Shown in pieces: positions 1-49,765 of a DNA stretch of 49,765 nucleotides. Source of the DNA: Oscillospiraceae bacterium (lineage in GTDB: Bacteria > Bacillota > Clostridia > Oscillospirales > UBA929); contig JAIRTA010000012.1 in NCBI GenBank assembly GCA_031255175.1, positions 1-49,765 on the forward strand. The letters are read 5' to 3'. The notes below the pieces were generated by a model. The model saw nothing but the letters and a program-made list of their open reading frames with translations. It did no database searches and was not told the origin of the DNA. The translations under genes and the position numbers were made by a program. Numbering within the stretch: position 1 is the stretch's first letter; every line of letters begins with the position of its first letter.

Positions 1-254
1 CCGTCACCCGCGAACAGATGGCGGCGTTGATCATCCGTTTCTGCGACGCGCTTGAGATCGAGTTGGGTAACGACACAGACATCACCTTCTCAGACGCCGG
101 TGACGTCAGCGACTGGGCCGAGGCATCCGTAGCGCGCGCGGCGGCGGCGGGCCTGATGCAGGGGTCCAACGGCCGTTTCAGACCGCTGGCCAGCTCGACA
201 CGGGCCGAAATCGCGCAGTTGATGATGAATTTTGTGGAAAAATATTTGACCTGA
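1..254 (+). CDS. SLH (S-layer homology) domain protein, C-terminal fragment; the 5' end lies outside the window
   Basis: Frame 3 is open from the window edge to TGA at 252-254. The translation ..TREQMAALIIRFCDAL..FSDAGDVSDWAEASVARAAAAGLMQGSNGRFRPLASSTRAEIAQLMMNF reads as a typical SLH repeat. Confidence 0.8.
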   Translation, partial: VTREQMAALIIRFCDALEIELGNDTDITFSDAGDVSDWAEASVARAAAAGLMQGSNGRFRPLASSTRAEIAQLMMNFVEKYLT

Positions 255-323
255 TCTGCGCCGCCGGCGCGCTGTCTCTCATGATTTTTATCAATTCCAA
301 TCTCTTCCTATTCGTTTCATTGC

Positions 324-377
324 AAGGGGGCTCTGACGTGGCAGCACCGCCGCGTCAGGGCCTCTCCCCTTCTTTTC
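324..377 (+). terminator. Probable intrinsic terminator of the upstream SLH gene
   Basis: A long imperfect GC-rich hairpin has the core ctgacg (333-338) paired with cgtcag (353-358) and outer aaggggg / cccctt arms. It is followed by tcttttc. Confidence 0.45.
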
Positions 378-639
378 GGACCGTCTGATGTCAAAACCTC
401 GCGAATGTTTTATTGTAGGGGGGCTTTGGTACGACGGCGGACATGACGATGAGAGGCGGCCACTCCCCTTTTGCCTGCATTCCCCGAGTGTGCGCTGGCG
501 TCAATTGCCGATTGTGCGCGGCGGCGCCTTGTGATATACTAGGTTCGGCCTGTCGTGGGCGTACCCCTCCCGCCGGGCCGATGTGGACGCTCTTGTCCTC
601 CGTCACTTACTTTTCCATATTTTAGGAAGGATGCGAATC

Positions 640-3600
640 ATGACATTGAGAAGAAAGAATATTCGAAAATTCTGCCGCGCTGCCGTGTCTTTGGCGCTGG
701 CCGCGGCACTTTTGATAGCGTCGCCCCAAGCGTTGATCACGCCCGTTTCGGGCGTGGGCACCTTGTACCGGGAAAACCGGATCTCTCTCGACGACCAGAG
801 CGATCTTGTGCTGACCACGCTGCAGCACATCTCGGCGGGCCGCCAGGAGGAGCGCTACATAGAATGGGGACCGCTCTCCGGTCTCCAGGCTGTTGTGGCC
901 TATGGCGACAAGGTGTCCGGGAACGCTTTGACAATGTCGGAGCTCCACCGGAGGCTGACGGCCGCCAATCTGGACGTGGCCGCCATTATAAACGGAGATT
1001 TCTTCACGCTGAGCACCGGCGAGCCGGTCGGCATCTTGGTCACGGACGGCATTTTGCGCGCTTCGGACAACTACGCCGCCGCCATCGGCTTTCCCGCGGG
1101 CGGCGGGGCCTTTATAGCCAAAGAGCCGCTGAAAATCACAATGTCGGCCCAGATCGGAGGCGATATCCGCGACATCGCCATCGACCATGTGAACCACACC
1201 CGCCGCGAGTCACGGCTTGTCCTGTTTACTCCGGATTTTGCCGCCACCACGCGGACGGATACGGAGGGCATCCATGTCATTTTGGATGTCTCCGGTTCCC
1301 TGACCATCGGCGGGATGGTGAGCGGCACCGTCCGCGAAGTTGTGCACGGAAAAGCTCCGGCCACCCTCACGGCGGGCCGGATGGTGCTGTCTGTGGACGC
1401 GAAGGGCCCCGTGAACCGCGTCGCCGACCTGACCCCGGGCGTCTCCGTCGCGATCCGCGTCGACTGCGCGGACAGCCGCTTTCTGTCTATCCCTTACGCC
1501 ATCGGCGCCAACGTGAAACTTCTGACAAACGGGCAGCTCGCCGAAGGGCTGGGCACCGGGACCGCGCCGCGCACGGCCTTTGGCATCAGGGGTGACGGCA
1601 CCTGCGTCTACTACACGGTGGACGGACGGCAGGAGGGTTACAGCGCCGGCCTCTCGCTGACCGACGTCGCCCTGCGGCTTCAGTCCCTCGGCTGTGTGGA
1701 GGCGATCAATCTGGACGGCGGCGGTTCCACGGTCCTGGGCGCGAAATACCCCGGGCAGGACGCCCTGAACCAGATGGGCAGGCCCTCCGACGGCCAGCAG
1801 CGCCGCGTGGCCAACTTCATTGCTCTGGTCAACACCATGCCGCGGACAGGCACGGTGGATAAGCTCTTTGTGTACCCGCGCGACGTCACCGTGTTGAAAA
1901 ACGCCAAAGTCGCCTTCAAAGGGTATGCCACAGACCTCAACTACCACACCGTGACGCCGCCGCCGCTGTCGTGGTGGTCCACCAACCGCACCGTCGGTTC
2001 TATGGACGCCGCGGGCGTGTTTACGGCGGCGAACGCCGGCGAAACCCTCGTGGGCGCGGAAAACCTCAACAATTACTATGTCTACGGAGACGCCGCCGTG
2101 CGGGTGGTGGATACGCTGGACTCCATCCGGCTGACGAACGAGGTCACGGGGCGGACGCTGTCGTCCCTGGCGGCGGCGCCCGGCGAGACAATCGATCTGG
2201 CGGCCACCGGCTTTTTAGACAATCTCGCGGTGAGCGGGCAGGACATCTGCTTCGCCTGGAGCGTCACCGGGCCTGTCGGCGACATCGATGTGAACGGGCG
2301 GTTCACCGCCTCCGACATCCTGGGGGCCGTGGGCCGTATCACGGTCTCATACGGCAACGTGGTAAACAGCATCTCCGTGGAGGTCGGCAAAATACCGCAG
2401 GCCGCCGAGACCTTCGAAGAAAAGAGCAACCGCCTCCCAGAGGGCGGCGACAAGATCTCCTTCCTGTACGAACGCGACATGGACAGGGTGCGGTACGGCC
2501 GGCAGGCGGGCCGCGTCACCTATGACTTCCGCGATATGCCGGCGGACGCGCCGCCGACGCTGACGCTGTCCGCGAACATCCCGCTCGCGGACCGCCCCGC
2601 CTACCTCAATTTGTGGGTCTTTGGCGACAATTCCGGCAATACGTTTGGGTTGAAGACCACAGACACGTCGGGTTATGAGACAGACCTGTCCGTGCGGACA
2701 TTGGACTTCGCGGGGTACCAATATTTCCAAATCGCCCTGCCGGCGAACACGGCCCGTGTCTCCGGCCTCTGGGTCACGCGCGCGGAGACCGGCGCGGAAC
2801 AGGGGACATTGTACACCGACCAATGGATCACGTCCCACCAACCTTACAACGACACACTGCCGCCCCTGGTGCGCATCGACACCGCGGACACGCTCTTACA
2901 GCCCGGTCACGCGGCGGTGGAGGGCTTTGCGACAGATGACAACGGCGCGCCGCTGCGCGACGCCGATGTGACGTTGCGCGTCGACGGCGTTGTCCAGCCC
3001 TTCAACTACGACCGCAGCACGGGCCGGCTGCAAGCCCTGCCCGCGCTGCCCGACGATCAGTGGCACAAGCTGACGCTGGAGGCGGCCGACCCGGCCGGCA
3101 ACCGGAGCCGCGTGAGCGTCGAAGTGTCGTCGGCCTTGGAGCCGTCCATTCCGCCCGTCCGTTTTTCCGACGTTGAGGACACGCACTGGGCCTACCTCGA
3201 CGTGGCGTTTTTAGACGCGCGCGGTATCCTCACCGATTTTGCCGCGGAGGACCGCGTTGAATTCAGACCGGACCGCGCGCTGACGCGCGCCGACATGGCC
3301 CTCTTCATCGCGCGGATGCTGCGGCTCAACACGGATGCCGCGGCGGACGTGACGCTGCCGTTCACCGACGCGGACGCCATCCCGCCCGAAGCCGCGCCGG
3401 CGGTCCGCGCGCTCTATGAGATGCGCGTCATCAAAGGCAAATCTCAAAACGGGCAGCTGTTCTTCGACCCCGCGGCGCCAATCTCCCGCGCCGAGTTCTG
3501 CACCATCATCGGGCGGACAATGGCGCAGGGTTACCAAAAAATCCCAACTACTTTCGCGGACGGCGACACTGTGCCCGCCTACGCCAAAGACCACATTGCG

Positions 3601-3708
3601 GTGTTGGTCTCTCTGGGCGTCATCGGCGGCTACCCCAACAACACGATGCGCCCGCAAAACAACATCACCCGCGCGGAAGCCGCCAAAGTCCTGTGCCGCC
3701 TGTATTGA
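640..3708 (+). CDS. Phosphodiester glycosidase (NAGPA/DUF2233-type) family protein with Ig-like repeats and three C-terminal SLH repeats
   Basis: The track ORF is 583-3708. I place the start at ATG 640, with AGGAAGG at 624-630, followed by the signal peptide MTLRRKNIRKFCRAAVSLALAAALLIASPQA. The N-terminal part contains ..CVEAINLDGGGSTVLG.., typical of the phosphodiester glycosidase family. The last ~180 aa are SLH repeats (FSDVEDTHWAYLDVAFLDARGIL, LPFTDADAIPPEAAPAVRALYEMRVIKG, FADGDTVPAYAKDHIAVLVSLGVIGGY). Confidence 0.85.
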   Translation: MTLRRKNIRKFCRAAVSLALAAALLIASPQALITPVSGVGTLYRENRISLDDQSDLVLTTLQHISAGRQEERYIEWGPLSGLQAVVAYGDKVSGNALTMSELHRRLTAANLDVAAIINGDFFTLSTGEPVGILVTDGILRASDNYAAAIGFPAGGGAFIAKEPLKITMSAQIGGDIRDIAIDHVNHTRRESRLVLFTPDFAATTRTDTEGIHVILDVSGSLTIGGMVSGTVREVVHGKAPATLTAGRMVLSVDAKGPVNRVADLTPGVSVAIRVDCADSRFLSIPYAIGANVKLLTNGQLAEGLGTGTAPRTAFGIRGDGTCVYYTVDGRQEGYSAGLSLTDVALRLQSLGCVEAINLDGGGSTVLGAKYPGQDALNQMGRPSDGQQRRVANFIALVNTMPRTGTVDKLFVYPRDVTVLKNAKVAFKGYATDLNYHTVTPPPLSWWSTNRTVGSMDAAGVFTAANAGETLVGAENLNNYYVYGDAAVRVVDTLDSIRLTNEVTGRTLSSLAAAPGETIDLAATGFLDNLAVSGQDICFAWSVTGPVGDIDVNGRFTASDILGAVGRITVSYGNVVNSISVEVGKIPQAAETFEEKSNRLPEGGDKISFLYERDMDRVRYGRQAGRVTYDFRDMPADAPPTLTLSANIPLADRPAYLNLWVFGDNSGNTFGLKTTDTSGYETDLSVRTLDFAGYQYFQIALPANTARVSGLWVTRAETGAEQGTLYTDQWITSHQPYNDTLPPLVRIDTADTLLQPGHAAVEGFATDDNGAPLRDADVTLRVDGVVQPFNYDRSTGRLQALPALPDDQWHKLTLEAADPAGNRSRVSVEVSSALEPSIPPVRFSDVEDTHWAYLDVAFLDARGILTDFAAEDRVEFRPDRALTRADMALFIARMLRLNTDAAADVTLPFTDADAIPPEAAPAVRALYEMRVIKGKSQNGQLFFDPAAPISRAEFCTIIGRTMAQGYQKIPTTFADGDTVPAYAKDHIAVLVSLGVIGGYPNNTMRPQNNITRAEAAKVLCRLY

Positions 3709-3753
3709 CCGTGAGGCATTGACCCCACGGGGGCACGCCCGGCCCGCGGCGCG

Positions 3754-4599
3754 TCAGCCCCGCCGCGCGAGTTCCCCGGCGGCAAACAGCTCCGCCACCT
3801 CCGGGTAGAGAAAAAACCCCTCGCCGATGCCAAAGCCGGCCGCGAGACGCAGTTTTTTCAGCAAGCTCTGCCCGTCGTCGTACAGGACAAAATGGGTCTC
3901 TCCGGACGCGCTCTTGTAGGTAAAATAATGCGCGCACAGCTCCTGAGAGAAAAACACCTGCCGCCCCGCCATCCGCTGCGCGAGCGCTTGGGGTGTCAGC
4001 GGCGCGCCCCGCCCGGCCCCCTTCGGCAGCGCGATGTCACACGCCAGGCGCTGCCATTCCGGCGCCAGCCGGCGGCCCTCGTACCGTTCCCGCGCCGCCG
4101 CCAGGCACTCGCGCACAGACCCGGACACCGGCGCGCAGGGGAACACAACGCGGCACGTGCGCGCGCAGTGCGCGTATTCCGCGGACACATACAACGCGAG
4201 CCCCTTGGCCTCCAATATGGGCGCGCACTCGGCCACAAGCTGTTCCAGGCGGCCGTGAGCGGGCGTCTCGAAGTCGGCCACAACCCCCTCGAAGTCGTGC
4301 TCGGCGCAGATCCGTACGATCATCTGGCAGAGCGCGCCCACATCGGCCGCCTCGTCCCGCTCCGCCGGCGCGCCGGTTTGGTCCGAGAGCACCATCAGGC
4401 CGCCGCGCGCGGACAGGTCGGCGCGCCGGCGGATCAAGGCGCGCGCCGGGTCCACCTCGTACGCCAGATGCGCCACACGACCCCCCAACGCCGACGCCGC
4501 CCGGACGTCGGCCGGCACAGCCGCCACAATGGGCAGCACAGCGGTTTCCATCTTGGCCGCACCCCCTTCCGGACCGTATGAAAACCCAAGCGCTTTCAT
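3754..4599 (-). CDS. Hypothetical protein, possibly a GH18-like (YaaH/YdhD-related) fold without a clear catalytic motif
   Basis: The track ORF is 3754-4641. The start is more likely ATG 4599 (MKALGFSY..), preceded by GAAGGAGGG. The C-terminal ..THFVLYDDGQSLLKKLRLAAGFGIGEGFFLYPEV resembles the end of GH18-type TIM barrels. The call is weak. Confidence 0.5.
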   Translation of the reverse strand: MKALGFSYGPEGGAAKMETAVLPIVAAVPADVRAASALGGRVAHLAYEVDPARALIRRRADLSARGGLMVLSDQTGAPAERDEAADVGALCQMIVRICAEHDFEGVVADFETPAHGRLEQLVAECAPILEAKGLALYVSAEYAHCARTCRVVFPCAPVSGSVRECLAAARERYEGRRLAPEWQRLACDIALPKGAGRGAPLTPQALAQRMAGRQVFFSQELCAHYFTYKSASGETHFVLYDDGQSLLKKLRLAAGFGIGEGFFLYPEVAELFAAGELARRG

Positions 4600-4650
4600 A
4601 CGCCCTCCTTCTGCCGCTTTTTTGTTTCCGGCGCAAATCAAAACATCCGA

Positions 4651-4679
4651 TTGTGAATCGCGTCGTCTTGTGGTATACT
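4651..4679 (+). promoter_or_regulatory. Candidate sigma-A type promoter for the yqeG-like gene
   Basis: TTGTGA (4651-4656), a 17-nt spacer ending in TGG, then TATACT (4674-4679). Confidence 0.35.
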
Positions 4680-4753
4680 ATAATTTAGTCTCTTGTTTTT
4701 TCTTTCCTCGCCTTTGGAATCTCATATCATTTATATGACGGGGCCGTTTGATT

Positions 4754-5275
4754 ATGCGAATGAGTAAGTTTGGCGCCAACTTCATCCCCGATAAAGTGTT
4801 TGCCAACATCCAGGACATCACCCCCGAATGGCTCCTCTCCAAAGGGCTGCGGGGCTTGGCTGTAGATCTAGACAACACGCTGGCCGGCTATGGGCAGAAA
4901 CGGCCGACGCCCGATGTCATCCTATGGATCGGCCGGATGTGTGAGGCGGGCCTTCGTGTCGTTATCATCACAAACAACGCGGAAGACCGTGTGCGGCAGT
5001 TTTGCGCGGGTCTTCCCGTCGCCTATGTTCACCGCGCGCGCAAGCCCTTTTTGCCCGGTTTCAAACGGGCCGTGGAGCTGCTCGGGCTCCCGCCGGACCA
5101 GGTGGGCGAAGTGGGTGACCAGATCTATACCGACGTCCTGGGCGCCAAGCGCAGCGGGCTGTTTTCCATCCTGGTCACGCCGCTGCACCTCAAGGGCCAC
5201 TTTTTTTTCAGCCTGCGCCGCCTCCTGGAGCAGCCCTTCATCCGCAAGGCGCTCCAGCGGGACGCCTGCCGGTGA
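4754..5275 (+). CDS. yqeG: YqeG-family HAD-IIIA phosphatase
   Basis: ..GLRGLAVDLDNTLAGYG.. is HAD motif I (DxDxT). ..VVIITNN.., ..RKPF.. and ..VGDQIYTDVLGAKRSG.. match the YqeG family layout. The start is uncertain between TTG 4748, ATG 4754 and ATG 4760. Confidence 0.85.
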   Translation: MRMSKFGANFIPDKVFANIQDITPEWLLSKGLRGLAVDLDNTLAGYGQKRPTPDVILWIGRMCEAGLRVVIITNNAEDRVRQFCAGLPVAYVHRARKPFLPGFKRAVELLGLPPDQVGEVGDQIYTDVLGAKRSGLFSILVTPLHLKGHFFFSLRRLLEQPFIRKALQRDACR

Positions 5276-5380
5276 CGCCGGGCCGCGCGTTTTGACCTCA
5301 CAGCGCCGGATTTCGACGGTTTTGAACCGTATGCCGGGCCGCCCGCGCGGAGCGTCGGAACAATGGGAAAGGAGTCCGCC

Positions 5381-6451
5381 GTGAACCGACTGCCCTCTCT
5401 ACAGGCGCTGCTGGAGGAGGAATCCCTCGACGCGCTGCTGCTCACCTCCCCCGTGGCCCGCTATTACGCCACAGACATCTTCACCACCGCCGGCATGGTG
5501 CTGATCACCCGCCAAGGCGGGACGTTTTATACGGATTTCCGCTACATCGAGGCCGCGCGGGCGCACCCGTCCGGTTACGCGGCGGAGATGATCAACCACG
5601 CGCGCCCTTACCGCGAGGCCGTCGGCGAGGCCCTGGCCCGCACGCGGGTGAAGACGCTCGGGTTTGAGCAGGACACCATGACGCTCACCGAATACGAAGC
5701 CCTTTCCCGCGCGCTTCCCGTGGATTTTGTTCCGGCGCACAAGGCGCTGCACAGGCGGCGGCGCGCCAAAGACGCCGAAGAACTCACCCGCATGGAGGAG
5801 GCCCAGCGCATCGCCGAGCGGGGATTTCTCGAAACACTCCCGCTCATCCGGGCCGGCATGACGGAACGGGCGCTGCGGGCCGAACTCATCGCCCGGCTGT
5901 ACAGGGCGGGCGCGGATCAGCTTTCGTTCGACCCCATCGTCGTGGCCGGTCCGGGCGCCGCGCGGCCGCACGGGGAGGCCGGCGACCGCCCCATCGCCCG
6001 GGGCGACTTTCTCATCATGGACTTCGGCGTCGTCCGCAGGGGCTACTGCTCCGACACCACCCGCACGGTGGCCGTCGGCACGGCCACCGACGAAATGCGC
6101 CGCGTGTACGACATTGTTCTGCGCGCGCAGCGCCGCGGCATCGAGGCGGCCCGCGCCGGCGTCACCGGCCGGGAGATCGACGCCGCGGCCCGCGACCTCA
6201 TCGCCGAAGAGGGGTATGGGGAACATTTCGGCCACGGTTTCGGCCACTGCCTGGGCCTTGAAGTCCACGAACCGGGCGGCGCCTCGCCCTCCGAGGAGAG
6301 CCCCTTGCCCGCCGGCGCCGTGCTCTCCGCCGAACCCGGCATCTATCTGCCCGGCCGTTTTGGGGTGCGCATTGAGGACGTCATTGTCCTCACCGGGACC
6401 GGCGCGCGCAACCTCACCGCCCTGCCCAAAGACCTGCTCGTGGTGGGATGA
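5381..6451 (+). CDS. M24-family Xaa-Pro aminopeptidase/dipeptidase
   Basis: The track ORF is 5363-6451. GTG 5381 lies 6 nt after GGAAAGGAG. It has a creatinase-like N-domain and a pita-bread C-domain with ..FLIMDFGVVRRGYCSDTTRT.., ..GHGFGHCLGLEVHE.., ..EPGIY..GVRIED... Its position next to efp matches the conserved yqhT-efp arrangement. Confidence 0.9.
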   Translation: MNRLPSLQALLEEESLDALLLTSPVARYYATDIFTTAGMVLITRQGGTFYTDFRYIEAARAHPSGYAAEMINHARPYREAVGEALARTRVKTLGFEQDTMTLTEYEALSRALPVDFVPAHKALHRRRRAKDAEELTRMEEAQRIAERGFLETLPLIRAGMTERALRAELIARLYRAGADQLSFDPIVVAGPGAARPHGEAGDRPIARGDFLIMDFGVVRRGYCSDTTRTVAVGTATDEMRRVYDIVLRAQRRGIEAARAGVTGREIDAAARDLIAEEGYGEHFGHGFGHCLGLEVHEPGGASPSEESPLPAGAVLSAEPGIYLPGRFGVRIEDVIVLTGTGARNLTALPKDLLVVG

Positions 6452-6461
6452 AAATTTCACC

Positions 6462-6490
6462 TTGCCAACGGCGCCGGTTTATAGTAAGAT
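6462..6490 (+). promoter_or_regulatory. Candidate sigma-A promoter upstream of efp
   Basis: TTGCCA (6462-6467), a 17-nt spacer, then TAAGAT (6485-6490). This implies a leader of about 110 nt before the efp ATG. Confidence 0.4.
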
Positions 6491-6601
6491 TATGAGTGCC
6501 GAATAGGCGCGGAAAACCGCACCCGTCCAGCCGGATGCGGTGCCCGAAAGAAAAATAATACCGCCTGAGCGAAAGCCCCGGCGGGGTGGAGGTCATCGGA
6601 T

Positions 6602-7165
6602 ATGGTTTCAGCGGGCGATTTTCGTAATGGCGTCACTTTTGAGATGGACGGTCAAGTGTTGCAGGTCGTGGAGTTTCAACATGTCAAACCCGGCAAAGGC
6701 GCGGCTTTTGTTCGCTGCAAGCTGAAAAACGTCATAGGCGGCGGCGTGGTCGAGCGTACGTTCAACCCCTCCGACAAGTTTGAAAACGCTTATGTGGAGC
6801 GCCGCGACATGCAGTACCTGTATGCCGACGGCGACCTGCATTATTTCATGGACATGGAGACATACGAACAGATCCCCGTCTCCAAGGGCACGCTGGGCAG
6901 CGGCTTTCAGTTTGTCAAAGAGAACATGGAGTGCAAAGTGATCTCTTACAAAGGCAATGTCTTCAATGTGGAGCCGCCCGTGTTTGTCGAGCTGGAAGTC
7001 ACGGAGACGGAGCCGGGCGTGCGCGGCGACACCGCGAACAACGTGACAAAGCCCGCCACCGTGGAGACAGGCGCCGAGATCCGCGTCCCCATTTTTATCA
7101 ACGCCGGCGAAATGATCCGCATCGACACCCGCACCGGCGAATACATGGAGCGCGCCAAAGGCTGA
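6602..7165 (+). CDS. efp: Translation elongation factor P
   Basis: [44 protein letters not shown].. is the canonical EF-P N-terminus including the KPGKG loop. The length is 187 aa. GGAGG lies 9 nt upstream of the ATG. Confidence 0.97.
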
Positions 7166-7203
7166 CTTTTTCGCGCCCATCACCGGAAAGGATGTGTGCC
7201 CGC

Positions 7204-7722
7204 ATGAGTTATTTGAAAAAACTCGGCTATGTCAAAGGGCTGGCCGAGGGGTTGGCGCTGGATGAGAACACCAAGGAGGGCCGCGTGTTGAGCGCGATGA
7301 TCGATCTTTTGGATGAGATAACGGACAGTCTCTCCGGCGTGGAGGAGGCAAACGAGCACCTGGGCGAGGAACTGAACGCCGTGACGGAGGACGTGCGGCG
7401 TCTGGACGAAACGGTGGACAGCCTCGGCGAGTGTGTCGAAAACATCACGGATGGCCTGTCGCGCCTCCTGACGATCATCTCCGACGATGACGACGAAGAT
7501 GACGACGATGAGGATGACGAGGACGACGATGCCCTGCCCGACAGGGACTATTATTACGAGATCAAATGCCCAAAGTGCGGCGAGGAAACCGTCATCAACG
7601 AGGAGATGTTGGAAGAGGGCGGCATCCAGTGCCCAAAATGCGGCGAAAATCTGGAATTCGATCTCGAATGCGACGACCCGGCCTGCGATGATCCGAATTG
7701 CGACGGGCACCACCACCCGTGA
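7204..7722 (+). CDS. CD1247 N-terminal-domain-like protein with an acidic linker and a C-terminal zinc ribbon
   Basis: This is the in-frame tail of track ORF 6931-7722, with the real start at ATG 7204 (MSYLKKLGYVKGLAEGL..). It has a helical N-part, a run DDDDEDDDDEDDEDDD, then CPKCGEE..(16 residues)..CPKCGEN (two CxxC pairs). Confidence 0.7.
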   Translation: MSYLKKLGYVKGLAEGLALDENTKEGRVLSAMIDLLDEITDSLSGVEEANEHLGEELNAVTEDVRRLDETVDSLGECVENITDGLSRLLTIISDDDDEDDDDEDDEDDDALPDRDYYYEIKCPKCGEETVINEEMLEEGGIQCPKCGENLEFDLECDDPACDDPNCDGHHHP

Positions 7723-7887
7723 CGGCCGCCGCTCTCTTTTTTCGGGTGCGCCGCGGCCGCGCCCGGTTTGCGCGCGTTCGGCTATGCGCGGTTTGATCAA
7801 AACACTTTGTTTTCCCCGCCTTTTGGCGGGGAAAAACTATAGGCAACCTCCCAAAGCCCCGCGCGCGGCGCGGCGCCGGCTCTTTTT

Positions 7888-7964
7888 GCGGTCAATCCCG
7901 CAATCGATCCCGCGGTCAATCCACAAAAGCGATACTTGGTAATATTTGGTAACATTGGGTGATA
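7888..7964 (+). repeat. Two sets of short tandem repeats immediately upstream of nadA (3 x 12 bp and 3 x 10 bp)
   Basis: The 12-bp units are gcggtcaatccc, gcaatcgatccc and gcggtcaatcca (7888-7923). The 10-bp units are cttggtaata, tttggtaaca and ttgggtgata (7935-7964). The second set ends at the nadA ATG. Confidence 0.6.
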
Positions 7965-8875
7965 TGACTATGGACGAACGACAACGGCGTGTGCGCGCGC
8001 TGGCCAAAGAGAAGCGCGCGCTGATCCTGGCGCATTTTTACCAGACGATGGACATTCAGGAGGTCGCGGACGTGGTCGGCGACTCCTTTGAGTTGGCCCG
8101 GCAGGCCCGGCAGGCCACGCACCCCGTCATTGTCCTGTGCGGGGTCCGCTTCATGGCCGAGAGCGCCAAATTGCTGAACCCGGACAAGACCGTGCTGCTC
8201 CCCGCGCCGGACGCGGGCTGCCCGATGGCCGACATGGTCACGCCCGACGACGCGGCCGCGCTGCGGGCCAAGTACCCCGACGCCGCGTTTTTGTGTTATG
8301 TCAACTCGACGGCCGCCGTCAAAGCGGCCTGCGACGTCTGCTGCACCTCCTCCTCGGCGGTGCGCGTGGCCCGCGCGCTGCCGCAGCGGGAGATTGTCTT
8401 TTTGCCCGACCAAAACCTGGGGCATTTTGTGGCCGGGCAGGTGCCGGAGAAGCGTTTTCATCTCTACGACGGCTACTGCATTGTCCACCACTTGGTGCGG
8501 GCCGAAGATGTACACGCGGCGCGGCGGGCGCACCCCGAGTGCCTGGTGCTGGTCCACCCGGAATGCCCGCCCGATGTCGTGGCCCTGGCCGACTTCGTCG
8601 GCTCCACGGCGGAGATTTTGCGCTGTGTGGAACAGCGGGAGGCGGAGAGCTTCCTCATCGGCACCGAGGTCGGCGTGGTCGAACGGCTGCGCGTGACGGC
8701 GCCGGGCAAGCGTGTCTTTTTGCTCAAGCCCTCGCTGCTGTGCCGGAATATGAAAAAAACCACCCTGGCCGACCTGACGCACGCGCTGGAGACCGGACGG
8801 GAGGCCATAGAGATCGACCCCGCGCTGGCGCAGCCCGCCCGCCGCACGCTGGACCGAATGATCGAATTCTTTTGA
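7964..8875 (+). CDS. nadA: Quinolinate synthase
   Basis: ..KEKRALILAHFYQTMDIQEVADVVGDSFELARQA..VLCGVRFMAESAKLLNPDKTVLLP..GCPMADM.. is a clear NadA signature. The track start TTG 7946 is doubtful; ATG 7964 or 7970 fits NadA N-termini better. Confidence 0.93.
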   Translation: MTMDERQRRVRALAKEKRALILAHFYQTMDIQEVADVVGDSFELARQARQATHPVIVLCGVRFMAESAKLLNPDKTVLLPAPDAGCPMADMVTPDDAAALRAKYPDAAFLCYVNSTAAVKAACDVCCTSSSAVRVARALPQREIVFLPDQNLGHFVAGQVPEKRFHLYDGYCIVHHLVRAEDVHAARRAHPECLVLVHPECPPDVVALADFVGSTAEILRCVEQREAESFLIGTEVGVVERLRVTAPGKRVFLLKPSLLCRNMKKTTLADLTHALETGREAIEIDPALAQPARRTLDRMIEFF

Positions 8876-8902
8876 GCCATCTGACTTCGGGGGGATGATT
8901 GC

Positions 8903-10441
8903 ATGCGAAGGACCGCATGGCCGCGTGACATGGTAATCTCTGAGACAATATACACCGATGTGGTGATCGCAGGCAGCGGCATGGCCGGGCTCTACACGGC
9001 CATGAGCCTCGACGAGCGGCTGCAATGCCTCATCATCACAAAAGAGGGGCTCGATCTCAGCAATTCCTGGCTGGCCCAGGGCGGCATCGCCGCGGCCATT
9101 GCCAAGGACGACCACCCGGAGATCCATTTGGAGGACACACTGGTGGCCGGCGCGGGCCTCTGCGACGCGGACGCCGTGCGCGCGCTGGTAGACGAGGGGC
9201 CGGAGGCCATCGCTTCGCTCGTGTCGTTGCAGGTGCCGTTTGACCTCAGAGAGGACGGCGAACTCCAGATCACCCGCGAGGGCGGCCACACCCGGGACCG
9301 CATCGTACACGCCGGAGGCGACGCCACCGGGCGCGAGACGGTCAAGGTGCTGGCCACCCTGGCCGTCGGGCGGTCAAATATCCATTTTTTACCACATTCG
9401 TTTTTGGTGGATATTTTGACAAATGACGGCCAGGCCTGCGGCGTCCTGGTTCACGACGGCGGCGCGTTCAAGGCGATTCTGGCGCGGGCCGTCGTGCTGT
9501 GTACGGGGGGCATCGGCCAGGTCTACGGCCGCCACACCACCAACCCCTCTGTCTCCACCGGAGAGGGTTTGGCCGCGGCGCTGCGCGCCGGGGCCGCCGT
9601 GCGCGACATGGAATTTATCCAGTTCCATCCGACGGCGCTCTACACGCCCCACGGGGCCGACCGCGCTTTTTTGATCTCGGAAGCGGTGCGCGGCGAGGGC
9701 GGCATTCTCAAAAACGCCGCCGGGCACCGCTTTATGGCGGACCAACACCCTATGGCCGAACTCGCCCCGCGGGACATCGTGGCGCGGGCCATTGTCCGGG
9801 AGATGCAGAAGGACGGTACGCCCTGCGTCTTTTTGGACGTGACGCACCACGCCTATGAATTTTTGGCCACCCGTTTCCCGACGATCACCGGCCACTGTCT
9901 GCGGCTTGGCATCGACATCTCCCGGGACATGATCCCCGTCTGCCCGGTACAGCACTATCTGGTGGGCGGGCTCAAAACCGACCTCAACGCCGAGACGACT
10001 CTGCCCGGCCTGTACGCCTGCGGCGAGGTGGCCTCCACCGGCGTGCACGGCGCCAACAGGCTGGCCTCCAACTCTATGCTGGAGTGTCTGGTGTTCGGCC
10101 GCCGGGCGGCCCGGCACATCGGCGGCGGCACCCGCCCGCGGCCGGACAGGCCGTTTTCTCTGCCCATTGCGGACGGGCTGTACTACCACGGGCCGGAGCC
10201 CGAGGAAATCCGCCGCCGCGCCGCCGCGATCGCGAACCGCGACGCCGGGGTCATCCGGCACACGGCGGGCCTTGTCGCCGGGCTGGGGCAGATCCAAAGC
10301 ATCCTCGGCGCGATGGAGCGTAAAAATCTGCCCACCAAGGCGCACTGGGAGGCACTGGGCCTCGCCACGGTGACCGGAGAGATCCTGCAAGCGGCGCTGA
10401 ACCGCCGCGAGAGCGTCGGCGCCCATTTTCGCGAGGACTGA
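8903..10441 (+). CDS. nadB: L-aspartate oxidase
   Basis: It has the FAD-binding motif DVVIAGSGMAGLYTA, then ..NSWLAQGGIAA.. and ..RLASNSMLECLVFG... The length (512 aa) and position between nadA and nadC fit. Confidence 0.95.
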   Translation: MRRTAWPRDMVISETIYTDVVIAGSGMAGLYTAMSLDERLQCLIITKEGLDLSNSWLAQGGIAAAIAKDDHPEIHLEDTLVAGAGLCDADAVRALVDEGPEAIASLVSLQVPFDLREDGELQITREGGHTRDRIVHAGGDATGRETVKVLATLAVGRSNIHFLPHSFLVDILTNDGQACGVLVHDGGAFKAILARAVVLCTGGIGQVYGRHTTNPSVSTGEGLAAALRAGAAVRDMEFIQFHPTALYTPHGADRAFLISEAVRGEGGILKNAAGHRFMADQHPMAELAPRDIVARAIVREMQKDGTPCVFLDVTHHAYEFLATRFPTITGHCLRLGIDISRDMIPVCPVQHYLVGGLKTDLNAETTLPGLYACGEVASTGVHGANRLASNSMLECLVFGRRAARHIGGGTRPRPDRPFSLPIADGLYYHGPEPEEIRRRAAAIANRDAGVIRHTAGLVAGLGQIQSILGAMERKNLPTKAHWEALGLATVTGEILQAALNRRESVGAHFRED

Positions 10442-10473
10442 CGCCATGTTTCGAAAACAAGGAGGACACCGCG

Positions 10474-11301
10474 ATGGATGCGATTTGGCTGGACAACTTT
10501 CTGCGGCACGCGTTGGAGGAGGACATTGGCGGCGGTGACATCACAACGGAGAGCTGCGTGCCGGCGGGCCGGCGGATCCAGGGCCGGTTTCTCGTCAAAG
10601 AGTCCGGCATCCTCTGCGGACTCGGCGTGGTACGCCGGGTGTTTTTGCTGCTGGACCCCGGCATTGTTTTGCGCATCGACCACCTGGACGGCGAACCGGT
10701 GGAAGCGGGAGACGTGGCGGCCACGCTGGAGGGTTCGGCCCGCTCGATCCTGACCGGGGAGCGGACGGCGCTCAACCTGCTGCAACGTCTGTCCGGCGTC
10801 GCCACCGCCGCCGCGCGGGCCGTGGCGGCCGTCAAGGGCTTCCCTGTTCAGATCACAGACACCCGTAAGACAACGCCCGGTATGCGCGCGCTCGAAAAAT
10901 ACGCCGTGCGCACGGGCGGCGGCGTCAACCACCGCTTCAACCTGTCGGACGGCGTTCTCATCAAAGACAACCACATCACGGCGGCCGGCGGCATCGGCCC
11001 GGCGGTGGCGGCGGCGCGCGCGCGCGCGTCCCATATGCTCAAGATCGAAGTGGAGGTCTCCTCCCTCGACGAGGTACAGGAGGCGCTGGACGCGGGCGCC
11101 GACTGCATCATGCTCGACAACATGACGGACGACGACATGCGGGCCGCCGTGCGGCACATCGGCGGGCGGGCGCTCGTCGAGGCCTCCGGCGGCATGGGCG
11201 CGCGCGACCTGGCCCAGGTCGCGGCCACCGGCGTCGATCTCATCTCCGTCGGCGCGCTGACCCACTCCCCCCGGGCGCTGGACATCAGTCTGAAGTTTTA
11301 A
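10474..11301 (+). CDS. nadC: Nicotinate-nucleotide pyrophosphorylase (carboxylating)
   Basis: ..ALEEDIGGGDITT.., ..ILTGERTALNLLQRLSGVAT.., ..DTRKTTPGMRALEKYAVRTGGGVNHR.., ..IMLDNM.. are seen. AAGGAGG lies upstream. The 3' end overlaps the convergent M50 gene by 17 nt. Confidence 0.95.
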   Translation: MDAIWLDNFLRHALEEDIGGGDITTESCVPAGRRIQGRFLVKESGILCGLGVVRRVFLLLDPGIVLRIDHLDGEPVEAGDVAATLEGSARSILTGERTALNLLQRLSGVATAAARAVAAVKGFPVQITDTRKTTPGMRALEKYAVRTGGGVNHRFNLSDGVLIKDNHITAAGGIGPAVAAARARASHMLKIEVEVSSLDEVQEALDAGADCIMLDNMTDDDMRAAVRHIGGRALVEASGGMGARDLAQVAATGVDLISVGALTHSPRALDISLKF

Positions 11302-11890
11302 GGGGCGCCAGCAGCGACAACGCCGCGTACGCGGCGGCCGCCAGCACGGTGATATCGCGGCCGGCGGCGGCGGTGCCATAGACCCAAAGACCCACGGCCG
11401 CCGTGGCGGCCGCGCAGAGGCCCGTGAGGACATTCACCACGCGGTCGGCCGCCGCGGCGCGCCACCGCCAGCACAGCAACAGGTGCAGCACATGCCCCCC
11501 GTCCTGCCCGCGCGCGGGCAGGAGATTAAAACTCCCCTGAAACAGTGAGACGCCGGCCCAGGTGTAAAGGCCGGCGTCTTTTGCGCGTCCGGCCCACAGC
11601 GCCACGGCAAAGGCGCACGCCAAATTGGCCGCGGGGCCGGCCAGCGCGGCCAAGATCTCCCGGCCGTAAGAGAGCGCCGGCCACGCCGGCTGCCGCATGG
11701 TGACGCCGCGCAAAGAGAGCTCCCACCGCTCCACGCGGCCGCCCGCCAGGCGCAGCGCAGCCCAATGGCCCGCCTCATGCACAAGCGCGGCCGCGACGAT
11801 ACACGGAAGGAGCCCGCCGGTGTCGAAAAACACGAGGAAGGCCATGAGCAGCAAAAACCCGCCGCGTATGGTCAAACGGCCCCATGTCAT
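11285..11890 (-). CDS. M50 (site-2 protease) family metallopeptidase, short SpoIVFB-like form
   Basis: It is a polytopic membrane protein with HEAGH (HExxH) in an early TM segment and ..NLLPARGQDGGHVL.. (the NxxPxxxxDG motif). Its ATG overlaps the stop of the upstream M23 gene (ATGA at 11887-11890). Confidence 0.8.
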   Translation of the reverse strand: MTWGRLTIRGGFLLLMAFLVFFDTGGLLPCIVAAALVHEAGHWAALRLAGGRVERWELSLRGVTMRQPAWPALSYGREILAALAGPAANLACAFAVALWAGRAKDAGLYTWAGVSLFQGSFNLLPARGQDGGHVLHLLLCWRWRAAAADRVVNVLTGLCAAATAAVGLWVYGTAAAGRDITVLAAAAYAALSLLAPLKTSD

Positions 11891-13020
11891 AGAAGCGGCG
11901 CGACGCTCTCCAGGTAGCGGCCCGGCGCCAGACTGACGCCGTTCAATCGAAGCTCAAAGTGCAGATGCGGCCCGGTGGCGAGGCCCGTCATACCCACCCG
12001 GGCAATGCGCTCGCCCAGGCTCACCGTCTGCCCGGCCTTTGCCAGAAGCCGGTCGCAATGCGCGTAAAAACTGGTGAAACCATCCCCGTGGTCGATCTCA
12101 AGATAGTACCCGTACGTGTCGCTGACGCCGGCGGCCCGCACCGTGCCGGCCGCGAAGGCGCGGATCTCGGCGCCGACGTCGGCGGCGAGATCCAACCCGT
12201 AGTGGAAGAGCGTCTCCCCATACACAGGGTGCCGCCGGAAGCCGAAATCCGAACTCACCACCCCTTGCACGGGCGCGCTATGGGCAAAGGGGAGCGGATA
12301 CCAGGTGTAGTCCGCCCGTTCGGGCACCTCGGTTCCGAAGGCAACGGGCGCGGTGTCGTCCAGCGCGTCCTCAGCGGACAGCGACACCTCCCAATCCGAC
12401 ACCCACACGGCGGCGGCTTTCGCCCCGGTTTCCGTCGCGTCCCAACGCGCCGGCCGGGCCGTGTCAGACACCGGCCGGCCGCCGGCCTCGCCCCCTGCCA
12501 CAGACGCCGGCCGGAACACCGGCCCGGCCTCCGGCTCGAAGTCCGGCCCGAAGTCCGTCTCGGAGGCCATCTCGAAATCCGTCCCGGGAGCCGATCCGGG
12601 GGTCAGCTCGGCGCCCGCCCCGGCGTCTGCCCCGGAACCCGCCCCGGGGTCCGTCTCAAACCCGGCCCCGCCGGGCGGCGGCGGGTCCGCCTCGGCCGGC
12701 CGGCCGCCGAAGAGTTCCTCCGTCCACACGCGAAAGGCCGTCACAATGTCTCCGCCGGCCGACAACGTTTCTCCGGCCGTGGCAAAAGCGGCCCGGTAGT
12801 CGAATCCGCCGCCCACACCGTCGGCCAACACCGCCCGCACCGTTTCGGCGGCATTCGGCAGCGCCATCTTAACCACCAGCGCCGCCCCGAAGATGACAAG
12901 GGCACACACAAGCTGCACAAACCGGCGGTCCGTCCGGTCCCGCCGCCCGCCGGGCCGTCCCCCACCGGACCGCGCGGGCGCCGCCCGCCGTCGGTCCGCC
13001 CGGCCCCTCGCAAGACGCAT
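11887..13020 (-). CDS. M23 (LytM-type) peptidase-domain membrane protein, SpoIVFA-like
   Basis: The track ORF is 11887-13137. ATG 13020 is preceded by GGGGAG. It has a basic N-tail, one TM segment (FVQLVCALVIFGAALVV), a low-complexity Gly/Ala/Pro/acidic linker, and a C-terminal M23 domain (..HYGLDLAA..GYYLEIDHGDGFTSFYAH..GMTGLATGPHLHFELRLNG). Confidence 0.85.
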   Translation of the reverse strand: MRLARGRADRRRAAPARSGGGRPGGRRDRTDRRFVQLVCALVIFGAALVVKMALPNAAETVRAVLADGVGGGFDYRAAFATAGETLSAGGDIVTAFRVWTEELFGGRPAEADPPPPGGAGFETDPGAGSGADAGAGAELTPGSAPGTDFEMASETDFGPDFEPEAGPVFRPASVAGGEAGGRPVSDTARPARWDATETGAKAAAVWVSDWEVSLSAEDALDDTAPVAFGTEVPERADYTWYPLPFAHSAPVQGVVSSDFGFRRHPVYGETLFHYGLDLAADVGAEIRAFAAGTVRAAGVSDTYGYYLEIDHGDGFTSFYAHCDRLLAKAGQTVSLGERIARVGMTGLATGPHLHFELRLNGVSLAPGRYLESVAPLL

Positions 13021-13266
13021 GGGAGGCTCCCCGCCTCGCTGTCCGCGCGCCGAAGCGCCCTCAGGCCGCACAGACCCCACGCCCCGGCGCGGCCGCCCAA
13101 CCGGCCGCCGCCCCGCGCCGTCAACCGTCAATGGCACAGTCTATCGTTCCTTCCCTTCCGCACGTCACCCACGCGCCGCGCGCACCGTCACCCACCACCT
13201 ATCCAATGCTGTTCTATTCATATGGCATCCGCGCGCCGCACAGACCAAATTTGATCCGCCGCGGGG

Positions 13267-13464
13267 CTATGCCAATTTTCCCCCGACTGGGTCGCCGGAA
13301 TTAAATTGATTCATTGTGATAAAACTCACTTCTGCTGCATCCGGCAAAGCCAAGCTGTTTTTCTCTCCGGTTCCCATATCAAACATAAATGCGGCAAAGA
13401 TAGCGCCGATCGTTAGCACCACCGACACCACAACCGCAGCACGGGCAGACTTTTTCTGCATCAT
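13267..13464 (-). CDS. Small single-TM hypothetical protein (66 aa)
   Basis: This is the in-frame tail of track ORF 13267-13677. ATG 13464 lies 9 nt after AAGAGG. The product is MMQKKSARAAVVVSVVLTIGAIFAAFMF... It lies in an AT-rich islet. Confidence 0.35.
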   Translation of the reverse strand: MMQKKSARAAVVVSVVLTIGAIFAAFMFDMGTGEKNSLALPDAAEVSFITMNQFNSGDPVGGKLA

Positions 13465-13526
13465 CGCAACGAACCTCTTTTTACAAGCATTCCCACCGCG
13501 CCCGCAGCAAAATCGCTCCCTCTGCT

Positions 13527-13754
13527 CTACCGGTGTCCATTTCTCACCAGTTTGCACAAGGGGACGAAAAGCAATATAAAAATGACAAAAGCAGCTATCT
13601 GCTGCCCATAAGCTGCCCACGGTATTGGTTCCAAGGGCCACGGTTTGATGACAGTGATGGCAACGCGGCAAAACCATACGAAGACGATAAAACCGTAAAA
13701 TATTACGACACTCTTATGCCCGGCAAATGCTTGTTTTCCAAATAATACCAACAT
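13527..13754 (-). CDS. Small two-TM hypothetical protein (75 aa)
   Basis: It starts 22 nt after the histidine-kinase stop with no clear SD. Two hydrophobic segments are present (VVIFYGFIVFVWF, IAAFVIFILLFVPL). Confidence 0.3.
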   Translation of the reverse strand: MLVLFGKQAFAGHKSVVIFYGFIVFVWFCRVAITVIKPWPLEPIPWAAYGQQIAAFVIFILLFVPLCKLVRNGHR

Positions 13755-13776
13755 GAGGCTTGTGCCCGTTAACAGC

Positions 13777-15246
13777 TCACTCTTCGGAGGGCTGCCCGAT
13801 GTGGATGGGGAGGCTGACGGTGACTGTGGTGCCTTCGCCCATTTGGCTCTCGATGTCCAGAGAGCCGTCGTGGAGACGGATGATCTCGTCGCTGACGGCG
13901 AGGCCGATGCCGCTGCCGCGTGCTTTGGAGCTGCCCTTGTAGAACTTGTACTTTACATGGGGCAGCTCTTCTTCCGGGATGCCGGCCCCGTAGTCCCGGA
14001 TGGTCACGACCAGCCGGTTGTTTTCTGTGCGGGTCATCATGTCGATGCGCCGGCCCTCGCCGCCGTGTTTGGCGGCGTTGTCCAAGAGATTGATGAACAC
14101 CTGGCGCAGCCGCGCCCTGTCTCCGGTGATAAGGGGGATCTCCTCGTCCTCCTGGTATGTGAGCAGGATGTTGTCGCGGGCCAGCGTGTCGATGTAGAGG
14201 TACACCACCTCCTGGAGCTCCTCCCGGATATCGAACTCCTCCATTCGAAGCGTCATCCGCCCGCTCGCCATGCGGGTGAACTCCAACAGCTCCTCCACCA
14301 TCTTGGTCAGGCGGTGGGATTCCCCGAGCATGATGCGCACGCCCTTCTTCACCTCGGCGATGTCGTTGCTCTCGGCCGACAGCAGCGTCTCCCCCCAGCC
14401 GGCGATGGCCGTGAGCGGCGTGCGCAGCTCGTGGGAGACAGAGGAGATGAAGTCGTTTTTGATGCGGTCGGCCAGGCTGACCTCCGCCGACATGTTGTTG
14501 ATCGTGTCCGCCAGCTCGCCGATCTCGTCGTCGTACTTTTTTTCGATCATCACGCCGTAGCCGCCGGCGGCGATTTTCTTCGCGATCTCGTTGATCTCCT
14601 GAATCGGCAGCAGGATCGACCGGATGAAGAACAGATTGGACCCGGCCACAAAGGCGATGACGGCGATGCCGAGCAGCATGGCCACGCCGGACGCCATCAG
14701 AATGCGCTTGTCAACCTCGCTCATGCTGGTCACATAGCGCATGACGCCCACGACCTGCCGGTTCGCGAAGATGAGGGGCGCCGAGACCGACATCACACGC
14801 TCGCCGCTGAGCGGGTCCACGCCGAGGAAGGTGTTGACCTCGCCGGACTCAAACGCGTTCTGGACGTCCGGCGTGCCGGGCGCGAGCCCCACGGTGACGC
14901 CCATTGTGGACAACTCGATGCGGCCGACCTGATTGACAAACTGGAGTTCCAGCTTGTCTCTGTCTTCAAAATCCTCCGCGAAGCGGTGAGCGCCCTGAAA
15001 GAAGTCGCTGTAACTCGTGTTTAAGTAGCGGCTGAAGAAGTTGCCCGTGGCCGTGGCGCGGCTCTCCAGGCCGGCGCGCGCGCCGGCCGTGTAGAAGTTG
15101 GCCGCGGCGATGGAATAGGCCATGACCGCCACCAGCACAATCATAAAGACAAGCCCCAGGCTGTTCAGCATCCACCGCCCCTGAATGCCCCGCAGCATCC
15201 GGCGCAGCTTCTTAAAAGACCAGATCTTTCGTTTCAGCTTCCCCAT
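13777..15246 (-). CDS. Sensor histidine kinase (TM - HAMP - HisKA - HATPase_c)
   Basis: It shows the H-box FISSVSHELRTPLTAI, the N-box ..LLDNAAKHG.., and G-boxes ..IRDYGAGIP.. and ..GSGIGLAV... The track start TTG 15264 is doubtful, so ATG 15246 (MGKLKRK) is used. Confidence 0.9.
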   Translation of the reverse strand: MGKLKRKIWSFKKLRRMLRGIQGRWMLNSLGLVFMIVLVAVMAYSIAAANFYTAGARAGLESRATATGNFFSRYLNTSYSDFFQGAHRFAEDFEDRDKLELQFVNQVGRIELSTMGVTVGLAPGTPDVQNAFESGEVNTFLGVDPLSGERVMSVSAPLIFANRQVVGVMRYVTSMSEVDKRILMASGVAMLLGIAVIAFVAGSNLFFIRSILLPIQEINEIAKKIAAGGYGVMIEKKYDDEIGELADTINNMSAEVSLADRIKNDFISSVSHELRTPLTAIAGWGETLLSAESNDIAEVKKGVRIMLGESHRLTKMVEELLEFTRMASGRMTLRMEEFDIREELQEVVYLYIDTLARDNILLTYQEDEEIPLITGDRARLRQVFINLLDNAAKHGGEGRRIDMMTRTENNRLVVTIRDYGAGIPEEELPHVKYKFYKGSSKARGSGIGLAVSDEIIRLHDGSLDIESQMGEGTTVTVSLPIHIGQPSEE

Positions 15247-15923
15247 TTGTATCCGTAGCCCCAAACTGTTGTGATATAGACGGGATTCGTCGTGTCGTCT
15301 TCGATCTTGATGCGCAGGCGGCGGATGTTGACGTCGACGATCTTCAGTTCGCCGTAATAATCACGCCCCCACACACTCTGTAAAATGTTCTCGCGGGAGA
15401 GCGCCGTGCCGGGGTTTTCGAGAAACATCTTCATGATCGTGTATTCCACCTGCGTGAGCTTGACCCGCTCCCCGTTTTTGGAGAGGATTCTGGTTTTTGT
15501 GTTGAGCACAAACGGCCCGCTCTTGATCTCGTAGCGCACTTCCGGTTCCGGTTCGTCGCCGACGCGGCGGTAGAGCGCGTCCACGCGGGCGATCAGCTCC
15601 GTGGGGGAAAAGGGTTTTGTCACATAATCGTCCGCGCCCGTCATGAGGCCCGTGACCTTGTCCATCTCGCCGGTGCGGGCCGTCAGCATGATGATCCCCA
15701 TCTTCCCGCCGCCCGCCCGGATGCTGCGGCAGACCTCAAAGCCGTCGATGTCCGGCAGCATGATGTCCAAAAGGGCCACCCGGATGTCCGGATGCTGCGC
15801 CAGGCTCTCCAACGCCTGCTCCCCCGTTTCCGCCTCGACCACCTGGTAGCCGGCCCGTTTGAGATTGATCACCACAAACCCGCGGATGCTGGACTCATCC
15901 TCCAAAACCAGAACCTTCTTCAC
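15234..15923 (-). CDS. OmpR-family response regulator
   Basis: The real start is GTG 15923 (VKKVLVLEDESSIRGFV..), forming a GTGA overlap with the stop of the upstream lipoprotein gene. The receiver domain shows ..ALLDIMLPDIDGF.. and ..IIMLTAR... The winged-helix output domain shows ..LTQVEYTIMKMF..VDVNIRRLRIKIE..TVWGYGYKW. Confidence 0.92.
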   Translation of the reverse strand: MKKVLVLEDESSIRGFVVINLKRAGYQVVEAETGEQALESLAQHPDIRVALLDIMLPDIDGFEVCRSIRAGGGKMGIIMLTARTGEMDKVTGLMTGADDYVTKPFSPTELIARVDALYRRVGDEPEPEVRYEIKSGPFVLNTKTRILSKNGERVKLTQVEYTIMKMFLENPGTALSRENILQSVWGRDYYGELKIVDVNIRRLRIKIEDDTTNPVYITTVWGYGYKWGS

Positions 15924-17263
15924 AGCGTTGTCAACTCCCCTGTCATCCAATCGTTCTGAAACCAGTGCGTCCACCGCTTGACAGCCGTGTCGGAAACCGG
16001 CGCGTTGTCGGAGACCTCGACCGCCACAATCATATTGTTGCCTGTCAGCAGCGGAACGCGCCCCGGCTTCGCGACCAGTTCCTCCATGTTGTCCCCTGTC
16101 AGCGTGTAGATGGTCATCATGTCGGACGGCGGCGCCCCCTCCCTGTCCCGCAGGGCAAACACAACGCCGCGCTCGTTGGCGGAGATGTCGCGGCGCGTCA
16201 TGGCCAGCCTCTCCCACGTCCATGACGCGGGCAGCTCGATGTACCAGTTGTCCGCGTAGTTGTGATAGGTCGTGGCCGAGGTGTCTGTCTCGCCGTCGGA
16301 GCGGTAGCGTATCCACTGGATGATCCACACGGGTTCCGCGTTCTCCGCCCCCGGATCGTACGCCGACAGCGCCACGGGGCGCGGGATGTCCACAACGCCG
16401 TCGTCGGACAGGCTGGCGAGACTGGGGACCAGATAGCTGCGCACCGTCGCCTCGCTCACGCCGGTCATCGGGTTGCGCGAGATGTTGGTCAGCCGCCGCT
16501 TCTGTATGGCGATGACGTCCGTCACCATCGCGTCGGAGCCGTACTTGCTCACCACAAACAGCGCCCGGTGCCCGTCGCCGAGCAGGCCCGTCCGCGTGCG
16601 GAGCACCCCTTCAATGTTGAGCGACAGCGGCGCCGAGAACTGCTGCGAGATCTCGGACTCGCCCATCTGGTACATCTCGACCAGCCCGGTTTTCTCCGTG
16701 TCCTGGTAGCGGAGCACCAGCAGATCGGTCCGGCCGTTTTCGTCCATATCGTGCAGCGCGTACCCGCTGTAGCTCGTGGAGAGGACTATCTCCAGCTCCT
16801 CCGAACGCAGGGTGTAGACCGTCATCGCCTTAAACGCGCCGCCGACCACCCGCCAGCCGACAATGACCTCCTGGACACCGTCGTCGTTGAGGTCGGCGTA
16901 GGTGACGCTTTGGATCGAATCCCCCTCGCCGTCGATGCGGGAGAGCAGTTCATATTCTTCTCCGACGGCCCGGTAAAAAAAGATCTTCAGCGGCGTGTCG
17001 CCGGGGAAGCGAAAAAAGAGCACGGCTTCCTCCCGCCTGTCGCCGTCTATATCGACCTTCTGGATGGTCTGCCGGTTCGGCCCGGTCACCGGCGCGATCT
17101 GCCGGCCGCCGTCGGCGACGTGCTTGTCGATATATCCTTGCAGCTTCACGGAGTCCTGCGGCTGGCGCGGGAGCACCAGCAATTCGTCATCCACCTGCGA
17201 AAAACAGCCCGTCAGCGTCAGCAACAGGCACACGCAGACGGCCCAAGCGCCCGCTCGTCTCAC
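15920..17263 (-). CDS. Putative lipoprotein with FG-GAP/VCBS-like repeats
   Basis: It has a signal peptide with lipobox ..LLLTLTGC. Acidic loops recur (DIDGDRREE, DLNDDGVQE, DMDENGRTD). GTG 17263 lies 7 nt after AGGGAGG; the track start GTG 17269 is too close to the SD. It is the first gene of the lipoprotein-RR-HK string. Confidence 0.7.
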   Translation of the reverse strand: MRRAGAWAVCVCLLLTLTGCFSQVDDELLVLPRQPQDSVKLQGYIDKHVADGGRQIAPVTGPNRQTIQKVDIDGDRREEAVLFFRFPGDTPLKIFFYRAVGEEYELLSRIDGEGDSIQSVTYADLNDDGVQEVIVGWRVVGGAFKAMTVYTLRSEELEIVLSTSYSGYALHDMDENGRTDLLVLRYQDTEKTGLVEMYQMGESEISQQFSAPLSLNIEGVLRTRTGLLGDGHRALFVVSKYGSDAMVTDVIAIQKRRLTNISRNPMTGVSEATVRSYLVPSLASLSDDGVVDIPRPVALSAYDPGAENAEPVWIIQWIRYRSDGETDTSATTYHNYADNWYIELPASWTWERLAMTRRDISANERGVVFALRDREGAPPSDMMTIYTLTGDNMEELVAKPGRVPLLTGNNMIVAVEVSDNAPVSDTAVKRWTHWFQNDWMTGELTTL

Positions 17264-17290
17264 ACACACACCTCCCTATTCTGGCCTCCG

Positions 17291-17334
17291 CACACCACTA
17301 CATCTTGTATATACCCACAAGATATAGTGGTGTG
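17291..17334. repeat. Long near-perfect palindrome (17-18 bp arms, 8-nt loop)
   Basis: acaccactacatcttgt (17292-17308), loop atataccc, acaagatatagtggtgt (17317-17333), with one mismatch. The arm sequence is related to the 27626-27666 palindrome. Confidence 0.7.
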
Positions 17335-17336
17335 TC

Positions 17337-17358
17337 CGCCGCAACGCGGCGTTTTTTT
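17337..17358 (+). terminator. Plus-strand intrinsic-terminator-like element
   Basis: A 6-bp all-GC stem cgccgc/gcggcg with an aac triloop, followed directly by T7 (17352-17358). Confidence 0.4.
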
Positions 17359-17432
17359 GCGGCGGCGTATACCGCGACGCCCTTTCGGGCATACTGCAAA
17401 CAGTCCAACTCATCAATACCCCCTTCTTACTT

Positions 17433-17465
17433 GGGTGACAGCCGCGTGCTGCCACCCGTTTTTTT
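17433..17465 (+). terminator. Plus-strand intrinsic-terminator-like element
   Basis: Stem gggtgacagc / gctgccaccc (one mismatch), 5-nt loop, then g + T7 (17459-17465). Confidence 0.5.
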
Positions 17466-17527
17466 GCGCCGCAAGAGGAGGTTCGGCTATTAAAATCGCG
17501 CCCGCGACCGCCGGGGCCGCCCGCCCG

Positions 17528-19198
17528 TCAGCGGTTTTGTTTGGCCCACGTGTCGCGCAGGCCCACGGTGCGGTTGAAGACGCGGCGCGCGGGGGTCGAG
17601 GATTTGTCTTCGCAAAAATACCCCTGCCGCATAAATTGGAAGGTGTCCCCCGGCGCGCTCGAGGCCAGCGATTCCTCGAGCAGACAGCCCGTCAGCACCT
17701 CCAGGGAGCGCGGGTTCAAATTTGCGGTGAAGTCTTCGACGTCCGCCTCGTCCGACGGGTTGGAGACCAAAAACAGCCGGTCGTACAGCCGGATCTCGGC
17801 GGGGATCGCGTGGTCCGCCGACACCCAGTGCAGCGTCCCCTTGACCTTCCGGCCGTCGGGCGATTCCCCGCCCCGGCTGTCCGGATCGTAGGTCACATGC
17901 ACGCAGGCAACCTCGCCGTGTTCGTCCGTGTCGTACCCCACGCAGCGCGCCAGATAGGCGCTCTTCAGCCGCACCTCACCGCCCGGATACAGGCGGTGGT
18001 ACTTGGGCGGCGGCGTGACGGCAAAGTCCTCCCGCTCGATGAAGAGCTCGCGCGCAAACGTCACCGTCCGCGCGCCGAACTCCGGCCTGCCCGGGTGCCG
18101 CTCAATCGGCAGCGCCTCCGAGGCCCCCTCGGGGTAGTTGTCAACCACCACCCGCAGCGGCCTCAGCACCGCCATCGCGCGGGGCGCGTTCTCGTTCAGG
18201 TCGTCGCGCACACAGGCCTCGAGCAGCGCGTAATCGACAACGCTGGCCGCCTTGGCCACACCGATACGCTCGCAGAAGTCGCGCAGCGCCGCGGGCGGAT
18301 AACCGCGGCGGCGCATCCCGCACAGCGTGGCCATGCGCGGGTCGTCCCAACCCGCCACCAGGCCGTCGTTTACAAGGCGCAGACACTTGCGCTTGCTCGT
18401 CAGCGTGTGGTTTAAGTTCAGCCGGGCAAATTCGATCTGCCGCGGCGGGTTTGGGATCTCGCAGGCCTCCAGGCACCAATCGTACAGGGGCCGGTGGTTT
18501 TCAAACTCCAGCGAACACAGCGAATGCGTCACCCTCTCGGCCGCGTCGGAAAGCGGGTGCGCAAAGTCGTACATCGGGTAGACGCACCATTTGTCGCCCG
18601 TGCGGTGGTGCGCGGCGTGCAAAATGCGGTAGATGACCGGGTCGCGCATGTTCAGATTGGGCGAGGCCATGTCGATCTTCGCGCGCAGCACCCGCGCGCC
18701 GCCCGGGAACTCGCCGGCCGTCATACGCCTGAAGAGGTCCAGGTTCTCCTCGGCGGGGCGCGTCCGGTACGGGCTCTCCCGGCCCGGCTCGGTCAACGTG
18801 CCCCGGTATTCGCGGATCTCGTCGGCGGTGAGGTCGCACACGTAGGCAAGGCCCTTCTCGATGAGCCGGACCGCGCACGCGTGCAAAAAGTCGAAGTAGT
18901 CGGACGCGTGAAAGACCCTGTCCCACTCGTACCCCAGCCACCGGATGTCCTCCTGAATCGCCTCCACGTACTCGACCTCCTCTTTGGTGGGGTTCGTGTC
19001 GTCGAGGCGGAGGTTGCACAGCCCGCCGTATTTTTCGGCTGTCCCGAAGCTGATGGAGATGGCCTTTGCGTGGCCGATGTGCAGGTACCCGTTCGGCTCG
19101 GGCGGAAAGCGGGTCTGCACCCGGTCGTACACCCCCTCGGCCAGATCGCGGTTGATCGCCTCATGGATAAAGTTGACGCCCGGTTTTCTCTCTTCCAA
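17528..19198 (-). CDS. glnS: Glutamine--tRNA ligase
   Basis: ..[44 protein letters not shown].. carries the HIGH motif. ..LTSKRK.. is the KMSKS-type region. The length of 556 aa is typical of GlnRS. The start is TTG 19198, 9 nt after AGAGGAG. Confidence 0.95.
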
Positions 19199-19234
19199 GT
19201 TCAGACACTCCTCTTTGTTCAGACACTCCTCTTT
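19199..19234 (-). repeat. Perfect 2 x 18-bp tandem duplication containing the glnS Shine-Dalgarno
   Basis: The plus strand reads gttcagacactcctcttt twice (19199-19216 and 19217-19234). On the coding strand this is aaagaggagtgtctgaac x2, directly abutting the TTG start. Confidence 0.9.
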
Positions 19235-19310
19235 GCCTTCGCCGTGACCCGGCGCCGCGCCGCGGTCCCGGCGTTTCGCATCGATTGGGATCTCGGGGTT
19301 CTTTTCGCGC

Positions 19311-20444
19311 TCAATCTTTCAGCCAGTGGTGTTTGGGGTTGCGCCGGACGGAGGAGACAAGGCCCATAGCGGCAAACATCGCCACTATGGACGAGCCCCC
19401 GTAGCTGAAGAACGGAAGGGTCAGACCAACCACCGGCGTGAGCGCCAGACACATGCCCACGTTGATGATCGTCTGAAACAAGATCATCCCCGCCACGCCC
19501 ACACAGACGGACGCGGAGAGCTCCGTCTTGGCCCGGGCGGCAATGTAGAGGCACCGCACGACAATGACGCCGAGCAGCAATAAGATCGCGAGGCAGCCCA
19601 CAAAGCCCAGTTCCTCCCCGGCCACCGAGAAGATGAAGTCGGATTCCTTGACGGGGATCTTCCCGAGCTGCGTGTGGTTGCCCTGGTAAAGCCCCTGCCC
19701 AAACAGCCGGCCGCTGCCGATGGCCGTCTTGCTCTGCAACGACTGGTAGCCGTAATTCAGCGGGTCGAGCTCCGGGCGGAACCCCACCAGGATGCGCTGC
19801 CGCTGATAATCCTCGAGCGAGTTCCAGAGCAGCGGCGCGGCCCCCGCGAGCAGGACGCCGGCGGCGGCAAACCACCGAAACCGAACCCCGGCGCCGACGC
19901 ACATCGCAAAAAAAATGCAGGCGTAGGCGACGATCATGCCGCCGTCTTTCGATGTGACAAAGATGACCCCGACCATCCCCGCAAAATGGACGCCGAGCAT
20001 ACCGATCGACAGAACATGGTTCAGCCGCTCCCGCTGAGAGAGTTCGTACATCTGCTTGGACAGCAGCAAGATAAACCCGAGCTTCACGACCTCAGCCGGC
20101 TGGATGGAAAACGGCAAAAAGCTGAGAGCCAGCCAGCTCCGGTTGGTCGCCCCCTCGCCGCCCCAGACAAAGAGCAGGCACATAAACAGGACGTTGAAGG
20201 CGAGGATCCACTTCCAAAAGCCCGCCACCGTCTCCACCTCGACGAGGGACAGCAAAACAAAAAACACAACACCGACCAAAATGGCGCAGCCCTGCACCGT
20301 CAGGTATCGTTTGGAGTTCCCCCCTGCGGCGGTCGCGCTGGAGATGAGCACCATGCCGTAGGACGCGGCGAGCAGGCACACAAACAACAAGAACATGTCG
20401 GCTGTGCGCAAAAACCGCCCCACCGCCCTGCGTGCCTCCTTCAT
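19311..20444 (-). CDS. FtsW/RodA/SpoVE (SEDS) family peptidoglycan glycosyltransferase
   Basis: It is a 377-aa polytopic membrane protein. ..[15 protein letters not shown].., ..[17 protein letters not shown].. and ..[14 protein letters not shown].. are typical SEDS motifs. Confidence 0.9.
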
Positions 20445-20616
20445 CTTGTTACCTCCGTTTGCGCATACGCGCCTGGCGATTTGCGCGGCGCTATGTTATA
20501 ATTTATCATACACCATGTGGGCATCCGGCGCAAGAGACGAATCGGCCTTTGGACCGCGCGTCCGGCCCGCGGGCTGTATTTGTAAAATTTTGGTTTTTGA
20601 AAAGAGGCGGTTTTCT

Positions 20617-21042
20617 ATGCGGACGGTCTCGCGCGGGCCGGAGGAGACGCGGGCCCTGGGGCAGCGGCTGGGCGCCGCGCTGCGCGGCCCGGCCGTCGTC
20701 GCGCTGCGCGGCGGCCTCGGCGCCGGCAAGACCGCCTTTGTGGGGGGCCTGGCCCGCGGCCTCGGCGTGGAAGACCGGGTGACAAGCCCCACCTTCGCGC
20801 TGGTGCACGAATACGCGGGGCGCCTGCCGCTGTTTCACTTCGACCTCTACCGGCTCGGCGGCCCGGACGACTTGGAGGCGCTCGGCTGGGACGACTACCG
20901 GGACAGGGGCGGCGTCTGCGCCGTCGAATGGAGCGAACGGGCCGGCGATTTCTGGCCGCCCGATACGATTTTTGTGACGCTGGAATCTCACCCGGAACAC
21001 CCGGACTGGAGGATCGTGACATATGACCATCCTGGCGTTTGA
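20617..21042 (+). CDS. tsaE: tRNA t6A37 biosynthesis ATPase TsaE
   Basis: This is the in-frame tail of track ORF 20395-21042. ATG 20617 is the start ([19 protein letters not shown]..). It has the P-loop ..[21 protein letters not shown].. followed by ..[12 protein letters not shown].. and ..HFDLYRL... Confidence 0.9.
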
Positions 21043-21712
21043 CTCATCCTCGCTCTCGGCCTCCGCGGCCGTGACGCGGGACGGCGCGCTGCTCGCGCAG
21101 AGCTTTCAAAACAACGGGCTCACCCACTCGCAGACCCTGATGCCTATGGCGGAGGCGCTGCTGCGAAACGCGGGCCTGGCGCTCACCGATGTGGATCTGA
21201 TCGCCGTCACGCACGGGCCCGGGTCGTTCACCGGCCTGCGCATCGGCGTGGCCGCGGCCAACGGCCTCGCGTGGGGGCTGGGGCGGCCCTGCCTCGGCGT
21301 CTCCTCGCTGGCCGCCGCCGCGCAGGGCGTGGCCCACTGGGGCGGGCTCATCTGCGCCGTGCAAGACGCGCGCCGCGGCGAGGTGTACAACGCGCTGTTT
21401 TTGTCGGAGGGCGGCGCGCTGACGCGCCTGACCGAAGACCGGGCGCTGCCGCTCGCGGCGCTCTGGGCCGAGATGCAAAAAAAGAACCCCATCCTGGTTG
21501 GAGACGGGGCGGAATTGTGTTATAATGGGCGGGGCGGCGAAGCGGCGCGGCTGGCCCCGCCGCATCTCCGGTTCCCCTGTGCCTGGGCGGTGGCCCACTT
21601 GGCCGCCTCTCACCCGGACCTGGACAGGGCCTCCTACGCCACTCCGGTCTACATCCGGGCCTCCGGAGCCGAGCGGACGCGCCGGGCGCGGTCGGAAAGC
21701 CCGTGCGGGTGA
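21023..21712 (+). CDS. tsaB: tRNA t6A37 biosynthesis protein TsaB
   Basis: [48 protein letters not shown].. is the YeaZ/TsaB signature. It overlaps the end of tsaE by 20 nt. Confidence 0.9.
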   Translation: MTILAFDSSSLSASAAVTRDGALLAQSFQNNGLTHSQTLMPMAEALLRNAGLALTDVDLIAVTHGPGSFTGLRIGVAAANGLAWGLGRPCLGVSSLAAAAQGVAHWGGLICAVQDARRGEVYNALFLSEGGALTRLTEDRALPLAALWAEMQKKNPILVGDGAELCYNGRGGEAARLAPPHLRFPCAWAVAHLAASHPDLDRASYATPVYIRASGAERTRRARSESPCG

Positions 21713-21750
21713 GGCTCCTTTCGAAGCGCATTTCGCGGTTCTCGCGGTTC

Positions 21751-23127
21751 TCAGCGTCCCCGGCGCCGGCGGCGGTTCCCCCTGTAGTTGCCGCGCATAC
21801 GGGCGCGGCGGCGGCGGGCGTTGTAGACGATCGTAAACGCCACGTAGAGGATGAGCAGCGCCGCGACGCCGGCGATCGTGTATTTGACCCAGTCCCGGTC
21901 GAAGAAATTGCGAAAATCCTCCGCCACCTGCTGGGCCTCGTCCCGCTCCACATCGCTCGCGGCCACGAGCGCCACGGTGCCGAACTCTCTGTCGCCGTAG
22001 CGCAGGGCAATGGTGCCGAGCACCTGGCCGCGCGTCACCGGGGCCGTCACGGCCCCCTCGAAATACGGGGTGATCTCCCTGTCGACATCCGACACATCCA
22101 TGTCGTTGGGCACCAGCGCCTCCAGATTTTTCTGGGGCACGAGCATGACGGAATCCTTCTCCTTGCCCTTTTCGACGACGATCTCCCGAATCTGTTCCGT
22201 CGTCTTCAGCAGCGATTTGACGCTGAAGTTGGCAAAGCCCCACTCAAAGAGGTCGACCGTCTCCACAAAACTGAGGATCCGGTTTGTCTCCTCCTCCCGC
22301 TGCGCGCCCATGACCACGCTGATGAAGTACAGCCCGTTCTTCTCCGCGCTGGAGACAAGGCAGTACCCCGCCGCGTTGGTGTGCCCCGTCTTGATGCCCT
22401 TGGCCGGGTAATATAAATACTGGCTCTCCGTGTTGTTGGAGATCAGATGGTTCGTTGTGTACAGCGCCCGCTCCTTTTCCCACTTGTTGGTGGGGGGGAT
22501 CGCCTTGGCCGCCGTGTTGCAGATGATCATAAACTCGGGGTGCTTCATGGCCTCCCTGGTGACAAGATAGATGTCCCAGGCCGTTGTGTAGTGGTCCTCG
22601 TCGGGCAGACCGTGCGTGTTGACAAACTGCGTGTTCTCACAGCCGAGCTGCGCCGCCCGCTCGTTCATCAGCGCGACAAAGGCTTCGACGCTGCCGGAGA
22701 TATATTCGGCGATGACATTGCAGGCTTCGTTGGCGGAGGAGATCAGCGCGCAGTAGAGATAATTTTCCAGCGTCATGATCTCGCCCACCTGGATATTCTG
22801 CGTGCTGCCGCCCGGCACCATGTCGAAGAAGGCCGTGGGCGAGGCGGTGAGGATGTCGTCGAGCTTGCCGCGCTCCAAGGCCAGCAGCGCCGTCATGATC
22901 TTGGTCAGGCTGGCCGGGTAGACCCGCTCACGGATGTTTTTCTCGAAGAGAATCTCCCCGGAGTCCGCGTCGACCAGCAGCGCCGTGTTTGCGGTGACGG
23001 TGATGGGCGGCGGTTTTGCCCCGGCCCGCGCGGGCAGGACGGCCACGGCCGCCGTCAGCGCCAGCAACATACAAAGCGCGCCCATGCGCCGGCCGCGCGC
23101 GTGCTCTGTCTTTTCACGTCTCCCCAT
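21751..23127 (-). CDS. D-alanyl-D-alanine carboxypeptidase (S11, PBP5/DacB-like) with a C-terminal membrane anchor
   Basis: ATG 23127 lies 7 nt after GGAGG. It has a signal peptide, the SxxK motif in ..VYPASLTKIMTALLALE.., ..LISSAN.. and ..KTGHT... The C-terminus has a TM segment plus an Arg-rich tail. Confidence 0.9.
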   Translation of the reverse strand: MGRREKTEHARGRRMGALCMLLALTAAVAVLPARAGAKPPPITVTANTALLVDADSGEILFEKNIRERVYPASLTKIMTALLALERGKLDDILTASPTAFFDMVPGGSTQNIQVGEIMTLENYLYCALISSANEACNVIAEYISGSVEAFVALMNERAAQLGCENTQFVNTHGLPDEDHYTTAWDIYLVTREAMKHPEFMIICNTAAKAIPPTNKWEKERALYTTNHLISNNTESQYLYYPAKGIKTGHTNAAGYCLVSSAEKNGLYFISVVMGAQREEETNRILSFVETVDLFEWGFANFSVKSLLKTTEQIREIVVEKGKEKDSVMLVPQKNLEALVPNDMDVSDVDREITPYFEGAVTAPVTRGQVLGTIALRYGDREFGTVALVAASDVERDEAQQVAEDFRNFFDRDWVKYTIAGVAALLILYVAFTIVYNARRRRARMRGNYRGNRRRRRGR

Positions 23128-23329
23128 ACAAAAACCTCCGAACGATATACAAATCGACACAAGATCGACAGTTGACTTGAAATATTTGGAAAATTTTGTT
23201 TCTTCCCCGCGGTTTTTCGAAGCAATGGCTCCCGGATGATTATATCAAACCAGAGAGCGGGATGCAAGCCGCGCGAGGCCGGGAATTCGCGGGTGCCGCG
23301 CCCTGACGGGCGGAAAGGAGGCGATTGGC

Positions 23330-23824
23330 GTGCGAAAAAGGCTCGTATTTGTCACGGTGTCGCTGTGCGCGCTGTTTGCCGTCTTCTGTCTCGGATATTT
23401 TTTGGCCGGACGCACGCAACCGGGCACTTTTTCGATCGTCGCCACACCCGAGGACAGGCCGGACGCTCCCCCGGCGGCCGCCTCCGCCGCGCCGCCGCCC
23501 GCGAGTGCCGCGCCGCCGGCCACAGCGGAACCGGATGCCGGCGCGGCGCCGGAAACAGAAACGGGAACGCCCGAAACGCCGGCGGGGCCGCCCGTCATCA
23601 CGGAGACGGAGGACGAGGCGGCCGTGTGGCAGCCCATCAACCTCAACCGCGCGACGGCCGAGGAACTGACCGACCTGCCCGGCATCGGCCCGGTGCTGGC
23701 CGAGCGCATCATCGCCTGGCGCACGGAGCACGGCGGTTTCTCCGACCCGTCGCAGCTCATGGAGATCTCGGGGATCGGCGAAAAACGGTACGCGCAGCTC
23801 AAAGACCTGATCGCCACGGACTGA
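23330..23824 (+). CDS. comEA: ComEA-family helix-hairpin-helix DNA-binding protein
   Basis: GTG 23330 lies 8 nt after AAGGAGG. It has an N-terminal TM segment and a Pro/Ala linker. The C-terminus ..INLNRATAEELTDLPGIGPVLAERIIAWRTEHGGFSDPSQLMEISGIGEKRYAQLKDLI carries tandem HhH motifs. Confidence 0.85.
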   Translation: MRKRLVFVTVSLCALFAVFCLGYFLAGRTQPGTFSIVATPEDRPDAPPAAASAAPPPASAAPPATAEPDAGAAPETETGTPETPAGPPVITETEDEAAVWQPINLNRATAEELTDLPGIGPVLAERIIAWRTEHGGFSDPSQLMEISGIGEKRYAQLKDLIATD

Positions 23825-23916
23825 CCGGTCGGCGGCGCGAAGTATTTGTAAATATTTGTAAATATTGCCCTCCCGCCCGGGAGGGCCCGGACAGAGGGAG
23901 AGGACCGGGAACGCCT

Positions 23917-24603
23917 GTGAAAGTGCTGCTTGTGGACGACGAAAAACTTCTTGTCAAAGGCCTCAAATTCAACCTGGAACACGAGGGGTACGAGGTGAGC
24001 TGCTGCTACGACGGCGAAAGCGCGATCCGTCTGGCGCGCGAGAGCGCCTTTGACCTCATCATCTTAGACCTGATGATGCCGCAGGTGGACGGGCTGGAGG
24101 CCTGCCGCCGCATCCGCGAGTTTTCCGCCGTCCCCATCATCATGCTCACCGCCCGCAGCGAGGACACCGACAAGCTGATCGGCTTTGAGTACGGGGCCGA
24201 CGACTATGTTACAAAGCCCTTCAACATCATGGAACTCAAGGCGCGCATCCGGGCCATCCTGCGGCGCGTGGTCGTGCAAAATCAGCAGACGCCGGAGGCG
24301 GAGACGCTGCAGCTCGGCAACATCACGCTGGACATCTCGCGGCACAACGCCTCCGTGGACGGGCGCTCGGTGGAGCTCACCGCCAAGGAATTCGACCTCG
24401 TAGAGCTCCTGATGAGAAACCCCGGCCGGGTGTACACCCGCGAGAGCCTGCTGGACATCGTATGGGGCTACGAGTACCCCGGCGACATCCGGACGGTGGA
24501 CGTCCACATCCGCCGTCTGAGAGAAAAATTGGAGATCGACCCCGCCAAGCCGAAATATTTGCTGACCAAGTGGGGCGTCGGATATTTCTTCTGCCGGCCG
24601 TGA
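23917..24603 (+). CDS. OmpR-family response regulator (WalR/YycF-like)
   Basis: This is the in-frame tail of track ORF 23236-24603. GTG 23917 is the start (VKVLLVDDEKLLVKGL..). It shows ..LIILDLMMPQVDGLE.. and ..IIMLTARSEDTDK... The output domain shows ..LTAKEFDLVELL..RTVDVHIRRLREKLE..TKWGVGYFF. Confidence 0.92.
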   Translation: MKVLLVDDEKLLVKGLKFNLEHEGYEVSCCYDGESAIRLARESAFDLIILDLMMPQVDGLEACRRIREFSAVPIIMLTARSEDTDKLIGFEYGADDYVTKPFNIMELKARIRAILRRVVVQNQQTPEAETLQLGNITLDISRHNASVDGRSVELTAKEFDLVELLMRNPGRVYTRESLLDIVWGYEYPGDIRTVDVHIRRLREKLEIDPAKPKYLLTKWGVGYFFCRP

Positions 24604-24697
24604 CGGCGGCGCGGCGGCAACAGGGCAACAGGGGCCTGTGAAAATCTCGATTTTCATATTTGCTATATTTTTACAGTGTCTTGACAGGGGGTGCGGC

Positions 24698-26134
24698 ATG
24701 GCAAAAAGAACGGCGAACCGGCGGATCATCGGCCGGTATCAGATGAAGATCGCCCTCTCTTACATCGCGATCATCGTGCTCATGCTGGTGCTGCTGAACA
24801 TCTACCCCGTCATGGTGTCGCGAAACTTTCTGTTTCGTTTCAAGCGGGACAGCCTCATCGCCCGCGCCGACCTCATCGCCTCATCCCTCTCCTCGCTGGA
24901 GACGCTGAACGCGGAGGACGTGGGCCGGGTGATCGACGTGCTCGGCGACCGGGGCCTCTCCCGGATCGTCGTGACGGACGCCGAGGGGCTTGTCATCTTC
25001 GACAACGCCGCCTCCGACAACGCGCGGCAGAAGTACGCCCTCCTGCCCGAAATCTTCCTGGCGCTCGCGGGCAAGGACACCTTTGTGAGCCGCTATGAGG
25101 ACGCGGCCTTCGAGAGCCGGGTCGCCCTGCCCATCACAAACCCCAACGGGCCGTTCGGCGCCGTGTATCTCTACGAATACGACGCCGACCAGGCAAAACT
25201 GATCCGCGATCTGCGCTCCAACATCGCCGGCATCTCCGTGATCATCTCCTCCGTCGTCATCATCTTGAGCATTTTGATGTCGTCCGCGCTGGCCCGCCGC
25301 GTGGACGCGCTGTTGCGCGCCATCCGGTTGGTGCGCGAGGGAGAATACAGCCACCGCGTCCCGATGCGCGGCCGCGACGAGCTGGCCTTTCTCGCGGACG
25401 AGTTCAACGCGCTCACGGGCCGCCTGCAAAAGACGGAGAACGCGCGGCGGCAGTTTGTCTCCGACGCCTCCCACGAGCTCAAGACGCCCCTGGCCTCCAT
25501 CCGGCTGCTGACGGATTCGATCCTGCAAACGGAGAACATGGACACGGACACAATCCGCGAATTTGTGGCCGACATCGGAGACGAGAGCGACCGGCTGTCC
25601 CGCATGACGGAGAAGCTGTTGGCGCTCACGCGGCTGGACGCGGGCGCTTTTGTCCCCATGACCGTCGTCGACCTGAAGGCGGTGGTGTCGCGGGTCGCCC
25701 GCCGGCTCGCCCCTCTGGCGGAGCACTACGGGGTGATGGTGCGGCTTCAGCTGGACGAGGGCTGTCTGGTGCATGGCAACGAGGACGATATCTTCCAGGC
25801 GGTCTTCAATTTGGTAGAAAATGCCATTAAGTACAACAAGCCGGGGGGGCTGGTGCGCGTGTCGCTCCAAACCCGGAGCGGCCGCGCGGGGCTCATTGTG
25901 GACGACACCGGCATGGGCATCCCGTCGGAGGACCTGCCCCGCGTGTTCGAGCGCTTTTATCGTGTGGACAAGGCCCGCTCCCGCGAGGCCGGCGGCGGCG
26001 GTCTGGGGCTTTCGATCGTACAAAAGACCATCGAGCAATATGAGGGCGAGATCGCGCTGGACAGCCGCCTCGGCATCGGCACCTGCGTGACGGTCAGCTT
26101 CCCGCTGGCGGAACACCGCCCCCAGACGGAGTGA
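24698..26134 (+). CDS. Sensor histidine kinase (TM - extracytoplasmic domain - TM - HAMP - HisKA - HATPase_c)
   Basis: The track ORF is 24638-26134. ATG 24698 follows AGGGGG. It shows the H-box FVSDASHELKTPLASI, the N-box ..NLVENAIKYN.., and G-boxes ..VDDTGMGIP.. and ..GGGLGLSIV... Confidence 0.9.
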   Translation: MAKRTANRRIIGRYQMKIALSYIAIIVLMLVLLNIYPVMVSRNFLFRFKRDSLIARADLIASSLSSLETLNAEDVGRVIDVLGDRGLSRIVVTDAEGLVIFDNAASDNARQKYALLPEIFLALAGKDTFVSRYEDAAFESRVALPITNPNGPFGAVYLYEYDADQAKLIRDLRSNIAGISVIISSVVIILSILMSSALARRVDALLRAIRLVREGEYSHRVPMRGRDELAFLADEFNALTGRLQKTENARRQFVSDASHELKTPLASIRLLTDSILQTENMDTDTIREFVADIGDESDRLSRMTEKLLALTRLDAGAFVPMTVVDLKAVVSRVARRLAPLAEHYGVMVRLQLDEGCLVHGNEDDIFQAVFNLVENAIKYNKPGGLVRVSLQTRSGRAGLIVDDTGMGIPSEDLPRVFERFYRVDKARSREAGGGGLGLSIVQKTIEQYEGEIALDSRLGIGTCVTVSFPLAEHRPQTE

Positions 26135-26222
26135 AAAACGCCGTTTTTACATGCAAACTTACAACAAAAGCCTTTTATTTATCATAGTACAATGAAAATG
26201 TGCTTCGGAGGTGTTTGCAACC

Positions 26223-27140
26223 ATGCGCTCAACTGCGCAAATGAGGGCCGTACGGCGCGGCGCGGCCGTCTGCCTGGCGTTTTGTCTGCTGGCCGGCTGT
26301 CAGGGCGCGGGCCGGCCCGACCCCGCTCCGGCCGACGGTCTCACGGTCTACTACGTCGCGGACTGGGAGAGCGGCGACCTGGACCGGATGCTCACGCCTT
26401 TTGTGTGCGACGCGGCGGGGGTGACGGACCTCGCGGCCTTTGCCGCCGACCGGCTGCTCTCGGCGCCGGAGACAGGCCGTCTGCGCTCGGCTTTTCCGGC
26501 GGACATACGGGTGCTGTCCGTCTCTATGGACGCGGGTACGCTCACGCTCGACCTCTCCAAAACGCCCGCCTTCTCCGGCACCTCCGTCATCGTCGCCGGC
26601 GCCTGCGCCGCCCTGACGCTGTGCGAACTGCCCGGCGTCCACGCGCTGCGGCTGACGGTGGAGGGGGAACCCTGCCCCGAGATCGACCGCCCGCTGACCG
26701 CGCGCGACTTTGTGACCGACACCCTGGCGCTGCGGCCCGTCGAACGGCAGCTCACGCTGTACTTCGTCTCCGCCGCCACATCGTCGCTCGAACGCGAGAC
26801 GCGCGTGGTGTTCATCCGCGAAAACGAATCCGCCGAGCGCTATGTGGTGGAAGAACTGCTGGGAGGCCCCAAACTGCCCGGCCTGCTGCCTCTCGTGGGC
26901 TTCGACATCTCCCTTCTGGGGGTCCGGACAGAGGGCAGCGTCTGTTATGTCAACCTGCCGGCCGCCTTCTACGACACCGAACCGACGGTGCCGCCGGAAC
27001 TGGTGCTGGACGCCTTTGTGCTCTCGCTCACCGACCTGCCCGGTATCGATGCCGTCCAATTCCAAAAAGACGGCGCCTCGGCCTTCTTCTACGGCTCCCG
27101 CTCCCTCGTCGAACCCCTGACGCGCCCGGAGACGCCATAA
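26223..27140 (+). CDS. GerMN-domain lipoprotein (GerM-like)
   Basis: It has a signal peptide with lipobox ..CLLAGC. Two similar halves are present, e.g. ..LTVYYVADW.. and ..LTLYFVSAA..ERYVVEELLGGPK..VCYVNLPAAFY.., as in GerMN domains. The start is uncertain (GTG 26211 / ATG 26223 / ATG 26241). Confidence 0.65.
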   Translation: MRSTAQMRAVRRGAAVCLAFCLLAGCQGAGRPDPAPADGLTVYYVADWESGDLDRMLTPFVCDAAGVTDLAAFAADRLLSAPETGRLRSAFPADIRVLSVSMDAGTLTLDLSKTPAFSGTSVIVAGACAALTLCELPGVHALRLTVEGEPCPEIDRPLTARDFVTDTLALRPVERQLTLYFVSAATSSLERETRVVFIRENESAERYVVEELLGGPKLPGLLPLVGFDISLLGVRTEGSVCYVNLPAAFYDTEPTVPPELVLDAFVLSLTDLPGIDAVQFQKDGASAFFYGSRSLVEPLTRPETP

Positions 27141-27234
27141 GGGCAAACAGAAAGACCCCGGCGGGGGGTCTCTCTGCGGTCCACATGTCGCCTAAAGAAT
27201 TTTCTGTTTTTTATAAAAAATTGTAAGTTTCGCC

Positions 27235-27263
27235 TTGCCCTTTTCCCCTATCTATGGTATAAT
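27235..27263 (+). promoter_or_regulatory. Strong-looking sigma-A promoter for the 81-aa ORF
   Basis: TTGCCC (27235-27240), a 17-nt spacer ending in TGG (extended -10), then TATAAT (27258-27263). An AT-rich tract lies upstream. Confidence 0.5.
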
Positions 27264-27340
27264 GAAAGGGATGACACACAACGGACCGTTGCGGGGCCCG
27301 CCGGCGCGGGCGGCCCTACACGATAGGGAGGGTATTTGCT

Positions 27341-27586
27341 GTGACTTCCGGGAAAAACTATCGAAAAACCGTCGGTATTTTGTCGGCCGATGCGCGGGCG
27401 CGAAAACTTTACGAAAAACGCGAGAAGGCCCACCGCGACCTGTCATCCCGAGCAGGCGGCGTCAAACAGAAGCAGTCTGTTGAGATGGCTCTGGAGCTGA
27501 TCAAGCGCAACCGCCCCATAGAGGAGATCATCGAGGGCACCGGGCTGTCGCGCGAGGACATTGAGCACATTCAAGAGCTCGCCTGA
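27341..27586 (+). CDS. Small hypothetical protein resembling the C-terminal tail of Rpn/YhgA-like PD-(D/E)XK putative transposases
   Basis: GTG 27341 lies 8 nt after GGGAGGG. ..ARKLYEKREKAHRDLSS..VEMALELIKRNRPIEEIIEGTGLSREDIEHIQEL matches the pattern of that family's tail, but no nuclease domain is present. Confidence 0.5.
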   Translation: MTSGKNYRKTVGILSADARARKLYEKREKAHRDLSSRAGGVKQKQSVEMALELIKRNRPIEEIIEGTGLSREDIEHIQELA

Positions 27587-27625
27587 GTCAAGATCGATCG
27601 GGGGAAGCGACCAAAAAGCGCCGCC

Positions 27626-27666
27626 ACGCCACTATATGTTGTGGAGACCACAACATATAGTGGCGT
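27626..27666. terminator. Perfect 19-bp-stem hairpin between convergent genes (probable bidirectional terminator)
   Basis: acgccactatatgttgtgg (27626-27644), loop aga, ccacaacatatagtggcgt (27648-27666). It lies 15 nt beyond the stop of the giant minus-strand gene and 40 nt beyond the plus-strand ORF. The T-tracts are weak. Confidence 0.6.
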
Positions 27667-27680
27667 TTGTGCGCGGCGGA

Positions 27681-30600
27681 TCAGGTGACGGAGACCGTCA
27701 CAAGATGGGTGGCGCCGCCGAATTCATCCGACGCGCGCACCACGACAAGTGCCGTGCCCGCCTTTTTGCCGGTGACAACCCAGGCGCCGTTCACCATGTC
27801 CGCCGTCGCGATGGCGGTGTTTGAGGACGTCACGGTGTACGCCTCCCTCGGCAGCGCTTCCACGTCTAGGTTCAGCGGCGCTTTGCCCTTGATGCGCAGC
27901 GAGATGCGCGCCGACGAGTGCGCCCGCACCTTCGCCGGGATCGCCGCGGACTCCGCGGGGCCGCCCAGCGTCACATAGCAGCGGTGCCCGCCGACCCACG
28001 GCAGATCCGCCGTCGCCTCCGCCGGCAGCGTGACGTCCATGCGTCCGCTGTCGTCCGCCGCCACATAGGCGTGGTAGTCGTCCGTCTCCGCCGGCGTGTA
28101 GTTGTAGCCGATGCGCAGCCAAACCCGTTCGCCCGGTTCGAAGCCGGACCCCGTAACCGTCACGGTCCGGGTCTCCCGGTCGGCCGCGGCGTCAAACGCA
28201 AAGTCGGCCGCGAAGTCGGCTTTGCCGTACACCTCGATCTCGGCGAGCTGCAGGCGGTTGTAGGCGGCGTTCTCGTTCGTCGCGGACAGGCCCAGCATCG
28301 TCGTCACAACGCGCACATAGCGCGCCTGCGTAAAGTCGAAGACATATTCGCCCCGGCCCTGCGCCTCCGTCGGCGCCGATTCGTTCGTCACTGTTTTGAC
28401 GGTCTCGTAGTTTGTGCCGTCAACGCTCAATTGGATCGTGAAATCCTGCGGATAGTTCGCATAACCGCCCTCGGCCGTCAGCGCGTCCGTCCGCGGGTAG
28501 AGATACACCCTGTCGACGTTCTTCACGGTCTCGAGGTCGATCGTGATCTTATGCGGGTCGCCGGAGATGTCGCGCCGGCTGTGGTAGATATTTGTCGTAA
28601 ACCCGCCTTTTCCGGAGCGGCTGAGCCGCTCGCCGTCCACCAAGTTGTTCGCGCCCCAAGTGCCGTCAGTGGGCGCCGACATGGCATTGTCGGCCGCGAC
28701 GGGCACCTTCCCGCGCGCCAGATTGAGGGGGCCGACCCACCCGGTGTGCGCCAGCAGGGTGCGGTCCTCATCCATGCGAATTGTGTATTCCATCCGCGTC
28801 TCGTCGCCGAGGTCGGCGCCGTCGATCTCCGTCACGCCGTATTCGCCCGCGTAGCGGGACGCAAACCGGACCTGCACATCCTCACCCTTCGGGAAGATGC
28901 CCAGATACGGAGCCGGCTGCAACGTGCCGTTGATATAGATCCGGACATTGGCCCGGTCGGTCACATCCACGCGGAGGGCCTGGATTTCGGGTTCGGAACC
29001 CGTGACGAGGTAAGCGCCCATCTCACTGAGCTGCATCCGGTAGTTGGTTCCGCCTCCGTCGTCGCTGGCCGGCGTACCCAGGCGGGTGCAAACGATGCGG
29101 AGATACCGCCAGGTCTGCGTCTCAAAGTTGATCACATACGGGGCAAAATAGGGGGGCTCGGCGTCTGTCTCAGACCGGATGACCGTCCAGTCGGATCCGT
29201 TTTGCGATCCCTCCAGGCGGAAGTCGCGCGGGAATCCCGCCATCTTTCCATCCATCGTGAACGCGTCGCTCCGGGGGTAGAGCTGTATGCGGTTGAACGG
29301 CTTGGGCGCGCCCATGTCGAAGGTGACGGTCGGGATGTTGTTCCCGGTGGGGTTCTCTCCCACGATCGCGCTGGTCCAACCGTTGCGGCCGTTTCGGGCC
29401 GTCAGCAGGCCGTCGATCAGGTTGCCCCGGCCCCACGCGCCGTTCATCTCGTTTGTATGGTTGGCCTGCGCCGTAACCGTCGACCCGGCCAGCAGATTTT
29501 CGCCGCCGATCCATTTGAACCGGGCCGCGAAGGTCTCTTCTCCGGTCACGCCCTCAACGGTCCGCGGATTGTCGGTTGTTCCGTCTTCCCACGCCTCAAA
29601 CGCGAAGTCCACGTCGTTGTAGGGGCGCACAGACAGAGAGAGCGTCTCTTTGGAGCCCACGGTCACCAGCGCCGGCGTCTTCTGAGACCGGGCTTCGCCG
29701 GTGGCAAAGCGGGTCGTCACCTCGGCGACGGCGTCGGGCGTATCGCTCTGGACCGTCAGGTCGTAGCGCTCTCCGATGACCGCCACGGCGGACGTGAACG
29801 CGTATGAGCCGGACAGCACCTCGTAGGCGGCCCGCTGCGTCGCCTCGTCGTACCCCAGGTAGGTGACGCCCTCCGCCTCGGCGGCGGCCACCGCGCCCTC
29901 CCGCACCAGCGCGGGGTTTTGGGTCGGAACAAGCACGGTGGCGCTGGTGTTGGCCGGCACGGTGAAGTTGTAGGCGAAGTCGCCGGTGTCTTGATCCCAA
30001 GTCCAGGCGCTCTCGACGCGGCCCGACACGGAGTCGTAACGGCCGCGGGCATAGGTGAGCGTCCCCCCGTACTGCGGGTCTAAGACAAAGTGGCGGAACC
30101 CGGGCGCCGCCTCGTCGCGCCGGATGCCCAGCACGCCGGACATCATCCACTCGCCGATGGAACCGAAGGCGTAATGGTTGAAGGAATTCATCCCCGTCGG
30201 GCCAAAGCCGTCTGCGACGGTATAGGAGTTCCAGCGTTCCCAGGTGGTGGTGGCGCCCTGGTTGATGCTGTAGATCCAGGAGGGGTCTTTCTCCTGCTCC
30301 AACAACCGGAAGGCCGCCTCCGGCTGTCCGTTTTGCGAGAGCGCGGGCGTCAAATAGCTGATGCCGATAAACCCGGAGCTCAGTGTCCAGCCGCGGTCGC
30401 GGATGTTTTCCATCAGCTTCTCGGCCAGGAAGGCGTTGTCGGCCTCGTCTGTCAGCCCGAAGTAGATGAGCATCGCGTACGGCGTCTGCGTGGTCGCCTT
30501 CAGCGTGCCGTCCGCGTTGCGGAACGTGGCCATGAATGCGTTTACGATGTTTTGCGTGACGGCCTCATATTGGTCCGCGATCGCCGTCTCGCCGATGACG

Positions 30601-33600
30601 CGGGCCATTTTGGCGAAGAGCTTGTTCGAATACGCCGAAAACAGCGTGTTGGTCATGTCTCTGGGTGAGTCCACCACCGAGACCCAGTCGCCGTAGTTGT
30701 TGTCGCGCCCGGTGTAACGGTTGCGGATATAGCCGCTGCTCCGCTCGGGCGCGTTGAGGAAGTCGCACCAGGCCTTCATCGATTCGAAGCTGTCGCGGAT
30801 GATCTGCTCGTCGCCGTACTGCTGATACATCTGCCACGGGACAATGACGGCTCCGTCGCCCCAGGCGTTTGACCACTGCGTGAAACCGGATGTGCGCACG
30901 GCCGGGATCAGCACGGGCACAAGCCCCTTATGTGCCTCCGACGTCTCCTCATTCAGCTGGTAATCGCGCAGATCGCGCAGCCATTTGGCGTAGAACCGGT
31001 CGGCGTTCGCCAGATAGACGCCCGTGCCGGCGAAGATCTGGGTGTCGCCGGTGTAGCCCAGGCGCTCGTCGCGGTTCGGGCAGTCGGTGGGGATAGAGAC
31101 AAAGTTGCCGCGCATACCCCAGACGACGTTGGAGTAAAGCTGGTTCACCTTGGGGTTGGACGTCTCAAACGCGCTGGTGAGCGCGTTGTCGGAGCTGATG
31201 GCAATGGCCGTGACGTCCTCCGGCGGGATGGCCTCGTCCACACCGGTGATCTCGATGTACCGGAAGCCGTGGAAGGTGAAGCGCGGCGTATACGTCTCGC
31301 CCGCCGGGTCTCCCTTTAACGTGTAATAGTCGTAGGCGACCGGCACCTGTTGGTCTCGCAGGTTGGCCCGGTAGACGGTGCCTATGGGGCCGTCGCCGTT
31401 ATTTACGGCCGCCTCACCGGGATTTTTGTAGGCGCTGGCGGTGTTCAGCATCTCGCCGTGCCGGATCATGATCCGGGTGCCCGCGGCGCCCTTCACCTTG
31501 ATGGTGACGAACCCGGCGATGTTCTGCCCGAAATCGTAGGTGTACTGACCGGAAACAGGCTCTGTCAGTATGGGATTTTCAAACCGTTCCACCTCGCGCA
31601 CGGGCGGCCCGATCTGCGGTACAAGCTGCACCGTGGCGGGCGGCGGGGTGTGAATCCCGGCGGGCGTCCAGCCGGCCGCGTCGTACCCGGCCGTGTTCCA
31701 ACCGGCGCAGTCGTAGCGCGCGTCGTAAGTCTCCCCCGCGTAGTTCTCGGCGTATAGGATCGGCCCGGGGTGGTACCGCCAGCTCCCGTCGGTCACGATG
31801 ACCTGCTCTGTGCCGTCCTCATAGGTGATAACCAGCTTACCCAGCAGCGACTGGGTGCTTCCGTACATGTTGTACCCGTAGAGCTGGTGCGGGCCGGAGT
31901 ACCAGCCCATGCCCAGCATGCCTCCGATGGCGTTGCCGCCGGGCCGCAGCATACCGGTGACGTCGTAGACTTGATACATGATGGTGTAGTAGTAGTCCGT
32001 CCAGCCGGGGGCCAGGTAGATGTCACCCACCTTCTCCCCGTTGAGCGAAAACTCATAGTAGCCCCGGGCCGTGGCGTAGAGGCGGGCGCTCTTTACGGGT
32101 TTGTCCACGGCAAATTCCTTGCGAAACAGCGGTTCGCCGCCCTCCGGCGGGGCCGGGTCCACAACATTGCGGCTGCCCGTGAACGTCTCGCCGTCCACGC
32201 GGTAGACGCCGTTTTGGGTCGTGCCGCGGGTCCCGAACATTCCGGTGGGCGCGCTGTCGAACGTCTCCGCGTAGAGAAGCCGGTCGCTGTCGCCGGTGTT
32301 GTCCCAGATCTGGATGTTGTCGTACTCTGTGATCTCCTCGTTGTTGTTGTCGTGGATCTGCCGAAAACCAATTTTTCCCAATTTCCAGGTGCCGGCGACG
32401 GCGCGCGCGTCGTCGATGACTGTCAGCGCTCCGCCCTTCGGCCCCACGGATGTGGTGATCACGGCGCCGTTTTGACTCTCTCTCACGACAATCCGGCAGC
32501 GGTACCAGGCGTGTTTGCCCTCCTCGTTGTCGGGGATCACGTTGTCGATCTTAATCTCCGCCATCGAAGCGCCGCCCGGATTCCAGCGGTGGGGCCGGAA
32601 GTAGGGCGTGCCGCCGTAGGGGCGCTCCACCGGATTGATGTTGAACTGCCACATGAGGTAGTTGTTCCCGGCGGAGGCGAAGATCATGCCGCCGCCGTCT
32701 TTGACCATCCGGAAGTCGTATTCGATCGTGTAATCCGCGACGTCCGGGTTTGCGGTGTCGGTCGGTTTCGTGAGCCAGAGAGCGCCGTCCCACGCGGCGC
32801 TCGTCGGGTTCATAAAGCCGGTTTCAAACCAAGCCGGTTCGCTGACGGCGGGCCCGACGTTCGTCTGCACGGTCACGCGCCAGTAGTACCGTGTGGTGGG
32901 CTCCAACGCCTCGCCTTTGTAAGGGATGTTCAATGTGTTGTCGGAAGTCTCAGCCGCCGTCCACACGACGGGGCCGTCGGGCGCGCCCTTCGTCACCGCG
33001 ATCTGATAGCTCTGCTGCCTGACACCCCGGACATCGGAGTCCAGCACCCAGCTCAGGCGCGGGTGTGTCTCGTCCAACCCCAGCGGGTTTGTCTCATACT
33101 CTGTCTGGAGGTTCGTCACCCGCACCGCCGCCGCGGCGTATTCGCCGTCGACCTGGATCTCATATTCGCCGGAACCCAGTTCCACGGTGAGGAAACGTCC
33201 GTCGTTGACGGCGGGCGTTTTGACGCCGTTGATCACAAGCGCCTCCCGCGCCGGGTCGTCGGCGGGGATTGAGACGCGCGCCCGGGCGTTGGCCGGGATC
33301 GTGACGTTCGCCGTGAACGCCGCCGGCGCCGCCCCCGCGTCGAAGGAGACGCAGATCGGCCCTTTGACCGAGGGGCTCTTGATCTCGGCCGTTCTCAGCT
33401 CGGCCCCCGGCTGGAGTTTGATCTGGAAGAGCGAAAAGCCCGGGCTGAGCGGCTTGATGCCAAAGATGCCCTGGGTGATGAGCGCGCCCGGCGTGCTGCC
33501 CCAGGGGTGCGAATAGGTCATGTTGTTTTTGAGCTGCGGACTCCAGGCCTCGGTGGTGATCGTGGCCTGCTGCGTCTCTATCATCTGGGCCCAGGAGCGC

Positions 33601-36600
33601 ACCACGGAGGGGTCGTCCTCCAGCATGATCTCGCCGGCGAGGTCCCCCGCGCCCGCGTCGTAGAGGCCGCGCAGCACGAAGTACGCGCCGTACACGCTCG
33701 TGCGGAGGTAGCCGCCGCGGTAGGCCTGGGCCGCCTGGGTGCCCTCGTTGAGCGCCTTGTAAGACCGCAAAAAGGCCACCATCTTGTCGGCCATAGCCTG
33801 GTCGGTGTAGACCCCGTAGGCCAGAGCGTAGGCCGTGGCGTGCTGGGCCGTGTGGGTCGTGCGGGTGCCGTCCGCGCGGCACGAATCCCAAAACGCGCCG
33901 GTCTCGGGGTTGTAGAGCTTCTCAATCAGGCTGGCCTTGATGGCGTCGGCCTTGTCTTGATACCAGGCGGCCTCGTCCGCGCGACCCAGGAGCGCGGCGA
34001 TCCTCGCCATATCGCCGTAAGCGCCGTAAGCCACGGCGTTGTAGACGGTGGTAAAAGACCCCACGGTGGTGTTCAGCGCCTGCCGGGAATTGGCGCCGTC
34101 GCGGATGTAGCCGTCCTGTTCGTCCGCCGGCCAGTCGACAATGGCGCCGCCGGACTGCGCCGAGCGGTTGTCGCGGCAGAGGCCCACGGTCTCGTTGAAG
34201 CCGGATTGATAATTGACCGCCCCGCCGTAGGAGGTGGGCAGCTTGCGGTCCAGCAGCGTGTAATACTTTTCGAGGTTCGCCCTGTCCCCGGTGTACAGAT
34301 AGTCCGCCCAGGCCATTTCGATCGAAAACAGCCGGTACTCCGGCGGCCAGGTGGGCCAATCCATCAGGTACTGGTTCGTGTGCCGGGCCAGGGCGTAGTT
34401 GTCTGAGAAGGCGTAGCTGCCGTACTGGTTGAGGATAAGATCACCCTCGTACGCCCGGCGCTCCCGGGAATAGGAGTCTGTGTATTGGTCCTGGTTCGTG
34501 GCCTTTATGGAATATTTTACCAATTCTACCAGTTGGTTGAAAAATTCGTTGTCGCCGGAGCGGAGATAGGAGGCGTCGTCGTCAAAGGCCTGGCGAACAT
34601 GGAGACCCGTCACCATGTCCGTCGTGATCTCGATGGGCGCGTCGACGAATTGGATCCACCGGTAGTTGTACATCAGCATCGAGGGCAGGACGTTGAGCCC
34701 GGGGGCAATGGTCCACGTCATGTTATAATTTGGGTTGTCGCGCCAGCCGTCGTAGCGCACCGTGCCGACGGGCCCGCTTGTGGAACTGTCCGGGTTCGGG
34801 TCCGTGGCCTTGATCAGCGACTCGCCGGGCTGGACAACGAGGGTAAAGGGGCTCCCCGTCGTGTTGTTGATCGCGAGACGGATGCCGCCCACAATGCCCT
34901 TGCCCAGATCCAGCACCTGGTATTCGTGGCCGCCGGCGTTCACCACCGTGCGGCTCACGGCGGGCATGTCAAAGCGCAAAATATTTTCGGCGGTGTAGGG
35001 GGCAAAGATCCGCGGGGACGCGTCGATCTGCCCCTTGTCGTTCGGCACGCGCCAGGAGGCGTCTTCGACGAAGCCCACATCGTTCCACCCGGTGGGGTAA
35101 TAGAGCCCGTTCATCTCCTCAAGCGCCTGGGTCACATAGCCGCCGTTTGTAAAGGACCTGTTGTCGCCGAAGGCGCCGGTGCCGTCCTTGGCCCGCCACT
35201 GGGCCCTGTCGCGCGCGGAGTTGATGAGCACCGCCTTGGTGCCGTCCTCGTAGAAGACCGTGAGCTGGAACAAAACCGACTTTCCGGAGCGGGAGTAATT
35301 GGACGCGGCGATGACGTTCTCACCGTCCTTCAGGAGGTCCGTGACGTCGAAGCTGTTGTAGTAGTAAAGATTTGGCGCCGTGGTGTTGAGCCCGCCGCTC
35401 ATGTTGTATTTGTGCACGCGGGCCGGGCCGACGCCCACCGATTGTCCGTTTATGTAAAGGTCGTAGATGTAAGAGAGGCTGTCGTCGCCTGTTCCGCTCT
35501 CTACCATATACGCCCCGCCGCTGACAACGGCCTTGCGGATGTTCGCCGTGCCGGCCAACGGGAAGGTATGCCGCAGGAAAATGAAGTTGCCCTTTTCGGA
35601 GGGCGCCGTGTTCGGGTTCAGCACGGCCCGGGCCCCTGTTCCCACATTCAGCCGGCCGCTGTCGATCGTGCAGCCCGACCCGAACTGATTGGGCGTCGCG
35701 GCGGTGAAATCGTTCTCATAGAGCACCTCGCCGGCCGGATAGCTCCGAACCACAACGTTGTCCACATAGCCCCGTTCGCTGTTTCCCGTGCGGTAGCCGA
35801 CGCTGCCGGCCGCGATGCGCTGCGCCGCCGCCGTGTAGCTCCGCTCGCCCGCCAGCACGTAGTTGTCCTCCCCGTTGTCCGGCGTGTCGTCGATGTAGGC
35901 CGCGATCTGCACGGGGTTCGCCCCCTGCACCCGGATCTTGACCCGAACGGTCTTGTTGGCCGCCAATGTCCCGGCGGGCAAAGGAATGTCCGCCCCCTCG
36001 ATGGCCATCGCGGTGTTATTTCCAAAGTGCGGTACGATCACATTTCTGTCGATACGAAACTGCCACATATAGGCGTGTGTGTCGTCCGTGGCCCGGAAGT
36101 AGACGCCCAGCGCCACCGCCGTGATCGTGATGTCCTGCTCGATCGTGTAGTCCGTCCACGACAGCGCCGGATTGCTCACACCCTGCGCCAGCCAGACGCC
36201 GTTGGTGGAGGCCCATTCCGACCCCACGGCCGTGACAAAATCGACGGGCTGCGACCAGTCGCTCTCCGCGCCGGACTTGTCCCTCGTCTTGACGCGCCAG
36301 TGATAGAGCGTGTTGGGTGCCAACGTGTTCGCCGGCACGATGTGAGACGCGGCGGCGGTAGACACCCAACCGGTGCCGTATGTGTCAAATGTCTCGGGGC
36401 CTGTTCCCAACTCGAGGCAATAGGCCGTCTGCATCTCGTCGAAATCGCTGTCCTGGAAGATCCACGTCAGGGTGATGTCCTCGGCGTACTCCACATTGTA
36501 CCCCTCGCGCAGCAGGTTCACCTTCAGGTTGTCGGGCGGCAGCGTCGCATTGTCGGGCGGCAGCGCGGCGGAGAACGCCGTCACAGCCGGGACACAGCCC

Positions 36601-36644
36601 GCCACCAGAAACGCGGATAACAAAAGCGCTAAGATCCGTTTCAT
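27681..36644 (-). CDS. Giant multimodular alpha-L-rhamnosidase: two GH78 units in tandem, 2 x F5/8-type-C (CBM32-like) modules and an Ig/Big_2 tail; probable lipoprotein
   Basis: The track ORF is 27681-36770. ATG 36644 lies 6 nt after AAGGAAG, followed by MKRILALLLSAFLVAGC.. (lipobox-like). GH78 unit 2 carries TDCPNRDERLGYTGD (31044-31088, verified codon by codon) and TTTWERWNSY..NSFNHYAFGSIGEW. Unit 1 carries DSYSRERRAYEGD (34440-34478). See the findings for module coordinates. Confidence 0.9.
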   Translation of the reverse strand: MKRILALLLSAFLVAGCVPAVTAFSAALPPDNATLPPDNLKVNLLREGYNVEYAEDITLTWIFQDSDFDEMQTAYCLELGTGPETFDTYGTGWVSTAAASHIVPANTLAPNTLYHWRVKTRDKSGAESDWSQPVDFVTAVGSEWASTNGVWLAQGVSNPALSWTDYTIEQDITITAVALGVYFRATDDTHAYMWQFRIDRNVIVPHFGNNTAMAIEGADIPLPAGTLAANKTVRVKIRVQGANPVQIAAYIDDTPDNGEDNYVLAGERSYTAAAQRIAAGSVGYRTGNSERGYVDNVVVRSYPAGEVLYENDFTAATPNQFGSGCTIDSGRLNVGTGARAVLNPNTAPSEKGNFIFLRHTFPLAGTANIRKAVVSGGAYMVESGTGDDSLSYIYDLYINGQSVGVGPARVHKYNMSGGLNTTAPNLYYYNSFDVTDLLKDGENVIAASNYSRSGKSVLFQLTVFYEDGTKAVLINSARDRAQWRAKDGTGAFGDNRSFTNGGYVTQALEEMNGLYYPTGWNDVGFVEDASWRVPNDKGQIDASPRIFAPYTAENILRFDMPAVSRTVVNAGGHEYQVLDLGKGIVGGIRLAINNTTGSPFTLVVQPGESLIKATDPNPDSSTSGPVGTVRYDGWRDNPNYNMTWTIAPGLNVLPSMLMYNYRWIQFVDAPIEITTDMVTGLHVRQAFDDDASYLRSGDNEFFNQLVELVKYSIKATNQDQYTDSYSRERRAYEGDLILNQYGSYAFSDNYALARHTNQYLMDWPTWPPEYRLFSIEMAWADYLYTGDRANLEKYYTLLDRKLPTSYGGAVNYQSGFNETVGLCRDNRSAQSGGAIVDWPADEQDGYIRDGANSRQALNTTVGSFTTVYNAVAYGAYGDMARIAALLGRADEAAWYQDKADAIKASLIEKLYNPETGAFWDSCRADGTRTTHTAQHATAYALAYGVYTDQAMADKMVAFLRSYKALNEGTQAAQAYRGGYLRTSVYGAYFVLRGLYDAGAGDLAGEIMLEDDPSVVRSWAQMIETQQATITTEAWSPQLKNNMTYSHPWGSTPGALITQGIFGIKPLSPGFSLFQIKLQPGAELRTAEIKSPSVKGPICVSFDAGAAPAAFTANVTIPANARARVSIPADDPAREALVINGVKTPAVNDGRFLTVELGSGEYEIQVDGEYAAAAVRVTNLQTEYETNPLGLDETHPRLSWVLDSDVRGVRQQSYQIAVTKGAPDGPVVWTAAETSDNTLNIPYKGEALEPTTRYYWRVTVQTNVGPAVSEPAWFETGFMNPTSAAWDGALWLTKPTDTANPDVADYTIEYDFRMVKDGGGMIFASAGNNYLMWQFNINPVERPYGGTPYFRPHRWNPGGASMAEIKIDNVIPDNEEGKHAWYRCRIVVRESQNGAVITTSVGPKGGALTVIDDARAVAGTWKLGKIGFRQIHDNNNEEITEYDNIQIWDNTGDSDRLLYAETFDSAPTGMFGTRGTTQNGVYRVDGETFTGSRNVVDPAPPEGGEPLFRKEFAVDKPVKSARLYATARGYYEFSLNGEKVGDIYLAPGWTDYYYTIMYQVYDVTGMLRPGGNAIGGMLGMGWYSGPHQLYGYNMYGSTQSLLGKLVITYEDGTEQVIVTDGSWRYHPGPILYAENYAGETYDARYDCAGWNTAGYDAAGWTPAGIHTPPPATVQLVPQIGPPVREVERFENPILTEPVSGQYTYDFGQNIAGFVTIKVKGAAGTRIMIRHGEMLNTASAYKNPGEAAVNNGDGPIGTVYRANLRDQQVPVAYDYYTLKGDPAGETYTPRFTFHGFRYIEITGVDEAIPPEDVTAIAISSDNALTSAFETSNPKVNQLYSNVVWGMRGNFVSIPTDCPNRDERLGYTGDTQIFAGTGVYLANADRFYAKWLRDLRDYQLNEETSEAHKGLVPVLIPAVRTSGFTQWSNAWGDGAVIVPWQMYQQYGDEQIIRDSFESMKAWCDFLNAPERSSGYIRNRYTGRDNNYGDWVSVVDSPRDMTNTLFSAYSNKLFAKMARVIGETAIADQYEAVTQNIVNAFMATFRNADGTLKATTQTPYAMLIYFGLTDEADNAFLAEKLMENIRDRGWTLSSGFIGISYLTPALSQNGQPEAAFRLLEQEKDPSWIYSINQGATTTWERWNSYTVADGFGPTGMNSFNHYAFGSIGEWMMSGVLGIRRDEAAPGFRHFVLDPQYGGTLTYARGRYDSVSGRVESAWTWDQDTGDFAYNFTVPANTSATVLVPTQNPALVREGAVAAAEAEGVTYLGYDEATQRAAYEVLSGSYAFTSAVAVIGERYDLTVQSDTPDAVAEVTTRFATGEARSQKTPALVTVGSKETLSLSVRPYNDVDFAFEAWEDGTTDNPRTVEGVTGEETFAARFKWIGGENLLAGSTVTAQANHTNEMNGAWGRGNLIDGLLTARNGRNGWTSAIVGENPTGNNIPTVTFDMGAPKPFNRIQLYPRSDAFTMDGKMAGFPRDFRLEGSQNGSDWTVIRSETDAEPPYFAPYVINFETQTWRYLRIVCTRLGTPASDDGGGTNYRMQLSEMGAYLVTGSEPEIQALRVDVTDRANVRIYINGTLQPAPYLGIFPKGEDVQVRFASRYAGEYGVTEIDGADLGDETRMEYTIRMDEDRTLLAHTGWVGPLNLARGKVPVAADNAMSAPTDGTWGANNLVDGERLSRSGKGGFTTNIYHSRRDISGDPHKITIDLETVKNVDRVYLYPRTDALTAEGGYANYPQDFTIQLSVDGTNYETVKTVTNESAPTEAQGRGEYVFDFTQARYVRVVTTMLGLSATNENAAYNRLQLAEIEVYGKADFAADFAFDAAADRETRTVTVTGSGFEPGERVWLRIGYNYTPAETDDYHAYVAADDSGRMDVTLPAEATADLPWVGGHRCYVTLGGPAESAAIPAKVRAHSSARISLRIKGKAPLNLDVEALPREAYTVTSSNTAIATADMVNGAWVVTGKKAGTALVVVRASDEFGGATHLVTVSVT

Positions 36645-36783
36645 AGTTTTCTTCCTTTCTCTCCCCAAATATTTCGGATTTCTTCCCGATAACGCAATAT
36701 TCCGCACCAATGCGTCATCTTCGTCTCTCAAACCCCACCCACTTCCAGTCGCAGACGAGATTTTCGACACAATTCCACACGTC

Positions 36784-36852
36784 TATTATAAGATGCTCTC
36801 CCGCAAAGTAAATGGAAAAAAGGAAACAGTTTGCATGGAAAATAGTAAACTC
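36784..36852 (-). promoter_or_regulatory. Conserved 69-bp promoter/operator module upstream of the giant GH78 gene
   Basis: By hand alignment, 65/69 positions are identical to 45863-45931. On the minus strand it has TTTACT (36807-36812), a 16-nt spacer, and TATAAT (36785-36790). The palindrome AAACAGTTT (36824-36832) lies upstream of the -35. It sits ~140 nt upstream of the ATG. Confidence 0.55.
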
Positions 36853-37014
36853 ACCGGGTTTTTACAATAAATGGAAATTTCTAAGCCGTCTCATCCCTCC
36901 GGTCGTATCAAGAAACATACCAAACACGTCAAAAAAGTCTAAAGACGCTTTGCTCCGGGCTGTATTATAATGGGGTTGCTCATAATAAATTTTGACAGAG
37001 AGGGGGAATTACGC

Positions 37015-37189
37015 ATGAAGGTCGAAGAGCATTGCGGCGGCGGCGCTCACGCTGATCATGTCATGTACATTTCGGGCGATCATCACGCCACCGCCGGCAC
37101 TCGCCGCGCCCGCCGCCCGAAACGGCCTGCGCGCGGATTGCTATGCCGGAAACAACAACGTTGCCACGACCATTGATTTTGACGATTAG
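37015..37189 (+). pseudogene. Frameshifted, truncated N-terminal stub of a secreted (PA14-like?) protein
   Basis: GAGAGGGGG is followed 7 nt later by ATG 37015 and AAG. One extra base (G 37021) then shifts the frame. The shifted frame reads SKSIAAAALTLIMSCTFRAIITPPPALAAPAARNGLRADCYAGNNNVATTIDFDD and ends at TAG 37187-37189. This is a signal peptide plus a PA14-like beginning. Unlike the next gene, it is high in G+C. Confidence 0.5.
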
Positions 37190-37236
37190 AAGCGTTTGAA
37201 TGCAGAACCAAGGTACTATAAAGAGGAGAGTTTTGT

Positions 37237-40200
37237 ATGACACTAAAGAGGATTATCAGTTGTTGTTTGGTCATGATTTTGTCAATCTCATTGACTGCGC
37301 AACTTTCCGCAGACGGCGCTGAATTGGGCTCGCCTGAGTATTCCGGCTTTGGGCCAACGGCTGACGCCCAGCGGTATTGGAATCTGGTCGGTGCTGCGGA
37401 CAAAATGAGGTTTGTCTCGACGGGCACGAATTCAAGCAAAATATCATTTGACGACTCGGACAACGTAAAAGCAGTCCTAAATTCGCTCCCGGACGGCCAA
37501 AACCCGTACGAGTGGAAAGACTACGTTGTGGAAGCGGCGATCACCCTTAACGGCAACGCCGCGAGCAACGCCGGCGTAATGTTCAGAACGACCGATGCCG
37601 TTAACGGGAGTTCTGATTCATACAAGGGCTATTACATTGGGTTTGGCCCCAGTTACTATATACTCGGCAGAGCAAACAACAACTGGACAGAGATAAACAG
37701 AAGCAGCAACAGGAGTATAGCCGTTGGCGTATCTCATACAATCAAAATTATCGTCTATGGCAGCAAGATCGCGATTTACGGCGATGGCGAAGAGATCTTC
37801 AATTTCGTCGACACTACATATACGGCCGGTTCTGTCGGGTTCCGCGCTTGGGGCAGAGAATTCGTCGCGGACAGCATGACAGTGCGCCCGGTAACGGCCG
37901 CGGATCTTGACACAGCATTCGGAGGGGCGGATGTGCCGAACAGAGCCGTGGAACATGTTTTTCAGATGGGAAACACCAATCCTTTTGTGCCGGGATACGC
38001 CGCGGACGGTTCGATCTTTTTTGACGAACATTCGCAGTATTACTACGTCTTCGCGACAAATGACGGGAACGGAGGAAAAAACACCTGGCCGACTCAACTC
38101 TGGTATTCGAAAGACTTAATCAGTTGGGAACACCGGGATGTGGAATTGCCGGAAGAGTGGTTCATGAAATCCAACGATTACGACGAACAGCCGCACGATA
38201 TGGTTTGGGCGCCGAGCGTAATATACAATCCCAAAAACCAAAAATATTATATTACGTACACCATCGGCAGTCAACGAATCGGTATGTCGGATTCTTTATT
38301 TGGCCCGTGGGTTGACGCGAATAAAGTTGAACCGAACAAGCCGTTTATTAATACGCACGACGGGCAGTTTTTCCTGGATGACGACGGTTCTATCTATATG
38401 ACCGTCGGCGCCTGGACATTTTGCATCATAAAGCTGGATTTCGATGCAGAGGGCAAAGTCTCCGCCGGGGCACAGGACGACCCTCGTATGAACCGGACGT
38501 CCGGCCGAGCAACCAACCCGTTCAAATATTACACGGCGGAGGGCATAAGAAACTCCTTTGAGGCTTCGGAAATATTCAAACGCAACGGTTTGTATTACCT
38601 GGTCTGGTCGACGGACGGCGGCGCGGCTTATAACCTCAGATATGCGGTCGCAGATGACGTTTTCGGCCCATATCGTGAGATAAACGGTTCGTTTGATAAT
38701 CCGATTCTGTCCACCGACAACGAGAAAAATATACTGGGGCCCGGGCATCACGCCACATTTGTCAAGGGCGATGATTACTATATAATTTATCATCGACAAA
38801 GCTATCCTTTTGTCGACAGCAAACGTCAGACATGTATTGAGAAGCTCAATTTTAACGCGGATGGAAGTATTCAAAAAATAATTCCATCCCACTCCGGTGT
38901 CGCGTTGTTCGAGAATCCCGAAAAGCGCACCAATATAGCCCTCGGGAAGCAGACTAGAGTTTCGTCCGCCAGGGCATACGCGCCAACTTCTCAATCCAAT
39001 GTCAGCTTCAGATACAGCGGCAATTTTGCGGTCGACGAAAATGGGGGCACCCGCTGGGACGCGGGTATCGGCGCCAAAAATCCGTGGTTGATTGTGGATC
39101 TGGGCAGTGATTCCGATATATCGGCCATACAGACAACATTCGAGTTTACCAATAAGAAATACTTTTACAAACTCGAAACGCTCGCGCAAGAGTACGCGAA
39201 GGATATCGATTCTGCGGCGAAAAACGAAAATTGGCGGGTTTATGTTGATAAAACCGCCGAAGGTGCACAATATTCGCCTGTAGAGGACAAGGCCGCCGGC
39301 GGTACCGACATAACGGCGAGGTATGTGCGCATTACAATCTACAAAACCGAGGGCATCCCCGAAACGGCGGAAGCCGGAAATAAAGTGAATGGCGACAATG
39401 CCATAAGCATTTTTGAGATAAAAGTTTTCGGGGAACAGACCGCCAGCGATTTGAACCGTGTCATCGAGGCCGAAAGTTTCAATCTGCAATCCGGCTTGAC
39501 GGTTGAGGCAAGCGCGCTCACCGGGATGAATATCTGCGGCACAAACAACAATGATTTTATCATGTACAAAAACATTGATCTCGGAACGGGAGCGGATGTT
39601 ATCCAGGCGCGCGTCGCGGTTGGATCCGCAGGCGGGCGTGTAGACGTAAGGATGGATGCCGCAACCGGACCTCTGATCGGCACGGTTGACGTAACAGACA
39701 CCGGTGGCTGGCAGATGTGGCATACCTTGACGGCAAAACTTTCAGACGCGGCTGTCGGGAAGCATGATATTTATTTGGTTTTCAAGGCTGACAACGACAG
39801 AGAAGGCGTCGCAAATATCGACTGGATTAAATTCGGGGATGCGAGCGTTAACAAGTCCAGTCTGGGGCAGATGTTTTCACTGACCGAAAGCGAATTGCTG
39901 AAAGATTACACGCCGAGTACGCTTAGGCAATTGCAGACTGTGTATGACAACGCGCTGGCTGTATATGAGGACGCCGACTCGACACAGCGGCAGGTTGACG
40001 ATGCCGTGATCGCGTTAATCAGGGCTATCGAATCGCTGGTTTATGCCGGTGGCGTTCAGGCCGAGTACTACACCATACAGCGAAGACCGGGCCTCGATCG
40101 CGGAGCTGCCTATCCTCACGGCCTGGACACGACGATGAAAAAGGATGTCTTGGTTGACGACAATATAAATTTCAACAATATGGAAGGCCTGCTTTCGCAA

Positions 40201-41010
40201 CACGCCGGACAAAACGACTACGCAGGCGTCAGATGGACCGGAAGAATTAAAGCGCCTGTAACGGGGACATATGTATTTACTACCTATACCGACAACGGCG
40301 TTCAATTCGACTTTGACGGTGAGACAAATCTGATCAATTGGTGGGTCAACGATTGGGAACAGTATAAGTCAACAAAAGCGGTGACGCTGCAAGAAGGCGA
40401 AATATATGATTTTGAGATGCGTTATATGGAAATTGAAGGCGGGTCATGCGCGTTACTGTACTGGACGATTGACGATGGAGCACGCCAGATCGTCCCGAGA
40501 ACATCCTTGCTTTTGCCTTTGCTTGACTATGGGAAGCTCGATTCTCTGACCGCTCAGGCCAAAGCGCTGAGAGAAAACCAATTTACTCCGGCATCCTGGA
40601 AAAACATGCAGGATTCGCTGCAGGAGGCCTTGGATGTACGCGGCGGAGATAAAATCCTTCAGTACCAGGTGGATGCCGCGGCGACGGATTTGGACCAAAA
40701 AATCAAGGCTCTCCTGCCGGTGTCTGTACCGGACTGGGAAGCGTCGTTTGTGGCAGCCGAATCGGACGGAAAGATCGATGTTTCGGCTTATGTGTCGAAT
40801 AACACAACCACATTGAGCACGGTCGACGTAGTCATCGCCGAGTACGACAAGCTTACGGGCAGGTTGCTTGCGGTCGACTCCAAACAGGTTGTGCTCAATG
40901 ACTCAGACGCGGAAATCAGCCTGACACTGGCCGTTAAGGGAGATTATGTGCTCAAATTGTTCGTATGGGACAGCGCCACATATGCCCCGAAGATCGAACC
41001 TGTTTCGTAA
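37237..41010 (+). CDS. Multimodular GH43 glycosidase (LamG/DUF1080-like - GH43 - F5/8-type-C - CBM6-like - FIVAR - PA14 - FIVAR - beta-sandwich)
   Basis: AGAGGAGAG lies 6 nt before the ATG, followed by signal peptide MTLKRIISCCLVMILSISLTAQLSA. GH43 motifs are ..DMVWAPSVIY.., ..THDGQFFLDDDGSIYM.. and ..EASEIFKRNGLYYLVWS... The F5/8-C module shows ..FAVDENGGTRWDAG..PWLIVDLG... The CBM6-like module shows ..VIEAESFNLQSG..IDWIKFG. The PA14 module shows ..VQAEYYT..YAGVRWTGRIKAPVTGTYVFTTYTDNGV... Confidence 0.9.
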   Translation: MTLKRIISCCLVMILSISLTAQLSADGAELGSPEYSGFGPTADAQRYWNLVGAADKMRFVSTGTNSSKISFDDSDNVKAVLNSLPDGQNPYEWKDYVVEAAITLNGNAASNAGVMFRTTDAVNGSSDSYKGYYIGFGPSYYILGRANNNWTEINRSSNRSIAVGVSHTIKIIVYGSKIAIYGDGEEIFNFVDTTYTAGSVGFRAWGREFVADSMTVRPVTAADLDTAFGGADVPNRAVEHVFQMGNTNPFVPGYAADGSIFFDEHSQYYYVFATNDGNGGKNTWPTQLWYSKDLISWEHRDVELPEEWFMKSNDYDEQPHDMVWAPSVIYNPKNQKYYITYTIGSQRIGMSDSLFGPWVDANKVEPNKPFINTHDGQFFLDDDGSIYMTVGAWTFCIIKLDFDAEGKVSAGAQDDPRMNRTSGRATNPFKYYTAEGIRNSFEASEIFKRNGLYYLVWSTDGGAAYNLRYAVADDVFGPYREINGSFDNPILSTDNEKNILGPGHHATFVKGDDYYIIYHRQSYPFVDSKRQTCIEKLNFNADGSIQKIIPSHSGVALFENPEKRTNIALGKQTRVSSARAYAPTSQSNVSFRYSGNFAVDENGGTRWDAGIGAKNPWLIVDLGSDSDISAIQTTFEFTNKKYFYKLETLAQEYAKDIDSAAKNENWRVYVDKTAEGAQYSPVEDKAAGGTDITARYVRITIYKTEGIPETAEAGNKVNGDNAISIFEIKVFGEQTASDLNRVIEAESFNLQSGLTVEASALTGMNICGTNNNDFIMYKNIDLGTGADVIQARVAVGSAGGRVDVRMDAATGPLIGTVDVTDTGGWQMWHTLTAKLSDAAVGKHDIYLVFKADNDREGVANIDWIKFGDASVNKSSLGQMFSLTESELLKDYTPSTLRQLQTVYDNALAVYEDADSTQRQVDDAVIALIRAIESLVYAGGVQAEYYTIQRRPGLDRGAAYPHGLDTTMKKDVLVDDNINFNNMEGLLSQHAGQNDYAGVRWTGRIKAPVTGTYVFTTYTDNGVQFDFDGETNLINWWVNDWEQYKSTKAVTLQEGEIYDFEMRYMEIEGGSCALLYWTIDDGARQIVPRTSLLLPLLDYGKLDSLTAQAKALRENQFTPASWKNMQDSLQEALDVRGGDKILQYQVDAAATDLDQKIKALLPVSVPDWEASFVAAESDGKIDVSAYVSNNTTTLSTVDVVIAEYDKLTGRLLAVDSKQVVLNDSDAEISLTLAVKGDYVLKLFVWDSATYAPKIEPVS

Positions 41011-41055
41011 CCGGCAACCTGAATTTCCGCTGTATCAATCAAAATGTAAGACAAT

Positions 41056-41090
41056 GGAAACGTCCGTGCCCAAAAGGCACGGACGTTTCC
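41056..41090 (+). terminator. 15-bp perfect hairpin downstream of the GH43 gene
   Basis: ggaaacgtccgtgcc (41056-41070), loop caaaa, ggcacggacgtttcc (41076-41090). It lies 46 nt after the GH43 stop. No clear T-tract follows on the plus strand. Confidence 0.5.
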
Positions 41091-41252
41091 ACGGAAAGAG
41101 CGACGCGAGCACTCTCGGGTCGTTTGAGCAGGGCAGTAATTAATTCTTGGCGTCCGCCCTTCGCCGTAAACCTACAAAATTTGTCCGGCGTTTTCTTGCA
41201 AATTGAATTTGTAAAATATTGGATATTTATGTCTCCAACGAACGTGCTGCCG

Positions 41253-44200
41253 TCAGCTGACGGAGACCGTCACGATATGGGTGTCGCCGCCGAATTCCTC
41301 TGACACGCGTACCGCGATGAGCGCCGTGCCGGCCCTGTGACCGGTAACAACCCAAGTGCCGTCGACAATGGCCGCCGATGCGATGGCGGTGTTCGAGGAC
41401 GTCACGGTATAGGCAGTCGGCAGGGCGTCCACACGCAGGTTCAGCGGCGCTTTGCCTTTGATGCGCAGCGAGATGCGCGCCGACGAGTGCGCCCGCACTT
41501 CGGTGGCCGGGACCGGCGCAGCGGCGGCCGCATCGGCACCCAGCGCCACATAACAGTGCTGCCCGCCCAACCGGTCCGCCGTTACGGAAGACGGCAACGT
41601 AAAGCGCACGTTCCCGTCGCCGTCCGCCCGAACGCTGGCGCTATAATCGTGCGCGATCGATGTGGCCTCCGTGCCGTAGGCGGCAAACAGGGGAATGGTC
41701 TGGTAGGGCACATAGCCCGCTCCTTCCACAGTCACAGACTTTTGTGTCCTGTCGACCGTGAGCTCCGTGAGCGCGCCGTCCCAGGCGTCGTCCGCAAGAC
41801 CCAAGATGGCGGCCGCCAACGCGTCGTATGCGTCACCGGCGTATGTATGCCGCCCGCTCTGCGCCGTCACGGTCTCTTCGGTCTCGGCGGCGGCCAGCGC
41901 GTCCGCAAAGACGGACCAGGCTTCGGGCGCAGCGTCCGCCTCGTCAAACGTCCGCGCATACCCGAGGACTGCCTGCGGGAGATAGAAGGTAAAGCGACCC
42001 GACGTCAGCTCAAACTGCGCGACCGTCCGCCCTAAACGCTCGACCTGCCCCACATAGGTAACGCCGGGTACCGGCGCAAACGCCGCGGCATCGACGGGCA
42101 GGTAGAGGGTGGCGGTGGTATTGGCCGGGATCGCGACGCTGTAGACGTACATGTGGTTGCCGCTGGCCCTCCAACCGCTCTCTAAGCGTCCGTAAGTGGA
42201 GTCGTGATATGTGGTGGCATATTCCAGATCGCCGCCCACATGCGGTTCGATGATAACATGTTTATACCCCGGGTTCTGCTCGTCGATCTGCAAACCCATC
42301 CCGTAGGCATAGATCCAATAACCAATGGCTCCGTAAGCGTAATGATTGAAAGAATTCATATCCACCGGACCCATCGTGTCGGTCTCGGCGGTGTAGGAAT
42401 TCCAGCGCTCCCAGAATGTGGTGCCGCCTTGCAACACGGTGTACATCCAGCCGGGCAAACGCTCATTGAAGAGAAGGCTGTAGGCCACATCGTCGTGCCC
42501 TGTCATCGAGAGGGCCGGATTGATCCAGGCGATGCCGTGGAAACCGACCGACAGGTCACCGCCGCGGCGTTCGATGGCCTTGACCAGGAAGTCGCCGGCC
42601 GCCGGCCGCTTATCTTCCGGCAGCAGTTCAAAGGCAATGGCCAGCGCGTAGGCGGTCTGGCTGGGCGGCGCTAAACGGCTGTTTTGCACTGCCCAGGCGT
42701 CGAGCGCGTGCTCGGGCTCCCCATAATGGGTGGAGGGAATCGGATTGCCAAAGTAGTCGGCGTTTTGACGGGTGCCGTTGGCGTTTAAGACTTGCCCTCC
42801 CCATTTCTCGTTATACATCGTGGTCGTATAGGCGCTGCCCGTCTCCCCCATGTAATGGATCGAGCCGTCTTCCAGCACGTACTTGTCATTGAATCCTTTC
42901 TTAAAGCGGTTGAAGTAGTCGGTGGCCAGAGCGACGTCCTCGGGGCGGTCCAGCAGCGCAGCTGTGCGCGCCATCAGATCGCAGATACGCGCGGCGTAGG
43001 CCGTTCCGGAGAGAATCCAGGGCGTCGTGGCGTCGTAGCCCAAATGATCGCCCCGGCGCTGCTGCTTGACGAGCCAGGCGTCGGACGCGGCCACAACGGC
43101 GGGGACCGTGCTTCCGGCCACATTGGTCACCGTGTCGCGCGAGGTGCTGATGCCCGCGGTACCGCGGTACTTCACTTGGTCAAGCATCAGATTGTAGGAG
43201 TCGACAAGGAACTGTATATCCCCGGTGGCTTGGTAGAGATTCCAAGGGATGAGCACACCGGCGTCGGACCAGCCGGAGCAGCCGAACTGACTGCCGCGGT
43301 TGTCGCCGCCCAGCGGCGCGGTATCCGGCACGGCCCCCCACTGGTTGTAGTAGACCTGGGAATCTCGCATGTCTTGAAGCCATTTTTGAAGGAAGGCCAC
43401 GACGTCCACATTATAGGCGGCTGTGGTGGAAAAGACCTGGGTGTCGGCCGTCCAGCCCATGCGCTCGTTGCGCTGAGGACAGTCGGTCGGCACCAGCAGA
43501 TAATTACCCCGTTGGCCCCACTGGATGTTGGACTGAAGCTGGTTGAGCAATCCGTTGGAGGAATTGAAATCTCCGGTGATATTCGGCGTATTGGTAAGCA
43601 CCAGGCCCTCGACGCCGAGAACCTCCGGCATCTCCTGCCCCAGAGGCACGCGGAGGATGATGTACCGGAACCCATTGAAGGTAAATAGCGGGCTGTACGT
43701 CTCTCCCTCTGGGTCTCCCCGCAGTGTGTAAGAGGTGGTGTTATAGGCCGAACGGTAGTTGGCGTTGTACGGGGTACCGTTTTGGTAGGCGATCTCAGCG
43801 CCGGTGATCTCCAACTCCGTGCCCCGGGCACCTCGAATGGTGACGCGCGGCACGCCCACCATGTTCTGCCCCAGGTCGTATGCGTAAGCTGTCAGACCGC
43901 CCGAGAAGCGCGAATCTTCTCCCGGAGTGTTGATCTTCGGGTTGTCCAAATTCAGCGCGGGCAAGACGCGTTCCACAACGGCCAGCGGCCCCTTCTGCGC
44001 CGAGAGTTGGAAGGTGGGGTTTAGACTCCAAAAATATCCACTTGCGGAGTTGTTATTGCGGAAACTGACACGAGCGGTGTAGTTCGGCGCATTTTTGATG
44101 CCGACGGGGCCCCACCCCAGGCCGTCGAACCCGGACTCAGCCCAGCCCTCCTGCTCCAGAGTGGCGTCGTAGATCTCCCCGTCCATGAAAGAACCGTTCA

Positions 44201-45725
44201 AGATCGGCGAATTGGGAGTGAACGACCATGTCTCGTCGGTCTTCACCACGACCTCGTTGGTTCCGTCAGTATAGACGACGCGGACAAAGGCCAGCATGTC
44301 GCCCGTCATGCCGGAACGCTGGGCACCGCTATAACCGTTGTAGTCGGCGTACCATCCGCGGCTGACGTAGGCGCCAATGGCGTTTTCACCCGCACGCAAA
44401 AGGTGCGTGACGTCGAATGTTTGATACATAATACGCATATCAAACTCGGTGAAATTGGGGTTAAAATAGGTGTCGGTGACACGTTGCCCGTTGAGGAAGG
44501 TTTCGTAGACACCTCGGGCCGAGGCATACAGCCGGGCGCTTTCAATCTCTTTGGCGGGGTTTACCGTGAATTCCCGGCGTAGTGTGGTGGTGGGTACCAC
44601 CCTCCGCAGCGCGTAAGCGTCGCGGATCGTCAACGCGCCGTTCGACACTTCGCCCAACGTGCCCGCCATAGAGTACGGGTCGGTAAAGTCGTCGGAAAGA
44701 TACGTCAACGTACTGTTGTTTGTGATGCGCAGCGTGTCGATGGTCACGGCACCGCCGAGGGTGTTGAATCCAAAATTCCCCATATACCAGCGGCGCGGTG
44801 AGTTGGACGGCGTGCTCGACATTGTGACATTGCCTGTGGCGGAGGCGCTGCCCTTCGAGATGACGACGCTGCTGCGCGTGGCGCTCGTCTGCGTGATCCG
44901 CAGTGCATAGGTATCCGCCTTACCCTCCGGCGTGTTGGGGATGACGCCCGTCAGGTTCACGGTGGCGCGAACCGTGGGCACACCCTCCACCCACTCGGTG
45001 ACTGTGAGGGTGGGAACATCGGAAAGATCGACCCGCGCTTCCATATATGTGACCTTGTTGCGGGCGGAGTAGATGACCGAAAAGGCCCGGTCACTCTCGT
45101 CCGATACACGGAAATTGCAGGAGATAAGATATGTCGCGACGGCGTTGGGGTTCCATGCGCCGGAGTTGGATACCGGGGTATTCGGATTGCCGATCCACCG
45201 GATGTCCTCCGGCCAGCCGGCCTGGGTAGTGGACAACAGCCCTGTCTCAAACGTGGCGATATCGGACAGGATGCTCGCTCCAAATGCGTCCGTCGCCTCG
45301 ACCCGCCAAAAGTACTTCGTGGAGGCCGCCAGCGGGGCGCCGGCGTAACGCACGCCCATCGATTGGTCGGAGGGCACCGCGCCGGTGTCCCAAATGATGT
45401 CTGTAAATGCTTCGTCCGCGGCTACCCACACGCGGTAGGCGGTCTGCCGCTGACCGATGACGTCGGAGACCATCCGCCAACTAAACGCGGGCGCCTCCGA
45501 GTCGATGCCCAGGGGTTCCGTCATATAGTCCGTCCGAAGTTCATCCAGCGCGGTGAATCCATCCTCCGTCACATGTCCGCCGCCAAAGAGGGCGCTTTCC
45601 CATGACGGAGGCGTAAAATCGTTTGCCGAGATGGCAAACGCCGCGGGGCCCGCCGCCAGCGGAAGGCCAAACAACAGCCCGACGGCTAAGAACAGGGAAA
45701 CGGCGCGAAGCTTCTTTCTCAACAT
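41253..45725 (-). CDS. GH78 alpha-L-rhamnosidase with an inserted beta-sandwich and a C-terminal Ig/Big_2 tail
   Basis: The track ORF is 41253-45788. ATG 45725 lies 6 nt after AGGAAG, followed by signal peptide MLRKKLRAVSLFLAVGLLFGLPLAAGPAAFA. It shows ..RTDYMTEPLGIDSEAPAFSWRM..TKYFWRVEATD..FETG.., ..ARGVYETFLNGQRV.., TDCPQRNERMGWTAD (43443-43487, verified) and ..GGTTFWERWNSY..NSFNHYAYGAIGYW... Confidence 0.92.
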   Translation of the reverse strand: MLRKKLRAVSLFLAVGLLFGLPLAAGPAAFAISANDFTPPSWESALFGGGHVTEDGFTALDELRTDYMTEPLGIDSEAPAFSWRMVSDVIGQRQTAYRVWVAADEAFTDIIWDTGAVPSDQSMGVRYAGAPLAASTKYFWRVEATDAFGASILSDIATFETGLLSTTQAGWPEDIRWIGNPNTPVSNSGAWNPNAVATYLISCNFRVSDESDRAFSVIYSARNKVTYMEARVDLSDVPTLTVTEWVEGVPTVRATVNLTGVIPNTPEGKADTYALRITQTSATRSSVVISKGSASATGNVTMSSTPSNSPRRWYMGNFGFNTLGGAVTIDTLRITNNSTLTYLSDDFTDPYSMAGTLGEVSNGALTIRDAYALRRVVPTTTLRREFTVNPAKEIESARLYASARGVYETFLNGQRVTDTYFNPNFTEFDMRIMYQTFDVTHLLRAGENAIGAYVSRGWYADYNGYSGAQRSGMTGDMLAFVRVVYTDGTNEVVVKTDETWSFTPNSPILNGSFMDGEIYDATLEQEGWAESGFDGLGWGPVGIKNAPNYTARVSFRNNNSASGYFWSLNPTFQLSAQKGPLAVVERVLPALNLDNPKINTPGEDSRFSGGLTAYAYDLGQNMVGVPRVTIRGARGTELEITGAEIAYQNGTPYNANYRSAYNTTSYTLRGDPEGETYSPLFTFNGFRYIILRVPLGQEMPEVLGVEGLVLTNTPNITGDFNSSNGLLNQLQSNIQWGQRGNYLLVPTDCPQRNERMGWTADTQVFSTTAAYNVDVVAFLQKWLQDMRDSQVYYNQWGAVPDTAPLGGDNRGSQFGCSGWSDAGVLIPWNLYQATGDIQFLVDSYNLMLDQVKYRGTAGISTSRDTVTNVAGSTVPAVVAASDAWLVKQQRRGDHLGYDATTPWILSGTAYAARICDLMARTAALLDRPEDVALATDYFNRFKKGFNDKYVLEDGSIHYMGETGSAYTTTMYNEKWGGQVLNANGTRQNADYFGNPIPSTHYGEPEHALDAWAVQNSRLAPPSQTAYALAIAFELLPEDKRPAAGDFLVKAIERRGGDLSVGFHGIAWINPALSMTGHDDVAYSLLFNERLPGWMYTVLQGGTTFWERWNSYTAETDTMGPVDMNSFNHYAYGAIGYWIYAYGMGLQIDEQNPGYKHVIIEPHVGGDLEYATTYHDSTYGRLESGWRASGNHMYVYSVAIPANTTATLYLPVDAAAFAPVPGVTYVGQVERLGRTVAQFELTSGRFTFYLPQAVLGYARTFDEADAAPEAWSVFADALAAAETEETVTAQSGRHTYAGDAYDALAAAILGLADDAWDGALTELTVDRTQKSVTVEGAGYVPYQTIPLFAAYGTEATSIAHDYSASVRADGDGNVRFTLPSSVTADRLGGQHCYVALGADAAAAAPVPATEVRAHSSARISLRIKGKAPLNLRVDALPTAYTVTSSNTAIASAAIVDGTWVVTGHRAGTALIAVRVSEEFGGDTHIVTVSVS

Positions 45726-45862
45726 GCATCTCTTCCTTTCTCTTCCTACAATATTTCCGGTCTCCTTCAAAGACGCGCCACGCGACACAACCGCGCCGCT
45801 CCGCCCGCCAAATCACGCCCCCTTCCGGCAGCGGGCAAACTGTTGACGCAACTTTACACATT

Positions 45863-45931
45863 TATTATAAGATGCTCCCTCGCAAAGTAAATGGAAAAAA
45901 AGAAACAGTTTGCATGGCAAATAGTAAACTC
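45863..45931 (-). promoter_or_regulatory. Second copy of the conserved 69-bp promoter/operator module, upstream of the 1,490-aa GH78 gene
   Basis: This is the same module as 36784-36852. It has TATAAT (45864-45869, minus strand) and the palindrome AAACAGTTT (45903-45911). An inverted copy of GCAAACTGTT lies at 45834-45844, on the other side of the -10/-35 elements. Confidence 0.55.
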
Positions 45932-45988
45932 GCAAAATTTGCAACCTGCCTTCCGGCTTCGGCGCCGTTTGGCCGCCCTAAAACAGCG

Positions 45989-46026
45989 GAGCGTCCCTTC
46001 TCCGATGTACGAGAGAAGGGACGCTC
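45989..46026. terminator. Bidirectional-type intrinsic terminator downstream of the GH3 gene and the tail remnant
   Basis: gagcgtcccttctc (45989-46002), a 10-nt loop, gagaagggacgctc (46013-46026). It is flanked by aaaacagcg on one side and acactgtttt on the other, giving a T-tract in both orientations. Confidence 0.6.
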
Positions 46027-46049
46027 ACACTGTTTTGCGTACGCGTCGC

Positions 46050-46130
46050 CGCCAGTTGACGGCGACCGTCACGATATGGGTGGCGCCGCAGAAACCGCCG
46101 CTGCGAACGCGGCGGCGGTTTCCGGGAGTG
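46050..46130 (-). pseudogene. Orphan remnant of the Ig/Big_2 tail found at the ends of both GH78 genes
   Basis: On the minus strand it reads ..SGGFCGATHIVTVAVN.., compared with ..SEEFGGDTHIVTVSVS* (41253 gene) and ..SDEFGGATHLVTVSVT* (27681 gene). The nucleotide core 46054-46089 closely matches 41256-41291. It lies after the GH3 stop codon (46155) and has no start of its own. Confidence 0.6.
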
Positions 46131-46154
46131 TTACACAACTGCGAAATCGGTTGT

Positions 46155-49100
46155 TTAGATGTAGGTGGAGATGAGCATGATGTCGAGCAGGTCGATGATC
46201 CCGTCGCCGTTGGCGTCATACTTCTGCGCGGCGCCCCAGTTGGCGTCGCCTTCCCCAATCAAGTAGTATCTGTAGATGATCAGGGAAAGGTCGGCCAATG
46301 TGACCGTGCCGTCCGCGTCCTCATCATAGGGCGCGTAAGCGGAGATCGCGCTGGCGGGATCCAGTTTGCAGATGACTGTGAGGGGGGTGGTGGCGCCCGA
46401 CGCCAATTCGACGACGGTGACCTCCGTGAGAGCGCCGGTGACGTCTTCCGCACCGTCGACGGTGAAGTTCACCGTCAGGACCGGTGTGCTCGCAGACGCC
46501 GTGAACAGAGTTTCTCTTTGCAACAGCATGATGGTGGCCGTGTATATACCGGTGGCCGGATCATATCTGTCGAGTACGCTCGCGTCGGGGATCTCGACGC
46601 TGCTGTTGACATACGTCAGCTTGGCGGCGTCAAACTTGGCGCTGACGCTGATCACGTTGGTGCCGATGTTGATGTTGGCCAGCGAAACGGTGTAGGCCAA
46701 CGCGCCGGCGCCGGAATAGGTCTTCGCGGCGGCGATGCCGGCGGTCTGCACGGTGTCGGCCGCGGTTTTGCTGACGGTCTGCGTGTAGAGGCTGCCTTCC
46801 GGATACTCATACACGGGCAACCCGTTGGGTTCGGTGAACGACCTGAAATGCATGAGTTCTGTCAGAACCTCTTTGACGCGCTCTTCCGCCACGTCGCGCT
46901 GGTAGTAGCAGGAATTCTCCAACTGGATGAGCCGGCCGCCTGTGGCGCTGCCCATGATCCAGTTGATGCCGGACGGCTGATCCAGATAACCGTCGCCGTA
47001 GGCGCCCCAGTCATACATGAAGATGCCGTCAAATCCCCACTCCCCGCGCACGATGCCGTTGATCAGCCCGGGGTTCTGGTTCGGGTGCTCGCCGTTTATA
47101 TGGTTGTAGCTGGTCATGATGGCCCTGGGGTTCGCCTCTTTTACGGCGTACTCGAAGTTTCTCAGATAGATCTCCCGAGCCGCGCGCTCTGTCATCAGGG
47201 TATCTACGCTGGTACGGCCGGACTCCTGGTTGTTGGCGTAGAAGTGCTTCAAGGTGACCGCCACGCCGCCCAGGGACTGGACGCCTCTGGTCACGGCCGC
47301 GGCCACGGACCCGGAGAGGAACGGGTCTTCGGAATAGTACTCGAAGTTACGCCCGTTCAGCGGGTCGCGGTGGATGTTCATGCCGGGGGCCAGCCATGTG
47401 GAGGCGCCGAAGTGGGCCATCTCGGACCCCACGGCCATACCCGCGTCAAACAGCAGGTCCGTGTTCCAGGTCTGCGCGTTCAGCGTGCCCTGCGGGAACA
47501 TGGTGGCTTTTTGCTGCACGCCGCCGGCGGCGTTGAGGGTGATCCGCAGGCCGGCCGGGCCGTCCGGCTGCGAGGACTGGGGTACGCCGAAGAAATCGAT
47601 GCCGTAAGTGTGCGCGGCCGAGCCGGGCAGGATGTTGGCCTGTCCGCCGCCCCGGCTCAGGGCACACAGATCTTCGGCGGAGAACTGGCTCACAAATACG
47701 TCCAAAGAGACCCTGCCGTTGTACACGTCAATCAGCTGCCAGGGTGTACCCTGAGGAAGAATCCGCGTCCTGTAGTCGGACTGGTTGCGGGCCAGATCTC
47801 CGGTGGTGTTGCTCCACCCCGTGCCCCAATCCTCCGGGAAGTCCTCTTCGTTGCTGACAAAAGACTTCTCACCGGGGAAGTGGCCGGGACGGCTTGTCCC
47901 CGGATTGATGGCGGTGGGGAAGACAAATTTTTCCAATTTTTGAGTTCTTGTCGTCGCGTCATCGAACTTGGACAATACGGGGAACGCCAAGTTTTCGCGG
48001 CCGTTCATCGGGGCGGCCCCGGGGCTGTCCGCCACCTCGACGACGCGCAGCGCGGGCAGCGTCCAGGTGCCGGCCAGATCCACTTGCTTGACCGAGGTGC
48101 CGATGTAGAAGTCATACGCGCCGGCATCCAAGATCCAAGCTTTCAGATCTTCGCTGTAAGACGTGAGCCAGTAGACCGGTGTCTTGATGGTGATGGTCTG
48201 GCTCTGGCCGGGCGCCAGTTCGTCGGTCTTGGCGTAGCCCTTGAGCTCTTTGGCGGGTTTTTCCAGTGTTCCGTCCGGGGCGCTCATATAGACCTGCACG
48301 ACCTCTTTGCCCGCGCGGCTGCCGGTGTTGGTCACGGTCGCCGTCGCGACGAGCTCGTCACCAACCACCGCGGCCGACAGACCGGACAGGGCAAAGGTGG
48401 TGTAAGAGAGGCCGTAGCCGAACTCATACTTCACCGGGATGTTGAAGGTCTCATAGTAGCGGTAGCCCACGTAGATGTCCTCGGGATAAGCCACACCCGT
48501 GTAATTGCCCCACGTGGTGGTCAACCCGGTGTTGGAGATGACGGCGTGATAGAAGGCCTGCGGCGTGGCGCCGGCCGAGGCGAAGTTGTTCCTGGCGGGG
48601 GCGTCGTTGATGTCGTAGGGCCAGGTGTCGGCGAATTTGCCGGAGGGGTTCTTGACGCCGGTGATGATATCGCCCACAGCACTGCCGCCCGCGTGGCCGC
48701 CCAGGCCGGCAAACAGCAGCGCGTCGGGCTGATAGTCGTCGATCCAACCCACATCGGACACGGCGCCCTCGTTCAAGATGACGACCACCTTGTCAAAGGC
48801 GGCGAAGACACGGTTGAGGTTCGCGATCTCAATGGCCGTGAGATTGTAAGGGTTGTTGCCGCTGATGGTCCGGTCACCACCCTCGGAGGAGGTGCGGCCG
48901 ATGACATAAATGGCAATGTCGTTGCGCTCGGCGGCAGTTTCGACAAGGCCGTCTAAAATGGCAACGTCGGTCTGTGTATTCAATTGGTTGCCGGTGGCGC
49001 GGGTATTGTACCAGTTTCTCACTTCGGCATCCAAGATCAGGCCGGCGTCAGCCAGACCGGCGTCAATCTTCTTGAGGTCGGCGTCGAGCGTGTTGACGTC

Positions 49101-49370
49101 GCCGGAACCGCCGCCGCCCTTGATGGTGTTTCTGGCGCAGACGCCGAAGACAGCCACGTTTGTGCCGGGCGAGAGGGGCAGAATGCCGTTGTTCTCCATG
49201 AGAACCATGCCCTCGGCGGCGTTGGCGCGGGAGATGGCGACGTTCCTTGCGAACAGATCGGGATCGTACTGGGTGGGACCTGGGGTGATGGTTCCGGCCA
49301 AAACGCTGACCGGGGCCATCATGATCAGGAGCATGAGCGCGAGAGCAATGGCCAGGGTTTTCTTCTTCAT
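46155..49370 (-). CDS. GH3 beta-glycosidase with permuted domain order, a cohesin-like beta-sandwich and a C-terminal dockerin
   Basis: AAGGGAGGA lies 7 nt before the ATG, followed by signal peptide MKKKTLAIALALMLLIMMAPVSVLAG. The GH3 C-terminal-type domain comes first (..LMENNGILPL..GGGSGDV..NPSGKFADTWP..), then an FnIII-like domain (..GKEVVQVYMSAP..). The GH3 N-terminal TIM-barrel domain follows (..KHFYANNQE..GFDGIFMYDWGA..). Two dockerin Ca-binding repeats close the protein (DEDADGTVTLADL, DANGDGIIDLLDI). Confidence 0.9.
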   Translation of the reverse strand: MKKKTLAIALALMLLIMMAPVSVLAGTITPGPTQYDPDLFARNVAISRANAAEGMVLMENNGILPLSPGTNVAVFGVCARNTIKGGGGSGDVNTLDADLKKIDAGLADAGLILDAEVRNWYNTRATGNQLNTQTDVAILDGLVETAAERNDIAIYVIGRTSSEGGDRTISGNNPYNLTAIEIANLNRVFAAFDKVVVILNEGAVSDVGWIDDYQPDALLFAGLGGHAGGSAVGDIITGVKNPSGKFADTWPYDINDAPARNNFASAGATPQAFYHAVISNTGLTTTWGNYTGVAYPEDIYVGYRYYETFNIPVKYEFGYGLSYTTFALSGLSAAVVGDELVATATVTNTGSRAGKEVVQVYMSAPDGTLEKPAKELKGYAKTDELAPGQSQTITIKTPVYWLTSYSEDLKAWILDAGAYDFYIGTSVKQVDLAGTWTLPALRVVEVADSPGAAPMNGRENLAFPVLSKFDDATTRTQKLEKFVFPTAINPGTSRPGHFPGEKSFVSNEEDFPEDWGTGWSNTTGDLARNQSDYRTRILPQGTPWQLIDVYNGRVSLDVFVSQFSAEDLCALSRGGGQANILPGSAAHTYGIDFFGVPQSSQPDGPAGLRITLNAAGGVQQKATMFPQGTLNAQTWNTDLLFDAGMAVGSEMAHFGASTWLAPGMNIHRDPLNGRNFEYYSEDPFLSGSVAAAVTRGVQSLGGVAVTLKHFYANNQESGRTSVDTLMTERAAREIYLRNFEYAVKEANPRAIMTSYNHINGEHPNQNPGLINGIVRGEWGFDGIFMYDWGAYGDGYLDQPSGINWIMGSATGGRLIQLENSCYYQRDVAEERVKEVLTELMHFRSFTEPNGLPVYEYPEGSLYTQTVSKTAADTVQTAGIAAAKTYSGAGALAYTVSLANINIGTNVISVSAKFDAAKLTYVNSSVEIPDASVLDRYDPATGIYTATIMLLQRETLFTASASTPVLTVNFTVDGAEDVTGALTEVTVVELASGATTPLTVICKLDPASAISAYAPYDEDADGTVTLADLSLIIYRYYLIGEGDANWGAAQKYDANGDGIIDLLDIMLISTYI

Positions 49371-49564
49371 GAAATTTTCCTCCCTTTTTGTTCAAACCTT
49401 TCCTTCTGAGATCTCATTCGATTGTCTTTTTCTGCGAGGAAATCACGGTGAGTACCCTCAAGGGGCTCTAAGACTGTCCGTCCTCCGCGTTGACCCCGTG
49501 GCGGACGCATCCCCCCTTTCTCCTCTCGAATTCGTACCACGTAACCAACGCCATTGGTTCGATG

Positions 49565-49765
49565 TCATCCCTCCCCTTCAACATTTTTCACTGCCTCTGT
49601 GAATCTGTGCAGCACAGCGGCGAACTCGGCGCGGGTCGCGTGCCCACGCGGGTCGAACCTGTTGTTCGGCTTGCCGGAGATGATGCCCTGCGTGACCAGC
49701 TTGGCAACGGCCTCCTTTGCGTAGTCGCCGATGCCGTCCCCGTCGGCAAACGCGCGCGCCTCGGA
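49565..49765 (-). CDS. SLH-domain protein, C-terminal fragment (the gene continues beyond the window); absent from the ORF track
   Basis: The minus-strand frame is open from the window edge for 66 codons to TGA (49565-49567). The translation SEARAFADGDGIGDYAKEAVAKLVTQGIISGKPNNRFDPRGHATRAEFAAVLHRFTEAV.. is an SLH repeat. Confidence 0.75.
   Translation of the reverse strand, partial: SEARAFADGDGIGDYAKEAVAKLVTQGIISGKPNNRFDPRGHATRAEFAAVLHRFTEAVKNVEGEG

What the first reader, a model, noticed from the sequence alone, without database searches (positions are those of the whole stretch)
27681..36644. A single 2,987-codon ORF fuses two complete, non-identical GH78 rhamnosidase units
One uninterrupted frame (ATG 36644 to the stop at 27681-27683) contains two full GH78-type units in series. 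Each unit has five parts in the same order. First is an FN3-like N-domain (..TLYHWRVKTRDKSGAESDWSQPVDFVT in unit 1, ..TRYYWRVTVQTNVGPAVSEPAWFETGF in unit 2). Next come an inserted beta-sandwich and a rhamnosidase N-type domain (YIYDLYINGQSVG in unit 1, ARGYYEFSLNGEKVG in unit 2). Last are an (alpha/alpha)6 catalytic domain and a C-terminal beta domain. Unit 2 (approx 29901-33125) has the canonical TDCPNRDERLGYTGD (31044-31088) and TTTWERW. Unit 1 (approx 33126-36533) has DSYSRERRAYEGD (34440-34478) and ITTEAW. It keeps the acidic residues but loses the Cys-Pro and Trp context. Both units may therefore be active with different specificities. Downstream are two F5/8-type-C (CBM32-like) modules (approx 29001-29498 and 28221-28724), each preceded by an InlB-B-repeat-like module, then an Ig/Big_2 tail. 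The N-terminus looks like a lipoprotein signal (..FLVAGC). To my knowledge, characterised GH78 enzymes are mostly single-catalytic-module proteins of much smaller size, so a tandem-GH78 surface enzyme of this size is unusual.
Basis: partly seen in the sequence, partly recalled or inferred. Interest (0 to 1): 0.7.

Follow-up and report, generated by a model that had tools for sequence, protein, structure and literature searches.

The report
Two rhamnosidase genes fused into one
A gut-type Oscillospiraceae bacterium carries one giant secreted enzyme with two different rhamnose-cleaving (GH78) units, made when a 718-base deletion joined two neighbouring genes that are still separate in a close relative; it is a tidy example of enzyme evolution by gene fusion, not a new kind of enzyme.

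Summary
Window 27681-36644 (-) is one uninterrupted 2,987-codon ORF with two complete, about 23% identical GH78 alpha-L-rhamnosidase units, two CBM32-like modules and an Ig-like tail.

Unit 2 is a clear relative of Streptomyces avermitilis SaRha78A (E 5e-187). Unit 1 belongs to a rare, divergent GH78 subfamily. It passes three Pfam GH78 thresholds, its AlphaFold model matches only GH78 structures best, and both catalytic Glu are retained.

The new result is the origin. In a related Oscillospiraceae MAG (about 88% nucleotide identity) the two halves are adjacent separate genes. The window lacks exactly 718 nt: the Ig tail and stop of gene A, a 52-nt spacer, and the 49-codon signal peptide of gene B. 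This restores the frame. A third relative has only gene B. Both units show purifying selection (dN/dS 0.12-0.16).

Tandem GH78 is rare but not unique. Three other metagenomic proteins, one from an Oscillospiraceae MAG, carry two GH78 catalytic domains in a different pairing.

Best reading: a real bi-catalytic secreted rhamnosidase for a rhamnose- and galactose-bearing plant glycan. The junction rests on one MAG contig and activity is untested. It is a new variant of a known kind, of moderate interest.

The parts
27681..36644 (-). Fused ORF of 2,987 codons: signal peptide, GH78 unit 1, GH78 unit 2, two CBM32-like modules and an Ig-like tail
   Evidence: uninterrupted frame. Pfam domains; the same 2,987-aa protein is in the public collection (P0272) on a 49,765-nt contig.
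36645..36875 (-). Leader and promoter region. A conserved element of about 70 nt (TTTACT-16 nt-TATAAT with repeated TTTCCAT words) is shared with the upstream regions of the third GH78 gene and of gene B in L001.
   Evidence: blastn L001 9695-9933 matches window 36875-36637; alignment A3.
36573..36644 (-). N-terminal signal peptide MKRILALLLSAFLVAGCVPAVTAF. It has a possible lipobox VAGC (Cys17) or a type I cleavage site after AFSA.
   Evidence: sequence. LPAM_1 15 bits, below the cut-off of 20. Most homologues have no Cys at this position.
36225..36530 (-). Unit 1 N-terminal Ig domain (Ig_Rha78A_N), aa 39-140
   Evidence: 54.3 bits, cut-off 27.4.
35475..36224 (-). Unit 1 inserted all-beta domain, aa about 141-390, in the position where SaRha78A has CBM67. 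DUF1080 / 3-keto-disaccharide-hydrolase-like by homology.
   Evidence: all-beta, pLDDT mostly 85-95; no Pfam hit in the window; the equivalent insert in P0006, P0009 and P0057 hits PF06439 above cut-off.
34596..35474 (-). Unit 1 Bac_rhamnosid_N-like and concanavalin-like beta domains, aa about 391-683
   Evidence: sub-threshold Pfam hits in the right order (22 and 13.4 bits); the model superposes on multi-domain GH78 structures.
33489..34556 (-). Unit 1 (alpha/alpha)6 catalytic domain, aa 697-1052. Predicted general acid E728 (34461-34463) in DSYSRERRAYEGD. Predicted general base E1032 (33549-33551) in TTEAW. H1046 lies in SHPWG.
   Evidence: Bac_rhamnosid6H 80.4 bits; the catalytic columns are invariant; they correspond to SaRha78A Glu636 and Glu895.
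33243..33461 (-). Unit 1 C-terminal beta domain (Bac_rhamnosid_C), aa 1062-1134
   Evidence: 43.1 bits, cut-off 22.1.
33132..33137 (-). Fusion junction. Codon 1170 (GCC) is the last codon from gene A. Codon 1171 (GCG) is the first from gene B. The linker is about 8 aa (DGEYAAAA).
   Evidence: blastn breakpoints at window 33135 and 33133; three-way sequence comparison.
32808..33119 (-). Unit 2 N-terminal Ig domain (Ig_Rha78A_N), aa 1176-1279
   Evidence: aligns to SaRha78A residues 4-128.
32103..32807 (-). Unit 2 inserted beta domain, aa 1280-1514, replacing CBM67 of SaRha78A
   Evidence: SaRha78A residues 128-303 are not aligned; no Pfam hit.
31197..32102 (-). Unit 2 Bac_rhamnosid_N (aa 1515-1686) and concanavalin-like domain (aa 1698-1816)
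   Evidence: 197.5 and 100.9 bits.
30135..31178 (-). Unit 2 (alpha/alpha)6 catalytic domain, aa 1823-2170. General acid E1860 (31065-31067) and general base E2136 (30237-30239).
   Evidence: aligned residue for residue with SaRha78A Glu636 and Glu895.
29898..30128 (-). Unit 2 C-terminal beta domain (Bac_rhamnosid_C), aa 2173-2249
29001..29498 (-). First F5/8-type-C (CBM32-like) module, aa about 2383-2548
   Evidence: two F5_F8_type_C stretches; jelly-roll in the model, and the top Foldseek hits are CBM32 pairs.
28296..28670 (-). Second F5/8-type-C (CBM32-like) module, aa 2659-2783
   Evidence: best stretch 2659-2783.
27684..28217 (-). C-terminal tail of about 178 aa ending in an Ig-like beta-sandwich. 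It is shared with gene A of L002, the third GH78 gene of the window, and P0167.
   Evidence: 78% nt identity to the L002 tail and 73% to window 41253-41628; the P0167 sequence; last 80 aa pLDDT 73-93; no Pfam family.
41253..45788 (-). Context: a third, separate GH78 gene (1,511-aa ORF) with the same tail and the same upstream element
37237..41010 (+). Context: a gene encoding GH43 + CBM32 + CBM6 + PA14

Best explanation
The ORF is a real gene fusion. An ancestor had two adjacent, co-oriented genes. Gene A encoded signal peptide, divergent GH78 unit 1 and an Ig tail. Gene B encoded signal peptide, SaRha78A-like GH78 unit 2, two CBM32 modules and an Ig tail. A 718-nt deletion removed A's tail and stop codon, the 52-nt spacer and B's signal peptide. 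The result is one in-frame protein with one signal peptide, two catalytic units joined by a linker of about 8 residues, two CBM32 modules and one tail.

Inferred function: a secreted, probably cell-associated, bi-catalytic inverting alpha-L-rhamnosidase. The CBM32 modules hold it on a galactose-bearing plant glycan, such as arabinogalactan-protein / gum-arabic-type side chains or rhamnogalacturonan. The two anciently diverged active sites (about 23% identity) remove rhamnose in two different linkage contexts.

Shown here: the ORF, the domain content, conservation of the catalytic residues, the split arrangement in a relative, and purifying selection. Inferred: that the junction exists in the cell, activity, substrate, and any benefit from the fusion.
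For: ORF and domains.

Unit 2 matches SaRha78A (3W5M) at E 4.6e-187, with Glu636 and Glu895 aligned to E1860 and E2136. SaRha78A releases rhamnose from gum arabic (PMC4052742).

Unit 1: AlphaFold2 pLDDT 84.8 and pTM 0.80. Foldseek ranks 1-11 are all GH78 structures (E 7e-45 to 3e-14), and the next fold class scores about 1e-9. D723, R727, E728, R729, D735, E1032 and W1034 are invariant across 29 GH78 sequences. D837, W838 and H1046 are nearly invariant. These match the rhamnose-binding and catalytic positions described for KoRha and SaRha78A.

Fusion origin: L002 (Oscillospiraceae MAG Cd354_bin102) nt 3-3048 match window 36180-33135 at 88%, and L002 3768-7051 match window 33133-29835 at 87.6%. 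L002 3049-3766 (519 + 52 + 147 = 718 nt) is absent from the window. In L001, gene B stands alone, with its own signal peptide, at 84% identity (P0011).

Selection: dN/dS is 0.12 for unit 1 and 0.13-0.155 for unit 2, with no stop or frameshift.

Assembly: no repeat of 19 nt or more lies near the junction that could collapse an assembly.

Context: a third GH78, GH43-CBM6-CBM32-PA14 and GH3-dockerin are neighbours. A close relative of unit 2 is fused to a GH2 beta-galactosidase (P0131). L001 has a GH106 rhamnosidase nearby.
Against: The fused arrangement is seen on one metagenome-assembled contig only. No second contig with the same protein or junction was found, and reads could not be inspected.

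dN/dS averages over the whole divergence from the split relatives. It cannot show that both units stayed under selection after the fusion.

Unit 1 is only about 20% identical to any characterised GH78. Its closest PDB sequence match has E about 1e-3, so its substrate is a guess.

No enzyme assay exists for this protein or for any member of the unit 1 subfamily that I could find.
Confidence: 0.7

Rival explanations
1. The fusion is an assembly or sequencing artefact. The organism really has the split gene A and gene B arrangement, as in L002, and the contig mis-joins them.
For: Only one contig carries the junction. Nothing was found by exact-protein look-up, genome scan or two metagenome scans. 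The source is a MAG contig. The closest relative is split.
Against: No repeat is shared between the two breakpoints: only 2-3 nt of microhomology, and no direct repeat of 19 nt or more in 27000-37000 near the junction. The join is exactly in frame and removes precisely the modules that would be redundant. Flanking sequence is collinear with L002 on both sides. From general knowledge, a de Bruijn assembler can only join through k-mers present in reads.
Confidence: 0.1
2. The fusion is real, but unit 1 is not an alpha-L-rhamnosidase. Its rare subfamily has a different sugar or linkage specificity, or acts as a non-catalytic binding module. The protein would then be a rhamnosidase plus something else.
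For: Unit 1 is about 20-23% identical to canonical GH78. Its PDB sequence matches reach only E about 1e-3. DCP is replaced by DSY and WERW by TEAW. The word-indexed search of 5.8 billion proteins found only 8 subfamily members. No member is characterised.
Against: All residues that bind rhamnose or catalyse hydrolysis in KoRha, SaRha78A and RhaB have conserved counterparts: the acid Glu, the base Glu, the GD Asp, the DW motif and the His of SHPWG. Those motifs are conserved through the subfamily at 32-55% identity. dN/dS of the catalytic domain is 0.09. GH78 is, to my knowledge, mono-specific for alpha-L-rhamnosides.
Confidence: 0.15
3. The fused state is ancestral, and the L002 arrangement arose by fission through insertion of a tail, stop, spacer and signal peptide.
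For: With only three loci, polarity rests on parsimony.
Against: B's signal peptide is homologous between L001 and L002. A's tail is a full copy of a module also found on gene B, the third GH78 and P0167. All eight other unit 1-type proteins and all 120 listed unit 2-type relatives have a single GH78 catalytic domain. Fission would need one insertion to supply three functional parts.
Confidence: 0.03

Closest known systems
SaRha78A, Streptomyces avermitilis alpha-L-rhamnosidase (GH78; PDB 3W5M/3W5N)
   Same: Unit 2 aligns over the N-terminal Ig domain and residues 303-1001 at E 4.6e-187. Both catalytic Glu (636 and 895) are conserved, and the order of the N, E, F, A and C domains is the same. 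Unit 1 has the same overall multi-domain fold (Foldseek E 7e-45).
   Different: The Ca-dependent rhamnose-binding CBM67 (SaRha78A residues about 128-303) is replaced in both units by a DUF1080-like beta-sandwich. SaRha78A has one catalytic module, no CBM32 and no tail.
Bacillus sp. GL1 RhaB (2OKX) and Bacteroides thetaiotaomicron BT1001 (3CIH), GH78
   Same: These are the only PDB sequence matches of unit 1 (E about 2e-3). The D-x4-E/D-x6-D spacing of the acid motif and the H-x-W motif after the base are shared.
   Different: About 15% identity. Unit 1 has the SaRha78A-type N-terminal Ig domain and inserted domain, which BT1001 lacks. These enzymes are homodimeric single-unit proteins.
Other tandem GH78-GH78 proteins in metagenomes: P0167 (NCBI MDR0381798.1, 2,714 aa), P0155 (3,502 aa) and P0200 (3,453 aa)
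   Same: Each has two separate Bac_rhamnosid6H and Bac_rhamnosid_C domains in one polypeptide, with CBM32 modules. P0167, from an Oscillospiraceae MAG, has the same CBM32 and Ig tail as the window protein.
   Different: The order and partners differ. They have a canonical GH78 first and a RhaB/BT1001-like unit second (DCPDRERAQWWGD, TLWEFW). None contains a unit 1-type module. None is characterised or, as far as I could find, described.
Multi-catalytic CAZymes of plant-cell-wall-degrading Firmicutes, such as Caldicellulosiruptor CelA GH9-GH48 (from my own knowledge), and the GH78-CBM32-GH2 fusion P0131 found here
   Same: Several catalytic modules and CBMs sit on one secreted polypeptide. They are thought to gain from proximity on a complex substrate. 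P0131 carries a close relative of unit 2.
   Different: Those combine different GH families. Here two subfamilies of the same family are combined, and the unfused precursor state is directly observable.

Membership tests
GH78 alpha-L-rhamnosidase (unit 2, aa 1174-2249) | Sequence membership: the Pfam GH78 domain set above curated cut-offs, and close similarity to a characterised member | tested here: met
   all five domains. E 4.6e-187 to SaRha78A; the NCBIfam equivalog rhamnosid_Stmyc scores 791 bits, below its 1,720-bit equivalog cut-off. It is therefore a family member, not an equivalog.
GH78 alpha-L-rhamnosidase (unit 2) | General acid and general base Glu (SaRha78A Glu636 and Glu895) | tested here: met
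   E1860 and E2136 align to them; their roles, from PMC7263609.
GH78 alpha-L-rhamnosidase (unit 1, aa 39-1165) | Sequence membership: the Pfam catalytic domain above its curated cut-off | tested here: met
   Bac_rhamnosid6H 80.4 bits (24.5), Ig_Rha78A_N 54.3 (27.4), Bac_rhamnosid_C 43.1 (22.1). Bac_rhamnosid_N and Bac_rhamnosid are below cut-off.
GH78 alpha-L-rhamnosidase (unit 1) | An (alpha/alpha)6 barrel with flanking beta domains, closest to solved GH78 structures | tested here: met
   pLDDT 84.8; ranks 1-11 are all GH78, with E 7e-45 to 3e-14.
GH78 alpha-L-rhamnosidase (unit 1) | Catalytic Glu pair and rhamnose-binding Asp, His and Trp | tested here: met
   E728, E1032, D735, R727 and W1034 are invariant; D837, W838 and H1046 are nearly invariant; the reference residues.
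GH78 alpha-L-rhamnosidase (both units) | Hydrolysis of alpha-L-rhamnosides with inversion | not testable with these tools
CBM32 / F5_F8_type_C | A Pfam F5_F8_type_C match and a beta-jelly-roll fold | tested here: met
   two stretches, 96-100 bits in total; the model's best matches are CBM32 pairs (ZmpB 7JNB and others). Ligand specificity was not tested.
Bacterial lipoprotein | A lipobox [LVI][ASTVI][GAS]C at the end of the signal peptide | tested here: inconclusive
   VAGC with Cys17 fits the pattern. LPAM_1 scores 15 bits, below its cut-off of 20. Most homologues have Cys-free type I signals.
Big_2 (PF02368) tail | A Pfam Big_2 match | tested here: not met
   no Big_2 hit, even at E 5. The last 80 aa are nonetheless a confident beta-sandwich.
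Listeria-Bacteroides / InlB B-repeat (Flg_new) linkers | A Pfam PF09479 or PF18998 match | tested here: not met
   no hit for aa 2269-2382 or 2549-2640. The model shows small beta modules with pLDDT about 80 for the first and below 60 for the second.
Cellulosomal enzyme | A dockerin module | tested here: not met
   no dockerin in the fused protein. The neighbouring GH3 has one, and L001 encodes a cohesin-SLH protein.

The most novel reading that the evidence does not exclude
The unit 1 subfamily has about 8 members in 5.8 billion proteins, none characterised. It may be a GH78 clade with a new linkage or aglycone specificity. The fusion would then physically couple it to a SaRha78A-like unit so that the enzyme strips two different rhamnosyl decorations from one plant glycan in a single binding event. 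That would be a naturally occurring, recently evolved bifunctional debranching enzyme whose unfused ancestor is available for direct comparison.
Probability: 0.2. Interest if true: 0.55.

Novelty: new variant of a known kind. Interest (0 to 1): 0.4.

Why it matters
Both halves are ordinary members of a well-known enzyme family, and multi-catalytic CAZymes are common in fibre-degrading Firmicutes. The finding does not change how rhamnosidases are understood. Its value is narrower, in three respects.

1. It documents a GH78-GH78 architecture that I could not find described in the literature.

2. It gives an unusually clean natural experiment. The fused, split and single-gene states of the same locus exist in related genomes at 84-88% nucleotide identity. 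Whether fusion improves activity on complex rhamnosylated glycans can therefore be tested with natural sequences.

3. It flags a rare, uncharacterised GH78 subfamily (unit 1) as a target for specificity screening, for example on gum arabic, rhamnogalacturonan or flavonoid rhamnosides.

Tried and rejected
Searches that found no independent copy of the fusion:
- Exact-sequence look-up of the 2,987-aa protein on contigs gave nothing on record. The cluster table does list it once, as P0272, on the window's own contig.
- A protein-pattern scan across the junction in JGI metagenome contigs gave no confirmed hit.
- An exact 32-nt junction search in the same collection gave nothing. That collection evidently lacks the source samples, so these negatives are weak.
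- The genome-contig scan returned only the split relative and distant single-unit genes.

Other checks:
- Literature searches for tandem or double GH78 proteins found only papers about two separate genes.
- Pfam scans of the isolated inserted domains, the two linker modules and the tail gave no significant family.
- I considered that unit 1 might be a non-GH78 (alpha/alpha)6 enzyme, given weak MGH1-like and trehalase hits. I rejected this because the GH78 HMM scores much higher and the fold search ranks only GH78 first.
- I considered that the two units are a recent internal duplication. I rejected this because they are about 23% identical and share no nucleotide repeat.
- A 465-position GH78 catalytic profile, searched against 1.84 billion representatives, gave no hit above 554 bits. 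The window protein itself scores 1,309 bits with that profile. No representative therefore carries the same pair of units.

Full report
OBSERVATION

The minus strand of the window carries an uninterrupted reading frame from ATG 36644 to the stop at 27681-27683, 2,987 codons long. The longest version of that frame starts at GTG 36770. ATG 36644 is preceded by AAGGAAG at the right distance and opens a typical signal peptide, so it is the likely start.

DOMAIN CONTENT

On the whole protein, Pfam finds the complete GH78 set in the second half:
- Ig_Rha78A_N, aa 1176-1279
- Bac_rhamnosid_N, aa 1515-1686
- Bac_rhamnosid, aa 1698-1816
- Bac_rhamnosid6H, aa 1823-2170
- Bac_rhamnosid_C, aa 2173-2249

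It also reports two stretches each for the Ig, 6H and C models.

Scanned alone, the first 1,173 residues hit three models above their curated cut-offs:
- Bac_rhamnosid6H, 80.4 bits (cut-off 24.5)
- Ig_Rha78A_N, 54.3 bits (cut-off 27.4)
- Bac_rhamnosid_C, 43.1 bits (cut-off 22.1)

Bac_rhamnosid_N and the concanavalin-like domain score below cut-off but sit in the correct order.

The C-terminal 739 residues hold two F5_F8_type_C modules. An AlphaFold model of that part (pLDDT 71) shows two confident jelly-rolls, and its best PDB matches are CBM32 pairs.

The last 80 residues are nonetheless a confident beta-sandwich.

In homologues, the insert at the same position hits PF06439 (DUF1080 / 3-keto-disaccharide hydrolase) above cut-off. 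It occupies the place of CBM67 in SaRha78A, which is the only part of that enzyme that unit 2 does not align with.

The signal peptide has a formal lipobox (VAGC). It scores below the LPAM_1 cut-off, and most homologues have Cys-free signals. The lipoprotein call stays open.

ARE BOTH UNITS GH78, AND ARE BOTH LIKELY ACTIVE?

Unit 2 is an unambiguous relative of S. avermitilis SaRha78A (E 4.6e-187). The general acid Glu636 and general base Glu895 align to E1860 and E2136.

Unit 1 is remote. Its only PDB sequence matches are BT1001 and RhaB, at E about 2e-3. Three lines of evidence still place it in GH78:
- An AlphaFold2 model built on 29 sequences is good (pLDDT 84.8, pTM 0.80).
- The eleven best Foldseek matches of that model in the PDB are all GH78 rhamnosidases (E 7e-45 to 3e-14). 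The next fold class, GH94 phosphorylases, scores about 1e-9.
- In alignments of the three GH78 catalytic domains of the window and of 29 diverse GH78 proteins, the catalytic positions are conserved.

In those alignments D723, R727, E728, R729, D735, E1032 and W1034 of unit 1 fall in invariant columns. D837, W838 and H1046 fall in nearly invariant ones. These are the positions that carry the catalytic acid and base and the rhamnose-binding Asp, His and Trp in KoRha, SaRha78A and RhaB.

The same motifs are kept in every member of the unit 1 subfamily.

Unit 2 also has Tyr at the ERLG(W/Y)TGD position. Unit 1's motif spacing is the RhaB/BT1001 variety of GH78.

The two units are about 23% identical and share no nucleotide repeat. 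They are old paralogues, not a recent duplication.

ORIGIN

Searching unit 1 against 5.8 billion proteins gave only ten hits. Eight belong to its subfamily, and all have a single GH78 unit.

The best hit, P0001 (91% identity; Oscillospiraceae MAG), consists of unit 1 joined directly to the same C-terminal Ig tail that ends the window protein. Searching unit 2 plus the CBM region found P0011 (84% identity, full coverage), a stand-alone 1,838-aa rhamnosidase.

I fetched both contigs and compared them with the window.
- In L002 (the same contig as JAIRML010000089.1, isolate Cd354_bin102), gene A is unit 1 plus the tail. After a 52-nt spacer comes gene B, with its own 49-residue signal peptide and unit 2.
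- L002 nt 3-3048 match window 36180-33135 at 88%.
- L002 nt 3768-7051 match window 33133-29835 at 87.6%.
- The segment between them is missing from the window.

At codon level the window lacks L002 3049-3766. That is 519 nt (172 tail codons plus the stop), 52 nt of spacer and 147 nt (the signal peptide of B), 718 nt in all. This shifts gene B by the one base needed to bring it into gene A's frame.

The junction lies between codon 1170 (window 33135-33137) and codon 1171 (33132-33134). The breakpoints share only 2-3 nt of microhomology.

In L001, gene B stands alone. Its upstream region is homologous to the region upstream of the fused gene in the window, and the join sits at the shared ATGAAACG start.

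Three structural states of one locus therefore exist in related genomes at 84-88% nucleotide identity: B only, A and B split, and A-B fused. Parsimony makes the fusion the derived state. B's signal peptide and A's tail are both bona fide modules conserved elsewhere.

IS IT REAL AND MAINTAINED?

Three points support the junction. No repeat that could collapse an assembly lies near it. The join is in frame. It removes exactly the parts that would be redundant in a single secreted protein.

Purifying selection is evident in both units. Against L002, dN/dS is 0.12 for unit 1 and 0.155 for unit 2, and 0.09 and 0.13 for the catalytic domains alone. Against L001, dN/dS is 0.13 for unit 2. These values integrate over the whole divergence, not only the time since the fusion.

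The weak point is that the fused state is seen on one MAG contig only. The protein is in the public collection as P0272, on a 49,765-nt contig. No second instance was found.

HOW UNUSUAL IS IT?

I built a profile of the three catalytic domains in the window and searched it against 1.84 billion representative proteins. It found about 17,000 GH78-like proteins. None scored above 554 bits, whereas the window protein scores 1,309 bits with the same profile. No representative therefore carries this pair of units.

Three long hits (P0155, P0167, P0200) do have two separate GH78 catalytic domains, confirmed by Pfam and by domain coordinates. They pair a canonical GH78 with a RhaB/BT1001-like second unit.

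P0167, from an Oscillospiraceae MAG, ends in the same CBM32 and tail as the window protein. P0131 fuses a close relative of unit 2 to a GH2 beta-galactosidase. Another Oscillospiraceae contig has two adjacent GH78 genes (L006).

Distant unit 1-type genes have no GH78 neighbour. These are in a Bacteroidales MAG, Lentilactobacillus sunkii, a Microbacteriaceae genome and Nocardioides.

Tandem GH78 is thus a rare but recurrent outcome in the Oscillospiraceae-type metagenomic genomes sampled here, not a singular event. I found no paper describing such a protein.

LIKELY FUNCTION

The neighbourhood holds a third GH78 gene with the same tail and the same upstream element. It also holds a GH43-CBM32-CBM6-PA14 gene and a GH3-dockerin gene. 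L001 adds a GH106 rhamnosidase and cohesin/SLH proteins. The rest of the window is housekeeping.

SaRha78A, the closest characterised relative of unit 2, releases rhamnose from gum-arabic arabinogalactan-protein.

Together with the two CBM32 modules and the GH2 fusion partner seen in P0131, this points to a rhamnose- and galactose-bearing plant glycan as substrate. The two active sites would handle different rhamnosyl contexts. This step is inference.

VERDICT

The feature is a gene fusion of two adjacent GH78 genes: a new variant of a known kind, of moderate interest. Its main value is as a natural fused-versus-split pair for testing what fusion buys a CAZyme, and as a pointer to an uncharacterised GH78 subfamily.

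Noticed in passing
window 36780-36850 (-) and about 45860-45935 (-); L001 9700-9800: A conserved upstream element of about 70 nt (GAGTTTACTATTTTCCATGCAAACTGTTTCTTTTTTTCCATTTACTTTGCGGGAGAGCATCTTATAATA) precedes the fused gene, the third GH78 gene and gene B of L001. It contains TTTACT-16 nt-TATAAT and repeated TTTCCAT words, followed by a leader of about 170 nt. It may be a shared promoter and operator of a rhamnosidase regulon.
   Followed up: partly
window 27684-28217 (-), 41253-41628 (-); L002 3049-3567: A C-terminal tail of about 175 aa ending in an Ig-like sandwich is shared at 73-78% nucleotide identity by several large glycosidase genes: the fused gene, the third GH78, gene A of L002 and P0167. 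It matches no Pfam family. It may be a lineage-specific surface-anchoring or scaffold-binding module.
   Followed up: partly
L001 9926-15517 compared with window 36644-33135: In L001 the whole of gene A (unit 1) is absent. The upstream region homologous to the window's is joined to gene B at the shared start ATGAAACG. This is either a precise deletion of gene A or the state before its insertion.
   Followed up: partly
proteins P0155, P0167, P0200, P0131 (not in the window): Other giant multi-catalytic proteins exist. Three have two GH78 catalytic domains each (a canonical unit plus a RhaB-like unit), and one is a GH78-CBM32-GH2 beta-galactosidase fusion with three Laminin_G_3 domains.
   Followed up: partly
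window 37237-41010 (+), 41253-45788 (-), 46155-49370 (-), 583-3708 (+): The window holds a CAZyme cluster: GH43+CBM32+CBM6+PA14 with an N-terminal DUF1080-like domain, a third GH78 (1,511-aa ORF), and a GH3 with a type I dockerin. A NAGPA (phosphodiester glycosidase) protein with SLH repeats lies at the other end of the window. The organism appears to combine cellulosome-type (dockerin) and SLH-type surface display (cohesin-SLH in L001).
   Followed up: no
window 23236-26134 (+): A two-component system lies about 1.5 kb downstream of the fused gene's stop, on the opposite strand. It comprises an OmpR-type response regulator ORF with a long N-terminal extension before the receiver domain (receiver at aa 230-339) and a HAMP-HisKA-HATPase kinase. 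It is a possible regulator of the cluster, or the ORF may simply be over-extended.
   Followed up: no
L006 1-8708: An uncultured Oscillospiraceae contig has two co-oriented adjacent canonical GH78 genes 350 nt apart. This is the kind of arrangement from which further fusions could arise.
   Followed up: no
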